From: Porphyridium purpureum
Taxonomy: Eukaryota
Direction of reading: 5' to 3'
Length of the DNA stretch: 64,000 nt
NCBI GenBank assembly: GCA_008690995.1
Contig: VRMN01000001.1
Coordinates: 1,364,001 to 1,428,000 of the forward strand
In this document: piece after piece, positions 1 through 64,000 of the stretch
Position numbering within the stretch: position 1 is the stretch's first letter
Layout of the letters: the number at the start of each line of letters is the position of its first letter
The notes under the pieces: model-generated
What the model saw: only the letters and a program-made list of their open reading frames with translations
Told to the model about the DNA's origin: nothing
The model's database searches: none
Program-made: the position numbers and the translations under genes

Positions 1-231
1 ACCGGCAAGAAAAATCACGTCACGAAAAATCGCGTTCGTCCAGTCGCCTCGTATCTCAGACGCACGGAAAGAGCAGCGCACAAACTCTACTGCGGGAGCA
101 TCTTGAATGACAACATTGCGGAATTCTTCGTCCTCGCAATATTTCTCAATGACACAGGCGGGCTGTGCCGCAACCGTCGCGAAAGTGACCAGCACCGTGA
201 ATCCTACGATGACCGCCACGTGCGCGCCCAT
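1..231 (-). CDS. 5' part of a putative secreted protein (runs off the window edge)
   Basis: Hand translation from ATG at 231: MGAHVAVIVGFTVLVTFATVAAQPACVIEKYCEDEEFRNVVIQDAPAVEFVRCSFRASEIRGDWTNAIFRDVIFLAG. No stop to position 1; hydrophobic signal peptide ending VAA|Q. Not in the ORF track because it has no stop in the window. Confidence 0.5.
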   Translation of the reverse strand, partial: MGAHVAVIVGFTVLVTFATVAAQPACVIEKYCEDEEFRNVVIQDAPAVEFVRCSFRASEIRGDWTNAIFRDVIFLAG

Positions 232-750
232 CTTCCTCAGGAATTTGAGCGAGTGCAGCGACCAGATGAAGACGTCTGCAGAACAGCCCGGGCGAGATCA
301 AGTCTTTTGCGACGTCCAGTCTGCCGTTCGTCTCGCTATCCACGAACCGATGCACTGTCAGCACGCTCGCGCACGCAACATCGGCGCGCACACGAACGCG
401 ACCTGCGCATGCGCTGCGGCTCACAGTCCTCCGCATCGCACGCGCACCGATCGCATTCGGTTCACACTGTCAGACGGAACGGCATTTCTTTGCAATCCAG
501 ATTGTTGCTCACAAAATGGCACCCTTTTAAAAGATATTGTAATGCGGAAAGGGGTACAGTCTCCTAGTCGATGGAACCACTAAACCGAGGAACCGGCTTG
601 TCCACATTGATGCGTGGCGCTCACCGCGTGCGCGCGACTGCGTCAACGGTTCAGCGCGACGCGAAACGCTTCCGACATTATGGACGCTGCATCGCCGCGC
701 AGTGCGGCGCGGAGCCAGTGCAACAAGTCCATCGAACAGTGCTGTCGAGT

Positions 751-1941
751 TCATGTGCCAGTGGAGGCCTCTTCGGATCTTATTTGAAGAAGTAAATCCA
801 AAATGCGCGTGATGCCCTCCGAGAGAATGTCGTGCGGAAGCGCGTACGAAAAGCGAAAGTGGTGCTCGCCTCCGCGAAACCCGGACCCAGGCACGACAAG
901 TACCTCCTTTTCTTTGAGCAGACGCATGGCGAGCGTGCTCGAAGGTATGCGGAGGGCGTATTGAATGAAGCACATGGCGCTCGCGGCCGGTTTCGTAGCG
1001 CTCAGAATACCCTGGCTGCGATTAATCATGTCCTCTACAAGTGGCCATCCTCCGCGGATCAGGTCCCTTGACCGCTGGATGATTTTGGCCCTGGTGGGTT
1101 CGGTCAGCGCAAAAGTGGCAAGTTCCATACTGAGAGCACTTGCAGATATGCTCACATATTCGTGCCGGTACCATGCACGTGTGATCACCTCTCGTGGACC
1201 AATCAACCATCCGAGGCGAAGCCCCGGAAGCCCGAACGCCTTTGACAAGCTACCGACGCAAATCGTCTTTTCGTAGCCGAGCGAATACCACGAGGGTGTC
1301 TCATGCGCCCCTTCAACCTCGGCTCCGGCGTACACTTCGTCCACCACAAGCCATGCGCTCACGCGCTTGGCTGCGGCCAAAATGCAAGCTCGCTCGTCGT
1401 TAGACAAAATATGACCGGTCGGATTGTTCGGATCTACCACAGAAATCACCCTCGTGTTCGAGCTCACTGCCTTTTCAAGCGAGGTCTTATCCAAAGCCCA
1501 ACTTTTCGTGCCGTCCAGATAAAACGGTCGTACATTGTTGCGCGCGGCCGAGTTGCGCGCGCTCCCTGCAAATTGCATGTACGCTGGCATCAGTACGGCT
1601 ATCTCTGCACCGCACTCTTGAGCTAGACTGTTGGCCAGAATGAAGTTAGCCTCGCTCGCGCCAACTGTTACCAGGACGTTGTCCGCGTCGGGCTCATCGT
1701 AGAGACGCGCAATGATCTCTCGCAATGGGCGTGAGCCATTCACTTCAGGATAGTCCAGGAGTGTATCTAGCAGCTTCTGCGTTGGTGTGTCGCCACCTGC
1801 TAAGCTCAGCAGCTCACGAAGAGTTAGCGGCTGCACACCAGATTCTGCAAACTTAAGGCGGACGCCGACCTCGTTCTCGCTCATGAATCGCTCCACAGCA
1901 AACAGCTCGAAGGCCAGCGTGGCCTCTGCATCCTCTGCCAT
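751..1941 (-). CDS. PLP-dependent aminotransferase class I/II
   Basis: Motifs TVGASEA, PNNPTG, VVDEVY, SLSKAFGLPGLRLGW (PLP lysine), VLVVPGSGF..HFRFSY. First ATG at 1941. Confidence 0.9.
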   Translation of the reverse strand: MAEDAEATLAFELFAVERFMSENEVGVRLKFAESGVQPLTLRELLSLAGGDTPTQKLLDTLLDYPEVNGSRPLREIIARLYDEPDADNVLVTVGASEANFILANSLAQECGAEIAVLMPAYMQFAGSARNSAARNNVRPFYLDGTKSWALDKTSLEKAVSSNTRVISVVDPNNPTGHILSNDERACILAAAKRVSAWLVVDEVYAGAEVEGAHETPSWYSLGYEKTICVGSLSKAFGLPGLRLGWLIGPREVITRAWYRHEYVSISASALSMELATFALTEPTRAKIIQRSRDLIRGGWPLVEDMINRSQGILSATKPAASAMCFIQYALRIPSSTLAMRLLKEKEVLVVPGSGFRGGEHHFRFSYALPHDILSEGITRILDLLLQIRSEEASTGT

Positions 1942-2385
1942 GGCTGGCAATCCGGATCAGACTGCTTTCGACCGCAACCCGGGCAGAATCGAAGCGTTGA
2001 AAGCGCACTTGAGTGTACGCTTTCTTCAATGTGGACAAGTAATTGGTTTACCATTTGCTTCGTTTTTCCGACGACCCAGGGAGTCCGTCGCATGAGAGGT
2101 GGGAACGCCGGTTTCTCAGTGCTCCTCGTCAGGCGCCACGTCCGAAATGCTTGGCACCAGCAGATCGAGCCATGGTCTGGGCTCAAGGAGGGGCAGAGTG
2201 AAACCACTTTGAAGCGGTTGCCGGAGACTTGATTGTGACGGCTCACAAGAACCAGGAAACGGACGACCGTGCGGCCGATGTTTCCTTCAGGACGATGACG
2301 TGATCGATCGACGAGACCAGGTACAAGGCATCTTTACCGCGATGAAGAATTCAGGGCTTCCATTTCGAGGACTCCGTTCGCAGGT

Positions 2386-2728
2386 ATATCGAGTGGTTGG
2401 ATCGAGCCGGATAGCGTGTTTCCCTGGTGGAGCTGACTGGTTGGTATTGGACGACGGCGGACCCAACTTGAGTTGACGCCGTCGCAGGTACCTGCGCAGT
2501 TCCGGAGGGAGTGGGCAGTTGCACCACGGAGGACTGCGTTGGATGCTTTGATGATCAGACTTCGGTCTTGGCCGTTGCAGACCTGTTCTCGTTCACGAGT
2601 CATGCAATCAGGGTTTCAGATCTCCCGCGTACGCTGTGGGTTCTCGAGTGCCAGCATGTCGCTGTTTGGAAGTGCGTAAACCCGGGGGTGGGGTAATTCT
2701 GTCACTGTGGCTCCTCGGCTGACTGTTG
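2386..2728 (+). pseudogene. Degraded paralogue of the Cys-rich secreted protein at 10219-10782
   Basis: Collinear peptide blocks in shifting frames, with stops: ISSG, DDGGP, TCAVPEGVGSCTTEDCVG, SVLAVADLFSFT, GFQISRVRCGF, FCHCGSSADC. These match ISSG, PDGGP, TCEVPDGMGGCTTMDCLG, RIQAIADLFSLT, GFQTDLNRCGY, FCCCGTTADC of the intact gene. Confidence 0.8.
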
Positions 2729-3381
2729 CCCGGTGTCCTTGCGTGAGAATTGCCGGGAGCAAACGCGGGAGTCGCCGGCTTTTGAAACGTGCTATTCTAT
2801 CGTTGTGGTTGCCCGAACCTGCGTTCTGTGAAGAAGTGCGTCGACGTCAGTCTTCCGTAGGCAACTGCGCTCTGTGACCGTCGCTCGTACTCCATGCTGA
2901 GGTTGCTGCTAGAGTCACTGAATGTGACGGAGGAATCGCGGACAGCGGACGCTCATGGCAGTCCCGCTCCCCGCCACAATGTGCGCCGAGGGAACAAGCC
3001 CACGCCCTCTGGCGCCCCAGCTCTTGCGCGCGTATGCCGTGCGCCATCCCGATCATCTTTCGCAGACGCGGTGGAAGCGCTGCATGCTTGACTTCCAGCG
3101 ATAGCGTGCCGAGCTCGCGCGGGCACAGACAGTGTAAAGCGCGGAGAGCTGTGTTTCGAGCGTGAGTGATAATCTCTAGACACCCGTTTACAGGCGATGC
3201 CAATGGAGCATCACAATCACCATCACCAAACCCCATTACTCCTGCAACGAAATCCGCGTCGTGAAGCGGCCTTCTGATATTCTCGGCTGCACCGGTACTC
3301 ACGAGCCGCTCCACGTCCGCACCAAAGCGCGCCAGCATATTTCTTTTCCTACACCAGCGAGTGCCGAGACGAAAATCCGGA

Positions 3382-4189
3382 CATGGATTAAAAGTGTTCC
3401 GGTCCGAGAGACGCCCTGGGTGTACACCCGGAGGTACGGCGTCTCGGAATTGTTTGAGGTACAGGGGCTTTTTCGCCCGCGTGGTTTTTTACCCTGTACC
3501 TCTGGTTTTGTGTATTGTTGTCTTTCGCCCCGAGGAGCCGGAGTCGCGTGTCCGAGGGAAGCAGGAGCCGCTTGGCGGCCGGCCGGCACCCATTGAGCCG
3601 CTTGCTGACGTGGCTGGCTGTGGCTTCGTTCTGTGGAACGAACGGAGGAAAGCCCAGCCTTTTGGGAGAAATAATTTCTCCCTTCCGCGTCAAGGACAGC
3701 AAGGACGGCGGGGTATATAATGGGCGCGGGCCTGTGCGGTTCCCCGGATTTTCTTTAGAGCGGAAGAAGAGAGGCAAGGGAGTAGGACACAGAGAATAAA
3801 AGAAGAGTTGTTCTTTGGTGTCGGGTGCCTGGGCGTGGTCGTCGGAAGGCGTGGGGCCTTTTGCTGAGCCTGTGTAGCAGAGCCAGCAGCACATCGTGTC
3901 TGGGGGGTTTCGGTGCTCTTAGAGCACTGAAGGCAGACGGCGGCTTTGTCCGTTACGACACCCTGCCCCTGTCGAGACCGGTGCTGTCTGTGCCGACGCG
4001 AAAGGCAATAGTAGAGGCCCTATACGTTGGATTTTCCACGCCCCGGGTATTCGTCGTCTGTGTTGTGTGCGTCGTGTGGTTGTGTTCTCTGTGCTGTGTG
4101 CGTCGTGTTGCTGGGGTTCGGTCATCTGAGAAGGGTTGTGTCATCCGGGTTCGTGCGCTTGTCATCATCAAGCGTGCGAGAATTTAAAG
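3382..4189 (+). repeat. 5' LTR of element 1 (808 bp)
   Basis: Direct repeat of 8574-9383; begins CATGGATT, ends AATTTAAAG; TATATAA at 3714-3720. Confidence 0.95.
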
Positions 4190-4201
4190 TGGTATCATCG
4201 C
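4190..4201 (+). promoter_or_regulatory. Primer-binding site of element 1
   Basis: TGGTATCATCGC directly abuts the LTR end; TGGTATCA is the usual tRNA-iMet-type PBS start; the same 12-mer occurs at 59800-59811. Confidence 0.85.
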
Positions 4202-4211
4202 ATCGGCGAAG

Positions 4212-5168
4212 ATGGATTCTGAGGGAATGGACGTGCAGGGCCTGCAGGGCGGCGCGTCGTGGATTGAAGCTTTCAACCAGCTTCATGCTCGTATCGGAGG
4301 ACAAGAAATGATGATTGTGCAGCTGCAGGAGGGAAACCGCCTCTTGCAGGAGATGCTGCAGAATGTGATGCATCAGGCATCTGTGTCAGCTGGTCCCGGC
4401 GAAACGGAAAGGACCGTTGCATCGCTGATTGGACGCAGCTTGAGAAAATACGACGGACAGCGCGACAAACTCGTTGTGAACGAGTGGTTGTCGAGGATGA
4501 AGCAAGACTTGGACATGTGCATGCCAGCTGGAGCGCTGGAGTCGCAGAAGGTGATCGTAGCGTCGCGCTTCTTTGAGAAGGATGCCGCGCTCCTGTGGGC
4601 AGCTCGCCCTGAGGAACAGAGGATGGCATTGGCCGAGTCCGGTTGGAATGCGTTCGCGAACTTCGTGCGGACGGCATTTGAGCCGCCGCAGGCATACCTG
4701 ACTGCTCGAACGAACTTGTATCAGCTGAAGCAGGGCAAGATGACTGTTGCTGAGTTTGAGCAGCGCCTGAGGATGGTGGCTCTATCCGTGGATAGTGTGA
4801 CGGATGCCGAGCTCAACACCATCTTCACTCTCGGCCTGAAGGAGAAGCTTCGCCTTGAGGTGGCGCGTCAGGACACGAAGACGCTGGAAGAGTCGCTGAG
4901 GGCGGCGTTGGCTGCGGAGCAGGTTGGTAGGTTTGGAGGAGACATGAGGGAGGCTTTTCATGGCGCCTCGAGTCCAAACTACCGGAACAGCTCGTCGTAT
5001 GCCGGGACGGCGCCAATGGATTTGGGCGTCGTGGAGAAACGCCAGCCGGAGAAGCGCAAGCGTGCGGACATGGGCAAAGTCAGATGCTACCATTGCGGGC
5101 AGCGCGGCCACATCAAACCCAATTGCCCAAAGCGGAATGGGCACTTGGCGGGAGGCCCGGAAAACTAA
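4212..5168 (+). CDS. gag: Retrotransposon Gag (capsid-like domain plus CCHC zinc knuckle)
   Basis: KYDG..EWL, LYQLKQGKMTVAEFEQR, PMDLG, and the knuckle CYHCGQRGHIKPNC. Confidence 0.93.
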   Translation: MDSEGMDVQGLQGGASWIEAFNQLHARIGGQEMMIVQLQEGNRLLQEMLQNVMHQASVSAGPGETERTVASLIGRSLRKYDGQRDKLVVNEWLSRMKQDLDMCMPAGALESQKVIVASRFFEKDAALLWAARPEEQRMALAESGWNAFANFVRTAFEPPQAYLTARTNLYQLKQGKMTVAEFEQRLRMVALSVDSVTDAELNTIFTLGLKEKLRLEVARQDTKTLEESLRAALAAEQVGRFGGDMREAFHGASSPNYRNSSSYAGTAPMDLGVVEKRQPEKRKRADMGKVRCYHCGQRGHIKPNCPKRNGHLAGGPEN

Positions 5169-8100
5169 AACCTCGAGGGAGAAGTTGGGAGGTGCACTCG
5201 AGGGGAACGGAACCTCCCGGGATGGGCTTTGTAGGTGAGGTCTGGCGCGCTGATGCGGCGTCGAGGTTGCTCTACAAGCGTGGAACTTTAGATGGCGAGT
5301 CTGTCCAATTTCTGGTGGACAGCGGAGCATCGCACAATTTTCTTGGATCTCGCTTTGTCGGCAGATTTGAAGGGCGCGAGAACGGAATGGTCAAGCTTGC
5401 GGGTGGGCAAAGTGTCTCAGTGCATGGCCCGGTGTTGCAGCATGTTGATCTTGGGTTCTGGAAAGGGCCGGTCAAGTTTTATGTCGGACCTCTGCAAATG
5501 GATGCAATTCTCGGGTGGGACTGGCTGAGTCGCGTGAACCCGAGGATTGATTGGCAGAGGGGTTCGATGGACTTGGAACTTGAAAATGTGGAAGATTGTG
5601 CGATGGTAAATGTCGTGGACGCTCTTTCCGAGTCAAGCGGAAATCAAGCGTACGATGGAGAAGAGGAGAGTGCCAGTGAAGAGGTCGAAGGAAAGATGGC
5701 CGGGATGGAACATGCGTTGACTCACATGCCGATGCGGGATGATTGTGAGACGTGTGTTGTGGCCAAGATCAAGAGCCGACCAGCAAGAAGGCTGGAGAAG
5801 GACTTGTCCACTTTGTCGTTCAATGACGAAGTTGGGATCGACCTGGTGGAGCCCGGACGTAACGTGGAAGCCATCGATGGAGCGAAGTACATGCTGACGC
5901 ACATCGATAGAGCGACGAGGTGGGCCACACTGGCAGGATTGAGAGCCAAAACGCATACGGCGGTTGCTGAAGCTTGGACAAGCGTGCAAGCCGGGCGAGG
6001 ATGGCCAAAGGTACTGAGGACAGATGATGGAAACGAGTTCAGGGGAAATGTGAGCAATTTGGTACGGGAGAATCTCGTGAAGCATGAGATTGGGGTCCCA
6101 CATAGACCGAATAGCCACGCTGAACAGGAACGTTTCCATCATACTTTGAATCAGGGGGTACGAGCAAATCTCCTGCAGTCTGGGCTGGGAAAGCGGTGGT
6201 TTTTGCATGCCGCTCAGCATTTCGTATTCATGTTCAATCGGCTGCACCCAGACAAGAAGTCTGGGAAGTCTCCGTATGAAATGAGGTACGGTGAGAGATG
6301 GAAGCGGGGGAAGGTAGCAGTACCATTTGGGTGCAAGGTGGTTTTCAAGAATGATCAACCGGAGAACAAGTATGCACCCAGAGGAAAGATTGGAGTCCTT
6401 GTTGGAGTTGCGGAGCATCCGCTGGCAATCTGGGTCCTTCCTCAGGAGGAGTGGACGAGTGCGGCACCGAAGCTGACTCGCACTCAGGACTTCAAGGCGT
6501 TCCCTGAAGTGTTTCCAATGCGGACTTTGGAAACAAGGGATGACGAGGAGGTCTCGGCACGTGAGGGTGAAATCGACTTTCACTCTAGGCAGGAAGAACC
6601 GGATAGTCAAGAGACTATGGTGTTGCCTACGAATACGGCCGAGGCGCGTGTATCCGGGAACTTGGAGGAGGATGTTCCCCTACCTATTGGAAGAAGGGGG
6701 AAACGAAAACCCAGGGTATCCTGGAGCCGGGAAGAGGATCAGGCCATCATGGATGGCTTACGGCTCTTTGGCTGGGGGAAGTGGGAAAGAACTCTGCAAG
6801 AATATAAGGCAGTGTTCCGCGATTCAAGAAACGGAAAGGATGTGCGAGCCCGGGCTCATAATATGGGCCTCTCGGAGGAAAATTGGAGGCAACGCGCAGG
6901 AGTTGCTCCAGAAACACCGCAATTGAACTTGACAACTTTGTTGCAGACGAGCCAAGCTCTGGCTTCTTCGGCTGGAAGAGAAGCCATGCAAAAAGAAGTG
7001 GACTTGATGATCCGATTCAAGGTATGGGATGAGCAACCTATTTCAAGGGAAGAAGCTCTCAAGGTCCCAGGCGCACGATTTGTGCGGACACACTTTATAT
7101 TCGGATTGAAGTTCGCTGAGCTTCCGGAGGAGTTTCGCAAGGTCAAGTGTCGGCTTGTTGCTGGTGGAAATAGGATTTGGGATGCCTCAGGGAAGGTCAC
7201 TCAGGATGTGTTTGACTATGAGGTGCCCGCGGGCCTGTCTGCGATCAGAATGCTGATAGCTTTGGCCGCTATCCTAGGATTGAAGATCGTATCGTTCGAT
7301 GTGACGTCGGCGTACTTACACGCTGACTTGTCAGGACCACCGACGTTTGCCATGTTGCCCCGACACGTTCCAGGAGGAGGTGATGGACTTGTCGTTCGCT
7401 TGAGGAGGGCGCTTTATGGCTTGCCAAGAAGCGGGTCTGACTTTTCCCAGGATGCCCGCAGAAGACTTCAAAAGTTCGGGTGGGATTTGATTCACGGCGA
7501 GAAGAACGTATACGTGAAAAAGATGGCGGGAAGTGCATCTGTTGCACTCCTAGCCTTGTATGTCGACGATGGTCTGCTCGCGTGTGTCGAGAAGGATCGG
7601 GGTGAGATATTTCGAGAGTTGAGGTCAGAGTTCCTCATTGAGAAGGAGCCGGAAGTCCTCTCGGAAGGAGCCCCGTTAAGGTTCCTAGGACTCACGATCT
7701 CGGAGTCGGCGACACGGTTTTCGTTGGGTCATGATCACTACCAAGCTTTGGTGGTGAAGGAATTCGAAGAAGAACTTGGGCAGGTGCTGCGAGCGGTGAA
7801 ATCACCAGGTGAGAAGATGAATGCTGACGCTGTATTGGATGTTCAAGTCGAACATGGACATCTGAAAATACGCGAGCATGTCGGGCGGCTGCTGTGGTTG
7901 GCCAGGACGGTCAGACCGGATATCTCCTATGCAGTTGGAGTGGTGGCTCGGTATGTGGATAGCTGGAACGTCGCAGCTGAGAGACTCCTGGTTCGCGTCA
8001 TGCAATACTTGAAGGTGCCTCGTGAGCCACTTGAGTATTTGCAGATGACGTCATTGAAGATCGGCGACGTAAGCGTCTTGGGCTATGCTGATGCCGACTT

Positions 8101-8583
8101 TGCTGGATGCCCGGAAACGCGCAAGTCAACGTCTGGGAGAGTGACGTACTTGGTCGCGGGTGGAAACAAGTATCTGGTCGATTGGAGCTCCAGAAGGCAA
8201 CGCTTTGTGAGCTCTTCGACCTCTGAGTCTGAGATGGCCGCTCTGGAAGAAGCGGTGCAGTTATCTTTGTTTCCGGCATTGTCGTTTCTTCGAAGCGTGC
8301 AAGAGGGGGATTATGCGTTGACCCTGCTTTGTGATAGTCAAGTTGTTCTCCGTGCGGTCGAGATGGGCTACTCGCCAAAGTTGCATCACATGGCAGTGAC
8401 CAGAGCCACGGACTTGGCGTGGATACACCAAGTTTGCGAGAAGCAAAAGCTGGTGAGATTGGAATATGTGAGGACGGGGAAAACGTGTCCGACTTGATGA
8501 CAAAACCTTTGTTTCCGGAAGGTCATATCAGGTGTTGGACTATGTTACGCGTCCCTCAGATCGGAAGGAGGAGCATGGATTAA
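5084..8583 (+). CDS. pol: Pol polyprotein PR-IN-(Myb)-RT-RNase H; 1-nt frameshift near 8476-8480 truncates the annotated ORF at 8497
   Basis: PR LVDSGASHNF; IN HHCC (HALTH..CETC) and D,D,E (GIDLVE, RTDDGNEF, AEQER); Copia-type RT (KCRLVAGG, DVTSAYLHADL, ALYGL, LYVDD, RPDISYAV); RNase H (YADADFAG..RKSTSG, STSESE). Restoring one base gives ..ENVSDLMTKPLFPEGHIRCWTMLRVPQIGRRSMD* ending at 8583, matching element 2. Confidence 0.93.
5159..5220 (+). promoter_or_regulatory. Predicted -1 programmed ribosomal frameshift signal (slippery heptamer plus H-type pseudoknot)
   Basis: G GAA AAC (5159-5165) sits just before the gag stop. 5-nt spacer; stem 1 CCTCGAG 5171-5177 / CTCGAGG 5197-5203; stem 2 GGGAGGT 5187-5193 / ACCTCCC 5212-5218. 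pol is in the -1 frame. Confidence 0.85.
8563..8573 (+). promoter_or_regulatory. Polypurine tract of element 1
   Basis: GGAAGGAGGAG immediately before the 3' LTR; identical at 62288-62298 in element 2. Confidence 0.9.
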
Positions 8584-9383
8584 AAGTGTTCCGGTCCGAG
8601 AGACGCCCTGGGTGTACACCCGGAGGTACGGCGTCTCGGAATTGTTTGAGGTACAGGGGCTTTTTCGCCCGCGTGGTTTTTTACCCTGTACCTCTGGTTT
8701 TGTGTATTGTTGTCTTTCGCCCCGAGGAGCCGGAGTCGCGTGTCCGAGGGAAGCAGGAGCCGCTTGGCGGCCGGCCGGCACCCATTGAGCCGCTTGCTGA
8801 CGTGGCTGGCTGTGGCTTCGTTCCGTGGAACGAACGGAGGAAAGCCCAGCCTTTTGGGAGAAATAATTTCTCCCTTCCGCGTCAAGGACAGCAAGGACGG
8901 CGGGGTATATAATGGGCGCGGGCCTGTGCGGTTCCCCGGATTTTCTTTAGAGCGGAAGAAGAAGAGGCAAGGGAGTAGGACACAGAGAATAAAAGGAAGA
9001 GTTGTTCTTTGGTGTCGGGTGCCTGGGCGTGGTCGTCGGAAGGCGTGGGGCCTTTTGCTGAGCCTGTGTAGCAGAGCCAGCAGCACATCGTGTCTGGGGG
9101 GTTTCGGTGCTCTTAGAGCACTGAAGGCAGACGGCGGCTTTGTCCGTTACGACACCCTGCCCCTGTCGAGACCGGTGCTGTCTGTGCCGACGCGAAAGGC
9201 AATAGTAGAGGCCCTATACGTTGGATTTTCCACGCCCCGGGTATTCGTCGTCTGTGTTGTGTGCGTCGTGTGGTTGTGTTCTCTGTGCTGTGTGCGTCGT
9301 GTTGCTGGGGTTCGGTCATCTGAGAAGGGTTGTGTCATCCGGGTTCGTGCGCTTGTCATCATCAAGCGTGCGAGAATTTAAAG
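8574..9383 (+). repeat. 3' LTR of element 1 (810 bp)
   Basis: By eye differs from the 5' LTR by one substitution and two 1-nt insertions; followed by TSD CCGGA. Confidence 0.95.
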
Positions 9384-10218
9384 CCGGATGCGCACTGTAC
9401 ACCCGTTGGTGTGTGTACCCTTAAACCGCGCGCATTTTTGTATGTGAGCGCGAAAGACAAAGTAACGCTTTCTACGGTGCGTGAGTGCGACGCCGTGGTT
9501 TAATTTTTCAAACTAAGCCACACGGGCGATGGACAAGCATGCGCGTGTCCGCGAAAACAGATGGAAAACAGAAGAAAAAATAAGGGAAAACCCCAAGAAG
9601 AACAAAAACCCCTGCTATGATCCGGGGAAGGGAAAAGCAAGAAAAAAGAGACACGGATCGATGAAAACCATGGTTGGTGAGAAGCTCCTGCCGCTCCTGC
9701 CGCTCCTGCCGCTCCAGTTGCTACAGTCGCAGTGCCGTTGGGTGTGGGTGTGGCTGTGGCTGTGGTGTTAGTACACGCGTGTCTGCGGCTAAAAGGGGGG
9801 AAGAGAATCACGCAGATGGCTCTATGCCCGCCGAGGGAATAGCAGCGTGTCCCCACCGATTTCTACCTCGTGCCAGCAGCTGGCTGTGCAGTGTGTGGAA
9901 GAACGAAGAACGCACACGCGATGCGCTTAGAGCAGGGGGGCGTTGGCCTACACCGTGCCTGCGGCTTCCCGCGTGTGCGATGGTTTACGCGCCCGTTCAG
10001 TCCGGTCTTGGTACACGAATTTGCGCGCGTGGACAGCACGCGTCCGGCATTGAAGAGGTCGCTCAGACGGTAAGTGGCATAAGAAGACGGACGGCGTGTC
10101 GGTGTTCGTCAGGTGCGGGGGACGCAGAGGAGAGTTGGGAACGGCAATAGTCAGGCTGGTGTGGCGGCACGTGCGCGGGAGTATCGAGGGTGGAGACAAA
10201 CGCATCCGATACCGAGCT

Positions 10219-10782
10219 ATGGCTTCGAGGACGAACGTGTGCGTGCTTTTGATGGTCGCTTTTCTCGGGCTCGGACTTCGAGGTCTTCAAGCGCAGACAT
10301 GTCGGCCGGTCATCTCGAGCGGCCTCGAGTGCACGCCAGATGGAACCGAGCTGCTGATATTGACGCCGGACGGCGGGCCGGTCTTGTGCGAGGCCACCAT
10401 GGTCACGTGCGAAGTTCCGGATGGCATGGGCGGTTGCACGACGATGGACTGCTTGGGATATATCGAACGCCCGACCTGGTTCCTAAGCGCCTTCAGCGAT
10501 TCTTGCGACGACGTGTGTCTCGGAGTGGGTGCGTGCAACGCAGAGGCGGACAGCTTGGTGAACTCGGAAGATCGAATCCAGGCCATTGCCGACCTTTTCT
10601 CGCTAACGTGCGCGGTCTTCGTGCCCACCCCAAGTGAATTTGCACCGGGCTTTCAAACCGACTTGAACCGATGTGGCTACCCGACGACTGAAAGTAATAC
10701 CTGCGGTGCGGGTGCTGGAACAGTTCAGCGATTCTGTTGCTGCGGCACGACCGCGGATTGCTCCCTGGCATTCGGAATGTAG
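10219..10782 (+). CDS. Small cysteine-rich secreted protein, unknown function
   Basis: Signal peptide MASRTNVCVLLMVAFLGLGLRGLQA, many Cys, C-terminal RFCCC..ADC; a nearby pseudogene conserves the same blocks. Confidence 0.8.
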   Translation: MASRTNVCVLLMVAFLGLGLRGLQAQTCRPVISSGLECTPDGTELLILTPDGGPVLCEATMVTCEVPDGMGGCTTMDCLGYIERPTWFLSAFSDSCDDVCLGVGACNAEADSLVNSEDRIQAIADLFSLTCAVFVPTPSEFAPGFQTDLNRCGYPTTESNTCGAGAGTVQRFCCCGTTADCSLAFGM

Positions 10783-11022
10783 AGGCTCCATAGCCTGCGC
10801 TTCTGTGGGGGTTCCTTCCTCATGGGCGAAAAAGTAAAACGAGTGATTTTTGGCATTTGTAAGAGTCGTGTGTTCGAGGTGGATAGACATTCGCGGGGCA
10901 GCCATTACACAGGACTGCGGTGCCAGTGCGAGCCGGGTGGTGCTCGTCAAGGCCCGCGACGGATCGGTGAACATTAGGTAAGCTTCCCAACGCGTTGCCT
11001 TAGTAACAATCTGCCCGACGGG

Positions 11023-12483
11023 ATGGCGGGTCTGATACGAACACAAAGGCAACCTAAAGTGTCTGAGAAGATGGAACGCATAGACTGCGGTCCTCTGCTG
11101 TACGTTATCGGGCTCGACAAGGGCGTGCGCGCGGTACCGCAGACAGACTGTGCAGGTGAGCGACTTTTGAGGAGAGCGACGTGCAATACACATGGGCAAG
11201 CTAATTTTGTACCTTATCGCTCGCGGCGACGCAAGTCTCGTGTCGTCCGCCTTGCGCTGTATTCGGGTGGGCCAGACTGTGACAGCGGTGATCCCATTGC
11301 GCTAACAAGACAGACGCTTGATTCCGGCCCTTCTAGCGGTGGGAACGCCACAGAGACAGAAAGAGACGCCATGCGGCGCGCTTTGGTGCTAGCGCGACTC
11401 GCTCAGGGGCGCACACGGCCGAACCCGATCGTTGGATGTGTTGTGCTGGAACGAGTTTCTGGAGAAGTACTTGGGGAGGGCTATCATCATCGTGCGGGCC
11501 AACCTCACGCAGAAGTGAACGCCTTGCGCGACTGTGTGCATCGTGGGAACGCGCACAGGATCGCTGGGGCAACAGCCGTGGTGACGCTCGAGCCGTGCAA
11601 TCATTTTGGCCGCACGCCTCCTTGCTCGCAGGCGCTGATCAATGCAAATATCGGTCGCGTCGTAATTGGCATGATTGATCCGGATCCACGGACGGCCGGG
11701 CGCGGTGCGCAAGCGCTTCGCGACGCTGGTATCCAGGTCGTCACGAATGTCGAGCAGGCGCTCTGTGAGGATGCCAATGAAGCCTTTTCGCATCGCATTC
11801 GCACAGGGCTTCCATTTGGCGTTCTCAAGTACGCCATGACGCTGGACGGACGAACCGCGTGCGATTCTGGCAGTTCCAAGTGGATTTCGGGAGTGCAAGC
11901 GCGAGGCACAGTGCAGCAAATAAGAGCTGGTTCCGACGCCATTATTGTCGGTGGAAATACCGTGCGTACGGATGATCCTAGCCTGACCCTTCGCGACGAA
12001 AAAGGCTGCGATGTTTTGCGCGACAAGGCCGAGCTGCCGCTGCGTGTAGTTTTGAGTGCGAAACTTGAGCTTCCACTGGACTCCAAAGTTTTTGACACAA
12101 GCGTAGCTGCCACGGCCGTTTTTTGTCTCGCTGCACGCGCAGAATCGGGCCGCGTGGAGCAGCTTCGCCGAAAGGGCGTGGTTGTGCACACGTTGGAAAA
12201 TGATCACACCATATTGCCGCTGGATGTCATGAAAGTACTGTCCGAGAAGCACGACTGCATGCAAGTTTTGTGGGAGTGCGGGGGCAGCTTGGCGGCTGCG
12301 GCGGTGCGAAGCCATTGCGTGCAAAAGGTTCACGCCTTTGTTGCACCAAAGATCGTGGGAGGCACTCTTTATTCCCCGCTTGCTGGCATTGGGACGGAAC
12401 GAATGGACGATGCGCTCAATTTGCGGCGGGTATCCACGTCAGTTCTGGACAACGGCGACGTCATGATCTCCGGTTATTTATGA
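11023..12483 (+). CDS. ribD: Riboflavin biosynthesis bifunctional deaminase/reductase (start uncertain)
   Basis: PNPIVGCV, HAEVNAL, TLEPCNHFGRTPPC, KYAMTLDG, DAIIVGGNTVRTDDPSL, WECGG, FVAPKIVGG. Confidence 0.95.
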   Translation: MAGLIRTQRQPKVSEKMERIDCGPLLYVIGLDKGVRAVPQTDCAGERLLRRATCNTHGQANFVPYRSRRRKSRVVRLALYSGGPDCDSGDPIALTRQTLDSGPSSGGNATETERDAMRRALVLARLAQGRTRPNPIVGCVVLERVSGEVLGEGYHHRAGQPHAEVNALRDCVHRGNAHRIAGATAVVTLEPCNHFGRTPPCSQALINANIGRVVIGMIDPDPRTAGRGAQALRDAGIQVVTNVEQALCEDANEAFSHRIRTGLPFGVLKYAMTLDGRTACDSGSSKWISGVQARGTVQQIRAGSDAIIVGGNTVRTDDPSLTLRDEKGCDVLRDKAELPLRVVLSAKLELPLDSKVFDTSVAATAVFCLAARAESGRVEQLRRKGVVVHTLENDHTILPLDVMKVLSEKHDCMQVLWECGGSLAAAAVRSHCVQKVHAFVAPKIVGGTLYSPLAGIGTERMDDALNLRRVSTSVLDNGDVMISGYL

Positions 12484-12559
12484 ATGCGCGTGGGTGTCTA
12501 GCTAGCCAGTGAAGCTGGTGAAAAGGTTTCGTTACATGCGTCATCAAAGTCATCCGCAA

Positions 12560-15178
12560 CTAAAAGAGTTTTGACACAAAGTCAAGTGGCACAACCGGCA
12601 AGAGGAAAAAGGCAGCAGCAGAGAACATGAGTCCGCCGAGAACGTAACGAGTTGTGCTTGGCGGCGTAATTTCATCCTGTGTTGGGAACGAACACGCAGT
12701 AAGTCCTGTCAGAACGATGAGCACGATCCAGACGAATAAGACTTCAGAAACATTCAGCAAGATGCACGCGATCGCAGCGATAAACGAAATTACAGTCACT
12801 GTAGAAATGTTCTCTCGTCCGAACAGAGAAAGCGAAATCAAGCCGCCCTCTATAGATCCAATCGGGATCATATTCAGCGCATTCACCAGGAGGGTCGTGT
12901 ATCCAGCCACAACAAACGGATGCATGTGTATCGCTTCGACTGAGAAGTCCATGGCAGGAAGTATCGCATGAGCAAGCGTATGCGACAGCCACGAGCCTTG
13001 GAAAATGGCACTTGAGACAAGCGGGAATGTATCCACAGAGTCTGATGCGTTGCCTGTCATAATCAGTCCAGACAAGAAGAGTCCAAATCCAACGAGACCA
13101 GAAGTCAGCTGGCTCGCGGCGACAAAGTCGAATACATCCGCGCGTGCTCGTGGAAAACACTTTTCAAAGTACATCGTTCTCCCGAACAAGCCAATCTGAA
13201 GGCTAGGCAGGAAGAGCGAATATCCGAACTGGATATTGCGAGTCGATGCAAGGGCACGTGCGGCCAAATCACCAGCAAAGACGCTACCGAGCAGCGGTGC
13301 CCACACCGGTGCCGTGGTGACGGACAGGTCCTTCAGCGCTGCGAGTGAATCGACCATGGACAAATCAAAACCGTAAACTGAGGACGCGTAAATCCACGTG
13401 GTCAGCAAAGAGAGAAGCGAAGAACTAACCCTGATCGCCGCACTCAAGCCATCTTGCTTTGGTACGTCGTCCTTGGGGATCACAATCACACATACTTCCA
13501 TCTTTGACGGCTCTGCTTCGTCAACGCCGCCAGAGCCACCTTCCGATCCCGCTGGCTCAGCGACTGGAGCTGCATTTGGGCTCGGCATCAAAAAGACGCG
13601 CGCAGTATTTTGAAGTCCAGAGCGAGCAAGGCATGTTTCAAGGTCCAACAAGAAAAATGACGGAGACACCCTGCCATCCAAAAGACCCACGAAAGTCAGC
13701 CTATCAATGCGAAATGAAATTTCGAGAGTCTTTGGCGTGAAAGATGGATGTGTGAGAAAGACAGACTCGAGCATCTTGATGCACGAGTCGTCATCAAACT
13801 TGGGTAGCGCATCGCCAAACTCCGAATTTCCCAACGTTGTGCTCCAGCGGTCGCGAAGAGTAGACAAAGCGCCCTGGCCTGTGCCATCCTGCGCACGCTT
13901 CCTATTTGCCATGCTCGAAGCTACAGAGGCCGAGTCGCCGCTTTCCACGGGCGGAGCGTAACCCCGCGTAGCAATTATGGATGCCCAAGCATCCCGAATC
14001 GACTCGGCATCTGTCACTTTCACGCTCACTTCACTGCCTTCCCGAACAAAGGAAACCAGAAGATTTTCCTCAGCGCTTTCCTGTTCAGCCGCAGAAGCGA
14101 CTTTGGTCAACTGATGCTCCCGCCTGCCAGAAAAATAGGTCGGCACCTCCATGGGAGTCTTGTTCACCAGCTGCTGAATCTTAGTATCATCTCGCAATGT
14201 CCAGTCCATACCACGCCGTAATTCCGCCAAATCCAATTTTTCTTCGTTTGTCAGTGACTCCCAGTATTCGCGCACCAGCATCTTTTGACTTTCGTCCAGC
14301 ATCTTCAGGAACTCATCCGCAAAGGCACTGTCATCTATGTGGATGCTGCCTTTGGTGAGAAAATCTGATACCTTGGTCTCCTGTTCTTCAGACAACGATG
14401 TAAAGAACTCAGCCAGGTAACGATTCTGCGATAATGCTGAAGATACATCAAGACACCATTGCGACAGAATGGCGGCCACTTTCATTTCGCAGTCTAGTTT
14501 TTGCTCGTCTGTCAACAGTTCGTAAAAAAAGGCCGTTGATGCCGACGAGTTCCACATCTCATTGGATGGCCAGTTCTGCAGAGCGCGCGCCTTCTGTTCT
14601 TTCGATAGATTTACGCCCAACCTCTCTTCATACAGGCGAATGATTGACTCCGTATCATCCATACTGTCTGGCTTCCCTGTGGTGAGATCGATACCGAGGC
14701 GTCCAGCGGAACCTGTCCATTCTGCCGCGCTGCGTGCAAGGTCCTCCGACGCAGACGCCGCCCTCAGAATCGATTCCACTTCTTTCACCTCGCCTTTCAC
14801 GTCGCGAGCGGTGGAAGAACTTTTCGACACTTCAGCTTCGCGCCTAAGCTTTTCGGTTTTCAGCTTCTCCAGCTCGATCTTGCGCTTCAGCGCCTCTGTT
14901 TCACTTCGCAGGGCGTCGAGACTTGCCTGTTCACTCAGGGCGCGCAAGCGCTCAGCCTCCTTCAAAAGCCTTTCCCTTGCTTCATTCCTTCCACGCTCAG
15001 CGCGTGTTTCGGAGGCCGAGTCATCGCTCATGTGCAAACTCGCGGCCCTATTCGGCGGACGCGAGGAGACGGCGATTCGCGCCCGCATTCGCGTGTGCCA
15101 TCGTGCTTGTGTCACCACACGCAAAGGCGCCGCTCCCACGGGCACAGAGGTGAATGCGATGCAGTGACCCGTCTCCAT
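12560..15178 (-). CDS. EGY-like (S2P/M50 family) plastid membrane protein, probably catalytically inactive
   Basis: Transit-peptide-like N-terminus, coiled coil, multi-TM C-terminus with FLPSLQIGLFG, VFDFVAAS, HPFVVAGY..LLVNALNMIPIGSIEGG; no HExxH. Confidence 0.75.
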   Translation of the reverse strand: METGHCIAFTSVPVGAAPLRVVTQARWHTRMRARIAVSSRPPNRAASLHMSDDSASETRAERGRNEARERLLKEAERLRALSEQASLDALRSETEALKRKIELEKLKTEKLRREAEVSKSSSTARDVKGEVKEVESILRAASASEDLARSAAEWTGSAGRLGIDLTTGKPDSMDDTESIIRLYEERLGVNLSKEQKARALQNWPSNEMWNSSASTAFFYELLTDEQKLDCEMKVAAILSQWCLDVSSALSQNRYLAEFFTSLSEEQETKVSDFLTKGSIHIDDSAFADEFLKMLDESQKMLVREYWESLTNEEKLDLAELRRGMDWTLRDDTKIQQLVNKTPMEVPTYFSGRREHQLTKVASAAEQESAEENLLVSFVREGSEVSVKVTDAESIRDAWASIIATRGYAPPVESGDSASVASSMANRKRAQDGTGQGALSTLRDRWSTTLGNSEFGDALPKFDDDSCIKMLESVFLTHPSFTPKTLEISFRIDRLTFVGLLDGRVSPSFFLLDLETCLARSGLQNTARVFLMPSPNAAPVAEPAGSEGGSGGVDEAEPSKMEVCVIVIPKDDVPKQDGLSAAIRVSSSLLSLLTTWIYASSVYGFDLSMVDSLAALKDLSVTTAPVWAPLLGSVFAGDLAARALASTRNIQFGYSLFLPSLQIGLFGRTMYFEKCFPRARADVFDFVAASQLTSGLVGFGLFLSGLIMTGNASDSVDTFPLVSSAIFQGSWLSHTLAHAILPAMDFSVEAIHMHPFVVAGYTTLLVNALNMIPIGSIEGGLISLSLFGRENISTVTVISFIAAIACILLNVSEVLFVWIVLIVLTGLTACSFPTQDEITPPSTTRYVLGGLMFSAAAFFLLPVVPLDFVSKLF

Positions 15179-15369
15179 TTGTCTTTTCCACAGAGGATGC
15201 TGCTCTAGATTCGGTCAAGGCTCATCCAGCTCTCGCAGGCCGCATGGACTGGGTGGATCAGTGACCTGCGAAGCCCAAAAATATACTTAGTACCCAAGAA
15301 GAAGAAAAAGTAAAAATAAAAATAAAAAATAATAGCGAGAACAGGTTCGAGGCGTGGTTTCGGACGTTC

Positions 15370-16281
15370 CTAGAAGTCAAGCTCCATTTCACCTAGTGCG
15401 AAATCAAATTCAACGTCCTCCATGCCGATCAACTGATTCGATCCCGGCGTGGCGTCGCCCGCAGCCGAGGAGGCGGGCGCTTTCTTCTGCTCCTGCCCGT
15501 CTTCGCCAGCTCCTGGGGCCGCAGAGTCCGTGGGCTGTGCAGCCTTGTCTTCAGCACCTTCCTGCTCGGTTGTCTGCTCGTCCTTGGCGTTCCGAGATGC
15601 CGGCGCGGTGCTGTCCTTTCCTGAAACCTCCTTTCCCGTCGATCCATCGCCGCGCCCTGCTATACCTTCTGGCCCGGGTGATTCGGCTGCCACAGTATGC
15701 ATCGCGCTATCGAGTCGCGCTGAATCTGTTCCATCTTGCACGTTCCCGTTTCGCAGTGCACCAAGCGAAGTACTCGCTGGCTTGTTGGCTGCTGTGATCG
15801 CTTGTTCTGCCTGGGCACGGCGTTCAAGCTGTGCGTCGCGAAGCCTATCAGTCGTGTACGTGGCCTTCGTCAACGCTGGCAGCGGCGCAAGCGTGGCGCG
15901 CTCTTCTAGAGGCGGGAGGTACGCCTCGTGCTTTGCACAGATGGCACTGATCATCTCGTGCGCACGGAACACCTTCTGGAGCGCGAGATCACCCATGAGC
16001 AATGTGCGCGTATTTGTGTTCGCAACAGGCAAATTTGGCTGAATCCTCATGACGTGCTGCGCGAGCTGCGCTTGAATGGCCGCCAGCGTGGCCAAAAAGT
16101 CCTGCGCAAACCCATTGAATTTCGTCTGCGTGTCTCCGACCGGGTCCATCTTGGCCAGGACGTCCACTGCGCTGGCCGCGGAGCCAAGCAACCCAAGCAC
16201 GTCCTGCTCTATCACGTCTAGCGCAACAATCTTCTCGCGCAGCCGCTGTCGCGCCTCCTTCATTGCGCGACTCTCCTCCAT
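15370..16281 (-). CDS. MED11: Mediator subunit 11-like protein with a low-complexity tail
   Basis: Two N-terminal helices, LDVIEQDVLGLLGSAASAVDVL and FAQDFLATLAAIQAQLAQHV, resemble Med11. Confidence 0.65.
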   Translation of the reverse strand: MEESRAMKEARQRLREKIVALDVIEQDVLGLLGSAASAVDVLAKMDPVGDTQTKFNGFAQDFLATLAAIQAQLAQHVMRIQPNLPVANTNTRTLLMGDLALQKVFRAHEMISAICAKHEAYLPPLEERATLAPLPALTKATYTTDRLRDAQLERRAQAEQAITAANKPASTSLGALRNGNVQDGTDSARLDSAMHTVAAESPGPEGIAGRGDGSTGKEVSGKDSTAPASRNAKDEQTTEQEGAEDKAAQPTDSAAPGAGEDGQEQKKAPASSAAGDATPGSNQLIGMEDVEFDFALGEMELDF

Positions 16282-16834
16282 TGTTCCTCCATCCAAAGCT
16301 CACACTCACACAACTGCCGCGCGCTCTCCTGCTCGCTCAACCCAACACGCCCCCAACCTTTGGTCCTCCGCCTTTCATCCAACTGTACTCCCGTCTTGCA
16401 AGTCATGCCAAATCATCAAATGGATGTTTTTACCTATGAAAATAGCCGGAGTCTGTACGTGCGACACTCACTGAGGCGACAGTCGCTGCGAGTTGCTGCG
16501 TAGGCACGAGGCGGAAGACACACACAGAAAGCGGGAGCGAGCGACTGTAGGTGCATGCGTATGTGTGTCTGTGCAAGCCGCCGTCTTCGCATGTGTGTAG
16601 GTGGGCAGTTGCGACAACCCGTGTGGGAAATCAGCACGATTCTGGCGCACGTCGCTTAGATACTCGGCCCCTGCTGCTTCGCGATTTAGCGTTGCACGAG
16701 GGAACTGACGCACACAGCGCCCGCGCTGGTGTTCTGTCGTTCGCGTGCTCCGCCAAGGGCGTGCGAAAGGCTGGCCGGGCGTCTGGGCTCGCGCTTCGCG
16801 CAGTGAAGAAGAGCCGGGCACGGGGGGAAGAGCC

Positions 16835-17866
16835 ATGGGGACAAGGCCCCCAGTCATGGCAAGGCAGGTCCTAACAAGTCCTCGCGTGGATGTGATGGAT
16901 CCGGTTCCCTCACGCGTGGCCAGCGCCATCCCGCTCCAGCCGTCCGATGTACTGTCAGTATCCGACGACGAATTTGAGCCCGCAGGCGCATTACATGACG
17001 ACGCTGAGGATGAAGTAGAGGATGAAGAGAAGAGAAAACGTCAACTGCCGCGAGGAAACAGCGCCATTTTCTTCCGCCCACTCACGGAAAAGAGCCTTGA
17101 AAATGAACAAGTGAATGAAAATGGGCTGGATGCGGTAGTTGTCGCAACAGGCTTGCAACAGACGCGCAGCCCTCGGTCAGACCCGCAGAGCCCAGTCGAG
17201 GTGCAAAGAAGGACAAGCTTACTCAATTTGAGGGAGAGTCTTCGGGCAAACAAGGCGGCGCTGCCGCCGCCACCACCCTCAGGGGCCGTGTATTCCAGCC
17301 ACCAAGATCATGGCGCTCCTCTAGAGGCGCAGGAAGTGCACAGATCAGATTCAAAGGACGCCCGCGAAGGTGGAGGGTCATCGGCCCCGCTAGAAAGAAA
17401 AAGTATGCGTGATATAGCGTTCCGACCGTTTGGATCCTCACGCAAGCCCTCTGGTATGCAGCAACAGAACAGTGCGGGAAGTAAGAACAACCTGAAGACA
17501 TATCCAAGTGCTGGTGGCGAAAGCATGGGCTCCAGCGCTTCTCGTGGCGGTTCGCTGAAACTTCTGGCGAGCGAAGTGTCCACGGAGAAGAGCCCGATGC
17601 GGAGCTCAAGAAATTGGAGTGCTGGTAAGAACAGTCAAAGCGTGAGTCGCCAAATATCCGATAATTCAAGAACTACGCCGCTCGGAAGTCGCCAGCCTTC
17701 TGGCGGGTCTTCAAAAAATCTGCAGGGATTTGTGAGGCGGGAGAACTCTCATATAGACGAGGCAAATGGCGCGGGACCGGCCGATTCATACGACGGCTAT
17801 CTCCAGAACTCAAAGACCAAGAAATCTATGGCTGGCTGGATGAAAAAGCTAACGAACAAGAACTGA
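16835..17866 (+). CDS. Hypothetical Ser/Gly-rich disordered protein
   Basis: 343-codon ORF with protein-like composition; no recognised domain. Confidence 0.65.
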   Translation: MGTRPPVMARQVLTSPRVDVMDPVPSRVASAIPLQPSDVLSVSDDEFEPAGALHDDAEDEVEDEEKRKRQLPRGNSAIFFRPLTEKSLENEQVNENGLDAVVVATGLQQTRSPRSDPQSPVEVQRRTSLLNLRESLRANKAALPPPPPSGAVYSSHQDHGAPLEAQEVHRSDSKDAREGGGSSAPLERKSMRDIAFRPFGSSRKPSGMQQQNSAGSKNNLKTYPSAGGESMGSSASRGGSLKLLASEVSTEKSPMRSSRNWSAGKNSQSVSRQISDNSRTTPLGSRQPSGGSSKNLQGFVRRENSHIDEANGAGPADSYDGYLQNSKTKKSMAGWMKKLTNKN

Positions 17867-18074
17867 TTCTTTATCCACCGCAGTGCATGAATGTGCGACG
17901 AAGGAATCCTGTGGCTCGCGTGTGCGAATGGTGTTATTCGCATGTCTCCGAGTTGTATTGTCAACAAAAGCCGCATTCACGCAGCGGAAAGCCAGACCGT
18001 ATCGTGTGGCAAAATGTTGTTCTTCGTCTATTTAAACAAAGGAACCTTCAGATACTTTCTGAAAAACGCACGGG

Positions 18075-19418
18075 TCATATTTTGGGTTTCTTAAGGGAGC
18101 TGATCATCTTCGGGAGCTTGAAGCCTGCGGTGGAGCTCGACCTTGCTTCTGACGACTTCAGGGCAGTCAATGAGTCAGCAGAGAGCCCCTTCAATCGTGC
18201 TGTTTCGAGAGCAACGTCCTCCATTGGCATCACTGCCTTGTTTGCGAGCATGAGGCGCACTGTCTCAACACAGCCCAAACTACTGTTCACCCAAACTTCG
18301 TGCACACACCCCACTCGATTCGACACCATGACCACATGTGCGAAATGGTGAATCGTATTCAGCTTCTCGTTCGTCGATGATGGCGCAGGTTGCACCCGTG
18401 GTACGACAGCGCAATTCAGCATGACGGTCATGGCGCCGCTGTCTTCTGAGATTTCCAAGTGATCCTGTCCGCTTGGCGTGACGGCCAGTGATTCAGCGTA
18501 CAAATCAGCCTTGTCTTTGCCAATGGTATGAATATCTCGCTCTGCCCCAATCATAGTTCTTCTTGCGGTGCTACTTTGCAGACGATCGTGCATGTGACCA
18601 AACACGCAAAGAGGCACACGGATATCCTTGGCTCGCGCGTGCTGTATTGCCATTCGCAAGTCAGCGTCGCCCCAGTCGCCGCCCGTTTGATCTCCAAAAT
18701 CTCTTCCGCACATTGCGCTAGGCTCGGTCCCCAGACCAGTCGGGCCCGCGTGCGCCAGAAGGACCACTGCACCACGCGTGCCTGCTTGGTCGATGGCCTT
18801 TTGGATGCGACTTGTAGACTGCTGCAGCGACATGACGCCAGCGTAGCGCCGGAAAAAGTACTGGTGCCTCCATTCCGGGCCTCCCCATGACCACGGACGT
18901 CCTCCAACAACGTGTAGCGGTATCGGCGCGTCGCGCACTTCGAGTGCAGCGTACGATGCATTCACCTTGTCAGCAATTTTGATCATCTTTTCGACGTTGG
19001 CTCCTACATTCCGATTCTTAGATGGCGTGGCCATCGGCCCGTACTTGCTAGCAGTGAAGAAAGCGTCATGATTGCCGAACACGAGCGCTACCTGCGGCGC
19101 GTCCTCTATTTCCTCCGGCAGCGACAGAATCTTTTCTACCACGGGCACGTTCTCGTTGCCAAAGTCGCCGACAAACAGCAGCACATCGGGCGCCAGCACC
19201 TTAACGCACACGTGATCCTTAGATGTCCAGTCATCGTGCACGTCACCAACACACACAATGCGCATTACCTGCCCCGAGTCCATCACAGACGCTGCCATTG
19301 TCAGTGCCGTCCGGCTGTTTCCGCGTACTGCAACTACCGCCGTCCCCTTCGGTGAAGCTGTGGCCAAACTCCTGCCAGCTCTCCGCCAATATCCCGGTGG
19401 AAAAGCGAACGCCAGCAT
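18075..19418 (-). CDS. Calcineurin-like metallophosphoesterase (TIGR04168-like)
   Basis: GDVHD, VGDFGNE, GNHD, LAHAGPTGLG, GGDWGDADL, FGHMH; transit-peptide-like N-terminus. Confidence 0.9.
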   Translation of the reverse strand: MLAFAFPPGYWRRAGRSLATASPKGTAVVAVRGNSRTALTMAASVMDSGQVMRIVCVGDVHDDWTSKDHVCVKVLAPDVLLFVGDFGNENVPVVEKILSLPEEIEDAPQVALVFGNHDAFFTASKYGPMATPSKNRNVGANVEKMIKIADKVNASYAALEVRDAPIPLHVVGGRPWSWGGPEWRHQYFFRRYAGVMSLQQSTSRIQKAIDQAGTRGAVVLLAHAGPTGLGTEPSAMCGRDFGDQTGGDWGDADLRMAIQHARAKDIRVPLCVFGHMHDRLQSSTARRTMIGAERDIHTIGKDKADLYAESLAVTPSGQDHLEISEDSGAMTVMLNCAVVPRVQPAPSSTNEKLNTIHHFAHVVMVSNRVGCVHEVWVNSSLGCVETVRLMLANKAVMPMEDVALETARLKGLSADSLTALKSSEARSSSTAGFKLPKMISSLKKPKI

Positions 19419-21061
19419 TGCATGACTGTGTATACGGAACGCCCGATCTAGAACGCCTTGCGAAGTCTGCTCGGCGATCACAAACCGCTTTCCAGCGGAA
19501 AGTTTAGCCACGGTGTCCTCCTGGTGTAGATGTCAATCCAGTTCTGATATTTAGGTTCGGGATCTAGCTGGACGAGTAGCCCTAGCAGCCAGGTGTCGTG
19601 TTACAAGCGTACGGCCACACGCATAAAAAGCATAAGCGTTGCATATCATGGCGCACTGGCGACTGTGACGCTGATGCGCTGCGGCGAACCAGTGCTTGAA
19701 TTTGACATGACTTCCTCAAGCCGGGGCAAGTCGTCCAATCGCGCCTGCTGGCGAGGAGCTATGTGATGTGCTGCTGCATCCTGCGAGTTTCGGTGGACTC
19801 GCAGACGTCCGCATTCTACTAGAACGGGGCTCCGGTGTGGATTGGATGAATGACAGTTGACTCACCGCGCTCGTGCTCGGTACGAGTCATGGCCATGAGC
19901 TGAGCCTCCTTGATGTGCTGATTCGCCGCGCCGACGCCTACATGACGAGCTCGGACGAGCGTTCGGCGTTGATTCACGTGGCACAAGGAGATCACGTGCG
20001 CCGCGTGAAGTTGCTCTTATTTGTTTCACAGATTTAACCGCTAGGAGTCGGTCAGGGCACACAGCGTCGCAGAGCGCTCAGAATCGTGGCCGCGGCGCGT
20101 GCATCGTTAGCTTCTGGATATGGACACCAGTCTGGCCGAGTGTAATGGTTGTATCCATACGCCATTAACGTGAGCTTCGCCGAACTGTCTGCAAGAGTCT
20201 GTGCACTGGTTATTAATGCATTGGAACGTTGTAGATGTCACAACAAGTCATCACGATGCATGCGCCACTTTTCTCTAAGTCGTGGCGCTGCTTCGGTCTG
20301 GCGATTCTGCGAGGAATCTGAGCACTAGGAACGAAGGAAATGCGGTTCAAGTGCTTGTGGGCCCAGGTACAGCCGTCAACTGCGCGGATCCGTGCAGCGA
20401 CACGCCCATGATTCCGGTCTCCTTAAGAAACGGCTCCTGCGTAACGCAAGTGTGCCCGCTTTGAGCTGCTCGTGCTGAGCGGGACGTACATCAACACCGA
20501 TCAGGAAAGAAAAAAACTCAGGGAGAGCCAATGAAACTGGTGAAAGTGTGCATTGTGTCTTATGCTTACCAGAGCGTCGATGCGAGCAGAAGAGAATAGA
20601 GGTCGGTCCTTGTTGCTGGACGCTCTGACCGAGTACATATCAAACGGCTTCCGATTAAATGAAGGTTGGCCAGCAGCAAGTCAGTGTCGGTCTGTTTGGT
20701 GCCCGTGGCAGTCGTTCGTCGAACGAATCGGTGATCTCGTAATCTCATTCTTTTGTCCGTGCTTGCTCGCCGAGCACGAAATAGACGAGCGACGAATTGA
20801 AAGAAACAAAATTTGTGCTTTCCCGACTGCAGTAAACCAGGGAGTGCGGCTTTGTGTCTTCGCATGTTCTTTAATCGGGAAAGGCTCCGCTTCTTCTCTT
20901 CCTGTCTTTTCGTGTAAGTCGGAATCGGTGCGCTTGCCCACTTCCACCTTGCAATCCGTTTGAAGATCATCCCCTTCCTACATTTAGAGAGCACAAGACG
21001 TATGGAGCAAAAGCAGTTGGGATTGTACTACTCATAAGATTCAAAAGACTTTCATGCTCTA

Positions 21062-22678
21062 TCAGGTCCGGGCGTATCCCGCGGCTTTGGCCTTGAAAGC
21101 GTCGTATGCCTTCTTGCCGCCAAACATGGTCACACCGAGTGCGACAACACCGGCGAATATCAGAAGGTAAAAGTAAGACGACGCAGTGACCAGGAATCCG
21201 CTTTCCTTGACCTTTCGTGGATTTCGGCACAGTTTGGTGAATCCAAACTCAACATTCTTGCCGCCAATGATGGGAAGTGTCACAATAACGTTGGACCGAC
21301 CGGCGCGCTTGCAAATGAAGTTGACCGTGATGATCGACGAATCTCCGGACGCCAGGAAGCCTCCCGAGGGCCGAACAAGCGAGTTTGGATTCGGCGCCAC
21401 CACCGCACCCAGCACGAGCGGGTTACTCTTGGTGACAACGATTCTTCCGATGGCAATGTCAACGCCATCACCTTCAGTTGGATAATTGTTAGCCAAGAAA
21501 AACATGATCGATGTCTTGTCCACAGGCACTGTATAATGTGCGTCGTCGACTTCGTCCAAGTTGCTGTAAGCAACGTCAAACGCCGCACCAGCCTTCCCGC
21601 TATCGTACACATTCGCGCTATCCGAGGTGGTGCCGATGCTCATCGTGATCTGGTCGGCGATGTTGCAGTCCTTCTCCCACTTCATGACCACGTCGTCGTA
21701 TGGAGGCAGCGACACTGTCAGGGAGACCATCGTCTTCTTGCGAGTCAAGCAATCGTACTGGACGTCAATAAACGTGGGCGCGGACGTGAGCACGCCACCC
21801 GTCGAACCCTGGCGCAGTTCGATGCTGACAACGGATGGATCGTCTACCTTTACGGTTGGCTTTTTGTACGCCAGTTCTGCCGTCTCGCTTTCCACATACA
21901 TATATATTGTCGTGGTAGGCGTTGTACCTGGCACTGAGATCGGCTTATTTGTGTCAAAGGCGACCAAGTCTCCCTGTTTGTTGAGATAACCCAACTTGAT
22001 ATCCACATTCGCACCGCCACCACAAGTCTTGAGCACATAGAACGTGACGGTATAGTCGTCCAGGATCTGGAAGGACACCTCGAATGGAAACACTTTACCG
22101 CTGTGTTCTTTCTTGCAATTGAAGGTGCCAGAGAAAATTCCCTCCATCTCCATGTCGTCCAAGACGTACTCATCAATCGTAGGCGCCGGGCCGCCATTCG
22201 CGATGCTCGTGAGAACCGGCTCCTTAAACTTGTAGTTGTCGAGCTCCGCCTCGGTGAAGAATTCGCCATAAATGGTCTCGACGTTCGCATTGAACATGTA
22301 GCACGACTCTGCATCCAGTGCCACGGCCTTCTCCTTGGTGCATGACGCGAACATGCCCTCCATTTCGCCGTCGCTATACACCACATTGTTGATCCAGGAT
22401 TCGGCGTCATTCGTGAAGGAGACAAGATGCAAGAAGAACGCTTCCTTGAGCTCCTCCTTTGACCAGCTGATCTGATCCAGACCATCATCCCATTCTTCAT
22501 CGTCGTCGCCCCCGTCGCCCTCCTGGCGCACCACCGCGCGCTCCATGTGCACACGCTGCGCGCCGCCGCGCGCACTGCGCTGCACAAGCGCGCTCGCCGG
22601 CGCGGCCTGCACGCCGCCCATCATCATCAGCACGGCCAGCACGCCGAGCACGCCGAGCCCCGCGACCCGCGTGGCCAT
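21062..22678 (-). CDS. Type I membrane protein with three Cys-bounded beta-rich repeats
   Basis: Signal peptide, lumenal repeats ending LKTC / EKDC / TKLC, C-terminal TM helix, short tail ending AGYART. Confidence 0.8.
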   Translation of the reverse strand: MATRVAGLGVLGVLAVLMMMGGVQAAPASALVQRSARGGAQRVHMERAVVRQEGDGGDDDEEWDDGLDQISWSKEELKEAFFLHLVSFTNDAESWINNVVYSDGEMEGMFASCTKEKAVALDAESCYMFNANVETIYGEFFTEAELDNYKFKEPVLTSIANGGPAPTIDEYVLDDMEMEGIFSGTFNCKKEHSGKVFPFEVSFQILDDYTVTFYVLKTCGGGANVDIKLGYLNKQGDLVAFDTNKPISVPGTTPTTTIYMYVESETAELAYKKPTVKVDDPSVVSIELRQGSTGGVLTSAPTFIDVQYDCLTRKKTMVSLTVSLPPYDDVVMKWEKDCNIADQITMSIGTTSDSANVYDSGKAGAAFDVAYSNLDEVDDAHYTVPVDKTSIMFFLANNYPTEGDGVDIAIGRIVVTKSNPLVLGAVVAPNPNSLVRPSGGFLASGDSSIITVNFICKRAGRSNVIVTLPIIGGKNVEFGFTKLCRNPRKVKESGFLVTASSYFYLLIFAGVVALGVTMFGGKKAYDAFKAKAAGYART

Positions 22679-23010
22679 CGCCGCACGTCGTTCCCGCCCC
22701 ATCCTGCGCACAGACACCATCACCCCCACCGCTCGCCGATCTGCGGGCCAAAACACCCGCACAGCCGCCGTGCTCCTGCACCTGTCGTCTCCAAGCTGCG
22801 TGAACCCGCTCTTCCCCTCGTTCGCCCCCCTCTGCCCTGCCCCACAATGCTCTCTCCCAACCCCTCCAATCCCGTGTATGTGTCTCTTGCTTCTCCCTCA
22901 TTCCTACACACTCGCCCTCACGCCCGCTTGTCTCATCATTACCACCACTTCCTTACCACCACTAACCAACAATCCACACACATCAACTACTAGTCATCCA
23001 CCGTTCGATC

Positions 23011-23035
23011 CACACACACACACACACACACACAC
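23011..23035 (+). repeat. (CA)n microsatellite
   Basis: Run of about 12 CA units. Confidence 0.9.
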
Positions 23036-23411
23036 GCACGCGCCTTGTCATATGAGAAGCGCATCAGTTTATTGTAAAGTTGGCAAACACCGATCGCGTC
23101 GTGCTTCATCAGTCCACCAACCCACACACTCAAAGGAAAAAGACACGCTCATCCCAAAAACAACGCTCCGCACACTCACGGCGGTACAGTGTACATGTTA
23201 TAAAGGCAGTCGGGTGTACAGCGAGTGTTGAAGCGAGGGGTGTACCGTGATTCGTGTACAGTGCGCGTGGGCGCGCGCGGGTTGGTGGGTGAGTAGACAG
23301 ACGGCCGTGCGGGATGGTGGCGGGCGTGGGGCGAAGCGAAAGTGTGTGTGTGGGGAGGAGTTTGTGACGGAGTGCGTGGGGCGGCTGGACAGCTGGACGG
23401 CTGGAGTGGTG

Positions 23412-25121
23412 ATGAAGACAAGGAAGAGGAAGGCGGCGGAGCATGAGGATGTGTTGGAAGACGTGGTGAGTTCCGGAGGAAGCGCGCGCAGGGCGTCTCG
23501 TCGCTCGGCAGCGCACCTGGAACGCCCGGCGGCTGAACGTGCGCGGTCCGACTCGGATCATGAGCATCTGCGTGGAAGAGCGCCCCGGCGAGGCGCAACG
23601 GACGAGGCGCAGAGTCGCGGCAGAGCGTTGCATGCGGGAGAGAATGGTGGCGGCGGAGATCTGGACAGCGGGTCTGGCGGGACAGTCAGTGACGACAGCG
23701 CAAGTACAGGCGGGACAGACGATGACGGCCGGCGAGCGCGGAAGCCTGCATTCGAGCGCAATGCGGAAGACGCGCAGGCACACCGGCTGAAACTGGCAAA
23801 GAAGTACTTGGACGACCTCGGCCTGCTCGGCGAGGACGGAAAGCCCAAATCCAAACTCAAGCGGACACGAGACGCGGTCCCGGGCTTTTCTGCAACCGCT
23901 GCCACGTTCAATGGCTTGGGCGACGTTCAAGATTCTGAAGCGTCTGATGATGACGCAGAGGAGGAGGATATACAGTACAGAAAAGACGCAGAGGCGCTGA
24001 AACGGCGGACGCTCCAAGAAAGCGGGCGGCAGCTTGTACCAGTGGCAGCACGACTACATGCCGACGAAACAAAGCATGCTGTGTCAATCAAGAGAGGGCA
24101 CCGGCTGCCCGCAACATGCGTAGCGATCTCAGAGGACGAAAGTCGCGCCGTGACAGGCTCGAAGGATAAGTCTCTGGTTCTCTGGGACACTGAGACACAG
24201 AGCGTGTTGCAGGTCATGCATGGTGCTTACGCCTCTAGTCGCGCGAAGAAGACGAACCAATCGGGAAACACCAAGGATGTATTGGCCGTGGCCATGACAG
24301 AGGATGGCCGCACCATTGCCAGCGGCGGACGCGATAGAGTGGTCCGCATTTGGGATGCCCGAGCAGGAGGCTCCAGCTGTGGTGGTCAAGTGGAGCAGCT
24401 CAAGGGCCATCGCGGAGCGGTCACGGCACTGTCCTTTCGAAGCGGCACGGCAGAGCTTTACTCGGCATCTGAGGACCGCACGGTGAAGGTATGGAATGCG
24501 CGCGAGACGTCGTACCTTGAGACGCTGTTTGGGCACACGGCCGAAGTGTACTGCGTCGATAACCTGCTTCGGCATCGCGCCGTGTCCGGGGGTCGCGATG
24601 GCACACTACGGCAGTGGAAAATCCCCGAGGACACGCAACTTGTGTTTCGCTCACCCGCAGTCTCAACAGATGCATTGTCGATGGTGGACGAAGCTAACTT
24701 TATATCAGGAGGAGACGATGGCGCGTTGTACGCGTGGAACGTAGCGAAGAAGAAGCCGGTCTCTGTGATCGCCAACGCGCATGGCTCACCGAACCACTGG
24801 ATCAGTGCGGTGGCCGCTGCACGGTTCAGTGATATCTGTGCGTCGGGCTCATCTGATGGTCGTTTGAGGATCTGGGCCCTGGAATCACAGGGGCGCCGTC
24901 ACGGTATGGCGAATTCGAGCGAATTGGGCTTTTATCCGCGCACGCTAGTATCAAGGCTGTCGCTGCCCGTGCCCGGCTTTGTGAACGGACTTGTTTTTGG
25001 CAAGTCCAGGCGCCGTGTGTTTGCCGCCGTCGGCCAGGAGCATCGACTCGGCCGTTGGACAAAGGTATCCAAGTGCGTGAATGGCCTGGCAATAGTCAAC
25101 CTTCGCATCAGCGACGAATAA
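23412..25121 (+). CDS. RRP9: U3 snoRNP WD40 protein RRP9 / U3-55K
   Basis: RLKLAKKYL, WD40 repeats, YLETLFGH, WKIPEDTQLVFR, AVGQEHRLGRW. Confidence 0.95.
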   Translation: MKTRKRKAAEHEDVLEDVVSSGGSARRASRRSAAHLERPAAERARSDSDHEHLRGRAPRRGATDEAQSRGRALHAGENGGGGDLDSGSGGTVSDDSASTGGTDDDGRRARKPAFERNAEDAQAHRLKLAKKYLDDLGLLGEDGKPKSKLKRTRDAVPGFSATAATFNGLGDVQDSEASDDDAEEEDIQYRKDAEALKRRTLQESGRQLVPVAARLHADETKHAVSIKRGHRLPATCVAISEDESRAVTGSKDKSLVLWDTETQSVLQVMHGAYASSRAKKTNQSGNTKDVLAVAMTEDGRTIASGGRDRVVRIWDARAGGSSCGGQVEQLKGHRGAVTALSFRSGTAELYSASEDRTVKVWNARETSYLETLFGHTAEVYCVDNLLRHRAVSGGRDGTLRQWKIPEDTQLVFRSPAVSTDALSMVDEANFISGGDDGALYAWNVAKKKPVSVIANAHGSPNHWISAVAAARFSDICASGSSDGRLRIWALESQGRRHGMANSSELGFYPRTLVSRLSLPVPGFVNGLVFGKSRRRVFAAVGQEHRLGRWTKVSKCVNGLAIVNLRISDE

Positions 25122-25309
25122 ACAAAGATGTAAGCCGCTAGAGTTCAGCTCAAATGGTTCATTGTTCTGAACCGTTTTGTTTTGCTGGCCCAACCGGCTC
25201 GGTCGGTGGAATGCGGCACGCGGCGACGGGCATAGGGAGTGGACGGGCTTCGAAGGAACGGTGACAAGATACGCGCTCTCTCCTCGTTCTCTTTGCTCTT
25301 GCGGACGAG

Positions 25310-26482
25310 ATGCCGCTACATTCAATAGCGCTCGGTGCGCGATCTGCGGGTGTTGTGCGTGCATGGCGGCTTGTGGGTCGTTCCGGGCAAGTATCGCCAG
25401 GAAACAGCACCAGGTCGGGTCCAGCCGGAGCGACGATGGCACTGAGAACACAATCGTCACGGTCGACGGAGTTTGAAAGTCCCTCTGGTGGAGGATTGCG
25501 CCGGCGGCCGCCTCCAAACCTCTGTGTCGTGATCGTACCCCAGCAGTCTGCGTACATAGTTGAAAGGCTTGGCAAATTCAACCGGACGCTCGGGCCCGGC
25601 TTGCACTTTTTATTACCCCCACCCGTTGACGTGATGACATACGCGTTCAGTCTCAAGGAGGAGGCGATTAGTATTCCGAACCAGATTGCAATCACTCGCG
25701 ACAATGTCACGATCCATATCGACGGGGTGTTATACGTCAAGGTGGAGGATCCCAAGGCGGCCGCGTATGGCGTGGAAAATCCATACCGCGCACTGACACT
25801 GCTCGCTCAGACTACCATGAGATCAGAATTGGGCAAGTTGTCGCTGGATAAGACGTTCGAAGAACGCGAAACCCTAAATGCGGCCATTGTGAGGTCGATC
25901 AATGACGCGGCAGCGTCGTGGGGGATTCGCTGCTTACGGTACGAGATCCGGGACATCAATCCTCCGGCAAACGTTCGCAAAGCCATGGAACTGCAGGCCG
26001 AAGCCGAGCGTAGGAAACGCGCAACGGTGCTGGACTCGGAAGGCGAGAAGCAGTCGGAAATCAACATCGCAGAAGGTCAGAGGACCGCGGTGATTCTTAG
26101 CTCGGAAGCCGAGAAGCAGGAGTGTATTAATCGTGCGGAAGGTGAGGCCGCTGCAATTCGCGCAAAAGCGAACGCTACCGCCGAAGCGCTCTCCATCGTG
26201 GCCAAAACAATCGCACAGGACCATGCGCAACAGGCGATGCAACTACGAATCGCCGAGCAGTACGTGAGCGCGTTTGCGAATCTCGCGAAGGAGTCGAATA
26301 CTTTGATCATGCCGGCGGATGCTGGAAACGCGGGCAGAATGGTGGCAGAGGCCATGTCGGTCTTGAAGACCATTAACGCGTCGCCGAGCCTTCCTGCACC
26401 ACCGACCGGCAGCTACCCCGGCATGTCTCTCAGCGATGAGCCTTCGAGGTCTTCGAAGTCTAGCAAACCGACCGAACAGTAG
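25310..26482 (+). CDS. STOML2: Stomatin-like protein 2 (SPFH/Band 7), mitochondrial
   Basis: VPQQSAYIVERLGKF, AITRDNVTIHIDGVLY, AQTTMRSELGKLSLDKTFEER, RYEIRDI, QAEAERRKRA, IAEQYVSAF. Confidence 0.93.
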   Translation: MPLHSIALGARSAGVVRAWRLVGRSGQVSPGNSTRSGPAGATMALRTQSSRSTEFESPSGGGLRRRPPPNLCVVIVPQQSAYIVERLGKFNRTLGPGLHFLLPPPVDVMTYAFSLKEEAISIPNQIAITRDNVTIHIDGVLYVKVEDPKAAAYGVENPYRALTLLAQTTMRSELGKLSLDKTFEERETLNAAIVRSINDAAASWGIRCLRYEIRDINPPANVRKAMELQAEAERRKRATVLDSEGEKQSEINIAEGQRTAVILSSEAEKQECINRAEGEAAAIRAKANATAEALSIVAKTIAQDHAQQAMQLRIAEQYVSAFANLAKESNTLIMPADAGNAGRMVAEAMSVLKTINASPSLPAPPTGSYPGMSLSDEPSRSSKSSKPTEQ

Positions 26483-27202
26483 TACGACGAGCACCCCGTA
26501 CACAGCGACGACACGTATCCAGCTCGTGCGCACTGCCACTTCTTTATTGTTCCCGACACTAAGATATCGTACATGCAAGGAACGCTCGCGCGCCACCAGT
26601 GCAACCTCTCCTTCATCCTGCAGGCCTGCTGTACACGCCGCGACAAGCCGCACCGCAGGTGGCTTCTCGTCGGCCATGCACCTGTCCAGCTGTCCATTGG
26701 GCCAGCAAGCCGCCGCCTGTCTGTCCAGCCCTTTGGCCAGCCATTCAGCGCGGCTGGCTCCACGCACACCCAGTCACGCACGCACTGCACCGTGCACGCT
26801 TCATATGGTACAGTACGAGGTCACCTTCTCTATTTGTGCTTGCAAGTCGCCTGCCAGGTGAGATTTTGATGACCACCATCATAAAACACGGCTGTTTTCG
26901 CATGGCCTTGTTGGCGTGAAGTGCGCAACAGGGAGCGCCGGAGCTCTCGGCCAAACGCAAACAGAGAGAGTCTTGGCGTGGCGCAGGGTATATATCAAGG
27001 TGCGAGCGCGAGCACAGCGGCGGGCACGCGGCGTCGAAGCTGCTGGAGCGCGCACTTTGCCGCGTTGTTGCCTGCTCGCCGTACCTTGCGCCAGGATTCC
27101 GCTGCCGCCGCTGCGCATGTGTGTGCGTGTGTGCTGCGCCTCTGCTTCGCTGGTGTCACGTGAGCGCCGTGTCGTAGGCACGACCGGTCTAGACGGTGAG
27201 AA

Positions 27203-28939
27203 ATGGGCGTGGAAGACTGCCCCGTTGTCGCATCGCACGTGGTGCTGGACGAGCGGCCAGAAATCGTGACCGCGCAGAGCGCCGCCGCGCAGCAATGGGG
27301 CTCACGGGCCGGCACGTCGGTCGGACAGGGTGCGGACGCCCAGCTCTGTGTGGAGGCGTTCGAGGAGCACCATGGAGCCATTCAAGCTGAGCTCCAGACC
27401 AAGGGGGTCCAGCGCATGTCGTGTGAAGCAAGTCAGGACGCGGGCTGTGTTCTCGACACTGCCGGACCAGCGCTGGAACATCCCACGCGCAGCATTTCTC
27501 CGTCCGCGTCGGGCACGTCATTGCACACGGACGTTCTCAGTCCTGTCGAAGCATCGTCTGAAAGCAGGGTATTGGCGGCCAGCAGGATGGGCTTCCGTCA
27601 CGGTCAAAAGGTGTTCGAAGACCGACTTGAATCAACGCTGTTTGACGGTATGGCGCAGCACGACGCTTCCTTCTGGGCAGACTGTAAGACTTTGCGTGCT
27701 TTGAGTTCATCGACTTCTGGGGTATCTTCTCTCACTCTGTCGCCTTCCTTGGACTCCACCATCAGTGGGTGGCGCGGTCGCGCGCTTTTGTCTGACCCTG
27801 GTTGTGATGCGAAAGAGGGCGCGTGCCACGATACCAAAGAGGTTGATGAGGAGCGCGGCGACTCGACCGGTCATTTGCTTGTTCAGATTGCTGGGATTAG
27901 TGCACAGGATCTTGCTCAAGTTTTTGCTCGGAAGGACCCGATGATTTTGATTGACGTGCGGACACGACTCTTGTACCACATGGAGCATATTGTGGGTGCG
28001 CAGAACATCAACATGCTCCAAGAGCAGGTCGACGCATCTCAAGTCAGTGCCAAGGGATCAGAGGCAGATAACGAAACTCTTGTTCGCGCTCTGATCCACT
28101 TCCTTAAGGATACGAGCGCGCATCGGCTTAATTCGCAGTCTTCGTACGAAGTTGTACTCTACGACCACGGTGGACCGGATCTTTCGGCAAGCTTTAGCCG
28201 CGCTGCTCAGCTGGTATGGTTGCTTAGCGAGCGATTCGAGGACGGAATGAGTGTATCTCGCATCTCCATGTTAGAAGGCGGCTTTGCTCGATTTGTACAA
28301 GGCTTCCCGGATCTCTGCAGAAAGGATGCAACGTCTTCGTGCGCTACCAGCAACCACGGTGAGTCTTTAGAGAAGTTGCTGAGAAGTAACCTTGGCAAAC
28401 GGCTGTATGCAAAGCTGGAAGGGCAAAACTTTTTCAATGTCATGGGCGGTACCGTGTCAAAAGCATCCCAGATTCTACCGTATCTCTACTTGGGTTGCCA
28501 GAGAGACGCATCGGACTACGAGCAGCTGAAGGCCCTTGGCATTACACACGTTCTCGTGGTCGGGTCCGAACTGGATACTTATTTTGGAAAGGACAAGTTT
28601 GTCTACAAGCACCTGTTGGCGCGCGACGCTTTGGATGAACCTATTGAGAACTTATTCAGCGAAGCGTGCGAGTTTTTGGAAGGGATTCGAAAGGATGAGC
28701 AAAGCAAGGTTTTGGTCCATTGCTATGCCGGTGTGAGCCGCTCGGCGACCATTGCGATTGCTTATCTCATATCTTTGAACTATACTTTACATGCGGCGCT
28801 TGAATTAGCGCGCGAGAGGAGATCGATTATTTGTCCGAACGCGCGCTTCATGCGTGCGCTGTGTGATTGGGAAGTCAAGGTGCTTGGGCTCTCAACGAAA
28901 GAGGAGCTCGCGTGCGACGTGCTTTCTTGGATGGAGTAA
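27203..28939 (+). CDS. Dual-specificity phosphatase with rhodanese-like domain (MAPK phosphatase-like)
   Basis: LIDVR..Y..EHIVGAQN and LEGGFARF (rhodanese/CH2); ILPYLYLG, VHCYAGVSRSAT, ICPN..FM (DSP). Confidence 0.92.
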   Translation: MGVEDCPVVASHVVLDERPEIVTAQSAAAQQWGSRAGTSVGQGADAQLCVEAFEEHHGAIQAELQTKGVQRMSCEASQDAGCVLDTAGPALEHPTRSISPSASGTSLHTDVLSPVEASSESRVLAASRMGFRHGQKVFEDRLESTLFDGMAQHDASFWADCKTLRALSSSTSGVSSLTLSPSLDSTISGWRGRALLSDPGCDAKEGACHDTKEVDEERGDSTGHLLVQIAGISAQDLAQVFARKDPMILIDVRTRLLYHMEHIVGAQNINMLQEQVDASQVSAKGSEADNETLVRALIHFLKDTSAHRLNSQSSYEVVLYDHGGPDLSASFSRAAQLVWLLSERFEDGMSVSRISMLEGGFARFVQGFPDLCRKDATSSCATSNHGESLEKLLRSNLGKRLYAKLEGQNFFNVMGGTVSKASQILPYLYLGCQRDASDYEQLKALGITHVLVVGSELDTYFGKDKFVYKHLLARDALDEPIENLFSEACEFLEGIRKDEQSKVLVHCYAGVSRSATIAIAYLISLNYTLHAALELARERRSIICPNARFMRALCDWEVKVLGLSTKEELACDVLSWME

Positions 28940-29113
28940 GTGGCGTCTGGTGCCGTTGCTAAATCATGAGCTTGAGTTCCGAGAGTGGCTCCATAAAGGC
29001 TTGCGGTGCATGGTGAAAATGGATGTCTCGGAGCGTGTACAATTTCTTTTCGGATGTGAATGCTAGCATGTTCGCATACAAACGCAAGCAATGTAAATAT
29101 GGAATTCTATGTT

Positions 29114-30226
29114 TTAGATGACTTTGGCTTCATTGCGGAGCTTGTCTAACAGCTGGTCGACCGACTCGACCATGATGCCGGACTTCCGTTGAGGTGGCGA
29201 CGCCACATGCACGACGCGGTTGCGAGGAGAGATATCTACGCCAAGGCTTTCCACGCTAATGCTTTCAATAGGCTTCTTCTTGGCCTTCATGATATTGGGG
29301 AGCGTAGCGTATCTCGGACTGTTGAGCCGTAAATCGACACTGATAACACATGGCAACGAGATCTTGACCGTTTCCAAACCACCATCCACTTCTTGCGCCA
29401 CCAGCGCGTGAGTATTGCCTTCCATCTTCACGGTCGATGCAAACGTTGCCTGCATTCGCAAAGCAGAAAAGGAAAGCGGAGAGTCGCGCACAAGAGGAAG
29501 CATGGAAAGACAAAATGAAAGGAGATCACAAATACCATGGTCTGTTAGAATCCATTCACGAAGGAATTATCAACGTTCGATCCTTTTGGGTGGCTGATCG
29601 CGCTCAGGTGGCACGTTGCGTGTCTCAGGTTGTGAACTCCAGGAATTAGGTTCCTCAGCGCTTAAGTGGGCGGGTTAGGCCCGCGAGTAGGAAGACCATC
29701 GTGAAAGGAGGAAATCATCATTGACAGGGCTAATCGTGCCAGCTTTCGCACGATCACAAACAGAAAGAAAACTGGAACGCACCTGTGACCAACCTAACAA
29801 CGCAGACAACATCTGCGCAGTCTGGTTCGAATCATCATCGATCGCTTGCTTGCCCAAGAGAACCAGTTCAAGACCTGGCTTCTCCTTCTCCACAAGCTTA
29901 CGCAGTATCTTGGCCACTGCAAGCGGCTCTGGGCTCGCGCTGGCGTCTCCGTCTGGCGTGACAACATGAATTGCACGGTCCGCGCCCAACGCTAACGCGC
30001 TGCGCAGTGTTTCTGCCGCGCTCTTGTTCCCAATGCTCGCCGCCACCACCTCATCGACTAACTTTTTTTCCTTCATCTGGATAGCCTCCTCGAGCGCGAT
30101 CTCGCAGAATGGATTCATTGACCACTTCACATTCTTCAGATCGACCCCGGAGCCGTCCGCCTGCACGCGGATTTTGGTTAGATAGTCTACCACCCGCTTG
30201 ACTCCCACCAAGACTTTGCGCACCAT
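29114..30226 (-). CDS. ETFB: Electron transfer flavoprotein beta subunit; exons 30226-29783 and 29449-29114, 333-nt intron
   Basis: [54 protein letters not shown] at 29782 and CAG ending 29450 join WSQ|ATFAS in frame. Confidence 0.95.
29621..29726 (-). ncRNA. Candidate intronic box C/D snoRNA
   Basis: Box C ATGATGA (29721-29715), box D CTGA (29628-29625), terminal stem TGTC/GACA; same strand as the host gene. Confidence 0.5.
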
Positions 30227-30394
30227 CACGGATCTCCGTCGTCAACCCCTCTATCGCACGATCCTCCTCTTCGCCCCTCTCCGATGACACGACCGCATCC
30301 TCCCTTTCGCCCGACGATCGACGAAGCCTGGCGATCGGAAGTAGCGCTGGAGAGATAGTCACGACACAAGTTCTTGGGCGGCTCGCCTGCTCGG

Positions 30395-31462
30395 ATGGCG
30401 CGACGAAAGCCCAAGGGGGTGCATGAGTATGCTCGACACATTGCGCGCATCAGCTGCGCGCAGCTCGTGCTGGCACAGGACCAGCAGATGCGAGGGGATG
30501 GCGGGTCTGGCACTGATGCAGGCGAAGCGCCCCTTGAAGGCTTGGAGGGTGTCAACATGAGTGTGCTAGAGACCATGGCGGATTTGCTGGAGGCATACAT
30601 TGTTCAGCTCGCCCGTCGAGCCGCGAGCTATGCCAACTTGTCGGGAAGGTCTGTGGCAAATGCGAATGACGTCTTAGTGGCTATTGCCGATTCGGCGAGT
30701 GTGACCAGCACCGACGTGAGAGATTTGTGCCTATACGCTGCATACGAGGAAGTGCCTTTCCCGAAAAAGATACATGGTGCCGAACAGACCTCTTTGACGG
30801 CGGTGGCTTCTCCTTCTTCTTCCTCGCGATTGCCCTTGTGCCAGCCGACGCCGGCGATTACTTTGACTCGAAAGGACAAGGACCCCTTGTCAGAGCGTCT
30901 GAAGCGTGCTTTGCTCCGTGACAGCATGTCTGGAGCGCCGCCTACGACGGGCGCGGGAGTGGGAGCGGGAGCCCAGGCGCAGAACGGCGGAACGAGCACG
31001 CATCAGCTCAACGAGAGATCCGGAATGCCGGGTGAAGGCCCGCATCTGGAACCGTGGATGCCCGCGCTTCCTCCACAGCATTGTTACATTGAAAGCGCGA
31101 TGTTCGCGAGATCCGGTGATCGCTTCGATCCTGACGCGCGGCCTGTGATCGATGTTGCTGAAGCGTCTCATCAAAAAAGACAGGCAGAACATGCGCTGAT
31201 CAAGTTTGCGTCAAGCTCAAAGCGCTCGCGAGGCGCTGTCGGGGTTGATGAGAATCCCTTTTGGGTTCCATCTCGTGTGTTGGACTTACACGAGGAAGTG
31301 CGCGATGCTCACCGTGACCGCCCCGAGAATATTGAGCTGTCGCGGAGCACTGCGGTGTTTGAGAAACAGGGTGCCGCGTATCGACCTGACCAGGGAGACG
31401 CGCGAGCGATTCAGGCCGAGCGTATTTTGAAGGAAAGTGCCGGGATCCATGAGCGGGAATGA
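30395..31462 (+). CDS. TAF8: TFIID subunit 8 (Bromo_TP histone fold plus TAF8_C)
   Basis: LETMADLLEAYIVQLARRAASYANLSGRS..N..DV and HLEPWMPALPPQHCY. Confidence 0.8.
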   Translation: MARRKPKGVHEYARHIARISCAQLVLAQDQQMRGDGGSGTDAGEAPLEGLEGVNMSVLETMADLLEAYIVQLARRAASYANLSGRSVANANDVLVAIADSASVTSTDVRDLCLYAAYEEVPFPKKIHGAEQTSLTAVASPSSSSRLPLCQPTPAITLTRKDKDPLSERLKRALLRDSMSGAPPTTGAGVGAGAQAQNGGTSTHQLNERSGMPGEGPHLEPWMPALPPQHCYIESAMFARSGDRFDPDARPVIDVAEASHQKRQAEHALIKFASSSKRSRGAVGVDENPFWVPSRVLDLHEEVRDAHRDRPENIELSRSTAVFEKQGAAYRPDQGDARAIQAERILKESAGIHERE

Positions 31463-31587
31463 GCTTTTACTCAGCACATGCACAAAAGAAAGAAGAATCG
31501 GAGGTCGGTTGTTTCAATCTCGTGCACGACGGTCTGCTTCCGAAATAGTATGACACGAACAAGCCAAGTGTTTGATCAGTGCGCCGC

Positions 31588-33645
31588 TTAGTAGCCTCCT
31601 CTACTTGGCGCAGACGTTGTGCGAACCATTGAGTCGTCAAGTAGGCGCCGCCGTTCGCCCACGCGATCCTCCGATCCATAACGTGCTGGTGTGAGAACGA
31701 AGTGGTCCAGTCGTAGTCGGTCGCGCATTCGTCCCCAGATTAGGTTTCCGTAATTTGGATGGTAATGCATCATCTCTTCGCGCACTTGATTCACGTTGAG
31801 CGGCATCCATCCAAATGAGCTCGCCATCAGTCCGCTGTCGACAATGTTACGGAGCACGTGAGGTTGCTCCAGTACAAAATCCTCGCTCCGTGTCGGAAAT
31901 GGAGATTGAAGCTCCCGACGCGCGCCGGGCACAAGGGAAGGCATCGATTGCGATGGTACCAAAGTGCCGGTGCCGCGCCGTCCGCGGCTTTGAGGCCCCG
32001 CAAACAGAGCATCCAGGAGCGTTTGCTCGTCATTGTCATGCAGAAAGCCGAGCGTTTCTTGTGCACCATGTTTGCTTCGCGGTTTCCCTCCTTCCTTTAC
32101 GAGTACCTCATCCCATACGTGCCAGTACGAAACGAGATTAATAAGCGTTGCGAGCAAAGCGAGAAGGAAAGCGGGCGAGTACGTGCCAGTGTGCTGGCGA
32201 ATCATCGCAGACATAACGGCCCCTGTTGCATTCCCAGCAAGTCCGTACGCAAAAAGAGTCGATTGGACTCGGCCTTGAAGATGCTTTTCGAAAAGGCGAG
32301 GAGCGAGGGAATAGAATCCGTTGAAGCTCCCTCCATACCCGAACCCAAAAAGGGTAGCAAATGCTGCCAAAGAAAAAGGCGAGGTGCACAGGTGCGGCCA
32401 GAATCGCATTTCCGCTGTGTTCAAATCCTGGCCTGTGTGTACGAAAAGCAAAGCTATACCACACGCTGTCACCACGAGTGTACCAAGAGTGATACGCAGC
32501 TGGTCGAAGTACGACGCAAGCACGCCACAGCCAAGCTTGCCAGTCATCCCTGAAAAGTTGAGAAGCACAAAGAAGAGCGAAGCGTACGCCAGGGTATAGT
32601 GCCGATCCGCTGTTATAAATATGAGAATATTCTCGCCAAAGCATCCGTAAGCGTACTGCAGCAACGCAAAGTTCAGAGCTGTCAGCAGAAAGTCTCTGCG
32701 CGTTTGCCATGAAATCGTCTCTTCTCGCGGCGTACCGTCAGCGTATGAGTCGGCCAGCAGCGCGACTGGAGACTGACCTGCCACGAACTGCGCGCGTTGC
32801 TCGTCGTTCGTGTGAGGGAGCTCCAGTGGCCCATCTGAGGGCGAACTTGCGCCACGTTCCAACAATTGGGTGACGGCTCTCAGCGAATCGTTTCCAGCAT
32901 CGTCCTGATCTGTAGCTTTTTCCATGGCGCCGAAACGGAATTCGCCATCGCTCGCTTGGAGATCCTGGGACAGTTCACGTGAAGTGAAGTCCTTCTCTTT
33001 CGTGAGCGATGCGTGACTGGTCCAGCGGCTGACCAGCGTGCCGGGATCTGCCGACGGAATGGAATTGTTCTCGAGAAATTCAAAGTACGCCAGGGGCAGC
33101 GCAAATAGCATCACCCAGGCCGCCATCAGCATCATGGACGTTCTCCAGTTGAACATATCTGCGAGTGGTGAAAGCGCCATGGGGGTTAGAACCCCACCCA
33201 ACGAAAACCCGGCCAGGACCATGCCAATACCGATACCAATATTTGTATGGAAGTACTGGGCCACCAGCACGCTGATTCCAGGAAGGCCACAAAGCGCTGC
33301 AAACATGGCCATGAACGTGTGCAAAATGAACAGCTCGAGTAAAGTGTGTGCGGCCCACGCGTAGACAATCAACACGCATGACAGCCCCACAAGGCCGACG
33401 AGGACACATAATCTCGGCCCGTAGTAATCCAGCAAGGACCCGCCCGGCACGAGAAAGAACGTGTACGCCAGCTTGCCCACTGAAATGGGAATCGGTCCCA
33501 TGGACACCGGCACCCCGACGCTTTGCACAATCAACGGCATGAGCGTGGTGGGCGTGAAGAAAAAGGCTGACGTCTGCGAAAAGTTGAGCAGCATGCACGC
33601 GACGCCTACGCGCCACTTGCGTCGATTCAGCTCATCAATCTCCAT
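31588..33645 (-). CDS. MFS transporter with a long central loop
   Basis: Two hydrophobic multi-TM halves; motif A-like GSLLDYYGPR. Confidence 0.88.
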   Translation of the reverse strand: MEIDELNRRKWRVGVACMLLNFSQTSAFFFTPTTLMPLIVQSVGVPVSMGPIPISVGKLAYTFFLVPGGSLLDYYGPRLCVLVGLVGLSCVLIVYAWAAHTLLELFILHTFMAMFAALCGLPGISVLVAQYFHTNIGIGIGMVLAGFSLGGVLTPMALSPLADMFNWRTSMMLMAAWVMLFALPLAYFEFLENNSIPSADPGTLVSRWTSHASLTKEKDFTSRELSQDLQASDGEFRFGAMEKATDQDDAGNDSLRAVTQLLERGASSPSDGPLELPHTNDEQRAQFVAGQSPVALLADSYADGTPREETISWQTRRDFLLTALNFALLQYAYGCFGENILIFITADRHYTLAYASLFFVLLNFSGMTGKLGCGVLASYFDQLRITLGTLVVTACGIALLFVHTGQDLNTAEMRFWPHLCTSPFSLAAFATLFGFGYGGSFNGFYSLAPRLFEKHLQGRVQSTLFAYGLAGNATGAVMSAMIRQHTGTYSPAFLLALLATLINLVSYWHVWDEVLVKEGGKPRSKHGAQETLGFLHDNDEQTLLDALFAGPQSRGRRGTGTLVPSQSMPSLVPGARRELQSPFPTRSEDFVLEQPHVLRNIVDSGLMASSFGWMPLNVNQVREEMMHYHPNYGNLIWGRMRDRLRLDHFVLTPARYGSEDRVGERRRLLDDSMVRTTSAPSRGGY

Positions 33646-33792
33646 TCTCCACCAGGTCGATCATTCACGCTGCGCTGTCCCCCAGACCACGAGCGTTGCA
33701 CCAACCGAACTTTGTCCACCGGTGCGACACCAGAAAGGTTGCGCGTGCGCGGAAACCGTTGGCCGTTGTCACCGCTGTTGTGGGTGATAAGT

Positions 33793-35619
33793 ATGCCACC
33801 AGGTAGCGCGTGGAGTACTGCGGCTATGCCGGCCGAAAAGGAGGATAGCACCGAGGCTGATGGCGACGGCGCAGAATCCGTGCGTGTATTTCCGGGAAAG
33901 CGCCGCAAAGTTGACGACGTGCACGATCGTATGACCGGGTGCATGGAAAGTGGCCGTGTCGATGACGCCAATGTTGCCGCTGCCCCTGCCGCACGCGCAA
34001 ATGGTTCCCCGCACATTGGCAATGCGTGTGGAGAGGTGGACGGGAATGTAGCTAGGGGGGCAGCGCAACGTGCGAAGCCAGACTTGGCCGAATTGGAGGC
34101 TCCCGTCAAGCCCGAGTATGTGCTCCGTGTGGTCAAGCAGGAGGATGGATTGATCCGGGCGGTCGGCTTGACCGCCCATGATAAGGATCTCTCGGAGTAT
34201 CGCCAGTTGATGGATGTCACGGCGTGGACGAGCAGTACGCAAGCAGGCCGAACAGACGAGATGAATGGAAACGAAGCGGAAAAGTCAAAAGCAGCGGCAT
34301 GGAAGCGGGAGACGAACACTGATCAGACCAATTTTCTCAGCAGAGAAGTGATGGTTGGGCTGCGAAAGAAAAAGCATCCGTTCCCGCGTTATGAGAATTT
34401 CCAGAAAGACTACAAAGAGTACCGCAAGGCCATCGATAGAAGCGAGGCGCGAAATAATCTGGCATCGCCCACGGGCCCCGTATGGGCACCGTGTGCGGAC
34501 GATAGGCGCGCCGCCGATCTTGTGAAGCACAAGCGATTTCTTGCGCCCCTCACCACAGTCGGGAATCTGCCCTTTCGACGCGTATGCATCGGGTTGGGTG
34601 CAAACATGACGTGCGGGGAAATGGCTACCGCATTTAATCTCCTGCAAGGTGGTGCGTCAGAGTGGGCCCTACTTCGGCGGCACAAGGATGAGCGATTTTT
34701 CGGCGTGCAGCTTGCAGGCAACAACTGCGACCTCCTCGCCCGCGCAGCCGAGCTGGTGGCGTCTGAGTGCCAAGTCGACTTTATTGATTTGAACGCTGCG
34801 TGTCCTATCGATGTCATCACAAAACGCGGGGCAGGGTGTAGTTTGATGAGCAAGAAGGAACGCCTGCGCGAAATTTGCATGGGAATGAGCCACGTGGCCG
34901 GGGGTTCGATTCCATTGTCCGTGAAATTTCGCATTGGCGAGGACGAGGCGAAGCCAAACGCGCATACGCTTATCCCAATCATTCGAGCAGCCGGCGCGAG
35001 TTGGGTGACGATACACGGCCGGAGCAAGAAGCAACGGTATTCGAAAGCGGCAAATTGGGACTACCTGCTGAACAAGTGCGCGCCGGTAGCTCGCGAGGTC
35101 GGGCTTGGCTTCATCCCAAATGGAGACGTTTATTCGTACCATGATATTGACTATGAAGCCATGGACAGCGGCAAGTACTCGACTGTGATGGTGGCGCGGG
35201 GTGCGCTGATCAAGCCTTGGATCTTCACGGAAATTGAGGAGCGTCGTGATTGGGATATTTCAGCCACAGAGCGTCTGGAGCTGTATAAGGACTTTTGCAG
35301 GTTTGGCTTGGACCATTGGGGCGCCGACGCACGCGGAATCGACCGGACGCGCAAATTTCTGCTTGAGTGGATGAGTTTTGCGTGCAGATATGTTCCGATT
35401 GGTCTTCTGGAGCGCGTGCCAATAACTATGCGGCAGCGCGTGCCCCCACTGAAAGGGCGTAATCAGTTGGAAACGATGCTTGCATCCCAAGAGCCTGCAG
35501 ACTGGGTCAAACTCAGCGAGGCGATGCTGGGACCGGTCACCTCGGATTTTTCCTTCACGCCCAAGCACAAGAGTGACGCGTGGAAGGTCAGCGCGGAAAC
35601 GCTCCAAGAAAATGGATGA
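33793..35619 (+). CDS. DUS3: tRNA-dihydrouridine(47) synthase
   Basis: LAPLTTVGNLPFRR, TCGEMA, SEWALLRRH, DFIDLNAACPID, HGRSKKQRYSK, GALIKPWIFTEI, GLDHWG. Confidence 0.96.
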   Translation: MPPGSAWSTAAMPAEKEDSTEADGDGAESVRVFPGKRRKVDDVHDRMTGCMESGRVDDANVAAAPAARANGSPHIGNACGEVDGNVARGAAQRAKPDLAELEAPVKPEYVLRVVKQEDGLIRAVGLTAHDKDLSEYRQLMDVTAWTSSTQAGRTDEMNGNEAEKSKAAAWKRETNTDQTNFLSREVMVGLRKKKHPFPRYENFQKDYKEYRKAIDRSEARNNLASPTGPVWAPCADDRRAADLVKHKRFLAPLTTVGNLPFRRVCIGLGANMTCGEMATAFNLLQGGASEWALLRRHKDERFFGVQLAGNNCDLLARAAELVASECQVDFIDLNAACPIDVITKRGAGCSLMSKKERLREICMGMSHVAGGSIPLSVKFRIGEDEAKPNAHTLIPIIRAAGASWVTIHGRSKKQRYSKAANWDYLLNKCAPVAREVGLGFIPNGDVYSYHDIDYEAMDSGKYSTVMVARGALIKPWIFTEIEERRDWDISATERLELYKDFCRFGLDHWGADARGIDRTRKFLLEWMSFACRYVPIGLLERVPITMRQRVPPLKGRNQLETMLASQEPADWVKLSEAMLGPVTSDFSFTPKHKSDAWKVSAETLQENG

Positions 35620-35812
35620 AATCACCTCGGCCAGCTTCTTCTGTTCCCGTCCGCGCATTTATCTTAAGCTAAAAAAGGAACGAGAAAATACTTTACCTAT
35701 CGTCTCTCGTTTGGAACGCGTAATGGGGTCCCAGAAGTGCTCGGCGCCTTGCGAGTCCCAATTCACTCGTCAAAGTGAGTTACACGATATGCGATGAGCC
35801 TCCGCGGAACCT

Positions 35813-37318
35813 CTACAACTTGGCCTTCGCGCCACCGTACTGGCGCATGAACTTGGCGTGAAACGAAGTAAATCGCTCAATAATATCGTCAAACATAGAC
35901 TCTGGCGGCAGGATGGTGGTGCGAAAATGGAACGTGCTGTCCTTTTGACCGAATCCGCTGCCCGGGACCACGCAGATGCCCGTTTGGTCAAGGAGCTCCA
36001 GGCAGTAAAACTCGTCCGGCTTGTGGCCCGCTTGCCTCGCGGCCTCAATCGCAGCGGGTGGAAGCGTGATTTGCGGGAACGCATACATACTGGACGTGAC
36101 CTCTGTGCACTGGACACCCTCCATCGTGTTAAACGTTCGCGCAAGCCTCAATGCTCTGCGCTTGAGCGACTCGATGATGCTGTTCATTTCCATGTTGTAC
36201 AGCGGGAACGATGGGTCGCCAGGTACTGGCGGCTGACACATGAGACCCACGTAAATCTGCCCGTCCACGTTGGAGCTCAGATTCATGGAAAGCAATTTGT
36301 AGATTTCATCGACCACTTTCGAGTCGACGTTCACAACCTCAAAGTACGCACCGCGCCTTCCGCACTCTCCTAGTGCTCCCTTGCTGACCGTATTGAAGGA
36401 AACGAGCTCCGTGCTGCACTGCGCGCTGCCACCCAACTCGCCAAGTGCCTTCTTGAAGGAAATAAAGGGCCTCGTATCGGGCTTGTAGATGTTGGTCTGA
36501 TACACCTCGTCTGCAAAGAGGACGACGCGCCTCCTCGCGCACCACATCAGCACGTCCTTGAGGTTTTCCATGGTGAGGCACATTCCGGTTGGATTACCCG
36601 GGTTGATGACCACGATAATGCGCGGCGTCACGCCGGACGCGACCGCGTCATTGTACGCGCGGTCGAGCTCAGCAATGTCCATGCCCCACTCGTTGCTCTC
36701 ATCCAAAAAGTAGCCCACCTTGGTGCCGTTCATGACCTCGACTGTGGCCGAGTAAAGCGGGTATTGTGGAATGGGCATCATGACTCCGTCATGGCGCCCA
36801 CGGATTGCGGTGCGCATGCAGAGGGTGATTCCGACGCCCGCGCCGTCGGTCAAAAAGACAGAGTCTGGGTCGGCCGGAAAGCCGTCGCGGCGCGTGATGA
36901 AGTCTGCGACCTGCTTGCGCACGAGGGCGTTTCCGCGCGAGTCCTGGTACGCGCCGGTGGAACCCACCGCTGCTAGGTACTCCTGCGCGCGCTGCACGGC
37001 GTCGCTGGGAATGCCGAGGCTCTTTGCGCGCTCCATGAGCGGCGGATGGGTGACGAGCGCCAGCACCTGGCGCGGAAACGTGATGGGCTTCTGCCCGAGT
37101 GCCTGCGGGTTCCCGACATTTGTCAGAATGACCTGCTTGCCGGCCTTGCTGCGCGCCTGTGCCGCGGCGTACAACTTGCCGCGCACCGCGTACTCTGCCT
37201 GCACCACATTCTGGTTGATCGAGTCCCTCGTCAGCACATGTCCACTGCCGCCGGCGCCACCCAGCTCCTGTCGCACCATCACCAGTTTCCCCTCCATTCC
37301 TCCCGTTCGTCCCTCCAT
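35813..37318 (-). CDS. Alanine aminotransferase / glutamate:glyoxylate aminotransferase
   Basis: EYAVRG, TNVGNPQALGQKPITFPRQV, PIPQYPLYSA, INPGNPTG, ADEVYQ, VSKG..GECGRRG, VPGSGFGQ..FHFRTTILP. Confidence 0.96.
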   Translation of the reverse strand: MEGRTGGMEGKLVMVRQELGGAGGSGHVLTRDSINQNVVQAEYAVRGKLYAAAQARSKAGKQVILTNVGNPQALGQKPITFPRQVLALVTHPPLMERAKSLGIPSDAVQRAQEYLAAVGSTGAYQDSRGNALVRKQVADFITRRDGFPADPDSVFLTDGAGVGITLCMRTAIRGRHDGVMMPIPQYPLYSATVEVMNGTKVGYFLDESNEWGMDIAELDRAYNDAVASGVTPRIIVVINPGNPTGMCLTMENLKDVLMWCARRRVVLFADEVYQTNIYKPDTRPFISFKKALGELGGSAQCSTELVSFNTVSKGALGECGRRGAYFEVVNVDSKVVDEIYKLLSMNLSSNVDGQIYVGLMCQPPVPGDPSFPLYNMEMNSIIESLKRRALRLARTFNTMEGVQCTEVTSSMYAFPQITLPPAAIEAARQAGHKPDEFYCLELLDQTGICVVPGSGFGQKDSTFHFRTTILPPESMFDDIIERFTSFHAKFMRQYGGAKAKL

Positions 37319-37801
37319 CCGTCCGCCCCTCTCCACTCTCTTGCCCCGAGTCCCCTCCAACGCCCATCTGCGCTATTTCGCCCGCATCACCCACCTGCCC
37401 CCACCATGCCCGGAGCTCAAACCGCCACGCACAGAACACCCGCCGCCCGCGCGCCGCCCTACCAAAATGCAATCACCATTCGGAGTACAGTGCGTTCCTT
37501 CTGCAGCGCGCGTTTCCGTCGTACACGTGACTCACCACTGTACCTAAAACCAGCGCCAAACCGTGAAGCGGTTTCGGGTGTCTCGGACCGACATGAACCG
37601 GCAAGCACGTCGACGTGCGCGACGGCTGGTGTTGCTGTTGTTCCTGTTGGTGCTGGTGTGGCTTGTCGGGGTCTTGGGTCTCGGCTTTCGGTTCACGCTG
37701 CGACGCGCGGCATGCGCTGATAAGCCGAACTGCAAGTGCGCCACGATTATTCCACGCGCACGCGCGGCGCAGATTCTCTCTTTTGTGTCTGTGTGTCTTC
37801 C

Positions 37802-37803
<2 letters not shown>

Positions 37804-37835
<32 letters not shown>
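37804..37835 (+). repeat. (TG)n microsatellite
   Basis: Run of about 16 TG units. Confidence 0.9.
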
Positions 37836-37839
<4 letters not shown>

Positions 37840-38248
37840 AGCCAGATTCGGACGGCATGGCAGAGATGTATGGAGAAAGCGCGGTTTGCAAGTAGCGTTT
37901 ACACGTGTGCTGCACGATCTGCGGCACGCACCAAATCTGCAATCGTTTCCAATCTTCACGCCTGTTGCTGTTGCTGCTGCGGCTGCTCGGTGACGGTGAT
38001 TGCGGTGGTGCTGAGCATCACGGTGATGACGCAATACAAGAGAACAGGGAGAACGGGGAGAACAAGAAGAAGACGACGAGGGGGAAGAGAACTAGGCGTG
38101 GTGGTGTAGATGGTGGGGTTGTTGAGAGACAGAGGGTCATATGCTGAGACCTCCACAGAGTGAATAGGGACGGATACACAGAGAGAAAGAGAGAGGCAGA
38201 GACTAGGTGAAGGTTGGGCGTGACGGAGGGGAGGACAAGGCGGATGAC

Positions 38249-39079
38249 ATGAGCGCGATGGCGTTCGCGGTCGGCGTTTCGGGCGCATGTGGCGTCGGCG
38301 CGTGGGGCACGCGCGCATCGCGCGCGGTGGGAATTGGGGCGGATGCCGCGGCGCGAGGGCTGGCGTCGTGCGCGAGGAGCGGTGGCGCGCAGCCTGCTCG
38401 CGCCGCAGTGCGTGCCGCGCCGCCGCGTGCACAGGCAGACCAGGCGGCCAGTGAGGTGAGTAATGCAGTCAGTGCGGACGCCGCCAGCAGTAAAGGCGCC
38501 CAGCAGGCGCCGCTCAAGCGCGCCGCAGTGCTCAGGAACTTTCTGCTCTTCGCGTTCTACTTTGTCGCGCTCATGGGCGTCGTGGGCCGCGCTACCATGG
38601 AAAAGTCCTTACCGCACGAGCGCATCATCCTCGTCGCGCTGGCGGTCATTTTGCCAGATCTCGCCCGCTTTTCGTTCGTGGGCATGTCTATTTCACCAAA
38701 CGCGCTGCGCAAGGCGAGGAATCCGAACAATGTCGATGCAGAGCTTTTCCCGCGGCACTATGCGTTATGTACACTCACCACCTCGCTCAAACTGATCGGC
38801 TTTTATCTCGCAGCGTTCTTGAACGTCCCGCTGGGCGCGTTTGTGGTCATTCTCGGACAGTGCGTGGTGAATGGATTTATTCAGCTCCGTCTTGTGAATG
38901 GAAAGCTGTTCCAGCTCAGACGCCAGGACCGTTCGGGTGCCTTGCTCATGGAACTGGTCATGCTCGTCATGCTGGCGTGTGTGTCGTTCAACCAATTTCC
39001 AATCATGATGGCGTCGCTCTTCCTCAGCATGGCCACGGCATACTGGCTTGGCAAGTACGACTGCCAGCTCTTTGCTTGA
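38249..39079 (+). CDS. Hypothetical multi-pass membrane protein, probably plastid-targeted
   Basis: MAFAVG.. Ala/Arg-rich leader followed by about 6 hydrophobic helices. Confidence 0.7.
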   Translation: MSAMAFAVGVSGACGVGAWGTRASRAVGIGADAAARGLASCARSGGAQPARAAVRAAPPRAQADQAASEVSNAVSADAASSKGAQQAPLKRAAVLRNFLLFAFYFVALMGVVGRATMEKSLPHERIILVALAVILPDLARFSFVGMSISPNALRKARNPNNVDAELFPRHYALCTLTTSLKLIGFYLAAFLNVPLGAFVVILGQCVVNGFIQLRLVNGKLFQLRRQDRSGALLMELVMLVMLACVSFNQFPIMMASLFLSMATAYWLGKYDCQLFA

Positions 39080-39384
39080 TCAATCTGCGACGCGAAACAC
39101 TCGTGCCCAGGCTACAGTGGAAATCCCTGCACACGTGCCGTAGGCCTTTGCAAAGTCGACATCGTAAATAAATGTGCTCCAGGAGTGGCGAACCGAGAAC
39201 AGGCCAAAATGATGGAATCAGTCCACAGCGACTCGCACTCTGGCCGCCGCGAACACAGTTGTGCATATCATCGGATCTGCCGCAGTCCAACGCACGGGCA
39301 GGGGTCAGAAGGATTGTTTGATCGTACCTGATTGGTACCGTGAGCATCGTGCTGGCCTTCACTCGACCTGGGGGCCGTTGTGTG

Positions 39385-40233
39385 ATGGAAGTGACGCTGT
39401 GGTCCATCTTGGGATGGACTTCGAACCGAATCGCACCGCAGGACTTGCAGGATGTGCTCGTGTGTAGCGATCTTCAGTGCTCGGGCGGCGGCGCCTTTGT
39501 GCTGCACCAGCTGGCGGCGGCCGCTCTGTTTTCTGGATTTCGGGTGTGCGTGGTCAGTACAGAGCACAGCCCAAACCACTACATCCACGTGCTGCGGCGG
39601 CTCGGGCTGAAACTCAGCTCAGCTCGATACAAGAACACAATCAGTTTTATCGAGGTGCTCGGGAATAAAGCTTCGGCAGGCGCGGCGGCTTCTGCCTCTC
39701 CGTCCGTAGCCGTTGCTGACATGGAGCGAGCAAAGGGCGCAAAGCAGCATGCCGATGAAGCACAACCGTTCATCAGCAGCTGGACAAGTATTGAGCAGAT
39801 CGATGATATGCGCGCTTTGTTTCAAGCTGTGCGCGACGTGGTTACGAGGCCGGATGGTGACCGGAGTAAGCCCTGCGTGTTTATATTTGATAATTTGACG
39901 ACCTTGTCGTGCATGTGGGCGGGTCCATCTGGGACGCGCGACTGTGCACCGATTCACTTCTTTTCGTACTGGGACGAGTACGTCAAGGCCGAGTTTCCAG
40001 ATACGTACTTTGCCGTGGCCTCCATTGCGCAGGATGCTTGCGCAAGCGCAGATATCGAAGCGCTGGCTTCCCATTTCGAAACAATGTTACAGCTTCGCGG
40101 CTTGACAACGGGCAAATCGCTCGAGATTGATGGTCAAATGTCCTGTCTGAAGTTACGCGGTCGCTTGCCGGAGCAGTCGCCTACGATTCTGTACAGAATT
40201 GGGGACAGCGGCGTGAAATACGTGCAGGCTTGA
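39385..40233 (+). CDS. ELP6: Elongator complex subunit 6-like
   Basis: GAFVLHQL, HSPNHYIHVLRRLGLKL, FIFDNL, LRGLTTGKSLEIDGQM, LYRIGDSGVKY. Confidence 0.8.
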   Translation: MEVTLWSILGWTSNRIAPQDLQDVLVCSDLQCSGGGAFVLHQLAAAALFSGFRVCVVSTEHSPNHYIHVLRRLGLKLSSARYKNTISFIEVLGNKASAGAAASASPSVAVADMERAKGAKQHADEAQPFISSWTSIEQIDDMRALFQAVRDVVTRPDGDRSKPCVFIFDNLTTLSCMWAGPSGTRDCAPIHFFSYWDEYVKAEFPDTYFAVASIAQDACASADIEALASHFETMLQLRGLTTGKSLEIDGQMSCLKLRGRLPEQSPTILYRIGDSGVKYVQA

Positions 40234-40358
40234 ATGACGTATGACGCAGCCCTAGAATTTCGGGAAGTCCAAGCAGTCCTTTGCTTGCATGTCCCTCGTT
40301 CCGTGTTTCCCCTGGGCAAAGCAACCACGCAGGGAAGACCAAAAAACGCATGCATCAA

Positions 40359-41756
40359 TCAGACAGTTAGAAACCTGCCATCCCCAACATCGCGCACCGC
40401 TCGTGTGATGCGGAGAATAGAAGATCTGTTGATTGGACCGTATATGTGCGGCATGCGCGGAACATGAAGAACTGTGCCGTTCTGATCTGGCGCTGCCGGA
40501 TTGATCGGGTGCGCAGGCGCTTCGTACTCTACCAACGAATTCAGGCATTCTTCGTCGATCTCGAGCACCACAAAGCCCATATCCGCCGCGCTCTGGGCGT
40601 AAAAGCTATTGGCCACGTTTAGCAATGCTTTCCGGTCCGGGCAACAATGGATGAATTTAAGGGTGTCCAGGTCCGGCGTTCGGTAGACTTCGCTGCTCGT
40701 GACTTCCTGCAGGTTCCACCAGGCTTCATCTACCAGGTGGTATATCAACGACGAGCACGCGTCGAACGACGACTGTGCATGGTCTGAATTCTCGGTCAAG
40801 GGAAGTACGAGCGACTGTTGGCGGGTAACGATGCTTGCTGGGGGGTTTAAGATATCGTGTGCGCTCTGCACTAGCCGCAGTTCAGGATTGCGGCACAAAC
40901 CGCCAACACGTGGAGCATGAAAAGTGCGCTTAAGAACGGCCCCAACTGAGGCCATGGCAAGCTCAGTCGCTCGGCGCAGCGAGTTTGGGAATTCGCACGA
41001 TCGAGCCAAGATGAGCGCAGCGGACAAGTCGCCCGATCCAGTAAATGTGCATGGCAGACGATCAACTTCAAAGCTTGTTTGAGCCCAGCTGCCGCGCTTG
41101 CGGCGTTCGGACGTGAAGACCATGAGTTTCCCTTCTTCAATATCGTCAACGCTGGTCACCACGATGCGAGGCACTCCGTGTCTTTCGTGAAGGAGCCCGC
41201 ACGCCGTGAATACGTCTACTGCGGTCCTGATAGGCGTCTGTGCAAGTAACTCGAGCTCGAACGCATTCGGGGTCAGAATCGATGCGCGACAGATCACGCG
41301 GGTTCGGTAGATCTCAATCAGGGCTTCGGGCACGTACAGCTTGCCATTATCACCGAGTACCGGATCACACACATACGAAAGTCTGTTTCGCTCACCAGTC
41401 GAGCCGTTCTGGACGTCGCACTGCTTCTCAAGTGTGTCCAGCAGAGCGACGATGGCCTCAAGGAACGACTCGGAACCAATGTATCCTGTGAGCAAATGCG
41501 TGATCTGCCCCAGCAGACCATTTGCCCCCATGCCAAGCACGAGAGCGTCCAACTCTTGGCCGCTCATGCGGGTCCCGGTCCACTTTTTCTCGTACCCCGT
41601 GTGGTTGGAGAACTGCACCGAGTTGATCACATCGACGTCAAAGCCGAGCAGCTGCAGCGGAAACACTGCGGCCTTGTTTCCGACATATCCCGACACGACG
41701 TGGCTCTGCACAGACAGAACGCGCTGTCCCAATCCGATCGTATTGCCGGTCGCCAT
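40359..41756 (-). CDS. pdxK: Pyridoxal kinase with a C-terminal DUF952-like domain
   Basis: RVLSVQSHVVSGYVGNKAAVFPLQLLG, QFSNHTGY, VCDPVLGD, TPNAFE, FTGSGD; tail IYHL..FIHC..PHIYGPIN. Confidence 0.93.
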   Translation of the reverse strand: MATGNTIGLGQRVLSVQSHVVSGYVGNKAAVFPLQLLGFDVDVINSVQFSNHTGYEKKWTGTRMSGQELDALVLGMGANGLLGQITHLLTGYIGSESFLEAIVALLDTLEKQCDVQNGSTGERNRLSYVCDPVLGDNGKLYVPEALIEIYRTRVICRASILTPNAFELELLAQTPIRTAVDVFTACGLLHERHGVPRIVVTSVDDIEEGKLMVFTSERRKRGSWAQTSFEVDRLPCTFTGSGDLSAALILARSCEFPNSLRRATELAMASVGAVLKRTFHAPRVGGLCRNPELRLVQSAHDILNPPASIVTRQQSLVLPLTENSDHAQSSFDACSSLIYHLVDEAWWNLQEVTSSEVYRTPDLDTLKFIHCCPDRKALLNVANSFYAQSAADMGFVVLEIDEECLNSLVEYEAPAHPINPAAPDQNGTVLHVPRMPHIYGPINRSSILRITRAVRDVGDGRFLTV

Positions 41757-42004
41757 CGCGCACCAGGCCCGATCAGACAACAGATGCTCGGAGGCTTCCG
41801 ACTGGCGTCTCTTACCTTCGGGCACACACATTCCTCGAAGCAGCCCAGCTCGGGCACGCAGGTGTCATTACTGAAACGCTTAGACTCGTAGGTTTTTCTA
41901 TCAAAATGGCCAGGTTTACTGGATTCAAAGTACAGTTTGGGTGTACAGTACATTACGAGCACAAGCGAGCGTTTTTGTGTTGCGCCATGGGCGTGTGGCA
42001 TGCG

Positions 42005-43066
42005 CTAGCGTGCGAGTGCCCAATATGACGCAGCAGTGAAGAGCGAGAGGCCCAGTAGGACTTGAATGGCCTCCGCTTCTGCCGCAGTCCACGGCTTGTC
42101 CTTGTCTGTCTGCGCCAGAACGGCGTCTGATGCACGTCTGGGCGTAGGCGCGCGTTCCAGACTGCTCGAGATCTCACCCTTCGAGGGACAGCTCGCAAAG
42201 GCCGCCACAAAGTAGTACTCTCCTTTGACGCACTGAAACAAACGCCACTCATCTTTGTACTTCCCGTACAACACACCAGTCTCTACGGCTACCAGCGTGG
42301 GCCGCTTGATCCGGAAGAGCGGCCGGAAGTAGTAAACCGTGCGAAATGTTGCGAGGAATTCACGTCGAGCCTCGATCTCGCGGATCCCAATCGCTGGCGT
42401 ATCGGCCTGGTCTTCAAGCTGCGGGTTCAAAAGCAGCCATGTCGCATCTGGGCGCCGCTGGATCATGTCTTGCAACGTACGGATTACCGAATCGCCCCGC
42501 AGATTTTTTGGCGCGACCACGCAGTGCAGAGTGGACGAATCGCCAGCAACGCCTGCCATTTCCAGCTCCCGCATGGTCATTCCACACAGGGACGCATGCT
42601 CTGGCATCGCCTGTCCGGCAAAGTGGTATGCGGACGCCGCTGCCGCGGTCCCTGTCGAGCTATACATTACTAAAATCTCCTTGAAATGGGTGCTGGCACA
42701 GCATACTGCCGCTCGAGCAAAGTCAAAGAGTAGCTTTTCGTTGTATGCGACCGTATTTTCAATGGCATAGTTGAGCCCCGGAATCAACCAGCTCGCAGAC
42801 ATGCGCTTGGTCCCGTCTTCGATTGCCTGGCGCAATGCGTCCTCCATTTCGCGCGTGAGCTGAGCCACATCCGTGGGCACTGCCGCTGCACGACCAGTGT
42901 GGGTCCCGTCTGCCTTGCCACCCTGCATCGATAGCAGGGTCCTTGATTTCCTAGGAGCCGCCGACACGCTCGATCGGAGCGCCCGGTCGGAGATGGCGGC
43001 GCTCAGTACAGACCTTGGACATTTCCTGAACGGCCCCGGAGACGGTAGAAAGGCAGTACGAGTCAT
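42005..43066 (-). CDS. DUF1995-like plastid protein
   Basis: Transit-peptide-like leader; AIEDG, LLLNPQL, FLATFRTVYYFRP, GVLYGKY..W.LF, P..GEI pattern. Confidence 0.65.
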   Translation of the reverse strand: MTRTAFLPSPGPFRKCPRSVLSAAISDRALRSSVSAAPRKSRTLLSMQGGKADGTHTGRAAAVPTDVAQLTREMEDALRQAIEDGTKRMSASWLIPGLNYAIENTVAYNEKLLFDFARAAVCCASTHFKEILVMYSSTGTAAAASAYHFAGQAMPEHASLCGMTMRELEMAGVAGDSSTLHCVVAPKNLRGDSVIRTLQDMIQRRPDATWLLLNPQLEDQADTPAIGIREIEARREFLATFRTVYYFRPLFRIKRPTLVAVETGVLYGKYKDEWRLFQCVKGEYYFVAAFASCPSKGEISSSLERAPTPRRASDAVLAQTDKDKPWTAAEAEAIQVLLGLSLFTAASYWALAR

Positions 43067-43174
43067 CCCTCCAATGTGTCACCAAAGATTGAACGACACC
43101 AACCTCTTTCCGCTTTACAATCTTCAATCAGTGCCGGAGAGCGAGAGGCTGTGAAGCGAGAACAAGCGAAGGAG

Positions 43175-43702
43175 ATGGCGACGACTGTGCGAGAATGTCG
43201 GATATGCCACACAGGACGGTGCGACGGGGATGAACTGATTGCGCCATGCGTGTGCGCAGGGTCGCTGCGTTATGTACACCGCGGGTGTCTGCAGACGTGG
43301 TTGCGGCGCCGCATGGCTCGCGAGCGGTCTTTGCTGTCGGCCGTCGGCACTGTGCACGCCAAGGCGCTCACTTGTGAGATTTGCAGATTCTCGTACAAGT
43401 GCTCGCTGCGAACCTTGTCCTTCCTGCGCTTCTTGTTCACCAGGAGTCGCTGGTATGAACTCCTCCACTTGCTGTACATTGCCTTTATTGTACGAAGGAT
43501 TCACGTGCAGTGCCAGACGCTCAAGGACGCGCTCGTGGACCAACACGTGCCGCGCTTCGTGTACATGCGAGTGCTGCTAAAAGTCTTCGCGGTTTTCCAC
43601 TACGTGATGTTCCTGACGTTCGATATTAAGTACCTGGTCCACGCGTGGCTCAAGTGGAGAGCGTCCACGGCGCAAATTCTTGTCTTGGTTGAGCCCAGTT
43701 GA
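43175..43702 (+). CDS. RING-CH (MARCH-type) E3 ubiquitin ligase
   Basis: CRICH..LIAPCVCAGSLRYVHRGCLQTW..CEIC followed by two hydrophobic segments. Confidence 0.9.
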   Translation: MATTVRECRICHTGRCDGDELIAPCVCAGSLRYVHRGCLQTWLRRRMARERSLLSAVGTVHAKALTCEICRFSYKCSLRTLSFLRFLFTRSRWYELLHLLYIAFIVRRIHVQCQTLKDALVDQHVPRFVYMRVLLKVFAVFHYVMFLTFDIKYLVHAWLKWRASTAQILVLVEPS

Positions 43703-43758
43703 TCGACACTTTCTACTCTAGACCTTTAAAAATCATCAAAGACTAGGTACGGCGCAGC

Positions 43759-46700
43759 TTAGCGCTTACGAAACTCAGAGCGCAACGCAGCAATATCAGA
43801 CGTCAACAATTCCTTCTTTTTCTCCCCAACGCGCTCTGCAGGTTTCGTGGTGCCTGGATCGGATGACTGACTGACTGGTACATCCACTGATTCTTGGACC
43901 TTTTTCTTCTCCCCCGACTTGCTGTGCGGAATTATGATTATTTTCTTCACCTTAGAGGAAAATGTGGACTCGTCGTGCGCTTGCTCTTTCCCACGTTTCT
44001 CGTCTGCGGCTTTGCTTCGTGTCAAATCAGAATGACGTTTGCGAATTGCAGACATACGGGCAGCGTCCATGTCGGACAACGGGTCTACTTCGCTTTCAGA
44101 AATGGCCTCTTCACGCGAGTCCAAAGAAAAAGTTCGTGAAATACGTCCGCCCATGGAGTTTGTGGAATTGTCCAACGAACCATTTGCGCCCCGGGTTATT
44201 ACGCCAGACGAAGAATGGTCAAGTTCTTCCGGAGATCCGAATTTCTTGGAAGTGGTACCCGATGCCTTGCGCTTAAAGGCGGCTCGAAGATTGATCAAAT
44301 CGGTCTCTGAGTCAATCGGCTGCTCCAGCGTGCGCGTCCTAGAGAGCGACGACTGCAAAATCGGCTCGTGGGACTCGGCAACATCGGTATCCACCGATAA
44401 GGTCTCGCTTTCCACAGACCCCGCGGGCTTGCGGAATACTGCGCGGAGATCGGATACACTAGCATCGGCTATATCAGCCGGTTGCTTTGATTCCTGTAAT
44501 TCGTCCTGTTCAGTGTCAACTCGCACTTCTTCGGCGTCCTTCGACTTCGTGGGCTTCCGAAACGCCGCCCGAAGATCCGAAACACTAGCTTCTGCGATTT
44601 CAAGAGGTCGTTTCAGAATATTGGAAGCGCGTGTAACATTACTGCGCAGTCGAGGCTTGGCCTGGAAGTCTTTGAGTCCCGCTGGATCGGGCATCCCCGC
44701 TGGTGCTCTGTCATGAATGCATACCTGCGCGACAAAGTTCCACGCAAAGTGACGAATCACATCCATACCGTCCGTCGAAATGCGAGGAAAGCGCACTATA
44801 ATGTGCGAGTGTGTGTTTGTCGCATTCAGCTCTACATTCACGTGCACCCATGGCATGCTGCATAAGTTGCGCCTCATTTCTAGCACGTCGTGAAGCAGAT
44901 TTCCTGCAACAAGCTTGGTTGCTGACCATTTCTGTTGGATATCGAAGACTCGCTCAGCACTTCCCAAATCAGACGCCATTCCTGCCGACGTACGAAGCAA
45001 GCAGTCGTAAACCAGTTCCACTTGCTTCGCGTCTTCTTTCATGGTCATCCCCTTCATGACCGGGACCGAGTTCATGTTTAGCGACGGCAGCGTCATAAGT
45101 TTGTCAAAGATCCCCGTGCCTGTATTCAATTGCTTTGCCTTCGCAGGGCCGGGCACTGCGTTTGCTGCAGCGGGAAGCGCCAAAGTTCCTTCGCGCATAC
45201 TCAGATCAGTAGTCCTGCTATTGTGTCCGGCCATTGAATGGCTTCGAGCGGCGCCACTAATATCCTTGCTTCCGATAATGTCTGAGTGACGGTCTGCTCG
45301 TGGGCTCCCGAGAACAGCTCCCGCGTTCAGGGCAGAAGCAGGCTCTGCTCCTACCTTTTTTCCGTCACTCACCCGATACTTCGTTGTCCTTCTGGAGAAC
45401 ATGGACACCGATTTCAACACACTGCCGGTGACTTTGGAGACCATGGATGATGACGAGTGAGACGTAGAATCATGATCGGCGTTGTGATCATCTTCACTCT
45501 TTTTGACATCGCGGGTTGAAGAAACTGAACCAATTAATGAATCCTTTGCATGAGCTCCTTCCATCTCCTCTGGTTGTTCCTGATTGTGCAGTTCAAGCTC
45601 ATCGCGGTGATTTGTGTCCTCGGTGTTCTCATTTGTTGATACGAAGGTGCCTTTCTCAAAATTCTCAAGCCAAGGATCCGCAGTCACCACGCGAATCAAC
45701 CTCATCACAGCCGATTGATCCGGCTCGTCACTGTTTGCTTCTTCGACGGCGGAACCTTTTGAGAAGTCCGTGACAAGCTCATTCCTTTTCTCTGTCTCCA
45801 CGTCCTCGTGCTTCTCTGTGGACTGTATGTCAGACCAGAGCGATCCAGTGGACTTTACCCGTCGCGAGCGAAACCTGTTTGCGCCCACATTCCTGTATTT
45901 CACGGGCAAAGACGGACATGACGAGCTCTTTGCAAGCTTTCTCTCTGTGTCCGTCGCTTGGAGCGCAGCGCCCAACTCGTGAACAGCACTGGCGTGTCCA
46001 TCAACTTTCGCGCTGATTGAGGTAAATGACCGTGAAGCCACTATCTTTTTGCTGGAAGTGATGCTCGAAATGGCATTCACCGTACCCTGAACAGCCCTCT
46101 CCGGCAAACTTTCAGCGGCTTCATTTTGACTTCTTGTGCGTTGCTCAACAGGCTGCGCCGGCAAGCAGCTTTCAATTTTCTGCGAAAAACGCATACACAC
46201 CACGTGCGGGTATTCATTACTTTCTGCGGGGATTGTGAACTGATTGGACAATGCCTTGAGCTTTTCGTACGGTTCACTCAGAGCAAAGCTTGAAGTGTAG
46301 TACGGCACTGTGAGATCGTGACGCGCGTTGGCATAGCAAAAGCGCTGCTTGAACAAGGACAGCGAGAATAGAAACACCCCGCGTGACAAGTTATACACCA
46401 TCTTCTCCTTATCTTTGAGCACCATCTGATGGCCCGTTTTCCGCATCAGCCGCGCGCCCTGCTCATCCCAAAGCGCATTGTTTCGATTGTCCCCGAGATG
46501 CGGCGACGCAAACGACGCATACACAAAAAGTTCCACCTTCTTCATTTTCATGTGCAGCGGCTCCGCGCGAATCAAGCAGGCTTTCGCATCTTCTGCCAAC
46601 GTCCGATTTGCTTTCAGAAGAGCCAATTCCTTCTGCTGCTCGAACGACAGACTCACAAAACCTCGGTACACGAGCTCAGCCGCAGCAAAACGAGTGAAGA

Positions 46701-47547
46701 GACCACCTAGACTATGTCCCGCAAGGGACAAATACTTGAGCTTTGGCATACAGGTGGCCACCTCGAGAATCAGGTCTACAAGCCGGTTTCCGCCCTTCCC
46801 TACTCCCTCAAAGGTCTCAAGCTGCTCGCAAGCATCACTGCACAATACGTATACTCCGGTGTTTAACGCCACTTGATGCGTTTCCCAGATTGAATCATCG
46901 TCCACGCTCTCGTGAATTTCCGAATTTTTCGGTTGCCGGTCGAACGGATTCAGGGCCTCGACGCCCTTTCGAAGAAGGCTTATCTGCTCTGCCCCATCTG
47001 CGCTTTTCTCCCCCTCAGGTGCGTATTCATCGATACCAGACTCAAATACATGCGTACCTCCTTTGGTTCTTGGCAACCTGTTCATGGCTGGCTGCTGTTC
47101 CTCGCTTCCATCCTTTCCATCATCATGAGAATCCTTCATCGGCACGCCTTTCACTCTGTGCATAACTGTCTCTGGTGGATGCGGAATCATATCTGCGCCA
47201 GACATTGCGGCAAAGGCGATGTGCTCTCGCACTTTAGCCCCTACTTCAACGGAGGTCGCCACGGCGGCGGCAGCCCTGCCGTCGAGCATCTCGACGCCAG
47301 CTGCGAGTTTCTCAAACTCAGGCCGTGTCCTCCTGGCGGCCGCGGCCGCTGCGGCAAGCGGAGACTTCTGGAGGACCTGATCGAGCACCTCCTTCATCTT
47401 CTGCATATCTTTTGCCTTCCCGCCGACGCCATTCTGCAGCACAACCAGATGCTGGACGCCATGGCACACCTTGTACTGCTCCTCCTCATTCCGGAAGCCC
47501 AGGGCCGCGACCAGTGGCTTCAGGCCCATCTTCATTGCGCCGTGCAT
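43759..47547 (-). CDS. DUF676 alpha/beta-hydrolase (putative lipase) with long disordered insertions
   Basis: HLVVLQNG, TFEGV..GG.RL, SLAGHSLGG, FASPHLG, YANARHDLTVPYYTS, distant THSHIIVR. Confidence 0.88.
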   Translation of the reverse strand: MHGAMKMGLKPLVAALGFRNEEEQYKVCHGVQHLVVLQNGVGGKAKDMQKMKEVLDQVLQKSPLAAAAAAARRTRPEFEKLAAGVEMLDGRAAAAVATSVEVGAKVREHIAFAAMSGADMIPHPPETVMHRVKGVPMKDSHDDGKDGSEEQQPAMNRLPRTKGGTHVFESGIDEYAPEGEKSADGAEQISLLRKGVEALNPFDRQPKNSEIHESVDDDSIWETHQVALNTGVYVLCSDACEQLETFEGVGKGGNRLVDLILEVATCMPKLKYLSLAGHSLGGLFTRFAAAELVYRGFVSLSFEQQKELALLKANRTLAEDAKACLIRAEPLHMKMKKVELFVYASFASPHLGDNRNNALWDEQGARLMRKTGHQMVLKDKEKMVYNLSRGVFLFSLSLFKQRFCYANARHDLTVPYYTSSFALSEPYEKLKALSNQFTIPAESNEYPHVVCMRFSQKIESCLPAQPVEQRTRSQNEAAESLPERAVQGTVNAISSITSSKKIVASRSFTSISAKVDGHASAVHELGAALQATDTERKLAKSSSCPSLPVKYRNVGANRFRSRRVKSTGSLWSDIQSTEKHEDVETEKRNELVTDFSKGSAVEEANSDEPDQSAVMRLIRVVTADPWLENFEKGTFVSTNENTEDTNHRDELELHNQEQPEEMEGAHAKDSLIGSVSSTRDVKKSEDDHNADHDSTSHSSSSMVSKVTGSVLKSVSMFSRRTTKYRVSDGKKVGAEPASALNAGAVLGSPRADRHSDIIGSKDISGAARSHSMAGHNSRTTDLSMREGTLALPAAANAVPGPAKAKQLNTGTGIFDKLMTLPSLNMNSVPVMKGMTMKEDAKQVELVYDCLLRTSAGMASDLGSAERVFDIQQKWSATKLVAGNLLHDVLEMRRNLCSMPWVHVNVELNATNTHSHIIVRFPRISTDGMDVIRHFAWNFVAQVCIHDRAPAGMPDPAGLKDFQAKPRLRSNVTRASNILKRPLEIAEASVSDLRAAFRKPTKSKDAEEVRVDTEQDELQESKQPADIADASVSDLRAVFRKPAGSVESETLSVDTDVAESHEPILQSSLSRTRTLEQPIDSETDLINLRAAFKRKASGTTSKKFGSPEELDHSSSGVITRGANGSLDNSTNSMGGRISRTFSLDSREEAISESEVDPLSDMDAARMSAIRKRHSDLTRSKAADEKRGKEQAHDESTFSSKVKKIIIIPHSKSGEKKKVQESVDVPVSQSSDPGTTKPAERVGEKKKELLTSDIAALRSEFRKR

Positions 47548-48480
47548 AGTGCCTGTGTGCGCTCCTCCCCTGACGTCATCCACTCATCCACGCGAGCGGA
47601 TACCCGCGCCGTTGACCTCGCTCCTTCCCTCCCTCTCCCCTCCTCCGCAGCACTTCTTTCAACTGATAGCGACTGTCAGCGCTAAAAATAAATCGCCCAG
47701 TCAGGTTTTGTGCATGGCAGCTGAACACCTCCCTGGCCATAGTAAATTTCGACATTCCAGTATAGAACCATTCACTGTACCCCGCCTCAGCGGCGGCAGG
47801 TCGGTGTGCGCACACATCTCGTTTCAACCGATGTGAACGAACCGCCACCGACAGAAACTCCCAGGGTTGGCACACCGATATCAGTGCCGATGCGACTCTG
47901 GGGACTTTTTCCACTTGGCGCTTGCTCCGTACCGACGACAACGACGGCCACATATGAGGCCGCGCTCTGCGTCGAGCTTCCTGTGCTGGGGTAGACAGAT
48001 GCCGACGCACAGCGGCATGCTGCTTCGTGCAAATTGGAACAGGCACTGGCAGCCAACCCGTTTCGGTTTGCGGTTGAACCATCGAGCCGTTAAACTGTTA
48101 AACCGTTGAACCGTTGAACCGCTCTGCGCGCGTGCGAAATGCGCCGCGGTATAAGGTACAGTGATTCGAGTTGAACTGAAACAGTTGTGACGCCTGCGAC
48201 CGGGTGAGTGCAAATGCACTAAGATACTCGCCCGGCGAGAGAAGAGAGAGAGAGAGACGGAAGAGGGAGAGCGGCTTGGCGCTGGCGCCGTGGCAGGGGG
48301 AGTGACTCCGTCGCGGCGAGATTTGCGCGACACGTGCGCGCGGATGGAAAAGAAAGGGTCCGGGCAGTGGACAAGACGCGCTGTGGTTTTGGCTCCTGCG
48401 TTCATGGGATTCCCCGCCGCCGCGGAACACGCGATTGGACGTGATATCGGGTGCGCCGGTTGGCGTGCGCGCAGTTGGGC

Positions 48481-51400
48481 ATGGACGGACTCCGCCAGAT
48501 GGACGTCAGGGTTTGGAGGCAACATGAGCAGAATATTAGCGCGAGACACGCGCACGGGGTAGCTCAGAATGCCCGGCTGCACGATCGTACCCTCGTTCAG
48601 GATGCGCCGCTTTGGCTTCCGTGTCCGGTCTCGCAAACTCCGCCAGGTGGAGCACCAGCATTAGCCGCCGCGCTGACGGCATCAAAATGTCGCACAGATA
48701 ACACGCAGGCAGAGAGCACACCCTTCGCGGTGATTCCTCCTCATGTGTCCATGGGGTCCGCCGCGGTATCAATTTCCGTGCCGTGTTCGTCGCCCGGGTT
48801 CCAGGTATCCAACGGTTTGCTCACGCAACGTCCTCATGAATCAGAATCTCGATCAGGTACGGATGTAAGCGTGCCGCACGCTCATCTCTTTACTTATGAG
48901 GCAGCGAACGGATACACGCACAATGATTCCTCGAAACGACTCCATTTCGCGCCGGATTGGCACAGAGACGCATCTTCCGAGCGGTCTGCCGTGGTTGTGA
49001 AATTACAGCTGGCCTTAAAAAGTTGCGAGATGATCGCTCGGCGCGGCAAGTGGGTTGCCGCGATTCAGCAGTGTGCCGAAATATTCAAGGATATGTTTCG
49101 CTTGTGCAAGGAATGCAATTCCTCATCACCGCCCGCCGCGTCACGGGCGCGGCGCATCGCGTTGTCAGAGCCGTCTACGGCGTCAGCGACAGATTTTGTG
49201 GCACTGGCACCGTGCACGAAGCCCTCGCTGGATTTCATCTTCTCCGCGGCGCGGCTGGTAACGGAGGAAAAACGCCTATTTCACGAGGCGCTTCGGCTCA
49301 TGGGCATTTGCCAGCTTCTTGCAAAGCAGTATGGGCAAGCGCTCTTTTACCTCGACTTTGATCTGAGGATCGAGGAACGTGATTTCCTCTCCTTGCACGC
49401 ACTCGGCCGAGCAGTGCATGAATCGACACCGGCCAAGGCCGGCATCGTGGTGGGCATCTTGCGGCGCGCACTCACGGAGCGTCATGCCTTTGACGAGCAC
49501 GTGCGCGAGGTAGTGGCAAGCAGCGGAGACTGCGGCCTTGAGGGTGCAACTATGAAACATACCGGATTCCTTTGTGATGGCCTGTGTATGGGTACGGAAC
49601 AGAGCATCAGGGAGTTGCTTGCTACCGTCCTGACAGACATCGGCGTGAAGCTGAAAGCGGCGGAGCTGCCACTGGATGCGTTGCATGTGTATGTTGAAGC
49701 CGTACAGGTTTTACCGACGTATGCGCGAGCATTTTACAACATTGGCGTGGCGCACGCCGAGTTGGGCGTGGTACACATGGCGTTGGAGGCATACGAGCGG
49801 GCAGTGGCGTTGAGTCCAGACTTTGCGGAAGCTTGGTGCAACATGGGGGTGATTCACAAAGCGGCTGGCAACATTCCCAAGGCGGTGGAAATGTATGAGC
49901 GCGCGCTGTCCATTAATAGTAATTTTGAACTGGCGAAGCGGAATTTGTCTGTGGCGCTAAGCGATCTTGCGACGCTGATGAAACCAAACTCGATGAAACA
50001 AGTGATCGCCTTGTACAAGCGGGCACTCTCGTACAATCCCGGCTGCGCAGAGATTCACCACAATCTGGGCGTGGCGTACTCCGAGGTATGCAAAGTGGAA
50101 CGCGCCATTGCGTCGTACCAGCTCGCCACCTGTCTCAATCCGAATTATGCTGAGGCACACAACAATCTGGGCGTGGTATACAAGGAGTGCGGCAATTATG
50201 AGCAGGCCATTGAGTGCTACAAGGCGGCAATTGCGACCAATGCAAATCACTTCCAGGCGCACAACAATCTTGCGGTTGTGTACACTCTGCTGGGTACCAT
50301 AAGCCTGGCAAAGCTGCATTTTCTTGCCGCTCTCAACCAACACCCGTCGTACGCTGAAGCACAAAACAATCTCGGTGTATTGTTTCGAGAAGAAGGAGAC
50401 ATCCTCCGCGCCATCAGTTGCTACGATCGTTGCCTCGAGCTTGAGCCCAGCAATGACATGGCGGCCCAGAACCGCCTGCATGCGCTCAACTACGTGGAGG
50501 GATTGAGTACGAATGACATCTTTAAGGAGCACGAGAGCTGGGGTCGCCGTTTTCAGGAGCGAGTGGAAAGTGAACTGCGCACACGTGCTAACGGAGGTGA
50601 TGAGGAGGCGCGAGCCGTACAATTCATGCGTAATCGCGTTCTCAAGGCCATTCGGCAGCCGAGGAGGAACGACGAGCGAAGACTGCGCATCGGCATTGTT
50701 TCGGCGGATTTTTTTACGCACAGCGTGTCGTACTTTGCGGAAGTCGTGCTTGCCGAGTTGAATCCAGAGAAGTTCGAGTTGTACGTGTACTCGAATGTGG
50801 CACGAGAGGACACAAAGACAAAGCGTTTCCAGGAGTTTGCCAATGTGATGCCCCGCTGGAAACGCGTCACGGGCATGAAAACGATTCCGTGCGCGGCGCT
50901 AATCCTGAACGACAATATCGACATCATGATCGAGCTGTCCGGCCACACGGCCGGGAACCGGCTGGATGTGATGGCGCTTCGGGTGGCTCCAGTGCAGATA
51001 ACGTGGATCGGCTACCCAAACACGACGGGATTATCATCCATTGACTATCGTGTCACTGATGCCGTGGTTGATCCGATTGACACACCGCAACTTTTCTCAG
51101 AACGACTGTATCGCTTGCCTCGAAGCTTCCTCTGCTACACACCGATGGCCGATGCCCCAGAAGTGGATCGTACCCCACCTTGTGTGCGAGCAGGAGGGCT
51201 GATCACGTTTGGGAGCTTCAATATTCTGGCGAAAATGCAGTCGCAAACCGTTGCGCTGTGGGCCCGCGTTCTGCGTGAGGTGCCTGAATCTCGGCTCATG
51301 CTCAAATCAAAGGCGCTGGGCTGCGAAACGACAAAGCATCGGATCGAGTCCATGTTCGAAGCGCACGGCATCGCGCCATACCGTCTTGACCTTGTTCCGC

Positions 51401-51795
51401 TAGTGCCATCGACCAGCTCGCATCTGGACATGTATGGCATGGTCGACATTTGTCTGGATCCATTTCCCTACGCGGGGACGACCACAACATGCGAAGCCCT
51501 CTTGATGGGCGTTCCGGTGGTTTCTTTGTGTACGAGTACCTCCGACGCGTCGTTGCTGTCGCATGTACAGAATGTCGGACTGAGTCTTCTCACCAGTGTT
51601 GGTCATCCCGAATGGGTGGCTAGTACACCGGACGAATACGTCAGCATTGCACGCAGGCTGGCTGCAGACTCGTCTACGCTTGTTGCCATACGTTCGAGTC
51701 TGCGGGGCGACATGTTACGCAGCGCTCTGTGTGACCGGCCTGCGTACATGGCCGAGGTCCAAGACATGTTGCTCGACATGTGGGCGCAAGGTTAA
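48481..51795 (+). CDS. SPY: SPINDLY-type protein O-fucosyltransferase (TPRs plus GT41); start uncertain
   Basis: TPR array (AEAWCNMGV, AEAHNNLGV), QNRLHALNY, DFFTHSVSYF, ELSGHTAGNRL, APVQITWIGYPNTTG, TFGSFN, PYAGTTTTCEAL. Confidence 0.95.
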   Translation: MDGLRQMDVRVWRQHEQNISARHAHGVAQNARLHDRTLVQDAPLWLPCPVSQTPPGGAPALAAALTASKCRTDNTQAESTPFAVIPPHVSMGSAAVSISVPCSSPGFQVSNGLLTQRPHESESRSGTDVSVPHAHLFTYEAANGYTHNDSSKRLHFAPDWHRDASSERSAVVVKLQLALKSCEMIARRGKWVAAIQQCAEIFKDMFRLCKECNSSSPPAASRARRIALSEPSTASATDFVALAPCTKPSLDFIFSAARLVTEEKRLFHEALRLMGICQLLAKQYGQALFYLDFDLRIEERDFLSLHALGRAVHESTPAKAGIVVGILRRALTERHAFDEHVREVVASSGDCGLEGATMKHTGFLCDGLCMGTEQSIRELLATVLTDIGVKLKAAELPLDALHVYVEAVQVLPTYARAFYNIGVAHAELGVVHMALEAYERAVALSPDFAEAWCNMGVIHKAAGNIPKAVEMYERALSINSNFELAKRNLSVALSDLATLMKPNSMKQVIALYKRALSYNPGCAEIHHNLGVAYSEVCKVERAIASYQLATCLNPNYAEAHNNLGVVYKECGNYEQAIECYKAAIATNANHFQAHNNLAVVYTLLGTISLAKLHFLAALNQHPSYAEAQNNLGVLFREEGDILRAISCYDRCLELEPSNDMAAQNRLHALNYVEGLSTNDIFKEHESWGRRFQERVESELRTRANGGDEEARAVQFMRNRVLKAIRQPRRNDERRLRIGIVSADFFTHSVSYFAEVVLAELNPEKFELYVYSNVAREDTKTKRFQEFANVMPRWKRVTGMKTIPCAALILNDNIDIMIELSGHTAGNRLDVMALRVAPVQITWIGYPNTTGLSSIDYRVTDAVVDPIDTPQLFSERLYRLPRSFLCYTPMADAPEVDRTPPCVRAGGLITFGSFNILAKMQSQTVALWARVLREVPESRLMLKSKALGCETTKHRIESMFEAHGIAPYRLDLVPLVPSTSSHLDMYGMVDICLDPFPYAGTTTTCEALLMGVPVVSLCTSTSDASLLSHVQNVGLSLLTSVGHPEWVASTPDEYVSIARRLAADSSTLVAIRSSLRGDMLRSALCDRPAYMAEVQDMLLDMWAQG

Positions 51796-51933
51796 GACTG
51801 TACTTACTGTACCTCATCAGAAAAAAAGTGACACACACGTGCTTACACTCATGGTAGAGGTAGGGTTTCTCGTCTGGTTGCGACTGCGCGAAACCAGGGC
51901 GGCGTGCGGTTTGGTTGGGCTCGTGGCGTCAAG

Positions 51934-52641
51934 ATGGATAGCATACCGCGCGTGCCGAGCGGGCTGCTGGTGAGCACTGCGCTCGCGGCGCTGATAATAC
52001 GTGCAGCGAGCGCCGGTAGTAGTGCGCTGAGCCTCGAGCTCATCAGCGGGCAGCGTCGGTGCTTCTACGAGGACTTGCCGTCTCACTCGGACGTGGCGAT
52101 CGCGTACACAGTCGCGTCCAGCAGCACGTTCTCGACGCTCAGCATACGTATAACCTACGGAACAGATCCTCATGATGTCGTCTTTTCAGGAAATGAGATC
52201 TCGCGAGACGCCACGCGCTTTCGTACCAAGGAACACCCCGACCGAGACTTGGCCGCGTACAAGCTTTGCTTCTTCGAGCACGTGAGACCAGACAGTCTTG
52301 TCGTAGCACAGGCTGTGTGGTACATCGACGTCAGCATGAAATGGGGCGCGCACGCAAAGGATACTGGCGCGAGCGCAGCAACCATGGGCAAGGATGTCGG
52401 TTCCCAGCAGCACCAGCTACAGAAAATCCTGCAGGACGCGCAGGATGAGCTGGACGACGTTCTGACCAACTTGGACGCCATGCATGCACGCAAAAAATTG
52501 CTAGCTGAAGCAAATGAGGAGCTGAATGCAAAAGTGACCATTTTTAGTATCATCTCGTGCGCTGTGCTGATTATGGGCAGCTTTTACCAGCGATTTCACA
52601 TCTACAAGTATTTCAAGTCGTGCCGGATTCACTATCGCTAA
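51934..52641 (+). CDS. p24/emp24/gp25L GOLD-domain cargo receptor
   Basis: Signal peptide, RCFYE..YKLCF, coiled coil, TM helix, YFK tail. Confidence 0.88.
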   Translation: MDSIPRVPSGLLVSTALAALIIRAASAGSSALSLELISGQRRCFYEDLPSHSDVAIAYTVASSSTFSTLSIRITYGTDPHDVVFSGNEISRDATRFRTKEHPDRDLAAYKLCFFEHVRPDSLVVAQAVWYIDVSMKWGAHAKDTGASAATMGKDVGSQQHQLQKILQDAQDELDDVLTNLDAMHARKKLLAEANEELNAKVTIFSIISCAVLIMGSFYQRFHIYKYFKSCRIHYR

Positions 52642-52689
52642 CTCTACGCCAGTTAATGTACGTGCCACTGTAAAGGGAAGGCATTCATG

Positions 52690-54123
52690 TCAAGCGTCAA
52701 GCACCCTTGTCCACTCTTCCGCGAGCCGCTGCGCGCGTGAAACAAGCGCGGCTTCCACATCTGACCCAGGCACTAACGTACCAAAGTGCTCGCGATACAG
52801 TTTCATCTTGCGCAGGACCGCGCGATCGTAGGTCTCTTTCCGCAGAAGGTCTTGCTCCTCGGACAGCGCATCAACTTTGCTCTGCCATTCCGAGTCTGAG
52901 AGCATGTAATTTTCGGCTATCGAGTCGGCGTGACATGCCACGTCAGCGGGCTTGGCAATCGGAATCCAGATGAATTTCTTTTCTTTTCTGAACCACTTGG
53001 CCTGCGCACCAGCATAGTTTCGCGACGCCGTTTTGAAGTCTGTCAGGTATTCGCGAAAGGCTTTGAGACGCTCCTCCTCATTTCCATCGGTGCAGACAAG
53101 CTTCGCTAGCTTTTCCAGAAATTCAATTGTTTGCCGATACCCGATCGCTCTTCCGACGCTCGAATCTTTCATAAGCAGGCTATTGATACACAAGTGGCCC
53201 ACCTCCTCCAGCAAGCCATTCTCGAGCATCTGTTCACACCGGCGATCGATCCGCTCATATAGCGGCGTTCGTGGGCCGCTGATAAAGTAGCATTGGGACT
53301 CAAATGGACCATAACCCACGCCACGCGCCTCTTGACTCGCAATATCGCGCGTGACGTCCGTTCTCGCCAGGCCAGGTTGCTCCTTGATGAGGCGCGGCAC
53401 AGCGCCAGAGTGCGAAAATGTGTCAAAGCTCTGACCTGTTTCCAAAAATATCTCCAGGCTTCGAGAAAGCCGATACCAATCGTTCCTGGTCATCTGCGAT
53501 GCACGCACTGGATCACGATCAGCCAGAATCTTCAATGCCTTGTCCCAGTCTCCGCCAGCACTGCCAATCATCGCGTCTGCTTCCGCACGCACTTTCGGAT
53601 CGCTCGGAGGCGCGGCCGGCTTGCCAAAGACCAGCCAGCGAATGTACATCATGGTGCCGCCGACCACGATGGGCACGGCACCGCGCTGCAGCACATCATG
53701 GATCACCGCGACGGCAGCATCAAAGTACTGACCCGCACTAATTGGCTTATCGCGCCGCAGCGACCAAGCATCCACGAGGTGGTGACGCACGGCGCGCTGC
53801 TCGTCCAGTGAAGGCTTGTTCGAACCGATAGTTAATTCCTCGTAAACCTGCACGCTATCTGCTACCACAATCTCGGGCTGCAGTCCCCGACGCCGCATCT
53901 CGACCGCCACGGCCATGGCCAAGTCGCTCTTGCCAGAAGCCGTGGGCCCGGAGACCACGAGAATGCGCCGCGGGCTGCCCGCGCTCGCGCGCCCCTCCAT
54001 CACAAGCTGGAGCGCTGCTGGGCGGCGGATCGAAACGCTGCTGTGCAGTGGCACGAGCGCGCAGCGGCTAAGGCTTTGCCCAAGCTTATGTACGGGAGAG
54101 TGCCATGCGCAGAAACTCGCCAT
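52690..54123 (-). CDS. miaA: tRNA dimethylallyltransferase (MiaA/IPT)
   Basis: SGPTASGKS, ADSVQVY..LTIGSNKP, HHLVD, PIVVGGTMMY, NDWYRLSRSLE, AIGYRQ, SRNYA..Q.KWF. Confidence 0.95.
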   Translation of the reverse strand: MASFCAWHSPVHKLGQSLSRCALVPLHSSVSIRRPAALQLVMEGRASAGSPRRILVVSGPTASGKSDLAMAVAVEMRRRGLQPEIVVADSVQVYEELTIGSNKPSLDEQRAVRHHLVDAWSLRRDKPISAGQYFDAAVAVIHDVLQRGAVPIVVGGTMMYIRWLVFGKPAAPPSDPKVRAEADAMIGSAGGDWDKALKILADRDPVRASQMTRNDWYRLSRSLEIFLETGQSFDTFSHSGAVPRLIKEQPGLARTDVTRDIASQEARGVGYGPFESQCYFISGPRTPLYERIDRRCEQMLENGLLEEVGHLCINSLLMKDSSVGRAIGYRQTIEFLEKLAKLVCTDGNEEERLKAFREYLTDFKTASRNYAGAQAKWFRKEKKFIWIPIAKPADVACHADSIAENYMLSDSEWQSKVDALSEEQDLLRKETYDRAVLRKMKLYREHFGTLVPGSDVEAALVSRAQRLAEEWTRVLDA

Positions 54124-54220
54124 GCCAGGCAACCACTCGCAGAGACCATTCACATTAACAATGATATGTACTTTTAGAAGTCACTCTATAGCGCGCTCGC
54201 TCGGCAAGTGATCGCCCGCC

Positions 54221-54709
54221 TCACGCAGGGGACGGGTGCGAACGTGCGCGAGGCCTGGGTGCTGAAATTCGCCCGCTGTCAAATCTTAATCGAGAGCGCT
54301 GGCTGTTCAGGTTGCTCTCCACCGGAACGCGCTGGGGAATAAAGGTTGGGCTGAGCAGCCCACCTCCGCCGCACCTTGGGCACCTTTCCTTCTTTAACCC
54401 CGCGCACTTCTCGCATCCTTGCTGCCTAGTTTTTGCTCCGGCTCCTGACCAGCGCGTGCACATGCACGGGACAAACCCTGTGCCTTCGCAGGTAGGGCAC
54501 GGCACACCTTCGTCCTCCATCGACGGCCGCCGCTGCTGGTCCAGAAGGTTGTATATCAATCCCGCCAGCGCCGCGACGCCGGTCACTGCCAGCGTCGGTG
54601 ACACAACAAAGCACGCCGGCGACCTGGGCGCTCCGACCGATGCGACGCCGTGCCCGCCATTGCCACAGCTCACCGCTGCGTGCCGCTGTCCGTTCCGAAC
54701 GGGCTGCAT
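54221..54709 (-). CDS. DnaJ-type zinc-finger protein with one TM helix
   Basis: CPTCEGTG..CMC..CEKCAG..CPRCGGGG. Confidence 0.8.
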   Translation of the reverse strand: MQPVRNGQRHAAVSCGNGGHGVASVGAPRSPACFVVSPTLAVTGVAALAGLIYNLLDQQRRPSMEDEGVPCPTCEGTGFVPCMCTRWSGAGAKTRQQGCEKCAGLKKERCPRCGGGGLLSPTFIPQRVPVESNLNSQRSRLRFDSGRISAPRPRARSHPSPA

Positions 54710-56180
54710 GATAAATACTCTACCCCGACCACACACCTTCCGCCGTCAAGAAACGCAGCCCTCTGCCTCGCCACCCGCTGATTGCCCACCTCTCTAGTCT
54801 GCAACAACCAAGCACGCGAGCCTAACCCCAGCCAAAGACACACCTAGCCGCAACCTTGTGACTCGAACACGTTCCGCAGTCTTTCCGCTCGTGCGAGATG
54901 CCGCTCCACCGACAGGCACCGTTCCACGTTCCGGACTCCGCGCCACCTACTTATACCTCCAAGCCGCTTTCCCCCGTGTCGCTTTCTCGATCCCTCTTAC
55001 ACATCCAGCGCACGCTCACTCCGCTTTCCCGCAGCCTTCTCCCACCCTTCTTCCCCTCTGTCCCTGTCTCCTATAACACAACCCGAGGCTCTGCATCAGC
55101 CTGGCAGCTCTCTCTCTCTCTAAAAGCGCGTACCGCAAAGCCGAGTTGACATCAATCCGCCCCGTTTACTTAGAACCTGTTCTTCCACCGCACAAAAGCA
55201 CTCAAACACACTCGCACGCCGATATGGCCGGACCACGTTTTTCAAAAATCGCTGTACCGTGTGCCGTGGGTTCTAAGCAATCAACCTCGCGTATGACCAA
55301 CACGCGCGCCCCCCTCCCTACACACTCTATGCGCTCATAGGGTTTTTATGGGAACTGCCTATGTTTGTCTCTCTGTGTGTGTGTTTTGAGAACAGGAGTG
55401 TACCTAGGGGTACAGCTATTGTGAGTGGCGCCTATTTTTTGGTGGCGGAGGTGTAGTGTACAGTTGTGAGTGACACGGTCCGTTTCGTTTGAGAGTGCGT
55501 GCGTGCGTGTTGGTTAGCAGGTGTTCTTTTTTGGGGGGATGGTTTGGTATGAAATTTTTGTTTGTTCCTTTTTACATGGGCGCGTTCTTGTGGGTGTATA
55601 GGAATGCAGCGGGATTGCATAGGAACGTTCGAGTTCTGTCGTCTGTGTGGGGTTGTGTCTGCTGCTGTATTCATCACGCAGTCTCGGTCGGATTTTTGGT
55701 GTGAAATCGGCACGGGTTTGGTAGTCTGGTTGGTTTGTTGAGCAGGTGTGCGCTTTTGTCGGGAATTGCAAGCCGAGGGATGGGGTGAGGGTTTGGGGAT
55801 AAGGTGGTGTGTGTTGGGAAGAGGGGATACAAAGAAGGCGATCAAGATTGCGTTGGGAGACGCCGGCCAAAGTGGCAAGCGGCAGCGAGGCGGATCGGGC
55901 GCGGTGGGCGTGGCGGGGGGTGCGTGCGGGTCGAGGGAAGGATATGAGAATTGATGCACCGCAGGCAAGGCCGCAGGTGCAACAGCGAACGCGCGAGGGG
56001 GGAGCCCAAACAAGCCATCTGTGATCGGGTGTGCATGCGCAAAGGTAGGCTTTACAAGCATTAGAGCGCGGGGTGGGTAGGCTTCACACTAAGGCGGAAC
56101 GGGGCACGGAGAGAGGCCGACCGAGGGGTGGGGGTCACGGCGCACAGTGAGGGAGCGGGTTTCGACGAGATAGTCGCGAG

Positions 56181-56693
56181 ATGGCGCGGAGGAGAAATCG
56201 GGAGGGTCCCGGTGTCGGCAAGGTCGTGGACGGAGTCAAGGTCGAGTTTGTGTATGCCGATGGAGCAAAGGACGATGTCCAGCTGTCTGGCGATTGGAAT
56301 GATTGGAAAGCAATTCAAATGTTTCACGAGGGTGGAGGCATGTGGTCAGTGGTGACGCCGGTGCCTCCGGGTCCGCACGAGTTTAAATTTATTGTTGATG
56401 GCGAGTGGAAGCATTCCAACCGCCATCCGACAATTGGTATTGACGAAACCTCGCTGAACAATGTTCGGTACGTTCTTCCGGAGCCGGATCTGAGTCAGGA
56501 GGGTATGGCGACGGGCGCCGGCGACCCGCGACAACGCGAACGTGGATCTGCGGCTCGACCAGGTGCCGCCAGCTCGGCACCTACATCAGCACCCTCATCT
56601 GCCGCGGCGCCCCCGGCTGCGGCCGCCACTGGCGTCGGTGGAGGTGTGGGCGGAACTGCGGCCAAAAAGAAAGGCATGTTTGGCGCCAAGTAA
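56181..56693 (+). CDS. CBM48 / AMPK-beta-like glucan-binding domain protein
   Basis: GAKDDVQLSGDWNDW..M..WSV..PPGPHEFKFIVDGEW..NNV. Confidence 0.88.
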   Translation: MARRRNREGPGVGKVVDGVKVEFVYADGAKDDVQLSGDWNDWKAIQMFHEGGGMWSVVTPVPPGPHEFKFIVDGEWKHSNRHPTIGIDETSLNNVRYVLPEPDLSQEGMATGAGDPRQRERGSAARPGAASSAPTSAPSSAAAPPAAAATGVGGGVGGTAAKKKGMFGAK

Positions 56694-57143
56694 GCTTATC
56701 TTCCGGGATACCGCTAGACGTGCCTTGATATCGGTCTATATCATTTCAGAGGGGTGGGTGCCAAGCGTGTACTTTTTGGGGCGTTGTCGCGTGTTTCGGA
56801 TCAGGCGATCAAACGGGAGGACACGCACGCGGAAGCATAAGCCTGCAAGAAAAGAAAGAGCAGAAGAAAGTAAACAGAAAGGTGAGCGGTCGGCGAAGGA
56901 AATGAGTTAGTACTCTGCGCTTCTTCGCGGGCCTGTGGGACTGACACTTATGAAACACACTTCGAAACCTGGCTCGAGTAAACCGCGTCACAGCAAATGC
57001 CCGTAAGAAGCAGGCACATTCCCGAAGCACGAAGAGTGCCCAGACTTAATGCAGAAGAAACCGCTACACATGTTTACTTGGACACAGTGGGCATCAACGC
57101 CGATTGCATGCTCTGGATCGCAAGCCCCTACTTCCATCTTCTT

Positions 57144-57752
57144 TCAACCGACAAGCATAAGCGCAATCATCGTTAGAGTGTTCATGATTACGAGTGGAAC
57201 TGGGAAGTGAACAGAGAACACGGGGCAGATGCACGGGTAGCCGAAGGTTACCGGAATTAAAACATTCGAGTGCCGGATTACGCACAAAGCAAGGCCACGA
57301 TAGTCAGCATCCACACGTCCTGATGAAGACACGCCGACTTCGATGCGTCCAAAACGTAGGGCAAGGAGTGCTCCAAACTTACCTGGCATGACTAATCGGA
57401 TCGCCTTGAGAAGCTGCGCGATCTGTCGCTTAATACCTTGGTCGTGTTGAGTCGCTTCTTCGCTCAGCCCAACTGAAATGCGAAATATGTTGACCAGCAT
57501 ACGCGGACGAACAAGAGAAAGAAAGTAACAACAGCGCGCACGGGGTTATGATTGCGCTGGTCAGACTCCGCTCAAAATTGCTCAAAGAAGGAGATACCAT
57601 GAAACAGGAAGGAGACGCAGACAGATGCTCCTTGCCTCGCCATGGTTCCCGCGCAACGTACCTTTGTCTAGAAACCGTTGCTCGTGAAGGATTGTGACCG
57701 AGTTGGCGAACAGCAGGAACGCTTGGAAGACAAGAAAGAGCGTTAGAGCCAT
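57144..57752 (-). CDS. YOS1: Yos1 / IER3IP1 ER-Golgi membrane protein; exons 57752-57662, 57472-57383, 57199-57144 (78 aa)
   Basis: Spliced product MALTLFLVFQAFLLFANSVTILHEQRFLDKVGLSEEATQHDQGIKRQIAQLLKAIRLVMPVPLVIMNTLTMIALMLVG; GTACG..CAG and GTAAG..CAG introns. Confidence 0.9.
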
Positions 57753-58178
57753 TTGAACGTCCGTGCTGCCTGTTCAGACTGCGACGCGCACATCACCGCA
57801 ATAGCGCCGCGGTCGACATCCACAAAGTTTGATGTGCCGGCAGTTACCCTGCGGTCAAACGGCAGAGCAGTACATTGCACAGTACCTCCAATCGACGAAA
57901 CACTCCAAGGAAAGAAGATGGTGAGCGAGTAGACGACGAGTCGGTGACTCGTCTTTCGGTGCAACGCAGTATTGAAAAATTTGTACATTTTATTTCGTTC
58001 GACTCGCCAAGTTTCAAGCCTTCAGACGAGGACTCTCGAGTCTCGCCCGCATTTGGTGCTGGTCGCGCAGATGCGTCCTTGCTGAGTTTTGCGCTGCGAC
58101 TCTGATGAACAGAAGCCCTACCACATTTCAACGACATCCCTCCGGCCCCTGTCACCCTTGCTAGCCTGCAGTGAGAAC

Positions 58179-58646
58179 TTACTGGATGTCAATCACGCGA
58201 GTCGCAGACGACTCGACGTACTCACGCTTCGGCAGCTCAATTGAGACAATGCCGTCCTTTGCAGAGGCTGCAATCTTGTCAACCATAATATCATTCCCAA
58301 GGTCCATGCTCTGCTCGAACGCGCGCGAAGAAAAGCTGTGCATGGGGCCATCCGCTCGGCCTTCCGAACTCTCTAATTTACCGCTCACCTTGAGAACATT
58401 GTCCTTGACCTCCAGCTTAATGTTTTCCTTTGGAATTCCAGGCGCTTCAATGTTCACGACGAACTTGTCGTCAAATTCCTGCATCTCGCTCGGCGGTCCG
58501 ACGAGCGTGGGGTCGAACATGCGGTTCCACTCGTTGCGCGCGCTACCAAAGGGAGCATCCATAATCTTGTCAATCAAGTCCCACGTGTTTCCTCGGCTGC
58601 CACGCAGCGAGGCCAGCGGTCCAAGTCCACGAGCACGAAGTGCCAT
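58179..58646 (-). CDS. Small heat-shock protein (HSP20, alpha-crystallin domain)
   Basis: EAPGIPKENIKLEVKDNVLKVSG..F..SMDL..I.ASAKDGIVSIELPK..IDIQ. Confidence 0.93.
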   Translation of the reverse strand: MALRARGLGPLASLRGSRGNTWDLIDKIMDAPFGSARNEWNRMFDPTLVGPPSEMQEFDDKFVVNIEAPGIPKENIKLEVKDNVLKVSGKLESSEGRADGPMHSFSSRAFEQSMDLGNDIMVDKIAASAKDGIVSIELPKREYVESSATRVIDIQ

Positions 58647-58772
58647 CTTTCCAGACTTTTTATCTGCTCCAACGCCTACTCTCGCTCAGCTCCGTACCTG
58701 TTCGCTGGCTCTTCCTCCACCCTTCCGCTGCCACTCATACAATCTCCGACCTTTGTTGGTGCAGAGCGACCA

Positions 58773-58910
58773 ATTTATACCCGTGTCGAATCGCCATCTC
58801 AGGCCGCAGCAGCAGAGGCGCAAGCAGTCGCCCGAGCCTTCCGGAAAATTCTCGAGGCAGATTCGCCATGCCGCAGCCACTTGCACGGAGCCATCCGGAA
58901 AATTCTCGAG
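58773..58910 (-). promoter_or_regulatory. sHSP promoter: TATA box and two heat-shock elements
   Basis: TATAAA on the minus strand near 58774-58779; GAGccTTCcgGAAaaTTCtcGAG at 58834-58856 and a one-mismatch copy at 58888-58910. Confidence 0.85.
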
Positions 58911-59001
58911 CCTCTCTGGCCAGAACTGTACTTCTGCGCTGTACTGGCTGCTAGAACGCGGTTCAGTGCGCTCACGATATGTACACTTGTAGCCATGTGA
59001 A

Positions 59002-59799
59002 CGTGGAATTTTAGGGTTCCGCCCCGAGAGACGCCGTAGGGTTTTGAGTACAAAACCCTAGAAAGTTCTATGATGAAAGATTGTTCGAGAAGCGTGATGA
59101 TCTCGGACCTGCGAAATGTTTGTCATTGTCGTTTTGTGTGGCCTTGTGCAAAGGTCAAAGGCCGGCCGAAGCTTCTGGATTCGTTCTTGACGCGCCCTCC
59201 CGGCCATTTTCCGGATACGTGGCCGGCTGTGGTTGCGAGTTGTGGAACGAATCAAAACCTGTGGTGGAAATTCGTCCTGTTGGAGAAATTTGTTCTCCCG
59301 TCCTTGCTGGAAAGAGCAAGGACGAAGGGTATAAAAGGACGAAGGGGCAAGCTGGTTCCCAGGAATTTCCAGGTCAAGGTAGAAGAAGAGGTAAGGGCAA
59401 ATAGAATAAAAAAGAGAATTGGTTAGTTGGATTGAGGCAGTCGTTGGAAGACTTGGGTTGGATTTGCGGGAGAGGCACGCTAGCGTGTTGTGCGAGCGGA
59501 TATCGGTCTGGAGTGTTTTTAAAAAGGCAGCTGGGGTTTAAACGTACCTTCCATCACCCTTCACTTGTCAAGACCGGTCCACTCCCTCTCGTAGTCCCCT
59601 ATAAGTTGAATTTTCTGTCCTCTCTTCCTTTCTAGCCACTTTTCTCTGATTGTCCCGCTTGTCCTTCCGTTCGTTTCGGTGTGTCGGTTCGTCGTCGGTT
59701 TGTCAGTTTCCGGGGTGTGGCGGTTTCCAGTTCCTGTTATCGGTGAAGCGGTCCGGTTTTGTTGATTCGGTTACAAAGCAGAAAGGGAGAAATTCCAAG
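59002..59799 (+). repeat. First LTR of element 2 (798 bp)
   Basis: Begins CGTGGAATT, ends AATTCCAAG, followed by TGGTATCATCGC; TATAAAA at 59330-59336. Confidence 0.9.
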
Positions 59800-59828
59800 T
59801 GGTATCATCGCCCGGTTGTTTGGAGAAA

Positions 59829-62311
59829 ATGGAAAGCCATGAAATGGAAATGAATGTCCCGCAGGAGAATGCGGCATGGATTGAGGCAGCTAATCAGCTG
59901 CATGCGCGCATTGCGGGACAGGAGATGATGATGGGAATGAGTTCAAGGGAGATGTGGGGAGACTGGTGCGTGAACACCTCATAAAGCACGAGGTGGGGAT
60001 TCCGTACAGGCCAAACAGTCACGCTGAACAGGAGCGGTTTCACCACACGCTGAATCAGGGAATCCGTGCGAATCTTGTGCAGGCCGGACTCGGGAAGCGT
60101 TGGTTCATGCACGCCGCGCAGCATTTTGCGTTCATGACGAATAGACTTCACGTGGGCAGGAAGTCTGGAAAGACGCCGTTTGAATTACGACATGGTGAAA
60201 AATGGTCGCCGAGAAATCTTAGTTTGCCATTCGGGTGCAAGGTGGTCTACAAAGATGATCAGCCTGACAATAAGTATGCACCGCGAGGAAAAGTTGGCAT
60301 TCTCGTCGGCGTTGGAGAGCATCCGATGGCACTTTTGGTGCTTCCTCGGGATGACTGGACGAGTGAGACCCCAAAAGTAATTCGCACTCAGGATTTTAAG
60401 GCATTTACCCATGAGTTCCCTTTAAAAGGAATTGAACGAGAGATGGTGAGCCTTAGCCAGCAGGAAGAGTTGCCAGAAGTGGACGAACCATCCGCGGTTG
60501 AAGCGGTGCAGGACTTGGATCGTCGTATCGATGCTCTCAGAACTAGAGAAGCGGAGCTTGAGAAAGAGATCGAGGCATTGAAAGTGAGGGTGGTTGACGA
60601 AGAACGGGCAGCAGGCACGGGTGGTCCAGTGGCGATCCCACAGTTGAACTTGACGACTTTGCTGAAAACTGGAGCGGCGTTGGCGTCTGAGCAAGGACGA
60701 GCCGCGATGGAAAAAGAAGTCAAATCCATGCTGAAATTTGGGGTATGGGATGAGAGTCCCTTGACGCTGGAGGAGGCCCGGAGGCAACCTGGTGCTCGTT
60801 TCGTACGCACACATTTCATTTTCGGTCTGAAATTTGCTGAGATGCCGGAAGAATTTCGCAAGGTGAAGTGCCGCTTGGTGGCCGGGGGAAACAGGATATG
60901 GGGGTCCGATGGAGCTGCGACGAATGACATTTTTGATTATGAGACGCCTGCTGGTTTGTCAGCTATCCGAATGATAATAGCTGTGGCTGCAATTCTGGGC
61001 CTTCAGATTGTTAGCTTCGACATCAGTTCGGCATACCTCCATGCGGACCTGTCTGGGCCACCTACGTTTGCATATTTACCGCGTGAAATTTGTGATTCAA
61101 AAGGCACAGTAGTCAGGCTGAGAAAGGCGCTGTATGGCTTGCCCAGGAGCGGCTCGGATTTCTCACAAGATGCTCGGAGGAGATTGCAAAAGTTCCAGTG
61201 GAAGCTCGTGCATGGTGAAAAGAATGTGTACGTCCGGAGAAATGCTGCAAGTTCGTCAGTTGCATTGCTGGCTCTGTACGTGGATGATGGTCTATTAGCC
61301 TGTCGAGAGGAGGAACGCCCAGGAATCATCGAAGAATTGAAACAAGAGTTTCTCATGGAAAAAGCACCAGAACTATTGACGGAAGGGGGATCCTTGAGAT
61401 TCCTGGGGACGAGCATTTCCCTCAAAAATGGGAGCGTGAGTTTGGCGAATCAAGAGTATCAAGATGTGGTCGTTCGGGAATTTGAGCAGGATATTAGACG
61501 CGTATTGCGTGCCGTGAAGTCACCATCTGAGAAGCTAGATGGCGAGGAAGTTCTGAATTATCAAGTCATCTGGAAGACTTTGAAAGTAAGAGAACACGTC
61601 GGGAGGCTGATGTGGCTCGCCAGAACGGTTCGACCTGACATTGCGTATGCAGTCGGTATGATTGCCCGGTACGTTGACAAGTGGAATATGGCAGCAGAAA
61701 GGCTGCTCGTACGAGTCGTGCAGTATTTGAAAACACCTCGGGAAGCATTGGAGTATCACGTGTTGGGGAATCTCAAGGAAGGCATCAGAGGGGTGAACAT
61801 TGTTGGATACACGGATGCTGACTTTGCTGGTTGTCCAGAGAGTCGTGTGTCGACTTCTGGAAGAGCAACGTACTTAGTTGCTGGAGATTACAAGTACCTA
61901 GTGGATTGGTCTTCAAGAAAGAAGCGTTTCGTGAGCTCGTCGACTTCAGAGTCGGAGCTGGCCGCCCTAGAGGAAACTGTGCAACTCTCGTTGTTTCCTG
62001 CATTGTCTTTCTTGCGAAGTATACGTGACGGAGAGTTCTCGGTGATTTTGATGTGTGACAATCAAGCTGTGATGCGAGTAATAGAGATGGGGTACTCGCC
62101 AAAGTTGCATCATATGGCGATAACCCGAGCAACAGATTTGGCCTGGTTGCATCAGGTGTGCGAAAAGCAGAAACTTGTGAAACTGGTATTTGTGAAGACG
62201 GACGAAAATGTGGCGGACTTAATGACCAAGGCCTTATTTCCGGAGGGCCACATTAAGTGCTGGGAGAAGTTACGCGTCCCTCAGACCGGAAGGAGGAGCG
62301 TGGAATTTTAG
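59829..62311 (+). pseudogene. pol: gag N-terminal stub fused out of frame to a 5'-truncated pol (half IN, coiled coil, intact RT-RNase H)
   Basis: WIEAANQLHARIAGQEMM (gag) joins DDGNEFKG (integrase) at 59924-59933; ORF 59954-62311 aligns with element 1 Pol. Confidence 0.9.
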
Positions 62312-63077
62312 GGTTCCGCCCCGAGAGACGCCGTAGGGTTTTGAGTACAAAACCCTAGAAAGTTCTATGATGAAAGATTGTTCGAGAAGCGTGATGATCT
62401 CGGACCTGTGAAATGTTTGTCATTGTCGTTTTGTGTGGCCTTGTGCAAAGGTCAAAGGCCGGCCGAAGCTTCTGGATTCGTTCTTGACGCGCCCTCCCGG
62501 CCATTTTCCGGATACGTGGCCGGCTGTGGTTGCGAGTTGTGGAACGAATCAAAACCTGTGGTGGAAATTCGTCCTGTTGGGAAATTTGAATTCTCCGTCC
62601 CGCTGGAAAGAGCAAGGACGAAGGGTATAAAAGGACGAAGGCGTTGGTTCCCAGGAACTGCGTCAAGGGGTAGAAGAAGAGGGGCAAGAAATAAAAAGAG
62701 AATTCAATAGCTAATTGAGCATTAGCCGGAAGACTTGGGTTGGATTTCAGGAGAGGCACGCGAAGCGTGCTGTGCGAGCGGGATATCGGTCTGGAGCGTT
62801 TTTAAAAAAGGCAGCTAATTTAAACAAAACCTTCCATCACCCTTCACTCTAATAAGACCGGTCCACTCTCCTCGTAGTCCCCTATAAGCTGGAATTTTCT
62901 TGTCCCTCTTCTAGCCACCTCTTTCTGATTGTCCCGCTTGTCCTTCCGTTCGCTCTCGGTGTGTCGGTTCGCCGTCGGCCTTGTCAGTTCTGGGTGCGGC
63001 GGCTCTCAGTCCTGCTATCGGTGAAGCGGTCCGGCTCTTTTGCTGATCTGGTTACAAAGCAGAAAGGGAGAAATCGC
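62299..63077 (+). repeat. Second (shared) LTR of element 2; 3' end and PBS degraded
   Basis: Repeat of 59002-59799: near identical for about 280 bp, then many small indels. Confidence 0.85.
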
Positions 63078-64000
63078 GGTAATTACCGCCCGGTTGTTTG
63101 AGAAAATGGAAAGCCATGAAATGAGGCACGAATGTCCCAGTAGTGAGGAAAATGCGGTGATGGATTAGGCAGCTAATCAGCTGCATGCGCGCATTGCGGG
63201 ACAGGAGATGATGATGGGAAATGAGTCTGCTGGAGATGGGGAGATTCGGAGAGGCAGAACACCTCATAAAGCACGAGGTGGGGATTCCGTACAGGCCAAA
63301 CAGTCATGCTGAACAGCAGCGGTTTCACCACACGCTGAATCAGGGAATCCGTGCGAATCTTGTGCAGGCCGGACTCGGGAAGCGTTGGTTCATGCACGCC
63401 GCGCAGCATTTTGCGTTCATGACGAATAGACTTCACGTGGGCAGGAAGTCTGGAAAGACGCCGTTTGAATTACGACATGGTGAAAAATGGTCGCCGAGAA
63501 ATCTTAGTTTGCCATTCGGGTGCAAGGTGGTCTACAAAGATGATCAGCCTGACAATAAGTATGCACCGCGAGGAAAAGTTGGCATTCTCGTCGGCGTTGG
63601 AGAGCATCCGATGGCAATTTTGGTGCTTCCTCGGGATGACTGGACGAGTGAGACCCCAAAAGTAATTCGCACTCAGGATTTTAAGGCATTTACCCATGAG
63701 TTCCCTTTAAAGGGAATTGAACGAGAGATGGTGAGCCTGAGCCAGCAGGAAGAGTTGCCAGAAGTGGACGAACCATCCGCGGTTGAAGCGGTGCAGGACT
63801 TGGATCGTCGTATCGATGCTCTCAGAGCTAGAGAAGCGGAGCTTGAGAAAGAGATCGAGGCATTGAAAGTGAGAGTGGTTGACGAAGAACGGGCAGCAGG
63901 CACGGGTGGTCCAGTGACGATCCCACAGTTGAACTTAACGACTTTGCTGAAAACTGGAGCGGCGTTGGCGTCTGAGCAAGGACGAGCCGCGATGGAAAAA
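63078..64000 (+). pseudogene. Second copy of the deleted internal region (partial)
   Basis: Repeats about 59810-60714, including the same gag/IN junction. Confidence 0.88.

What the first reader, a model, noticed from the sequence alone, without database searches (positions are those of the whole stretch)
3377..9388. Non-canonical C...G element ends: the two bases outside TG...CA seem to be integrated
Seen: TSD CCGGA fixes element 1 ends as CA-TGGA... and ...TTAA-AG. Element 2 reads CG-TGGAATT ... AATTCCA-AG, a perfect 7-bp TG...CA inverted repeat plus two extra bases at each end, and the CG is also present at its left junction. Established: retroviral and Ty3 integrases trim such dinucleotides and join at CA-3'. 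Inference: this integrase joins untrimmed ends, which let the internal CA decay to AA in element 1. LTR finders requiring TG...CA would miss the family.
Basis: partly seen in the sequence, partly recalled or inferred. Interest (0 to 1): 0.75.

Follow-up and report, generated by a model that had tools for sequence, protein, structure and literature searches.

The report
Red-algal hybrid retrotransposon with C...G ends
Two families of jumping genes in a single-celled red alga sit in the genome with ends reading CA or CG at the left and AG at the right, two bases outside the usual TG...CA register, likely because their Copia-type integrase pastes in the copied DNA without trimming it, and they carry capsid and protease genes that look borrowed from the rival Gypsy group.

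Summary
Element 1 (3382-9383) has near-identical LTRs whose shared sequence runs CA-TGG...TTAA-AG against a single 5-bp duplication, CCGGA. Public contigs of other samples break at the same bases in both families: family-2 LTR contigs span exactly 59002-59799, and one family-1 junction reads AG|5 bp|CA. One of six family-1 right junctions shown stops two bases earlier. The GTGAA check could not be run.

The enzyme order is protease-integrase-RT-RNase H, so this is Copia-type, not Ty3, and yeast Ty1 already joins untrimmed ends. What differs is the joined end, A-N-G-3' instead of CA-3'. Primer site and polypurine tract touch the LTRs with no spacer, so blunt joining is likely (0.7); cDNA ends were not seen.

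Added finding: gag and protease are Ty3/Gypsy-type on a divergent Copia integrase-RT. Database names give Porphyridium purpureum. Non-TG...CA ends are a known class, but I found no Copia described with C...G ends. Unchecked notes of this scan report odd Copia ends and one similar hybrid in other genomes.

The parts
3377..3381 (+). Left copy of the 5-bp target-site duplication CCGGA (element 1)
3382..4189 (+). 5' LTR of element 1, 808 bp, CA-TGGA...TTTAA-AG; TATA-like box at 3714-3720
4190..4201 (+). Primer-binding site TGGTATCATCGC, no spacer to the LTR; identical in family 2; probably initiator tRNA-Met (inferred, the tRNA was not seen)
   Evidence: no tRNA gene in the window
4212..5168 (+). 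gag, Ty3/Gypsy-type capsid with one CCHC knuckle
   Evidence: Pfam Retrotrans_gag 1e-10, Ty3_capsid 2e-8; atlas 0.96; profile hits dArc and PEG10
5165..8497 (+). pol in the -1 frame to gag (start approximate): protease of ILG type (about 5282-5533), integrase with short HHCC finger and DD35E (about 5714-6550), Myb-like insert (6713-6862), Copia RT (7076-7768), RNase H. This copy shifts frame near 8478; other copies read on to a stop at 8581-8583 inside the 3' LTR
8563..8573 (+). Polypurine tract GGAAGGAGGAG, no spacer to the LTR; identical in family 2
8574..9383 (+). 3' LTR of element 1, 810 bp, same ends
9384..9388 (+). Right copy of the duplication CCGGA
58997..59001 (+). Host flank GTGAA, expected duplication of element 2 (partner not seen)
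59002..59799 (+). 5' LTR of element 2, CG-TGGAATTT...AAATTCCA-AG
59800..59811 (+). Primer-binding site of element 2, no spacer
59812..62287 (+). Shortened interior of element 2: gag start joined to mid-integrase, then RT and RNase H (about 2.5 kb against about 4.2 kb in other samples)
62288..62298 (+). Polypurine tract of element 2
62299..63077 (+). Second LTR of element 2 (end approximate): starts CG-TGG, 96-100% like the first for 300 bp, then about 80% with indels; followed by a second shortened interior to the window end

Best explanation
These are two young, multi-copy LTR retrotransposon families with a Copia-type integrase, RT and RNase H and a Gypsy-type gag and protease, whose integrated ends are C-[A/G]-TGG...A-AG beside a 5-bp duplication, likely because the integrase joins the blunt cDNA without trimming. 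Shown: the ends, the 5-bp duplication, no spacer between LTR and either primer site, G as the last base of all four joined strands (A-N-G-3'), the domain mosaic. Inferred: tRNA priming at the primer site and RNase H cuts at the two primer boundaries fix the cDNA ends; the integrase transfers the terminal G-3'OH across a 5-bp staggered cut, as Ty1 does with CA-3'; the TG/CA two bases inside is no longer the joining point, so its C can vary. The integrase loop before the catalytic glutamate differs from ordinary Copia across the whole clade, which may be what allows a non-CA end (inferred).
For: Ends fixed three ways: LTR-LTR homology, the only 5-bp duplication among 81 offset pairs, contigs of other samples. 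Primer site and polypurine tract abut the LTRs in both families, leaving nothing but primer-derived bases to trim. Canonical joining at CA-3' is impossible at family 1's right end, which has AA or GA there. Integrase profile's best solved match is a 635-residue integrase (7z0h_W, 1e-10; Ty1's, as I recall), and RT is RVT_2. Ty1 joins blunt ends without processing (PMC8487063, PMC2939329, passages). Control: 9 complete ordinary Copia loci show TG...CA/TA directly against a 5-bp duplication and their primer site. Loop motif N-G in 17 of 17 ordinary Copia integrases but 1 of 31 in this clade.
Against: No cDNA end or circle junction was seen, so blunt joining is inferred from geometry. One of 6 family-1 right junctions shown (run X6) leaves at 4187 and continues CGTTT, which is a trimmed or clipped end or an AG-to-CG change; its left partner is not visible. 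188 loose-end rows were not shown. Only one duplication pair was read in full. Some Copia do trim their ends (Tnt1: title only, in the reference list of PMC3907296; paper not held), so the ancestral state of this clade is open. No DNA with LTR pairs was obtained for any other member of the clade.
Confidence: 0.7

Rival explanations
1. The integrase still trims, but at a shifted position: the cDNA carries one or two primer-derived bases (T from the tRNA end, A/G from the polypurine tract) outside C...G, which are removed before joining at G-3'.
For: Genomic sequence cannot show bases that are removed. Trimming exists in retroviruses and Ty3 (PMC8487063, passage) and is reported for the Copia element Tnt1 (title only). 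The catalytic DD35E is intact.
Against: Both primer boundaries coincide exactly with the integrated ends in two families about 65% identical in pol, which blunt synthesis explains without an extra step.
Confidence: 0.15
2. Nothing was ever trimmed in this lineage and the inner TG...CA is not a relic: the clade has its own end motif N-N-T...A-N-N, recognised by a changed integrase, and element 2's TG...CA is part of a longer inverted repeat that starts at the terminal C. This is compatible with blunt joining and rivals only the 'relic of trimmed ends' story.
For: The repeat in element 2 matches 9 of 10 from the true ends. The right ends keep AAG, not CA. The left bases are also pol codons, AGC RTG GA. 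The loop change is clade-wide, not confined to families with Gypsy gag. Errantiviruses end AGT...AnT (PMC5408687, section 4); unchecked scan notes give AGT...ACT and AAT...ATT for protist Copia.
Against: TG sits at positions 3-4 in both families and CA at the mirror position in family 2, exactly the register of an unprocessed retroviral end.
Confidence: 0.4
3. Artefact: the extra bases are chance or assembly noise and the true ends are TG...CA/AA.
For: Element 2's region is noisy and probably misassembled; one junction leaves at 4187.
Against: Joint chance about 5e-6 at element 1; 13 of 13 left and 7 of 8 right junction contigs shown keep the extra bases; no duplication abuts TG/AA.
Confidence: 0.02

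Closest known systems
Yeast Ty1 (Ty1/Copia, Pseudoviridae); PMC8487063 and PMC2939329, passages
   Same: Protease-integrase-RT-RNase H order, 5-bp duplication, no 3' processing needed, ends that are the cDNA ends.
   Different: Ty1 ends in TG...CA and needs CA-3' for efficient joining; here all joined ends are A-N-G-3', TG/CA lies two bases inside, and gag and protease are Gypsy-type.
Non-TGCA Copia of plants (Tos17, TARE1, AtRE1, lotus groups); 10.1101/137141 and PMC9804982, passages
   Same: Copia enzymes, non-canonical ends, missed by motif-bound finders.
   Different: Those are point changes within TG...CA, the first base always T and the last A or T; here the ends are shifted outward by two bases and read C...G.
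Troyka LTR retrotransposons; PMC12440569, abstract and sections 5 and 14
   Same: C...G ends; element 2 also starts CG.
   Different: Troyka ends CGCCA...TGGCG, makes 3-bp duplications, is animal and allied to the Gypsy/retrovirus side; here 5-bp duplication, ...AAG, Copia RT.
Drosophila errantiviruses; PMC5408687, section 4
   Same: Ends with T at position 3 and A at the mirror position (AGT...AnT).
   Different: Gypsy-group elements; the review leaves their processing unclear.
GalEa and CoDi Copia of red algae, animals, fungi and diatoms; PMC3587641, PMC5445492, PMC2806351, passages
   Same: Copia order, 5-bp duplication (GalEa), primer site directly after the LTR; GalEa-like elements are reported from Porphyridium cruentum; 3 of 26 CoDi families lack TG/CA.
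   Different: GalEa has TGT...CA ends, primer site TGGTAGCAGAGC and an HX4HX30CX2C finger; here C...G, TGGTATCATCGC and a much shorter finger. No GalEa or CoDi reference was in my trees.

Membership tests
Ty1/Copia superfamily | Integrase upstream of RT (PR-IN-RT-RH) | tested here: met
   Pfam positions 118-201, 316-393, 716-946 in one frame
Ty1/Copia superfamily | Copia-type RT/RNase H and integrase | tested here: met
   RVT_2 8e-17 and 7e-19; 49 homologues nearly all RVT_2; trees place it in a divergent clade apart from ordinary Copia (FastTree, midpoint-rooted)
Ty1/Copia superfamily | Copia-type protease (LLS motif, PMC2774666) and gag | tested here: not met
   ILG-type motif in 5 of 5 families with this gag; LLS-type in 14 of 17 other proteins with a detected catalytic motif, none called in 3; gag and protease profiles score at most about 11 bits on Copia relatives, one short protein (P0141, 43 bits) excepted
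Ty1/Copia superfamily | TG...CA ends with 4-6 bp duplication | tested here: not met
   5-bp duplication met; ends are CA/CG...AG
Ty3/Gypsy superfamily | Gypsy-type RT with integrase downstream (or Gmr1 order with Gypsy RT) | tested here: not met
   RT is RVT_2, no RVT_1 hit
Ty3/Gypsy superfamily | Ty3-type capsid and ILG protease | tested here: met
   Ty3_capsid, Retrotrans_gag, Asp_protease_2; dArc, PEG10, Ddi1, ASPRV1 hits at 1e-2 to 1e-6; no donor lineage found
Troyka | CG...CG ends and 3-bp duplication | tested here: not met
   right end AAG, duplication 5 bp
GalEa clade | TGT...CA ends, primer site TGGTAGCAGAGC, long HHCC spacing | tested here: not met
   against PMC5445492 and PMC3587641 passages
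GalEa clade | RT/RNase H groups with GalEa references | not tested
Ty1-like non-processing integrases (mechanism) | Blunt cDNA joined without 3' trimming | not testable with these tools
   zero spacers fit it; needs cDNA ends or an in vitro assay

The most novel reading that the evidence does not exclude
A Gypsy element swapped its RT-RNase H-integrase for those of a non-trimming Copia but kept its own LTRs, primer sites, gag and protease. The hybrid now integrates Gypsy-style cDNA whole, so the two bases that Gypsy would trim became permanent ends. Module swapping between superfamilies would then be a direct origin of non-TG...CA termini, and other N-N-T...A-N-N ends (AGT...ACT, AAT...ATT) may be frozen untrimmed ends too. 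Prediction: in this alga, families with Gypsy gag end NN-TG...CA-NN, while sister families with ordinary Copia gag and integrase end TG...CA.
Probability: 0.25. Interest if true: 0.78.

Novelty: new variant of a known kind. Interest (0 to 1): 0.55.

Why it matters
CA-3' is the near-universal joining signal of LTR elements, and yeast Ty1 integrase works poorly without it. Two young families that join A-N-G-3', with the old register visible two bases inside, give a natural test of how integrases recognise ends and of whether trimming and CA recognition can be uncoupled. The Gypsy-gag/Copia-enzyme mosaic crosses a marker (protease ILG versus LLS) used to separate the superfamilies. In practice, finders set to TG...CA or to T-starting motifs would miss or mis-trim these families in a cultured alga where insertion sites differ between samples.

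Tried and rejected
No whole genome is held, so copies could not be collected from the assembly. No relatives in viral contigs or genome contigs. The metagenome scan (best 80 of 124 loci kept) gave no LTR pair from this clade: loci in the RT tree fall outside it (106 of 142 RT hits long enough to use); L001 and L002 resemble the clade but show no usable LTR pair. Of 27 loci with a flanking repeat I examined 16; 9 were complete ordinary Copia (8 called by script, L028 by eye) and served only as a control. Searches for a donor of gag or protease returned only the element itself. A single-sequence gag model was poor (pLDDT 50) and its fold search found nothing. No significant hairpin after the gag stop (z -0.33), so the -1 frameshift rests on frame geometry only. 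Hand-decoding of two-contig consensus rows could not pair left and right flanks. Element 2's left flank was uncovered in 4 of 4 runs, which proves nothing. Retention of a 5' flap after normal trimming was rejected by reasoning: the extra bases lie on the joined strand. Contig depths were not used as copy numbers. Literature: 10 full-text searches found no description of these families, of C...G Copia ends or of a Gypsy-gag Copia; Repbase, GyDB and subscription journals were not searchable and no supplement was read, so they may be catalogued there (also the motif tables of 10.1101/137141, whose supplements are closed). PMC5776459 and PMC12130899 (passages) gave nothing on termini.

Full report
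What is there. The window is compact eukaryotic DNA; a pol search returns a 100% match labelled Porphyridium purpureum, a red alga. Element 1 spans 3382-9383. Its LTRs (808 and 810 bp) differ at three places, and their homology starts at CA-TGGA and ends at TTTAA-AG. CCGGA flanks both sides and is the only 5-bp duplication among 81 offset pairs. Element 2 begins at 59002 with CG-TGGAATTT and its first LTR ends AAATTCCA-AG at 59799. In both families the primer site TGGTATCATCGC follows the LTR directly and the tract GGAAGGAGGAG precedes it directly.

Independent test. Contigs of seven public runs were laid on one LTR of each family. Family 1 (24 of 212 loose-end rows shown): all 6 left-junction contigs leave at 3381/3382; 5 of 6 right-junction contigs leave at 4189/4190, one at 4187. 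A contig in run X6 starts exactly at 3382. A contig in X2 joins LTR end to LTR start through five bases (AG|TTTGT|CA). Another follows the host flank to 3381 and goes on for 353 other letters, as an empty allele would; those letters were not shown. A short-LTR derivative about 90% alike also runs from CATGG to 4189. Family 2: the LTR lies at exactly 59002-59799 on one contig in 3 of 4 runs; 7 of 7 left and 2 of 2 right junction contigs keep CG and AG. Breaks one to three bases outside the LTR are chance matches to the window's flank. As a control, 9 complete ordinary Copia loci gave TG...CA/TA directly against 5-bp duplications.

What it is. The enzyme order is protease, integrase, RT (RVT_2), RNase H, which is Copia, not Ty3. 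RT and integrase fall in a divergent clade with several more families of the same alga and unnamed transcriptome and metagenome proteins. The clade has a short HHCC finger, an intact DD35E and a changed loop before the catalytic glutamate: N-G in 17 of 17 ordinary Copia integrases, 1 of 31 here. Gag and protease are of another kind: Ty3_capsid, Retrotrans_gag and Asp_protease_2 in Pfam, Ty3-capsid clusters in the atlas, dArc, PEG10, Ddi1 and ASPRV1 among solved structures (E 1e-2 to 1e-6, weak singly). The protease has the ILG motif; PMC2774666 (passages) says Copia proteases, with very few exceptions, have LLS. Relatives outside these families have LLS-type motifs in 14 of 17 cases. Three sister families in the same alga carry ordinary Copia gag, protease and integrase on RT of this clade, so modules have been swapped more than once. 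No donor was found. The two protein clusters hold 17 and 16 members, fragments included.

How it likely works. With no spacer at either primer site, the cDNA that RT makes should end where the integrated copy ends. The last bases of the four joined strands are AAG, AAG, ATG and ACG, so the integrase transfers a terminal G. Ty1 integrase joins blunt ends without processing but depends on CA-3' (PMC8487063, PMC2939329, passages). The simplest reading is Ty1-like blunt joining with changed end recognition (0.7). The C of the inner CA varies (TTTAAAG, TTTGAAG, TTCCAAG) while AAG is kept, so CA is not the joining signal at that end. Against this: no cDNA was seen, one junction stops two bases early, and trimming of primer-derived bases outside C...G cannot be excluded (0.15). 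Whether the inner TG...CA is a relic of once-trimmed ends or part of a lineage motif N-N-T...A-N-N is open. The left bases also encode the last pol residues, because the reading frame stops inside the 3' LTR.

Comparison. Non-TG...CA ends are known. Plant cases keep T first and A or T last (10.1101/137141, PMC9804982, passages). Troyka has CG...CG but 3-bp duplications and Gypsy-side enzymes (PMC12440569, sections 5 and 14). Errantiviruses have AGT...AnT (PMC5408687, section 4). Three of 26 CoDi families lack TG/CA (PMC2806351, passage). GalEa-like elements are reported from Porphyridium cruentum but have TGT...CA ends and another primer site (PMC3587641, PMC5445492, passages). End trimming in the Copia element Tnt1 I saw only as a title in the references of PMC3907296. 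Ten searches found no account of these families or of C...G Copia ends; Repbase and GyDB could not be searched. Unchecked notes of this scan describe AG...CT and AAT...ATT Copia ends and one Gypsy-gag/Copia hybrid in other genomes; they are leads, not support.

Verdict. Real, reproducible and outside the described motif sets, but a variant of a known class whose core step has a precedent in Ty1. It works like Ty1; it is Copia by its enzymes and fails Copia membership on gag, protease and termini. Interest 0.55. The boldest reading left open is that a Gypsy shell took over a non-trimming Copia enzyme set and so froze its untrimmed ends (probability 0.25).

Noticed in passing
window 4212-5590: Ty3/Gypsy-type gag and ILG protease, in a -1 frame arrangement, sit on Copia integrase-RT-RNase H; shared by five families of this alga.
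   Followed up: yes
proteins P0245, P0247, P0248: A second mosaic in the same alga: ordinary Copia gag, protease and integrase joined to RT-RNase H of the divergent clade.
   Followed up: partly
window 8572-8583 and 62297-62311: The pol frame runs through the polypurine tract and stops inside the 3' LTR, so the LTR's first bases are coding.
   Followed up: partly
window 6713-6862: Myb-like domain between integrase and RT in family 1 (also in P0088 and weakly P0245), absent in family 2; could be a targeting module.
   Followed up: no
run X2 contig laid on window 4190/3382: Two family-1 LTRs head to tail with five bases between, as if two copies used the same target site.
   Followed up: no
runs X1, X6, X10 laid on window 3382-3422 and 4050-4189: A derivative with an LTR of about 180 bp (627 bp missing), about 90% alike, keeps the same ends.
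   Followed up: partly
window 59812-64000: Element 2 lacks most of gag, the protease and half the integrase, twice in tandem, with noisy sequence at the joins; other samples have a 4.2-kb interior. Probably an assembly artefact.
   Followed up: partly
window near 8478: Element 1 shifts frame at the end of RNase H in a G run, unlike other copies; sequencing error or a fresh mutation.
   Followed up: no
L001:608-6585: A metagenome relative of the clade reads gag, protease, RT C-part and RNase H, integrase, then RT N-part: a permuted order, either misassembly or a rearranged element.
   Followed up: no
protein P0066: A gene model of another copy runs past the LTR end as ...REFKGEV, which fits an AG end at a further site (weak: the model may be spliced).
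   Followed up: no

Follow-up and report, generated by a model that had tools for sequence, protein, structure and literature searches.

A Porphyridium purpureum LTR retrotransposon with a Ty3/Gypsy-type capsid and protease and a Copia-type integrase, reverse transcriptase and RNase H

Described lineages with shared features

Copia (Pseudoviridae) and Gypsy (Metaviridae) retrotransposons are regarded as separate virus families, and Gag and protease (PR) are assumed to track the reverse transcriptase (RT). According to the available text of PMC6317226, REXdb dropped elements showing chimeric signs as likely mis-predictions and documented recombination within Copia alone; with very few exceptions, Copia elements retain the LLS protease (available text of PMC2774666). 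Here we compare described systems with an LTR retrotransposon of Porphyridium purpureum on the forward strand at 3382–9383 of a 64,000-nt window (the whole stretch of DNA analysed). With Ty1/Copia it shares the order PR-integrase (IN)-RT-RNase H (RH), an RVT_2 RT, a Copia RNase H and SH3 domain, a 5-bp target site duplication (TSD) and tRNA and polypurine tract (PPT) priming sites, but it differs in its Ty3-type capsid, an ILG rather than LLS protease, a predicted −1 frameshift, a compact zinc finger, C..G termini and a Myb domain. With Ty3/Gypsy elements, among them the chromovirus-like P0098 and the Ty3, PEG10 and Arc capsids, it shares the capsid, PMDLG-CCHC and the ILG protease, whereas its RT is RVT_2, its integrase precedes RT, and a chromodomain and GPY/F-type tail were not found. 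Gmr1-like Gypsy elements also have a Gypsy-type front and an integrase ahead of RT (PMC2774666, in the part available), but Gmr1 is a rearranged all-Gypsy element, whereas IN, RT and RH here are Copia-side (RVT_2). PyRE10G of Porphyra, compared here together with the GalEa clade, is reported as a red-algal Copia element with a Gypsy-like module, and two ORFs are a further shared trait, but that module is the integrase, and the primer binding site (PBS), finger and termini of our element are unlike the published GalEa marks. Troyka likewise has non-canonical LTR ends that start with C and finish with G (available text of PMC12440569), but these are CG..CG, with a 3-bp TSD and Gypsy order. IN, RT, RH and the compact finger are shared with an unnamed Copia lineage (P0007, P0107, P0128, P0113 and others, from JGI, MMETSP, ENA and Logan), the members of which differ in having a protease of the LLS type and a Gag unrelated to this one.

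Structure and state of the element

The element is a young LTR retrotransposon that extends beyond the 4212–8583 interval of the preliminary description. Its 5′ LTR (3382–4189, 808 nt, 5′-CATGG...TAAAG-3′) and 3′ LTR (8574–9383, 810 nt) are identical at 807 of 808 aligned bases, with two 1-nt gaps, and are flanked by an unstranded 5-bp TSD, CCGGA (3377–3381 and 9384–9388), for which the unoccupied site, a single CCGGA, was observed in one run (X5). Loose ends of other insertions map the LTR termini to 3381/3382 and 4189/4190 (one contig ends at 4187, 2 nt before the LTR end) and, together with the empty site, fix the element termini. These ends, read from the DNA for families A and B, are CA..AG here and CG..AG in family B rather than TG..CA, a feature missed previously; with their C..G termini, such elements would therefore be missed or mis-trimmed by annotation tools based on TG..CA. 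The PBS (TGGTATCATCGC, 4190–4201) directly abuts the 5′ LTR and the PPT (GGAAGGAGGAG, 8563–8573) the 3′ LTR. The primer is presumably initiator tRNA-Met; no tRNA gene was found in the window, so the primer has no host match there. The near-identical LTRs and the filled/empty polymorphism are indirect signs of an autonomous, active element, for which particle formation, frameshifting and transposition are putative.

Gag (318 aa, 4212–5168) and pol (open 4931–8497) occupy two overlapping frames, with pol at −1. Gag comprises an N-terminal coiled coil, a Ty3-type capsid (about 4419–4910), PMDLG (5013) and one CCHC (5085–5126), with further motifs KYDG (4446) and LKQGKMTVAEF (4725). A GGAAAAC heptamer (5159–5165) just 5′ of the gag stop is where a −1 ribosomal frameshift into pol is predicted; the fold 3′ of it was no better than shuffles (z −0.32). 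Pol contains an ILG-type aspartic protease (5282–5533; LVDSGASHNF 5312, DAILGWDWL 5501), an integrase (5711–6418) with a compact HX3HX6CX2C finger (5711–5755), D..D-X34-E core and Copia-type SH3, a Myb/SANT domain (6713–6862), RT (7076–7768; RLVAGG 7151, DVTSAYL 7298, ALYGL 7409, YVDD 7559) and RNase H (8090–8583; DADFAG 8090, RKSTSG 8120). The Gag, protease, finger, RT and RH motifs and the domain order quoted in the preliminary description are all present; the Myb domain 3′ of the integrase had been missed. It matches Pfam Myb_DNA-binding at 5.8e-5, slightly under the curated cut-off, and its best match is TRF1 (PDB, E 5.8e-4); no Chromo domain was found after the integrase (Pfam, E ≤ 1), Myb standing there instead. 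The pol frame of the window copy is broken near 8475–8497, and the RNase H end reaches its stop at 8583 in a different frame. Contigs of all four runs differ from the window in this region, and the RNase H end is unbroken in 10 of 15 family-A proteins examined.

Affinities of the two halves

A Pfam scan reported to E ≤ 1 divided the element as the preliminary description had predicted, with Gypsy-side models on the 5′ half (Retrotrans_gag 1.3e-10 and Ty3_capsid 2.4e-8, both exceeding the curated cut-off; Asp_protease_2 1.5e-5, gag-asp_proteas 1.8e-5) and rve (2.9e-4) and RVT_2 (8e-17) on the 3′ half. In the same scan the Copia models Retrotran_gag_2, DUF4219 and Pol_BBD had no match in the element and RVT_1 none in pol. 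The element has the domain order of Ty1/Copia, and not the RT-RH-IN order and RVT_1 of Gypsy, whereas its front lacks an LLS-type protease (here DAILGWDW) and a Copia-type Gag and has the Ty3-type capsid and ILG protease characteristic of Ty3/Gypsy. Pfam names alone are not diagnostic, because Asp_protease_2 also matches three LLS relatives weakly (P0140, P0154 and P0181) and one standard Copia (P0021) has a Retrotrans_gag entry.

Neither Gag nor protease scored best to Copia models: the Gag profile gave 66.8 bits on Gypsy Gag versus ≤10 on 32 Copia-side Gags, and the protease profile E 7.7e-15 on Gypsy versus 9e-7 on standard Copia and 4e-4 on LLS relatives. In the protease tree (45 rows; 125 columns, bootstrap not fully settled), five Porphyridium and two Gypsy rows lie on one side at 100/99, a grouping favoured by the fact that these two Gypsy references, the only ones, were both found as best matches to this Gag-PR. 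Forcing the Porphyridium proteases to group with their LLS pol relatives was rejected (p-AU 0.027), and the family A/B protease adjoins the chromovirus protease (P0098, 43 of 98 residues identical) at 99/92. A Gag-PR search of 7,995 long candidates returned only two matches outside Porphyridium, both RVT_1 (Gypsy) polyproteins and one with a chromodomain, and a Gag-only search just three among 7,998 candidates. All Atlas matches to Gag-PR scored <0.9 (top 0.89), viral contigs scanned four times, with Gag, pol and two Gypsy queries, yielded no relative, and PDB sequence searches gave mainly zinc knuckle matches for Gag, none below E 0.02, and DDI1/ASPRV1 at E about 0.05 for the protease. Top Foldseek matches of the Gag structure model (pLDDT 65.6) were dArc1, Ty3 and PEG10; in the capsid fold comparison PEG10 scored Z 13.4 (rmsd 2.2, 20% identity) and the Drosophila Copia capsid ranked third at Z 11.4 (rmsd 9.4, 9%), and as modelled, capsid fold alone cannot tell the two superfamilies apart. 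By sequence, Gag and protease are confirmed as Ty3/Gypsy-type.

The RT trees were built without a Gypsy outgroup. The RT-RH tree (36 rows) recovered a 25-row compact-finger clade at 100/99, within which the Porphyridium rows sit, their sister being LLS elements; rows provisionally labelled by motif as GalEa-like (P0054) and CoDi-like (P0046, P0048) lie outside it. The Porphyridium integrases fall outside standard Copia (99), among LLS relatives. The module trees are incongruent, as the preliminary description had expected, with the protease grouping with Gypsy and IN and RT-RH within a Copia lineage, and these trees confirm the assignment of IN, RT and RNase H as Copia-type within a divergent compact-zinc-finger Copia lineage. 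The compact finger was rejected as part of the swap, since LLS relatives have it too; judging from this distribution, it was inherited from the Copia lineage that supplied pol and is a hallmark of that lineage.

Families sharing the layout and its origin

The Gypsy-front/Copia-pol layout occurs in at least five P. purpureum families, all from P. purpureum where named, and is seen in P0005/P0094, P0099, P0103/P0250 and P0253 (pol identity 35–37% for the last three). Gag, PR and RT motifs occur together in 11 of 15 family-A gene models examined, and all 14 of the family-B proteins examined that have the ILG-type protease also carry RT. Family B, which has a coiled coil instead of Myb, is present in the window as a tandem array (element 2; 59002–64000, forward strand, running off the window), with an LTR at 59002–59799 (ends CGTGG...CCAAG) and the same PBS start and PPT as the 3382–9383 element. 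The preliminary description had cited this copy as showing a family architecture rather than a nested insertion; the architecture is borne out by the five families and the family-B proteins, but element 2 was rejected as sole proof, being an internally deleted copy in which the Gag start is joined to the integrase and the protease is missing.

None of 54 outside pol relatives scores as having this Gag or protease: 26 score as Copia LLS protease (11 of them not in the training set) and 28, many partial, have no scorable protease. In four sister families, missed previously, an RT of this clade is joined to a standard Copia Gag-PR-IN, an indication that the RT-RH clade swapped its front end at least twice. 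The five Ty3-front families fail to group together in any of the RT, IN and protease trees (two changes each), so a single origin is not supported by the trees.

We consider it very probable that the Ty3/Gypsy-type capsid and protease were united with the Copia-type IN-RT-RH by an old inter-superfamily recombination at the protease/integrase boundary; the Pfam split and the trees support the module exchange proposed in the preliminary description. It is quite unlikely that no swap occurred and that a Ty3-like Gag and ILG protease are ancestral features kept in this Copia branch, LLS and Copia Gag having arisen or spread elsewhere. The capsid fold is common to all LTR retroelements and almost all proteases outside Copia are of the ILG type (PMC2774666, available text), but the Porphyridium rows are nested among LLS branches with standard-Copia-like proteases (E 1.4e-13), so several independent LLS gains would be needed, and the family A/B protease is nearer to that of the chromovirus than ancient retention predicts. 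The frame break and the internally deleted neighbouring family-B copy might be expected of a single nested insertion, a dead recombinant copy or a misassembly that placed a Copia back behind a Gypsy front, a reading with next to no probability left: it is refuted by single contigs spanning the PR/IN join in 4 of 4 runs (runs X21–X24, with almost none of the search words, lie outside this set), by the family-A gene models that combine Gag, PR and RT motifs and by five divergent families, and one open frame runs from protease to RNase H between matching LTRs and TSD.

It is also very unlikely that the element belongs to a Copia clade already described as having Gypsy-like traits (GalEa/PyRE10G or CoDi), in which case the mix would already be known. 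GalEa occurs in Porphyridium cruentum ESTs (CoPorcru1/2) with two ORFs (available text of PMC3587641), and a Porphyra copia element with a 'gypsy-like integrase' is reported in print. However, the GalEa PBS TGGTAGCAGAGC (PMC3587641/PMC5445492, in the parts available), HX4HX30CX2C finger and TG..CA ends are all absent here, as is the chromodomain of CoDi-A. The integrase here is Copia-side and the foreign part is Gag-PR. The rows provisionally labelled GalEa-like and CoDi-like also fall outside the RT-RH clade; the comparison with these two clades covers such rows and published motifs. No description of this hybrid was found in the literature searched; genome-paper supplements and Repbase entries may already name the families.

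We give about even odds to a broader proposal of an undescribed lineage. Its RT-RNase H clade would have changed front ends repeatedly, acquiring a Gypsy Gag-protease, perhaps on more than one occasion, and in a separate event a standard Copia Gag-PR-IN; its integrase would insert untrimmed G-ended termini, guided by a TRF-like Myb domain that had been captured. Under the favoured reading of an old recombination, Gag would be translated from the first ORF and Gag-Pol via −1 frameshifting at GGAAAAC; the Gypsy capsid would build the particle accompanied by its own cognate protease, which would cleave Gag and free IN and RT. The Copia RT would be primed by tRNA at TGGTATCA and by the purine tract. 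Since PBS and PPT lie flush against the LTRs and the inserted termini are precisely C..G, it is likely that the integrase joins blunt cDNA ends untrimmed, at a terminal G where CA is the norm, with a 5-bp duplication; Ty1 integrase, too, joins blunt ends that have undergone no 3′ processing (PMC8487063, available text). The Myb domain probably reads DNA or chromatin to direct insertion, like the chromodomain elsewhere. That the extra terminal dinucleotides necessarily came from the Gypsy parent was rejected, the evidence pointing neither way.

A young, multi-copy, multi-family hybrid indicates that capsid-protease is a module exchangeable across the Copia/Gypsy divide, and, if the broader proposal is true, pol-based classification would hide hybrids of Gypsy capsid and Copia enzymes. 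One small, culturable alga here combines a single RT clade with two different front ends, a natural control that allows tests of whether a capsid depends on its cognate protease, RNA and RT, and of the DNA-end requirements of an LTR integrase. A metagenome scan yielded two loci from 98 candidate stretches, one being a distant Copia (26%) without usable LTRs. The Gag C-terminal EN* is also present in P0094, P0095 and P0096.

Structure and polymorphism of the family A element

The window DNA is eukaryotic and gene-dense in character, and its pol protein matches a record named Porphyridium purpureum with 100% identity over 99% of its length. The family A LTR retrotransposon spans 3382–9383, as delimited by an LTR pair and a target-site duplication (TSD), with comparison of the LTRs placing them at 3382–4189 and 8574–9383 (807 of 808 aligned bases identical, two 1-nt gaps). 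Since CCGGA is present on either flank and an empty site with one CCGGA occurs in sequencing run X5, the insertion is polymorphic and young. The primer-binding site (PBS; TGGTATCATCGC) starts at 4190, directly abutting the 5′ LTR, while the purine tract ends at 8573, directly abutting the 3′ LTR; the reading frames are gag (4212–5168) and pol (open from 4931 to 8497, in the −1 frame relative to gag). At the RNase H end of the window copy the frame is lost near 8475–8497, where contigs from 4/4 runs mismatch the window; as this end is also unbroken in 10 of the 15 family A proteins examined, the loss is put down to a fault in this copy or the assembly. Run X1 (record 3) also contains a 6.4-kb contig that is ~90% like family A at both ends (window 4041–4189 and 8402–8560) and probably represents a further subfamily.

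Affinities of the front and back halves

The preliminary description proposed a Gypsy/Copia chimera at 4212–8583, and all motifs that it quoted were found in the element. The Gypsy-type front is borne out by Pfam, with Gag matching Retrotrans_gag (1.3e-10) and Ty3_capsid (2.4e-8), the protease (PR) matching Asp_protease_2 and gag-asp_proteas, and no match to the Copia Gag and Pol_BBD models at E ≤1. Among 7,995 long candidates, the Gag-PR region matched four proteins, two from Porphyridium and two Gypsy polyproteins (both with RVT_1, one with a chromodomain). A profile built from the proteases of five Porphyridium families scored 72.6 and 25.0 bits on the two Gypsy proteases and ≤15.5 bits on 38 Copia-side proteases, and profile–profile E-values were 7.7e-15 for Gypsy, 9e-7 for standard Copia (leaving out 4 of 22 rows that yielded no protease motif) and 3.8e-4 for the element's own pol relatives, the compact-zinc-finger Copia lineage outside Porphyridium. 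The protease tree (45 rows) placed the five Porphyridium and two Gypsy rows on one side (100/99), a grouping whose weakness is that it has two Gypsy references only, both best matches to the query; a constraint uniting the Porphyridium proteases with the pol relatives was rejected (p-AU 0.027). The Gag profile gave 66.8 bits on Gypsy Gag and ≤10 on 32 Copia-side Gags. First Foldseek matches of an AlphaFold model of Gag (pLDDT 65.6, 6 sequences) were the dArc1, Ty3 and PEG10 capsids, and PEG10 led in VIA-align (Z 13.4, rmsd 2.2, 84 aligned), but the Copia capsid came third (Z 11.4, rmsd 9.4, 150 aligned), so that fold alone cannot decide the superfamily. Judged from profiles and trees, the front half is Ty3/Gypsy-type.

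The back half, comprising integrase (IN) and reverse transcriptase-RNase H (RT-RH), matched RVT_2 (8e-17). A full HMMER search with pol against 1.84 billion representatives gave the best 150 of 31,757 matches. RT-RH trees (189 rows, 53 rows, and 36 rows with bootstrap) split off one clade from standard Copia (100/99 in the 36-row tree), whose members have a compact H..H.P...C..C finger in common. Outside the Porphyridium branch, 26/54 clade members scored at least 20 bits with a profile of the LLS (Copia) protease type (15 in the training set, 11 outside), 28/54 had no scorable protease and 0/54 reached that score with either Porphyridium profile (protease, Gag). Nested within this clade, the Porphyridium branch (85/96) is sister to the LLS elements P0007/P0107/P0108 (82/91, 36-row tree), and in the IN tree the Porphyridium integrases fall among LLS relatives, apart from standard Copia (SH-aLRT 99). 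Because pol is nested among LLS-bearing relatives in both trees, Gag-PR is the foreign part. The module trees are incongruent, as had been anticipated, with PR siding with Gypsy and IN and RT-RH lying within a divergent Copia lineage; the back half is classed as Copia-type, and the putative recombination join is located between protease and zinc finger.

Peddigari reportedly described, in 2008, a Porphyra copia element with a gypsy-like integrase. In literature outside Repbase and most subscription journals, neither a Copia pol carrying Gypsy Gag-PR nor any account of these Porphyridium families turned up. Published work covers the LLS/ILG (Copia/Gypsy) protease divide, Gmr1 and the CoDi-A chromodomain (PMC2774666), GalEa marks and CoPorcru (PMC5445492, PMC3587641), Troyka (PMC12440569), and recombination within Copia, with chimeric-looking elements taken out (PMC6317226). 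The literature compared also includes PMC2806351, PMC5029228, PMC2836005 and PMC2939329.

Hybrid families and probable module exchange

Single contigs crossed the PR/IN join in 4/4 runs (X1, 5492–7650; X5, 4971–5873; X10, 3382–5873; X14, 5071–7668), and five divergent families share the layout, in agreement with the earlier claim of a family architecture rather than a one-off insertion. Protein clusters comprise 17 members for family A and 16 for family B (15 listed each). Three further families (P0099, P0103/P0250 and P0105/P0253), with 35–37% identity to the pol query among the best 150 of 31,757 matches, encode Retrotrans_gag, Ty3_capsid, an ILG-type protease, the compact finger and RVT_2. 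Their records name P. purpureum, and the layout is attributed to this species only where records do so; P0095, P0100, P0102 and P0152 are nameless, the last with a protease of the same type as the Porphyridium hybrids. We consider it highly probable that the Gypsy/Copia hybrid with non-canonical ends is real, young and multi-family, the original observation being confirmed and its interpretation supported.

No tree unites the five families in a single clade, and the protease of A and B lies nearer to that of chromovirus P0098 (99/92) than to those of the other three families; Gypsy Gag-PR may therefore have been captured once or several times. The joining to pol could have occurred by template switching between co-packaged RNAs or, alternatively, by DNA recombination within a nested pair. 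P0256, P0258, P0259 and P0260 (P. purpureum) carry Retrotran_gag_2, Pol_BBD and a standard Copia integrase, with RT-RH falling inside the Porphyridium branch that holds the hybrids (36-row tree); this pattern is best read as a second module swap, within Copia, placing a standard Gag-PR-IN on the hybrid RT-RH clade. Like the element termini and the Myb domain, this swap was overlooked in the preliminary description.

Termini, expression and the family B array

Family A ends are 5′-CATGG..TAAAG-3′ and family B ends 5′-CGTGG..CCAAG-3′, the latter readable as TG..CA with two extra kept bases per side. Loose ends from other insertions were found for family A at 3381/3382 (3 contigs), 4189/4190 (5 contigs) and 4187 (one), with none in runs X10 and X14, and for family B at 59002 and 59799 (2 runs each) and 59802 (one). 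Ty1 has no need of 3′ processing, which Ty3 and retroviruses require, according to PMC8487063. We infer untrimmed (blunt) joining at the terminal G by the element's integrase.

Gag-Pol would be made by a −1 frameshift at GGAAAAC (5159–5165); four related proteins share the Gag C-terminus EN*, and the fold beside the predicted site was not significant. Pol may instead be expressed from an internal ATG or via splicing. With frameshifting, the Gypsy capsid would assemble the particle and its cognate protease would process Gag-Pol, cDNA would be primed by tRNA-iMet, to which we presume the PBS motif belongs, and untrimmed cDNA ends would be integrated, with the Myb domain guiding insertion targeting. 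This domain follows the family A integrase (Pfam 5.8e-5; TRF1 E 5.8e-4), Myb-like stretches having weak Pfam matches in P0099, P0101, P0116 and P0110/P0256 and being judged by eye in P0109, P0250 and P0260. Family B has a coiled coil in its place, and P0032 carries a chromodomain. The slot after integrase thus seems to gather targeting domains (Myb in family A, CW finger, chromodomain in P0032).

Within the compact-finger Copia lineage, P0133, P0134, P0157 and P0198 have a CW zinc finger of histone-reader type ahead of RT, while in one sub-branch (P0135, P0140, P0154) the Gag region has CCCH zinc fingers instead of a CCHC knuckle. The Copia polyprotein P0113 has a C-terminal AAA_28 domain (E 4.6e-13), and in a distant metagenomic Copia (L001:1051–5415) protease and integrase are separated by a long insert with an NPPF motif, which we take to be typical of adenine methyltransferases.

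In RNA run X19, one contig covers the right half of the family B LTR (59362–59779) at a depth of 2754 vs ~75 alongside, starting ~25 nt past a TATA-like box; this weakly hints at an abundant short transcript from the LTR, as contigs cannot reveal starts or levels. Family B, which has the same hybrid layout, forms a tandem array at 59002–64000 of internally deleted units with LTRs in common, the middle LTR being 92% alike with a decayed PBS. A contig from run X1 represents an undeleted form ~1.66 kb longer, and P0077 suggests a similar array elsewhere.

Follow-up and report, generated by a model that had tools for sequence, protein, structure and literature searches.

Based on a 64,000-nucleotide stretch of Porphyridium purpureum DNA (the window), we identified an LTR retrotransposon that carries a Gypsy-type gag and protease together with a Copia-type integrase, reverse transcriptase (RT) and RNase H. 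We consider it probable, at roughly three chances in four, that the gag-pol junction of this young Gypsy/Copia hybrid yields Gag-Pol by -1 frameshifting at a G_GAA_AAC heptamer with a predicted H-type pseudoknot. The element is young, and its 5' and 3' LTRs differ by one mismatch and two internal gap columns (Table 1). Near positions 8475-8478, within the RNase H region, the present copy is one base shorter than some contigs in three of four runs.

Table 1. Features of the element, in positions of the window.
Feature	Position	Strand	Basis
Target-site duplication CCGGA	3377..3381; second copy 9384-9388	+	sequence
5' LTR, 808 nt, termini CATGG...TTTAAAG, not TG...CA	3382..4189	+	sequence, LTR comparison
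Primer binding site TGGTATCA, presumably the complement of the initiator tRNA-Met 3' end	4190..4197	+	sequence
gag, 318 aa; Retrotrans_gag, Ty3_capsid, one CCHC knuckle; C-terminus GGPEN-stop	4212..5168	+	ORF, domain search
pol ORF, stop to stop, -1 frame relative to gag	4931..8497	+	
Slippery heptamer G_GAA_AAC in gag frame, last such site ahead of the stop	5159..5165	+	sequence
Spacer TAAAA, 5 nt: gag stop TAA (5166-5168) and 2 nt	5166..5170	+	sequence
Predicted stem 1, 5171-5177 with 5197-5203, 7 Watson-Crick pairs, stacking -14.7 kcal/mol	5171..5203	+	
Predicted stem 2, 5187-5193 with 5212-5218, 9 pairs counting G-U, stacking -16.1 to -17.5 kcal/mol	5185..5220	+	
Competing nested long hairpin, 5170-5178 with 5227-5236, stem 2 inside, -25.0 kcal/mol	5170..5236	+	
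Aspartic protease, Gypsy/retroviral type (DSGASHNF, ILG motif)	5282..5533	+	
Integrase: short HHCC finger, rve core, weak SH3_retrovirus; groups with Copia integrases	5693..6520	+	
Myb/SANT-like domain 3' of integrase, not kept in the sister family	6713..6862	+	
Copia-type reverse transcriptase, RVT_2, E 8e-17	7076..7768	+	
Copia-type RNase H	8048..8497	+	
Polypurine tract GGAAGGAGGAG	8563..8573	+	sequence
3' LTR, 810 nt	8574..9383	+	LTR comparison

The gag frame ends G_GAA_AAC_UAA, with the heptamer abutting the stop codon and pol overlapping gag in the -1 frame, which places a zero-frame site of the X_XXY_YYZ form (at 5159) inside the ORF overlap. The predicted stems begin 5 nt past this site; stimulatory structures are usually located about 5-9 nt past a slippery heptamer. 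Stem 1 is formed by the strands CCTCGAG and CTCGAGG and stem 2 by GGGAGGT and ACCTCCC, each with seven Watson-Crick pairs and the two interleaved, and with G-U pairs stem 2 reaches nine (5185-5193/5212-5220), giving loops of 7, 3 and 8 nt in an H-type topology. All these components, namely the heptamer before the gag stop, the -1 overlap of pol, the 5-nt gap and the two interleaved perfect 7-bp stems, had been proposed in the initial annotation and were recovered at 5159-5218. Two other in-frame heptamers were rejected as slip sites: G_GGA_AAC at 4331 lies outside the gag-pol overlap, and slippage at T_CCA_AAC (4973), where there is no comparable knot, would lose the knuckle.

The chance controls were run with our own stem finder. 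Both Watson-Crick stems of at least 7 pairs occurred in one of 3000 dinucleotide shuffles, and the knot in two of 3000 sequences in which the pol frame had been recoded synonymously at random. The two strands of the window contain 400 slippery-type heptamers, of which only the 5159 site had both stems of at least 6 pairs. The nested folding energy alone was unremarkable (z -0.22), and a search of the cassette against Rfam gave no family match. The knot competes with a nested alternative that pairs the 5' strand of stem 1 with 5227-5236 and encloses the stem-2 hairpin. Pseudoknot loops carry a penalty of roughly 5-12 kcal/mol, and because the stacking sum of the knot (-32.2) does not yet include it, the knot and the nested hairpin (-25.0 kcal/mol) are not separable by energy.

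In the mechanism that we propose, the majority of ribosomes would read GAA AAC and terminate at UAA, producing the 318-aa Gag with its zinc knuckle, and a minority would pause at the downstream structure. On a paused ribosome both tRNAs would re-pair one base back, from GAA to GGA and from AAC to AAA, and translation would run on through ...GGPEN-LKPRG... to yield the protease, integrase, RT and RNase H; a slip of this kind would fix an excess of Gag. The one mismatch in the P-site re-pairing speaks against the slip. G_GA is an accepted variant of XXX in slippery heptamers, according to excerpts of PMC5009743.

Gag and pol in one frame in other copies, named in the initial annotation as the observation that would overturn it, was found in none of the 15 database copies listed for family 1. 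Fourteen of these are gag-pol models joined only via loss of the knuckle region, at two different junctions, and the remaining one is a gag alone that ends GGPEN. The gag of family 2 is a separate 315-aa protein with the C-terminus PEPEN, and 14 of the 15 pol models listed for that family begin separately at MEPPVMG. The two-ORF layout is a family-wide trait. Three other stand-alone gag types, 57-71% identical, also end in Glu-Asn-stop, including a Logan gag (57% identity) that ends EQEN; a degraded copy ends ESEN. In this protein-level comparison Glu-Asn-stop was present in all eight aligned gags of four types, and its occurrence after Pro, Gln or Ser would fit a retained G_GAA_AAC_stop. Also at the protein level, family 2 retains the Glu-Pro-Pro whose codons form the 3' strand of stem 2.

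The gag-pol junction was further inspected in contigs of four runs, one of which is recorded as RNA; such contigs lose rare forms. Among the matches listed, gap-free contigs bridge the junction in three runs and cover it in the fourth, and neither a splice joint nor a cassette change or junction indel was seen. We did not count this unchanged cassette as conservation, since the copies differ by only about 1% and the matches listed are a part of the total. Aligning gag to metagenome and viral contigs, and pol to viral contigs and prokaryote genomes, revealed no DNA of close relatives. A pol scan of metagenome contigs gave distant protease relatives only, and no pol N-terminal fragments of 137-438 aa appeared in the protein search.

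The domains divide between two superfamilies. Gag matched Retrotrans_gag and Ty3_capsid, and no Copia gag family at E<=0.01. Its distant relatives are mostly stand-alone gags, with Gly-Asn within the last nine residues in 32 of 123 tails (7.7 in shuffles), and of the best 150 relatives only one is full-length, a canonical Gypsy element. The comparison of capsid folds is ambiguous and does not cleanly split Gypsy from Copia: Foldseek placed dArc, Ty3 and PEG10 on top and Copia 16th, and VIA-align ranked Copia second (Z 11.7, rmsd 5.2 A, versus Z 10.7, rmsd 2.8 A for dArc2). The protease motif DAILGW has the ILG state and not the LLS of Copia, and the protease matched Gypsy/retroviral Pfam families only; a Gypsy-type gag with an ILG protease is the combination of Ty3/Gypsy (Metaviridae). 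The RVT_1-type RT and RNase H of the Metaviridae, including Gmr1, are absent, and RT and RNase H match Copia entries. The integrase falls on the Copia side of a 14-row tree with 98/98 support. The PR-IN-RT-RH order is that of Ty1/Copia (Pseudoviridae), as are the LTRs, the tRNA-Met primer site and the polypurine tract. In an RT-RNase H tree with long branches and row labels of our own, the element appears to group with P0010 and P0011 (support 91/88) rather than with the two GalEa-like rows. P0010, the nearest RT relative, carries a Copia-like protease with LLS.

The slip site likely arrived within a Gypsy gag-protease module that recombined with a Copia-order pol. In the initial annotation the cassette was regarded as independent support for a Gypsy origin of the 5' module. 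That module is indeed Gypsy-type by several tests, but the independence does not stand: the cassette gives only linked support, because it is part of the gag-protease module and would be carried along with it. Nor was the suggested Gypsy inheritance of the pseudoknot borne out, as the same stem finder gave no significant H-type knot at any of the 20 slip sites examined among the protease relatives. The feature common to the Gypsy relatives and the present element is a slippery site adjacent to the gag stop. Downstream of the protease relatives, in 80 metagenome loci chosen by a Gypsy-typical motif and in many cases from one contig series, the RT was Gypsy in 37, Copia in none and not found in 43. 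A gag could be called in 59 loci; in 43 of them the protease was in the -1 frame, and most of these had a slippery site next to the end of gag. TAA/TAG is a sense codon in many of the loci, and slip sites were counted under NCBI table 6. Their X_XXA_AAC sites lie 34-52 codons ahead of the protease Asp, compared to 53 in the present element.

Other explanations of the junction were weighed against this reading. One keeps the -1 shift at the same site and differs only in structure, so that it is a sub-case of our explanation: the stimulus would be the long nested hairpin, stem 2 alone or the adjacent stop. The hairpin is energetically favorable and begins 4 nt past the heptamer, Gypsy relatives show slip-plus-stop sites without detectable knots, and the excerpts of PMC5009743 describe a crucial role in pea enation mosaic umbravirus for a stop immediately past a G_GA site. 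We hold it unlikely, given that two perfect interleaved 7-bp Watson-Crick stems were rare in three controls and the nested form needs several G-U pairs and a bulge. Pol could also be made separately, either from a shorter RNA or by re-initiation once gag has terminated, with the slip site as a relic. This is possible because both families keep the first pol-frame ATG downstream of the gag stop, which stands at 5222, ahead of the protease (family 2 has it as Met-Gly, with a second ATG five codons earlier). The ATG at 5222 lies 32 codons ahead of the catalytic Asp; Tca2 has a promoter at its gag-pol junction and Bianca Copia elements have separated ORFs. Separate initiation nevertheless leaves unexplained the Glu-Asn-stop of four divergent gag types, the -1 frame that is open from the slip site on and the paired stems, and we regard it as improbable.

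Splicing, as in the database gene models (inferred introns at about 5079-5191 or 5095-5177), appears still less probable. Such a junction is present in 14 of the 15 listed family-1 models, and regulation by splicing is known from Drosophila copia and from Copia elements of Arabidopsis. Known Copia splicing, however, yields Gag and not Gag-Pol, near-identical copies were assigned two junctions (seven each) that both delete the zinc knuckle, the models of family 2 are not built that way, and the matches listed for the four runs described above show no joint at either junction. The 14 public gene models likely carry false introns at the gag-pol junction. Instead of a hybrid, the element could represent an old Copia lineage that branched off early, with a gag, a protease and a -1 signal that either are ancestral or arose by convergence. 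This is favored by the long branches and thin sampling of the two trees, by a capsid fold common to all groups and by a few Copia proteases that depart from the LLS motif; the LLS protease of P0010, the Gypsy assignment of all 37 RT-bearing protease relatives and the Gypsy-type Pfam matches of gag make it rather unlikely. Finally, a chance frame change or assembly indel in a single-ORF element is hardly credible: the present copy does have a private one-base difference near 8475-8478, but the gag stop is common to other copies and three other gag types, and the junction shows no indel among the matches listed for the four runs. Frameshifting at the 5159 heptamer with a predicted pseudoknot is the best reading of the junction.

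Pseudoknot-dependent -1 signals are a classic type, typical of Gypsy elements and retroviruses. In the literature searched, which omitted the Gao et al. 2003 survey, we found no description of one in a Copia element. With Ty3/Gypsy (chromovirus Tcn1, Selgy and PEG10-type -1 signals) the element shares gag families, the ILG protease and stand-alone gag, as well as overlapping ORFs, which predominate in Tcn1 (60%) and Selgy (65%); unlike them it has an RVT_2 RT, a Copia-type RNase H and the integrase ahead of RT. Gmr1-like Gypsy elements likewise have a Gypsy-type 5' part and integrase before RT, but are Gypsy by their RT. Two-ORF Ty1/Copia elements (Ty1/Ty2/Ty4, Tca2, sireviruses, Bianca) resemble the present one in PR-IN-RT-RH order, tRNA-Met site, 5-bp target duplication and separate gag and pol ORFs, and differ in having Copia-type gag and protease. 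Their junctions differ too, being of the +1 (as in Ty1/Ty2/Ty4), stop-codon (in Tca2 with a putative pseudoknot) or gapped kind; among 16 plant Copia lineages overlapping frames are listed only for SIRE, and there they are +1.

The GalEa clade (CoPorcru1/2 of Porphyridium cruentum, PyRE10G of Porphyra) is also red-algal, Copia-order and of mixed domain history, and PyRE10G is described in the title of its report as having a gypsy-like integrase. GalEa elements have a DTG(C/A) protease and the primer site TGGTAGCAGAGC, whereas here we found DSGA and TGGTATCATC. The present integrase sides with Copia and that of the GalEa-like P0015 with Gypsy; CoPorcru1/2 were compared by description only. In the source excerpts, fusagraviruses and SpFV1-like dsRNA viruses have an identical G_GAA_AAC that abuts the ORF1 stop and is followed by a structure; their genomes are unrelated to the present element and their -1 sites are likewise predictions.

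LTR superfamilies are classified as though gag, protease and pol core share one descent, and one large survey discarded elements with chimeric signs as likely errors. A young multi-copy Gypsy-Copia hybrid, if true, would point to viable exchange at the protease/integrase boundary, with control of the Gag:Pol ratio inherited from the capsid donor; what is uncommon is the setting of the -1 signal and not the signal itself. We see about an even chance that the element represents a recently mobile lineage of at least three families, in which a Gypsy gag-slip-site-protease segment was grafted onto a Copia integrase-RT-RNase H, as the first case of pseudoknot -1 frameshifting in the Copia order, with capsid, protease and signal forming one exchangeable unit. 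The element also provides a compact test case for -1 frameshifting on red-algal ribosomes.

An LTR element (family 1) of the unicellular red alga Porphyridium purpureum carries the cassette, which consists of the heptamer G_GAA_AAC, the gag stop and two predicted stems. The window has a GC content of about 55% and is eukaryotic DNA with few introns. The element is a recent insertion, as indicated by LTRs only one mismatch and two internal gap columns apart, a CCGGA duplication on both sides, a primer site (TGGTATCA) and a polypurine tract. A protein search matched its pol product, at 100%, to the Porphyridium purpureum record titled Copia protein. The family 1 LTR ends CATGG...TTTAAAG, not TG...CA, with the CCGGA duplication setting the boundary; that of the sister family 2 ends CGTGG...TTCCAAG, likewise not TG...CA. 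At 59001-64000 family 2 forms tandem LTR-internal-LTR-internal copies without the frameshift region, the protease, the integrase start or the greater part of gag. At 8475-8478 the family 1 copy has one base fewer than some contigs from three of four runs and its pol ends early in RNase H, either through a mutation private to this copy or through an error in the assembly.

Features of the family 1 element and its gag-pol junction
Feature	Position	Remarks
LTR element	3382-9383	holds the frameshift cassette
5' and 3' LTRs	3382-4189, 8574-9383	family 1
gag	4212-5168	C-terminus GGPEN-stop
pol	4931-8497 (open)	-1 frame relative to gag
G_GAA_AAC	5159-5165	gag frame, TAA stop directly 3'
Stem 1	5171-5177/5197-5203	predicted; begins five bases past the heptamer
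Stem 2	5187-5193/5212-5218	predicted; nine pairs counting G-U

The heptamer before the gag stop, the -1 frame of pol and the two interleaved 7-bp stems, which are predicted to form an H-type knot, were all found as the initial annotation had described them. With a custom stem finder, two Watson-Crick stems of at least 7 pairs appeared in 1 of 3000 dinucleotide shuffles, and random synonymous recoding produced both stems at 7 pairs twice in 3000 trials; of the 400 slippery-type heptamers that the two strands of the window contain, only that of the cassette had both stems at 6 pairs or more. The cassette is real and well beyond chance. Its nested folding energy was ordinary (z -0.22), and an Rfam search of it gave zero matches. 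With the fold extended to 5240, a rival hairpin of -25.0 kcal/mol was obtained that retains stem 2, the 5' strand of stem 1 pairing with 5227-5236 instead. In the early part of gag a canonical G_GGA_AAC (4331-4337) also stands in frame; it lies beyond the overlap with pol and has no comparable knot.

We consider it probable, at about 0.75, that a minority of ribosomes make Gag-Pol by tandem -1 slippage at G_GAA_AAC. tRNA-Glu and tRNA-Asn would slip one base together, these ribosomes would bypass the UAA, and either the predicted knot or the long hairpin would stimulate the slip. G_GA is a known XXX variant of slippery sites (PMC5009743), and G_GAA_AAC before a stop is a proposed -1 site in several dsRNA viruses.

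A separate start of Pol at ATG 5222, a conserved codon, is improbable, and production of Gag-Pol by splicing is slightly more so. Gene models in family 1 join MGKV to HSRGT in 7 of the 15 listed members and KVRCYH to WRSW in 7, with gag alone in one; the implied introns (~5079-5191 and ~5095-5177) both remove the CCHC zinc knuckle, and we read the joins as the gene finder's way around the frame change. At neither intron did the contigs from four runs, of which one is recorded as RNA and the other three are presumed to be, show a joint, although minor splicing is compatible with them since contigs drop rare forms. Gap-free contigs bridge the junction in three runs and the fourth covers it. Copies with gag and pol in a single frame, named by the initial annotation as evidence against its proposal, were absent: none of the 15 listed members (17 in the cluster) runs through the knuckle in one frame. 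That the frame change is a chance indel is very improbable indeed.

In family 2 (71% identity in gag, 67% in pol) gag is a protein of its own, 315 aa long with the ending PEPEN; the pol models start at MEPPVMG in 14 of the 15 listed. The more distant Logan gag (57% identity) ends EQEN and a degraded copy ESEN. Glu-Asn ends all eight aligned gags, each with a preceding residue for which a G-ending codon is possible, which at the protein level fits a conserved G_GAA_AAC_stop. DNA of family 2 or Logan relatives was not found in metagenome, viral and prokaryote scans. Among more distant gag relatives, Gly-Asn occurred within the last 9 residues of 32 of 123 post-knuckle tails versus 7.7 in shuffles, the trace that would be expected of G_GGA_AAC sites.

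Protease relatives with DNA were selected by a Gypsy-typical motif, many from one contig series; 111 stretches were confirmed and the best 80 analysed. Downstream RT was Gypsy in 37, Copia in 0 and not detected in 43 of these 80. At the 59 loci where the gag profile gave a call, the protease was in -1 in 43, in frame in 11, in frame with a stop in 1 and in +1 in 4. A stricter knuckle pattern gave -1 at 40 of 41 loci; in 35 of the 40 the overlap contains a YYY-Z type site, mostly A_AAA_AAC or T_TTA_AAC no more than one codon away from the gag stop. After clustering at 60% protease identity, -1 held for 16 of the 17 clusters that gave a call. The catalytic Asp follows the site by 34-52 codons versus 53 in the window element, and one locus (L023) carries G_GAA_AAC_TGA, with the identical heptamer. 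The element thus has its slip-beside-stop layout in common with Gypsy kin. For the predicted knot no such sharing emerged: the same finder gave p < 0.05 at 0 of 20 sites, versus p 0.007 for the window. In loci L003-L078 (JAAUY and JACC contig series) many Gypsy protease frames contain TAA/TAG and almost no TGA, consistent with hosts reading TAA/TAG as sense; in most of these elements the -1 slippery site adjoins a TGA gag stop.

In Pfam, gag matches Retrotrans_gag, Ty3_capsid and zf-CCHC, with no match to a Copia gag family, and the protease matches Gypsy/retroviral families only, with the motif ILG in place of the LLS that nearly all Copia proteases carry. By profile, dArc1 was the best solved relative of gag (E 0.001). 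The best 150 gag representatives were nearly all short, stand-alone gag-like proteins; the sole full-length element among them was a canonical Gypsy (22 proteins scanned). With the Gag model (pLDDT 84.9), Foldseek ranked dArc, Ty3 and PEG10 above Copia, but VIA-align placed Copia second, so the fold does not settle the matter. The RT and RNase H belong to the Copia type, and a 14-row tree puts the integrase with Copia (support 98/98). In the RT tree, which like that of the integrase is small and long-branched, the nearest rows are two unnamed RVT_2 proteins, not the rows we labelled GalEa-like; one of the two, P0010, carries an LLS protease. The integrase zinc finger (~5711-5770) is unusually short (H-x3-H-x6-C-x2-C), similarly to that of P0010, the nearest RT relative. 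Past the integrase, 6713-6862 encodes a Myb/SANT domain (E 6e-5 in Pfam, just under cut-off) that resembles TRF1 telomere-binding domains and may serve for targeting; in family 2 its place is taken by a different helical stretch, rich in charged residues.

CoRex1 and CoDi are two-ORF Copia elements of unstated frame, and mtanga is another. The sources used for comparison were PMC8515867, PMC5009743, PMC5580714, PMC3587641, PMC5445492, PMC11889832, PMC2194720, PMC2774666, PMC4881467, PMC3832450, PMC7175516, PMC12440569, PMC2806351 and PMC6317226. These agree with the Copia strategies initially listed (single ORF, splicing, +1 shifting) and add stop bypass. SIRE is the one lineage of 16 plant Copia lineages listed with overlapping frames, in +1 (PMC5009743), unlike the -1 overlap here; the same source places pol in -1 in 28 of 51 animal elements, superfamilies pooled. 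Full-text searches found neither a description of this family nor one of a -1 pseudoknot in any Copia element, which is weak evidence of absence.

By domain order, integrase, RT and RNase H, the predicted proteins make this a Copia element, set apart from Copia by gag and protease and from Gypsy by RT. Descent from an old non-recombinant lineage is unlikely. Judged from its sequence, the predicted signal would work like a Gypsy or retroviral -1 frameshift signal.

What the first reader, a model, noticed from the sequence alone, without database searches (positions are those of the whole stretch)
6701..6868. TRF/telobox-like Myb domain at the integrase C-terminus
KRKPRVSWSREEDQAIMDGLRLFGWGKWERTLQEYKAVFRDSRNGKDVRARAHNM fits the single-repeat Myb/SANT pattern of TRF1/TRF2 and plant TRB proteins (W..EED..L..G...G.G.W..I......F..R....K.RW). 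The recognition helix is diverged (VRARA for LKDRW). It is in frame between the IN core and the conserved PQLN-LTTLL junction before RT, the position where chromoviruses carry a chromodomain and Ty5 its Sir4-binding motif. Inference: a captured DNA- or chromatin-binding module that targets integration.
Basis: partly seen in the sequence, partly recalled or inferred. Interest (0 to 1): 0.9.

Follow-up and report, generated by a model that had tools for sequence, protein, structure and literature searches.

The report
Myb-guided Copia integrase in red alga
A jumping gene of a single-celled red alga carries a Myb-type domain just behind its integrase, and the few insertion sites read here lie at one fixed distance from the same short DNA word, so the domain likely reads that word to aim insertion, which would be a new way for this kind of element to choose where it lands.

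Summary
Confirmed: 6701-6868 encodes a Myb-family domain (Pfam PF00249, 30.2 bits, cut-off 24.4) in frame between integrase and RT of a young, full-length Copia-order LTR element of Porphyridium purpureum. It is intact in 12 of 15 annotated copies that reach the region. The sister family (62% identical) has a coiled coil in the same slot; the four nearest outside relatives have a Cys/His finger. It is not a telobox: helix 3 (RNGKDVRARAHN) resembles B-Myb repeat 2, and no flank is telomeric. New: 5 of 5 single-sequence 3' flanks of this LTR type carry A-C/T-C/T-G-T at exactly +11 to +15 from the LTR end (0 of 200,000 random sets reach this); 0 of 2 5' flanks do; two pooled rows fit only partly. 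Best reading: the Myb binds ACYGTA and places the intasome one helical turn away. The link is untested, because no sister-family 3' flank was available, selection tests lack power and the fold models are weak. The element also has Ty3-like gag and protease and unusual C...AG ends. No such element turned up in ten literature searches.

The parts
3377..3381 (+). 5' copy of the 5-bp target-site duplication CCGGA
3382..4189 (+). 5' LTR of family A, starts CATGG and ends TTTAAAG (not TG...CA)
   Evidence: 99.6% identical to the 3' LTR
4190..4201 (+). primer-binding site abutting the LTR (initiator-tRNA type recalled, not tested)
4212..5168 (+). gag, Ty3/Gypsy-like capsid plus CCHC knuckle
   Evidence: PF03732 41.9 bits, PF19259 34.1, PF00098 23.1, all above cut-off
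5159..5165 (+). GGAAAAC heptamer before the gag stop; likely -1 frameshift site into pol (inferred)
   Evidence: frames, sequence
5222..8497 (+). pol in Copia order: protease (DSG 5312-5335), integrase, RT (YVDD 7556-7573), RNase H (from 8081); one-base frameshift near 8475 in this copy
   Evidence: contigs of 3 of 4 runs lack the frameshift (table 4)
5711..6493 (+). integrase: short HHCC finger, D,D,E core, SH3-like C-terminal part
6512..6688 (+). acidic linker, 59 residues, net charge -11
6701..6868 (+). single Myb repeat with basic arm; with the 4 residues before it net charge +8; helix 3 at 6827-6862
6917..6943 (+). PQLNLTTLL, shared with family B; likely integrase/RT boundary (cleavage site inferred)
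8563..8573 (+). polypurine tract abutting the 3' LTR
8574..9383 (+). 3' LTR of family A
9384..9388 (+). 3' copy of the target-site duplication
9394..9399 (+). ACTGTA, candidate target motif at +11 to +16 from the LTR end
   Evidence: (table 7)
59002..63074 (+). sister family B, first unit of a tandem array (LTRs 59002-59799 and 62299-63074), internally deleted from gag into integrase; natural Myb-less comparison
60506..60595 (+). coiled-coil-like segment of family B in the slot where A has the Myb
   Evidence: (weak coiled-coil family hits only)

Best explanation
The segment is a Myb-family repeat fixed in the integrase-RT slot of a young Porphyridium Copia family, and it likely stays on the integrase tail and likely binds the DNA word ACYGTA, which would place insertion at the fixed one-sided distance seen in the flanks. 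Shown: the domain, its place, its presence across copies, the swap of modules in this slot among relatives, and the flank motif at +11 to +15. Inferred: protease cleavage near PQLN leaves the Myb on integrase; the basic arm and R2-like helix 3 read DNA; one protomer's Myb on the 59-residue linker binds about 10 bp (one helical turn) from the centre of the 5-bp cut; unlike LTR ends give the orientation bias; the module was captured long ago from a host Myb gene and replaced an older Cys/His finger.
For: Pfam above cut-off. Intact in 12 of 15 family A copies whose models reach the region, one of the 12 being this locus; absent from 16 of 16 family B models that cover the slot. The 4 nearest outside relatives form one RT clade with A and B (support 0.999) and are the only 4 of 227 sequences with a Cys/His finger pattern in the slot. 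Two Copia proteins carry a chromodomain there. Helix 3 keeps the equivalents of c-Myb Lys128, Arg131 and Asn136 (alignment; roles of Lys128 and Asn136 from PMC3203581 passages), and arm plus domain is basic, +8. Flank motif in 5 of 5 single-sequence 3' flanks (window plus 4 loose ends, table 7); null 0 of 200,000, also 0 of 200,000 when the flank aligned by eye is dropped. No close present-day donor among 10 word-sharing candidates, which argues against a fresh capture.
Against: No 3' flank of the Myb-less family B was obtained, so the motif may come from the integrase core or a host factor. The 4 contig flanks belong to A-type LTR ends whose internal regions were not seen. The motif was defined after the fact from 5 flanks. 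32 loose-end rows were not shown. Two pooled rows fit only partly: 3 contigs give ACCGA at +11 to +15, and 2 contigs give a motif shifted by one base. The third core aromatic is Ala and the c-Myb Glu132 equivalent is Ala. Within the domain 3 non-synonymous against 3 synonymous variants and 3 of 56 variable residues (5.4%; enzymes 4.1-6.1%, linkers 9.5-14.3%) are compatible with constraint but too few to show it. Both models are single-sequence (pLDDT 50 and 73), and no fold match is significant.
Confidence: 0.5

Rival explanations
1. The flank motif is set by the integrase core/SH3 part or by a host DNA-binding protein that tethers the intasome. The Myb does another job: chromatin or protein binding as in SANT domains, non-specific DNA or cDNA binding, or nuclear import through its basic arm.
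For: A and B integrases are 70% identical over the compared part, and B thrives without a Myb (16 models). Weak hit to the CHD1 HTH family (E 0.0065). Ty3's chromodomain works by contacts with TFIIIB and target DNA (bioRxiv 2021.07.27.453949, passages). ACTGTA is about 2.9 times denser outside long ORFs (15 against 12 hits), as a host promoter word might be.
Against: Basic charge and retained base-reading residues of helix 3. Integrase-core preferences are normally symmetric and centred on the duplication (recalled), whereas this motif is one-sided and 6-10 bp outside it.
Confidence: 0.32
2. The domain is a passenger, captured by template switching in the ancestor of a very young family and tolerated in a permissive linker.
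For: Copies are about 98% identical, so fixation alone shows little. The slot varies freely in length and content. Core Trp3 is lost. All 9 listed variants in 6465-7250 fall in or beside the Myb. The codon-usage test was inconclusive.
Against: No near-identical host donor (weak search, proteins of 131-2000 residues only). Frame and Myb signature are intact. The three changes lie off the core positions. Relatives keep structured modules in the slot.
Confidence: 0.1
3. A TRF-like telobox that directs the element to telomeric or telo-box repeats.
For: TRF1 is the best or tied-best sequence hit and first among weak Foldseek rows. One 5' flank contains TAGGGTTA.
Against: Helix 3 lacks the TRF-type D-R-W-R. 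This copy lies between genes 3.4 kb into a gene-dense window with 1 TTAGGG in its host part. No flank is a repeat array. Telomere type unresolved in this alga (PMC3622300, passages).
Confidence: 0.04
4. The Myb ends up on RT or as a free peptide and acts on the element's own LTR DNA, for example in cDNA end holding or autoregulation.
For: The cleavage site was not determined. The LTR ends are atypical.
Against: The PQLN boundary shared with B lies downstream of the Myb. This reading does not explain the flank motif.
Confidence: 0.04

Closest known systems
Chromodomain-bearing integrases (chromoviruses; Copia clade CoDi-A of diatoms)
   Same: Extra module at the integrase C-terminus; CoDi-A shows it occurs in Copia (PMC2774666, passages), as do P0111 and P0119.
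   Different: A chromodomain reads histone marks or partner proteins; here the module is a Myb repeat and a DNA word sits at a fixed offset.
Ty3, Ty1 and Ty5 of yeast
   Same: Targeting through the integrase C-terminus; Ty3 position is fixed to a few bases (bioRxiv 2021.07.27.453949, passages; Ty1 and Ty5 recalled).
   Different: They tether to host proteins (TFIIIB, Pol III, Sir4); none carries a captured sequence-specific DNA-binding domain (recalled).
R2 and TRAS non-LTR retrotransposons
   Same: Myb or Myb-like domain in a site-specific retroelement (recalled; no call confirmed it). An engineered TRF1 Myb fused to the TRAS1 nuclease confers TTAGGG specificity (PMC2868851, passages).
   Different: They insert by target-primed reverse transcription; this element has LTRs and a DDE integrase.
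TRF1/TRF2 telobox and c-Myb/B-Myb repeats
   Same: Arm and helices 1-2 resemble TRF1; helix 3 resembles B-Myb repeat 2.
   Different: Single repeat, third Trp replaced by Ala, neither the TRF helix-3 signature nor a second repeat.
Metagenomic Copia relatives P0036, P0037, P0039, L001
   Same: Same RT clade, same short HHCC spacing, structured module in the same slot.
   Different: Cys/His finger instead of Myb; no Ty3-type gag hit in the three scanned; about 32% identical for P0036 and P0037.

Membership tests
Myb/SANT repeat (PF00249) | Profile score above the curated cut-off | tested here: met
   30.2 bits against 24.4 alone; 23.6 within whole pol
Myb/SANT repeat (PF00249) | Three regularly spaced core aromatics | tested here: not met
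   W501 and W521 present, third position Ala; some Myb subclasses share this loss (recalled)
Myb/SANT repeat (PF00249) | Three-helix helix-turn-helix fold | tested here: inconclusive
   Helices fall at the expected places. Top 9 Foldseek rows are Myb family but E 0.34 or worse, and Foldseek uses sequence too; best VIA Z 3.7
TRF/telobox subfamily | TRF-type helix 3 (K-D-R/K-W-R) | tested here: not met
   K-D-V-R-A-R-A-H-N; TRF1 alignments end before the RW
TRF/telobox subfamily | Binds telomeric repeat DNA | not testable with these tools
   Indirectly, none of 7 single-sequence flanks read is a repeat array
SHAQKYF-class Myb (TIGR01557) | Profile cut-off and helix-3 motif | tested here: not met
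   14.3 bits against 29.3, first 26 positions only
R2R3 Myb | Two tandem repeats | tested here: not met
   One repeat only
R2R3 Myb | Repeat-2 base-reading residues Lys128, Glu132, Asn136 | tested here: inconclusive
   2 of 3 kept, Glu132 is Ala; helices 2-3 alone retrieve no Myb
Ty1/Copia LTR retrotransposon | pol order PR-IN-RT-RH with RVT_2-type RT | tested here: met
   RVT_2 62.1 bits; order
Ty1/Copia LTR retrotransposon | LTR pair, PBS, PPT, 5-bp duplication | tested here: met
Ty1/Copia LTR retrotransposon | TG...CA termini | tested here: not met
   CATGG...TAAAG; the duplication fits only these ends, and other flanks agree
Ty1/Copia LTR retrotransposon | Copia-type gag and protease (PF14223, PF22936) | tested here: not met
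   Hits are PF03732, PF19259, PF13650 instead; ordinary Copia controls hit PF14223
Chromovirus (Ty3/Gypsy) | RT-RH-IN order and chromodomain | tested here: not met
Sequence-specific integrating element | Conserved target motif at fixed offset | tested here: met
   5 of 5 single 3' flanks, null 0 of 200,000; small sample, pooled rows partial
Sequence-specific integrating element | Specificity caused by the Myb domain | not testable with these tools
   No family B 3' flank

The most novel reading that the evidence does not exclude
An LTR retrotransposon that captured a sequence-specific Myb DNA-binding domain onto its DDE integrase and so inserts at a fixed, one-sided distance from a 6-bp word: a natural DNA-guided integrase fusion, in a Copia/Ty3 chimera that joins untrimmed cDNA ends and belongs to a clade that swaps aiming modules (finger, coiled coil, Myb) in one slot.
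Probability: 0.45. Interest if true: 0.88.

Novelty: new variant of a known kind. Interest (0 to 1): 0.74.

Why it matters
Known targeting by LTR elements works mostly through tethering to host proteins or chromatin marks (partly recalled). A transcription-factor-type DNA-binding domain on integrase that fixes site and orientation would add a third route, and would show how a mobile element spares genes in a gene-dense genome. Families A and B share a host and 62% of pol but differ in this slot, so the question can be settled from the existing assembly by comparing their flanks. A modular slot that sets integrase specificity is also of interest for site-directed gene insertion in algae.

Tried and rejected
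No whole genome was held, so genome-wide flank mapping was impossible. The full HMMER search of protein representatives never ran (queue full, 10 tries), so the nearest Myb relatives, the donor, and any distant Myb-bearing retroelements remain unsearched by a sensitive method. The precomputed Pfam lists show no Myb in 120 listed of 160 hits, but they also miss it in P0001, so that absence says little. A direct scan of the integrase-plus-slot region of 64 of 77 metagenome loci found 0 Myb at E 0.01 (many lack even an integrase hit). phmmer with the domain over all fetched proteins, loci and the window hit family A only, next best E 0.47. The 89-residue model (pLDDT 50) gave 0 Foldseek matches and only unrelated VIA rows. 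Codon usage of the domain lay between host and element (LLR -0.5; host mean -2.95, family B mean 1.65; 33 of 187 host windows score as high). LTR-end patterns found nothing in viral or prokaryote contigs, and no relative was found in viral contigs. Gag and protease gave no informative solved-structure hits. Contig depths were not used as copy number. Contigs from one RNA library span the Myb, which does not prove transcription. The Cys/His finger could not be looked up in the Atlas. Earlier scan notes: none. Considered and rejected: assembly artefact; a nested host Myb gene (in frame, no separate ORF, shared by copies); a TG start of the LTR (the duplication fails).

Full report
Observation. 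The quoted 56 residues are encoded at 6701-6868 on the + strand, in frame inside the pol ORF 4931-8497. Alone they score 30.2 bits against Pfam Myb_DNA-binding (cut-off 24.4); inside the whole pol they score 23.6. The best solved-structure hits by sequence are TRF1, B-Myb and c-Myb, and the Atlas's top four clusters are Myb (0.85; a lead). Single contigs span 6465-7250 in 3 of 4 runs and overlapping contigs in the fourth, with no gap or joint. The segment is real.

The element. Database names identify the host as Porphyridium purpureum. The element spans 3382-9383, with LTRs 99.6% identical, a perfect 5-bp duplication CCGGA, and PBS and PPT abutting the LTRs. Gag hits Ty3-type families (PF03732, PF19259) and the protease PF13650, while integrase, RT (RVT_2) and RNase H are in Copia order. 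Pol is in the -1 frame to gag, behind GGAAAAC (frameshifting inferred). This copy has a one-base frameshift near 8475 that contigs of 3 of 4 runs lack.

Distribution. I saw 35 of 38 cluster members. Of 15 family A copies whose gene models reach the slot, 12 have the whole Myb, one of them being this locus. One copy is split there into two models (P0013, P0003), and two (P0014, P0021) lack its first half in a way that fits an intron called by the gene finder (my inference). A sister family B, also in the window at 59002 onward, is 62% identical in pol, differs at 85 of 121 four-fold sites in RT-RNase H (saturated), and has an unrelated coiled-coil-like segment in the slot in 16 of 16 models that cover it. 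A and B group with P0036, P0037, P0039 and L001 (FastTree support 0.999; the query plus the 75 best-scoring of about 130 usable RT segments, midpoint root). These four, and no other of 227 sequences, carry a Cys/His finger pattern in the slot (pattern drawn from these sequences). Two ordinary Copia proteins have a chromodomain there. No Myb was found in 64 scanned of 77 metagenome loci, nor in any fetched sequence outside family A. The slot takes exchangeable modules, and the Myb is particular to family A so far.

Which Myb. The arm and helices 1-2 align with TRF1, but those alignments end before the RW of helix 3. Helix 3, RNGKDVRARAHN, matches B-Myb repeat 2, RLGKQCRERWHN, at 7 of 12 positions. 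By that register the c-Myb Lys128 and Asn136 equivalents are kept and Glu132 is lost (roles from PMC3203581, passages); the third Trp is Ala. Helices 2-3 alone retrieve no Myb, so this is suggestive only. The SHAQKYF class is not met. Arm plus domain has net charge +8 behind a linker of -11. Single-sequence models reached pLDDT 50 and 73; for the second, the top 9 Foldseek rows are Myb family, none significant.

Age and selection. A word-based search found no donor: 10 candidates, 2 hits, both family A (weak). Inside the domain there are 3 non-synonymous and 3 synonymous variants. Variable residues among 11 other copies make 5.4% in the Myb, 4.1-6.1% in the enzymes and 9.5-14.3% in the linkers. 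This fits constraint but does not show it. Codon usage was uninformative.

Target sites. Counting from the first base after the LTR end, this copy has ACTGTA at +11 to +16 (9394-9399). The four single-contig loose ends at A-type LTR 3' ends (table 7) give ACTGTA, ACTGTA, ACCGTA and ATTGT (cut off; diverged LTR end aligned by eye) at the same offset, all in different flanks. The summed majority over five columns is 23 of 25; 0 of 200,000 sets of random non-coding window sequence reached this at any offset (maximum 21), and 0 of 200,000 did so with the fifth flank dropped. Both 5' flanks available lack the motif at the mirror position. Against: two pooled rows fit only partly (3 contigs: ACCGA; 2 contigs: shifted by one), 32 loose-end rows were not shown, the internal parts of those four elements were not seen, and no family B 3' flank was available. 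No flank is telomeric, and human-type and Cyanidioschyzon-type telomere probes gave no signal in this alga (PMC3622300, passages).

Mechanism. Most likely (0.5), integrase keeps the Myb after cleavage near PQLN, and one protomer's Myb binds ACYGTA about 10 bp from the centre of the staggered cut, fixing site and orientation. The main rival (0.32) is that the core or a host factor sets the motif and the Myb binds chromatin, protein or DNA without specificity. A passenger (0.1), telomere targeting (0.04) and a role on RT or LTR DNA (0.04) are less likely.

Termini. The duplication fits only if the element runs CATGG...TAAAG; family B reads CG-TGGA...TTCCA-AG, that is TG...CA plus two bases at each end. 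The simplest reading, inferred, is joining without the two-base trimming.

Literature. Ten searches listed no paper on a Myb-bearing LTR integrase; I saw listings and abstract starts, not all matching papers were listed, and most subscription journals, Repbase and GyDB are not covered. Passages read: PMC2774666 (chromodomain in CoDi-A Copia, no 'myb'), PMC3248453 (no 'myb'), PMC9289625 (no domain gain seen in plant Copia, no 'myb'), bioRxiv 2021.07.27.453949 (Ty3 chromodomain), PMC2868851 (engineered Myb-nuclease), PMC6746865 (not used). Myb domains in R2 and TRAS, and Ty1/Ty5 targeting, are recalled.

Verdict. Observation confirmed, telobox label not supported, targeting now backed by a small but sharp flank signal whose cause is untested. 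New variant of a known kind; interest 0.74.

Noticed in passing
L001:608-6588 and protein P0037: Two Copia relatives, 60-68% identical to each other, have a permuted pol: protease, RT thumb plus RNase H, integrase, then RT palm ending about 20 residues after YVDD. L001 has partial terminal direct repeats.
   Followed up: partly
P0036 835-874, P0037 972-1018, P0039 750-788, L001 ORF1 from 1612: A Cys/His finger (CxxC...CxxC...H...C...RC) with no Pfam match in the three scanned fills the integrase-RT slot of this clade.
   Followed up: partly
window 3382-4189, 8574-9383, 59002-59799: LTR ends carry two extra bases outside the TG...CA position, and family A has lost the 3' CA; suggests integration without 3' trimming.
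   Followed up: partly
window 4212-5620: Ty3/Gypsy-type gag and protease joined to Copia integrase, RT and RNase H, with pol in the -1 frame: a likely chimera between superfamilies.
   Followed up: partly
window 59002-64000: Family B forms a tandem array of internally deleted units sharing LTRs; the two full LTRs are only 88% alike. It sits about 350 bases upstream of what looks like a small heat-shock gene (recognised by eye).
   Followed up: no
window 8402-8599 joined to 9235 (table 5): Contigs in 2 of 4 runs show a derivative with a short LTR (about 635 bases missing), 93% like family A at the pol end; possibly a non-autonomous partner.
   Followed up: no
P0111 945-994, P0119 965-1014: Metagenomic Copia polyproteins with a chromodomain between integrase and RT.
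   Followed up: no

Follow-up and report, generated by a model that had tools for sequence, protein, structure and literature searches.

The window analysed here, a 64,000-nucleotide stretch of Porphyridium purpureum DNA (contig VRMN01000001.1, positions 1,364,001 to 1,428,000; coordinates below are those of the window), carries two LTR retrotransposons, both of which read on the forward strand. Element 1 is present at full length (3382..9383), with LTRs at 3382-4189 and 8574-9383 that are 99.6% identical, and is flanked by a 5-nt target duplication (3377-3381 and 9384-9388). The insertion is polymorphic, because a contig from run X5 joins the two flanks of element 1 with the element absent (an empty site). 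Its gag (4212..5168) encodes a Ty3-type capsid with a zinc knuckle, and its pol frame (4931..8497) encodes a Ty3-type protease, integrase, an SH3-like domain, the interval with which this report is concerned, reverse transcriptase (RT) and RNase H. The pol frame lies at -1 relative to gag, and a G_GAA_AAC heptamer, which from its sequence and position is a candidate ribosomal frameshift site, stands immediately ahead of the gag stop (5155-5168); in public gene models the change of frame is spanned by a predicted intron. The pol frame stops just short of the final RNase H motif, which runs on in another frame (8480-8500) as the result of either a mutation or an assembly error. Seventeen proteins belong to the 90% cluster of element 1.

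Element 2 is an internally deleted derivative that forms tandem arrays with common LTRs (59002-64000); such arrays are also represented by P0006 and P0046, the latter comprising three units on another contig. Its 5' LTR (59002..59799) is followed by a primer-binding site from 59800, and contigs of four runs have loose ends at 59799-59800. A gag stub (59829..59934) ends at a deletion junction with an 8-nt overlap (59927-59934), defined by contigs of runs X2 and X5. Compared with these contigs the window copy is missing 1,668 nt, a gap that runs from about gag codon 35 to the integrase core and so removes the protease and the N-terminal part of integrase along with most of gag. Full-length copies of the family do occur, and P0007 has the protease and the whole integrase. 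The remaining ORF (59894-62311) encodes the second half of the integrase catalytic core with the SH3-like domain (59927..60421), a 72-residue interval (60422..60637), and an RT of RVT_2 type with RNase H (60638..62311). It is followed by a polypurine tract (62288-62298) and the LTR common to the second tandem unit (the two together spanning 62288..63075). The second unit, which extends past the window end, contains a second copy of the interval (63707..63922) with 5 nt differences. Dense small indels separate the two units at 62580-63260, where the neighbouring sequence is about 99% identical, and this cluster looks like a local consensus error of the assembly. The two 90% clusters of element 2 contain 16 and 2 proteins.

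Element 2 lies 356 nt upstream of the start codon of a host HSP20 gene on the reverse strand (58179..58646), and element 1 stands 39 nt upstream of an ORF of 163 codons, which has no Pfam match and may not be a gene. Other host genes in the window encode a TPR and glycosyltransferase 41 protein (SPINDLY/OGT-like) and a DUF676 esterase-like protein (48445-51795 and 43759-47583). ARAGORN found no tRNA in the window.

Element class and LTR ends

Both families have the pol order protease-integrase-RT-RNase H, which is that of Ty1/Copia elements, and the RT of both elements matches the Copia-type RVT_2 family (E 7e-19 and 8e-17); the trees contained no Ty3 RT. LTRs, primer-binding site, polypurine tract and 5-nt target duplication are present, the duplication being known from element 1 alone (element 2 runs off the window). 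In Pfam, Gag matches Retrotrans_gag and Ty3_capsid and the protease matches Asp_protease_2 and gag-asp_proteas, and these Ty3-type matches ruled out a typical Copia-type Gag and protease. Judged by their domain matches, the elements are chimeras that have a Ty3-type Gag and protease and are Copia in integrase-RT-RNase H only.

The LTR termini are CA...AG in element 1 and CG...AG in element 2, not the typical TG...CA. These ends were located from the target duplication, the empty site and the loose ends in four runs (3377-3390, 9375-9388, 59002-59006 and 59790-59799), and in both families two additional bases flank what would otherwise be TG...AA or TG...CA termini. The non-canonical ends suggest integration without the usual two-base 3' trimming. 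The red-algal element PyRE10G has a Ty3-like Gag and protease. Copia elements reported from red algae include PyRE10G and the GalEa-like CoPorcru (PMC3587641 and PMC2806351). GalEa elements differ from those described here in their TG...CA ends and primer-binding site, and on these two features, as given in PMC3587641, the present elements do not fit the GalEa clade; our trees were built without GalEa or PyRE10G sequences.

The interval between integrase and reverse transcriptase

The initial annotation had described the two Pol proteins as closely alike up to a TQDFKAF..FP motif and again from PQLNL, and the alignment bears this out, with TQDFKAF at 60386 and PQLNL at 60638 in element 2. Between the two elements, 116 of 165 positions are identical from the integrase core to FP (70%), as are 369 of 512 in RT-RNase H (72%). 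The interval between these blocks is 133 residues long in element 1 (6518..6916), where it consists of an acidic linker, a basic patch and a Myb-like domain. As had been read, it is shorter and heptad-bearing in element 2, with 72 residues made up of an acidic linker, a leucine-zipper-type segment and a short Gly/Pro linker; this length is unchanged in all matching copies of the family. No alignment of the two intervals, as protein or as DNA, was better than shuffles (z -1.1 to +1.1).

The Myb-like domain of element 1 (about 6704-6871) passes the Pfam Myb_DNA-binding cut-off when the interval is scored alone (27.3 bits versus 24.4; 23.6 bits on the whole protein), and its best PDB match, and nearest solved structure, is human TRF1 (E 4.7e-4). 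Telobox Mybs have an LKDKWR-like recognition helix with the third Trp. In element 1 the sequence of helix 3 is KDVRARA, three other families have KDVRSKA there, and identification as a true telobox (TRF-type) Myb was rejected. Among 12 copies of the element 1 family, variation affects 3 of the 51 Myb positions and 6 of the 62 in the linker.

In element 2 each of the four d positions of the heptad run (60506..60592, 29 residues) is Leu, and the a positions read V, I, E, I and V. Its heptad score was reached by 2 of 20,000 shuffles and was the highest among 148 intervals from related proteins (7 versus at most 4 in the others), with a score that was devised after the sequence had been seen. AlphaFold2 run without an alignment predicted one 39-residue helix at this position (pLDDT 80-95), with low confidence in the rest of the model and a mean pLDDT of 60. 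The segment thus has the features by which a leucine zipper is recognised, namely at least four heptads, Leu at d and a single helix, and we refer to it as the zipper. Pfam returned only generic coiled-coil matches to the interval, all below the cut-off. The zipper was rejected as part of a bZIP domain, the preceding 28 residues being acidic with no basic region, and bZIP being absent from the 8 Pfam families matched at E up to 0.1.

Within the family, 14 copies (14 of the 15 proteins listed for the main element 2 cluster) show no variation at the 35 zipper positions. Variable positions elsewhere number 1 of 24 for the linker ahead of the zipper, 4 of 198 for integrase and 6 of 207 for RT. The window copy differs at one zipper position, an f position, and no copy has a replacement at a or d. 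In the interval, single-letter variants from four other runs comprised 4 silent changes and 2 replacements (P = 0.06 against neutrality); for its flanks the respective counts were 9 and 4 (P = 0.003). The copies are young, and therefore provide no strong test of conservation; the invariance of the zipper within the family is not significant. None of these four runs, out of 24 listed, contained a divergent strain copy of element 2, the differences being sparse single letters.

Searches for shorter relatives and among longer proteins found the zipper in one family only, so that there is no deep conservation to test. The search for shorter relatives gave P0066 as its only hit (1 of 5,172). The search for a donor among longer proteins returned 2 of 566 candidates, which were the two clusters of the family itself, and this is weak evidence. 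A metagenome scan gave 45 pattern matches, none of which was confirmed, and the Atlas gave no usable match to either interval (best 0.87 for element 2; none for the Myb). Comparison with 142 other intervals identified no source for the zipper, the best z being 2.7, with P0070 and P0071 below their shuffle means. Judged from its sequence, we consider the zipper fairly probably to be a selected module.

Contents of the interval across related elements

We surveyed the interval in the best 150 representatives of a full HMMER search, which together with earlier hits made 177 proteins and yielded 148 intervals (29 proteins gave none, and a few intervals, such as those of P0072 and P0094, were mis-cut). 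An eight-ligand Cys/His module, C-x2-C-x(8-14)-C-x2-C-x-H-x-C-x4-C-x-C/H, was found in 34 of the 148 intervals; many Copia elements of protist type thus have it at their integrase tail (P0067, P0070, P0071 and 31 more). Seven ligands are invariant in an alignment of 22 of these modules, and from this ligand pattern we infer that the module binds zinc. Its model was predicted confidently (pLDDT 91); Foldseek at E 0.001 returned no match to it, and neither did VIA-align at Z 2 over 48,161 chains. Matches to Pfam were weak and scattered (best E 0.024), and those to PDB sequences were partial RING matches (best E 0.007); the lack of a Pfam or PDB match does not establish a new fold.

Myb domains occupied 13 of the 148 intervals, in nine families that are all from P. 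purpureum. Pfam scans of 34 proteins detected a CW finger at this position in 2 of them (E 1e-5 and 9e-4, each below the cut-off); these CW-type zinc fingers stand immediately ahead of RT, at residues 1265-1306 of P0099 and 333-362 of P0100. Modules were also combined, as Cys/His with Myb in P0069, Cys/His curtailed by a Myb in P0076 and Cys/His with CW in P0099, and in P0067, P0070 and P0071 the Cys/His module is accompanied by a long charged helix. The linkers of the intervals could not be aligned, even among Myb families. In a larger tree with 58 ingroup rows, 27 rows had Cys/His only, 7 Myb only, 3 a combination, 1 CW only, 1 the zipper and 8 no recognisable module, while 11 were unknown. 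These rows were picked from 146 by RT score or by possession of a module, and six redundant copies were left out, so the shares of the modules are overstated. The slot can therefore be empty: the 8 rows in which no module was recognised include the P. purpureum families P0082 and P0083.

We mapped the interval contents onto RT phylogeny. In a 27-row tree of RT-RNase H, elements 1 and 2 are sisters (support 100/100), and the sister of this pair is P0070 with the fragment P0090 (99/97), which have no Myb where the interval is known. Myb occurs in three groups of the tree, requiring at least four changes, and the Cys/His module requires five; these counts do not separate gain from loss. A single clade of the Myb families with element 2 and P0068 was rejected (AU p = 0.012), the group having been named after the tree was seen. 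The contents of the slot do not follow the RT tree, which argues that the modular slot is real. Thus the cassette slot proposed in the initial annotation is borne out by several discrete modules at the same position, patchily distributed on the RT tree. The initial annotation would have been contradicted by an unconserved linker within each subfamily. Instead, the Myb is recognisable across nine families whose RTs are 33-68% identical, and the zipper is constant in its 14 copies, though these are young and near-identical throughout. The integrase-RT interval of this clade is very probably a modular slot, and one that spans more than the two elements first suggested.

The proposal that the coiled coil stands in place of the Myb holds for position only. 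The nearest outgroup carries a Cys/His module and a charged helix; loss of a Myb in element 2 and gain of one in element 1 are therefore both possible. The Cys/His module is scattered through the deeper branches and is likely to be the old occupant of the slot.

A Myb-only tree was unresolved and did not reject vertical descent (AU p = 0.32), so repeated loss could stand in for true swapping. The Myb of element 1 shares 36-41% identity with four Mybs, and the RT-RNase H of those four shares 34-36% with that of element 1, while in most other pairs Myb identity is below that of RT. This mismatch hints at transfer of the Myb but, over about 55 columns, is too slight to carry weight. P0215 and P0217, which have related RTs and come from the same genome, combine a Myb and the RT of this clade with an ordinary Copia Gag, protease and integrase. 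Recombination between lineages has therefore occurred.

Possible roles of the tail modules

Targeting domains are found at the integrase C-terminus of Ty1 and Ty5, that of Ty5 being short, and Myb-bearing non-LTR elements include the telomeric TRAS elements. The choice of insertion site in gene-dense genomes has been described in detail for a few yeast and plant elements. Integration is redirected when the integrase targeting domains of Ty1 and Ty5 are swapped, the domain of Ty1 being one that binds a protein of the host (Asif-Laidin et al. 2020, PMC7459421). Like the elements described here, these have a Ty1/Copia integrase with a small extra domain, which in their case can be swapped. However, theirs are short motifs proven by experiment, whereas here at least four kinds of folded or predicted-folded modules, known from sequence, would have been exchanged in nature. 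CopiaMBD of centipede and spiders, also a Copia family, has a captured methyl-CpG reader beside the integrase in the same ORF that was proposed to guide insertion (de Mendoza et al. 2019, PMC6673714). That was one monophyletic capture with binding shown by DAP-seq, whereas here Myb, CW, Cys/His and zipper alternate inside a single clade, and even inside a single genome. Chromoviruses likewise have a chromatin-reader module at the integrase C-terminus that steers insertion (PMC6673714), but they have the Ty3/Gypsy order with integrase last, whereas the tail described here is internal, between integrase and RT. R2 non-LTR elements share the use of a retroelement Myb, in their case for target DNA, and differ in class and insertion chemistry. 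The Myb of element 1 is nearest by sequence to TRF1 and lacks the telobox motif.

A hydrophobic residue and L/V followed by T/A opens RT right after the slot in all 21 proteins inspected. Reading this conserved motif as a cleavage site, the protease would cut after the slot, and the module would therefore form the integrase C-terminus. Families might acquire, drop or swap modules through in-frame deletion, and through template switching when RNAs of different families are packaged together. We propose a slot with differing modules in which the zipper on the integrase tail docks onto a host coiled-coil protein, as the Myb contacts DNA or chromatin, and we give this proposal as a whole an even chance of being correct. 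The zipper would likely bring integrase to promoter-like DNA by docking on a coiled-coil protein of the host, and the Myb of element 1 would likely do the same job by direct contact with DNA or chromatin. CW fingers are readers of methylated histone tails, and a CW finger in the slot would contact such a tail. In a genome as gene-dense as this one, the tether would bias the elements against inserting into coding DNA. For the zipper taken by itself, the role of host-docking tether is tentative and falls somewhat short of an even chance. A more far-reaching version, which we regard as speculative and unlikely to hold in full, would make the slot a natural plug-in socket, in which at least fourteen families of one red-algal genome carry different plugs (Cys/His, a mobile TRF-like Myb, both, a zipper or none, with CW in relatives). 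Each plug would read a different chromatin or protein cue, and the zipper would hijack a host bZIP-type factor and land at stress-gene promoters. Tf1 favours stress-gene promoters through Sap1 (PMC5741268).

TGTAC motifs cluster in short intergenic stretches of the window, mostly upstream of genes (9396-9414, 23184-23256, 37485-37539, 41930-41948 and 58927-58981), and the motif adjoins both insertions; by location the clusters are a candidate promoter element. TGTAC was present in three of four element 2 LTR-end flank snippets from other runs, against a background of 4.8% of 30-nt windows (P = 4e-4), and in one of two element 1 right flanks; the motif was picked after the flanks had been seen, and the numbers are tiny (two window insertions and five flank snippets). 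These contexts suggest that both families favour intergenic, promoter-like DNA. No difference in insertion target between the two families was seen in the few flanks examined. The contexts are thus alike despite the different modules, so that the slot may not set the target, and this counts against the strong form of the initial annotation's idea that the slot holds alternative targeting modules. As sister families that are recently inserted in one genome and differ almost solely in the tail module, the two constitute a natural swap experiment, in which existing reads would allow a comparison of insertion maps.

The similar insertion contexts would also be expected if the zipper were a self-association module for assembly of integrase or Gag-Pol, in the intasome or the particle, with no role in targeting. 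By the pairing rules of coiled coils, self-pairing is favoured by Leu at every d position, by V or I at all a positions but the central one of the five, and by two g-e pairs that attract each other in the parallel homodimer register. However, Glu at a central a position and repulsive g-e pairs disfavour self-pairing, and the zipper has Glu at its central a and one repulsive Arg-Arg g-e pair. Because of this Glu, we propose that the zipper would pair with a different partner and not with itself. Prediction of a two-copy zipper complex gave a score of 0.04 and a mark of 0.32 with controls not folded, and counts neither for nor against binding. Self-association is also disfavoured by the absence of a zipper from every other relative, even the sister at 72% identity, and by the nature of Myb, CW and Cys/His, which from knowledge of such families are reader-type folds and not oligomerisers. 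We consider it a doubtful explanation.

A second alternative is that the zipper is a by-product, an E/K/R-rich spacer that drifted into heptads after loss of a module, only its length and open frame being of importance. Families with a plain linker exist (the 8 of 58 rows above), interval linkers are unalignable even where a Myb is present, the sister lineages P0067, P0070 and P0071 have long charged helices, and the evidence for selection is weak (the P of 0.06 above). Against this, the regularity of the heptads is far above that of shuffles and of the 147 other intervals, those with charged helices included, and the sole change in the zipper is at f, with a and d intact in every copy. We regard drift as rather improbable.

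Still less probable, in our judgement, is that the zipper is a remodelled older part, either Myb helices fused without their turns or the charged helix that follows Cys/His in the sister lineage. With MAFFT the zipper can be threaded onto helices 1-3 of the Myb, the P0070 sister group has a helix right behind its Cys/His module, and no outside donor was found among longer proteins. However, neither as protein nor as DNA did this threading outscore shuffles. A nine-copy Myb profile that recovered each left-out Myb at 13.7-78 bits scored the element 2 interval below 0 bits, and descent from a Myb by detectable homology was rejected. The best z of 2.7 against 142 other intervals, with P0070 and P0071 below their shuffle means, also counts against this reading.

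That the slot is instead the N-terminus of RT or a separately released peptide, acting in reverse transcription or LTR regulation, is very improbable, since the sole conserved cleavage-like motif sits after the slot and a crossover in the linker accounts equally well for the Myb having travelled with RT in P0215 and P0217.

If these integrase tails retarget integration, the known set of targeting modules grows. The survey yields a conserved Cys/His module without a Pfam or PDB match, as well as Myb and CW in Copia tails. Neither these three nor a zipper was described in a Copia integrase tail among the matches listed in our search of openly available full texts, so earlier annotation of these tails is possible. 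One surveyed protein, P0080, has an AAA_28 NTPase-like domain after RNase H (residues 1213-1375, E 5e-13), which is either a fusion or a gene-model artefact.
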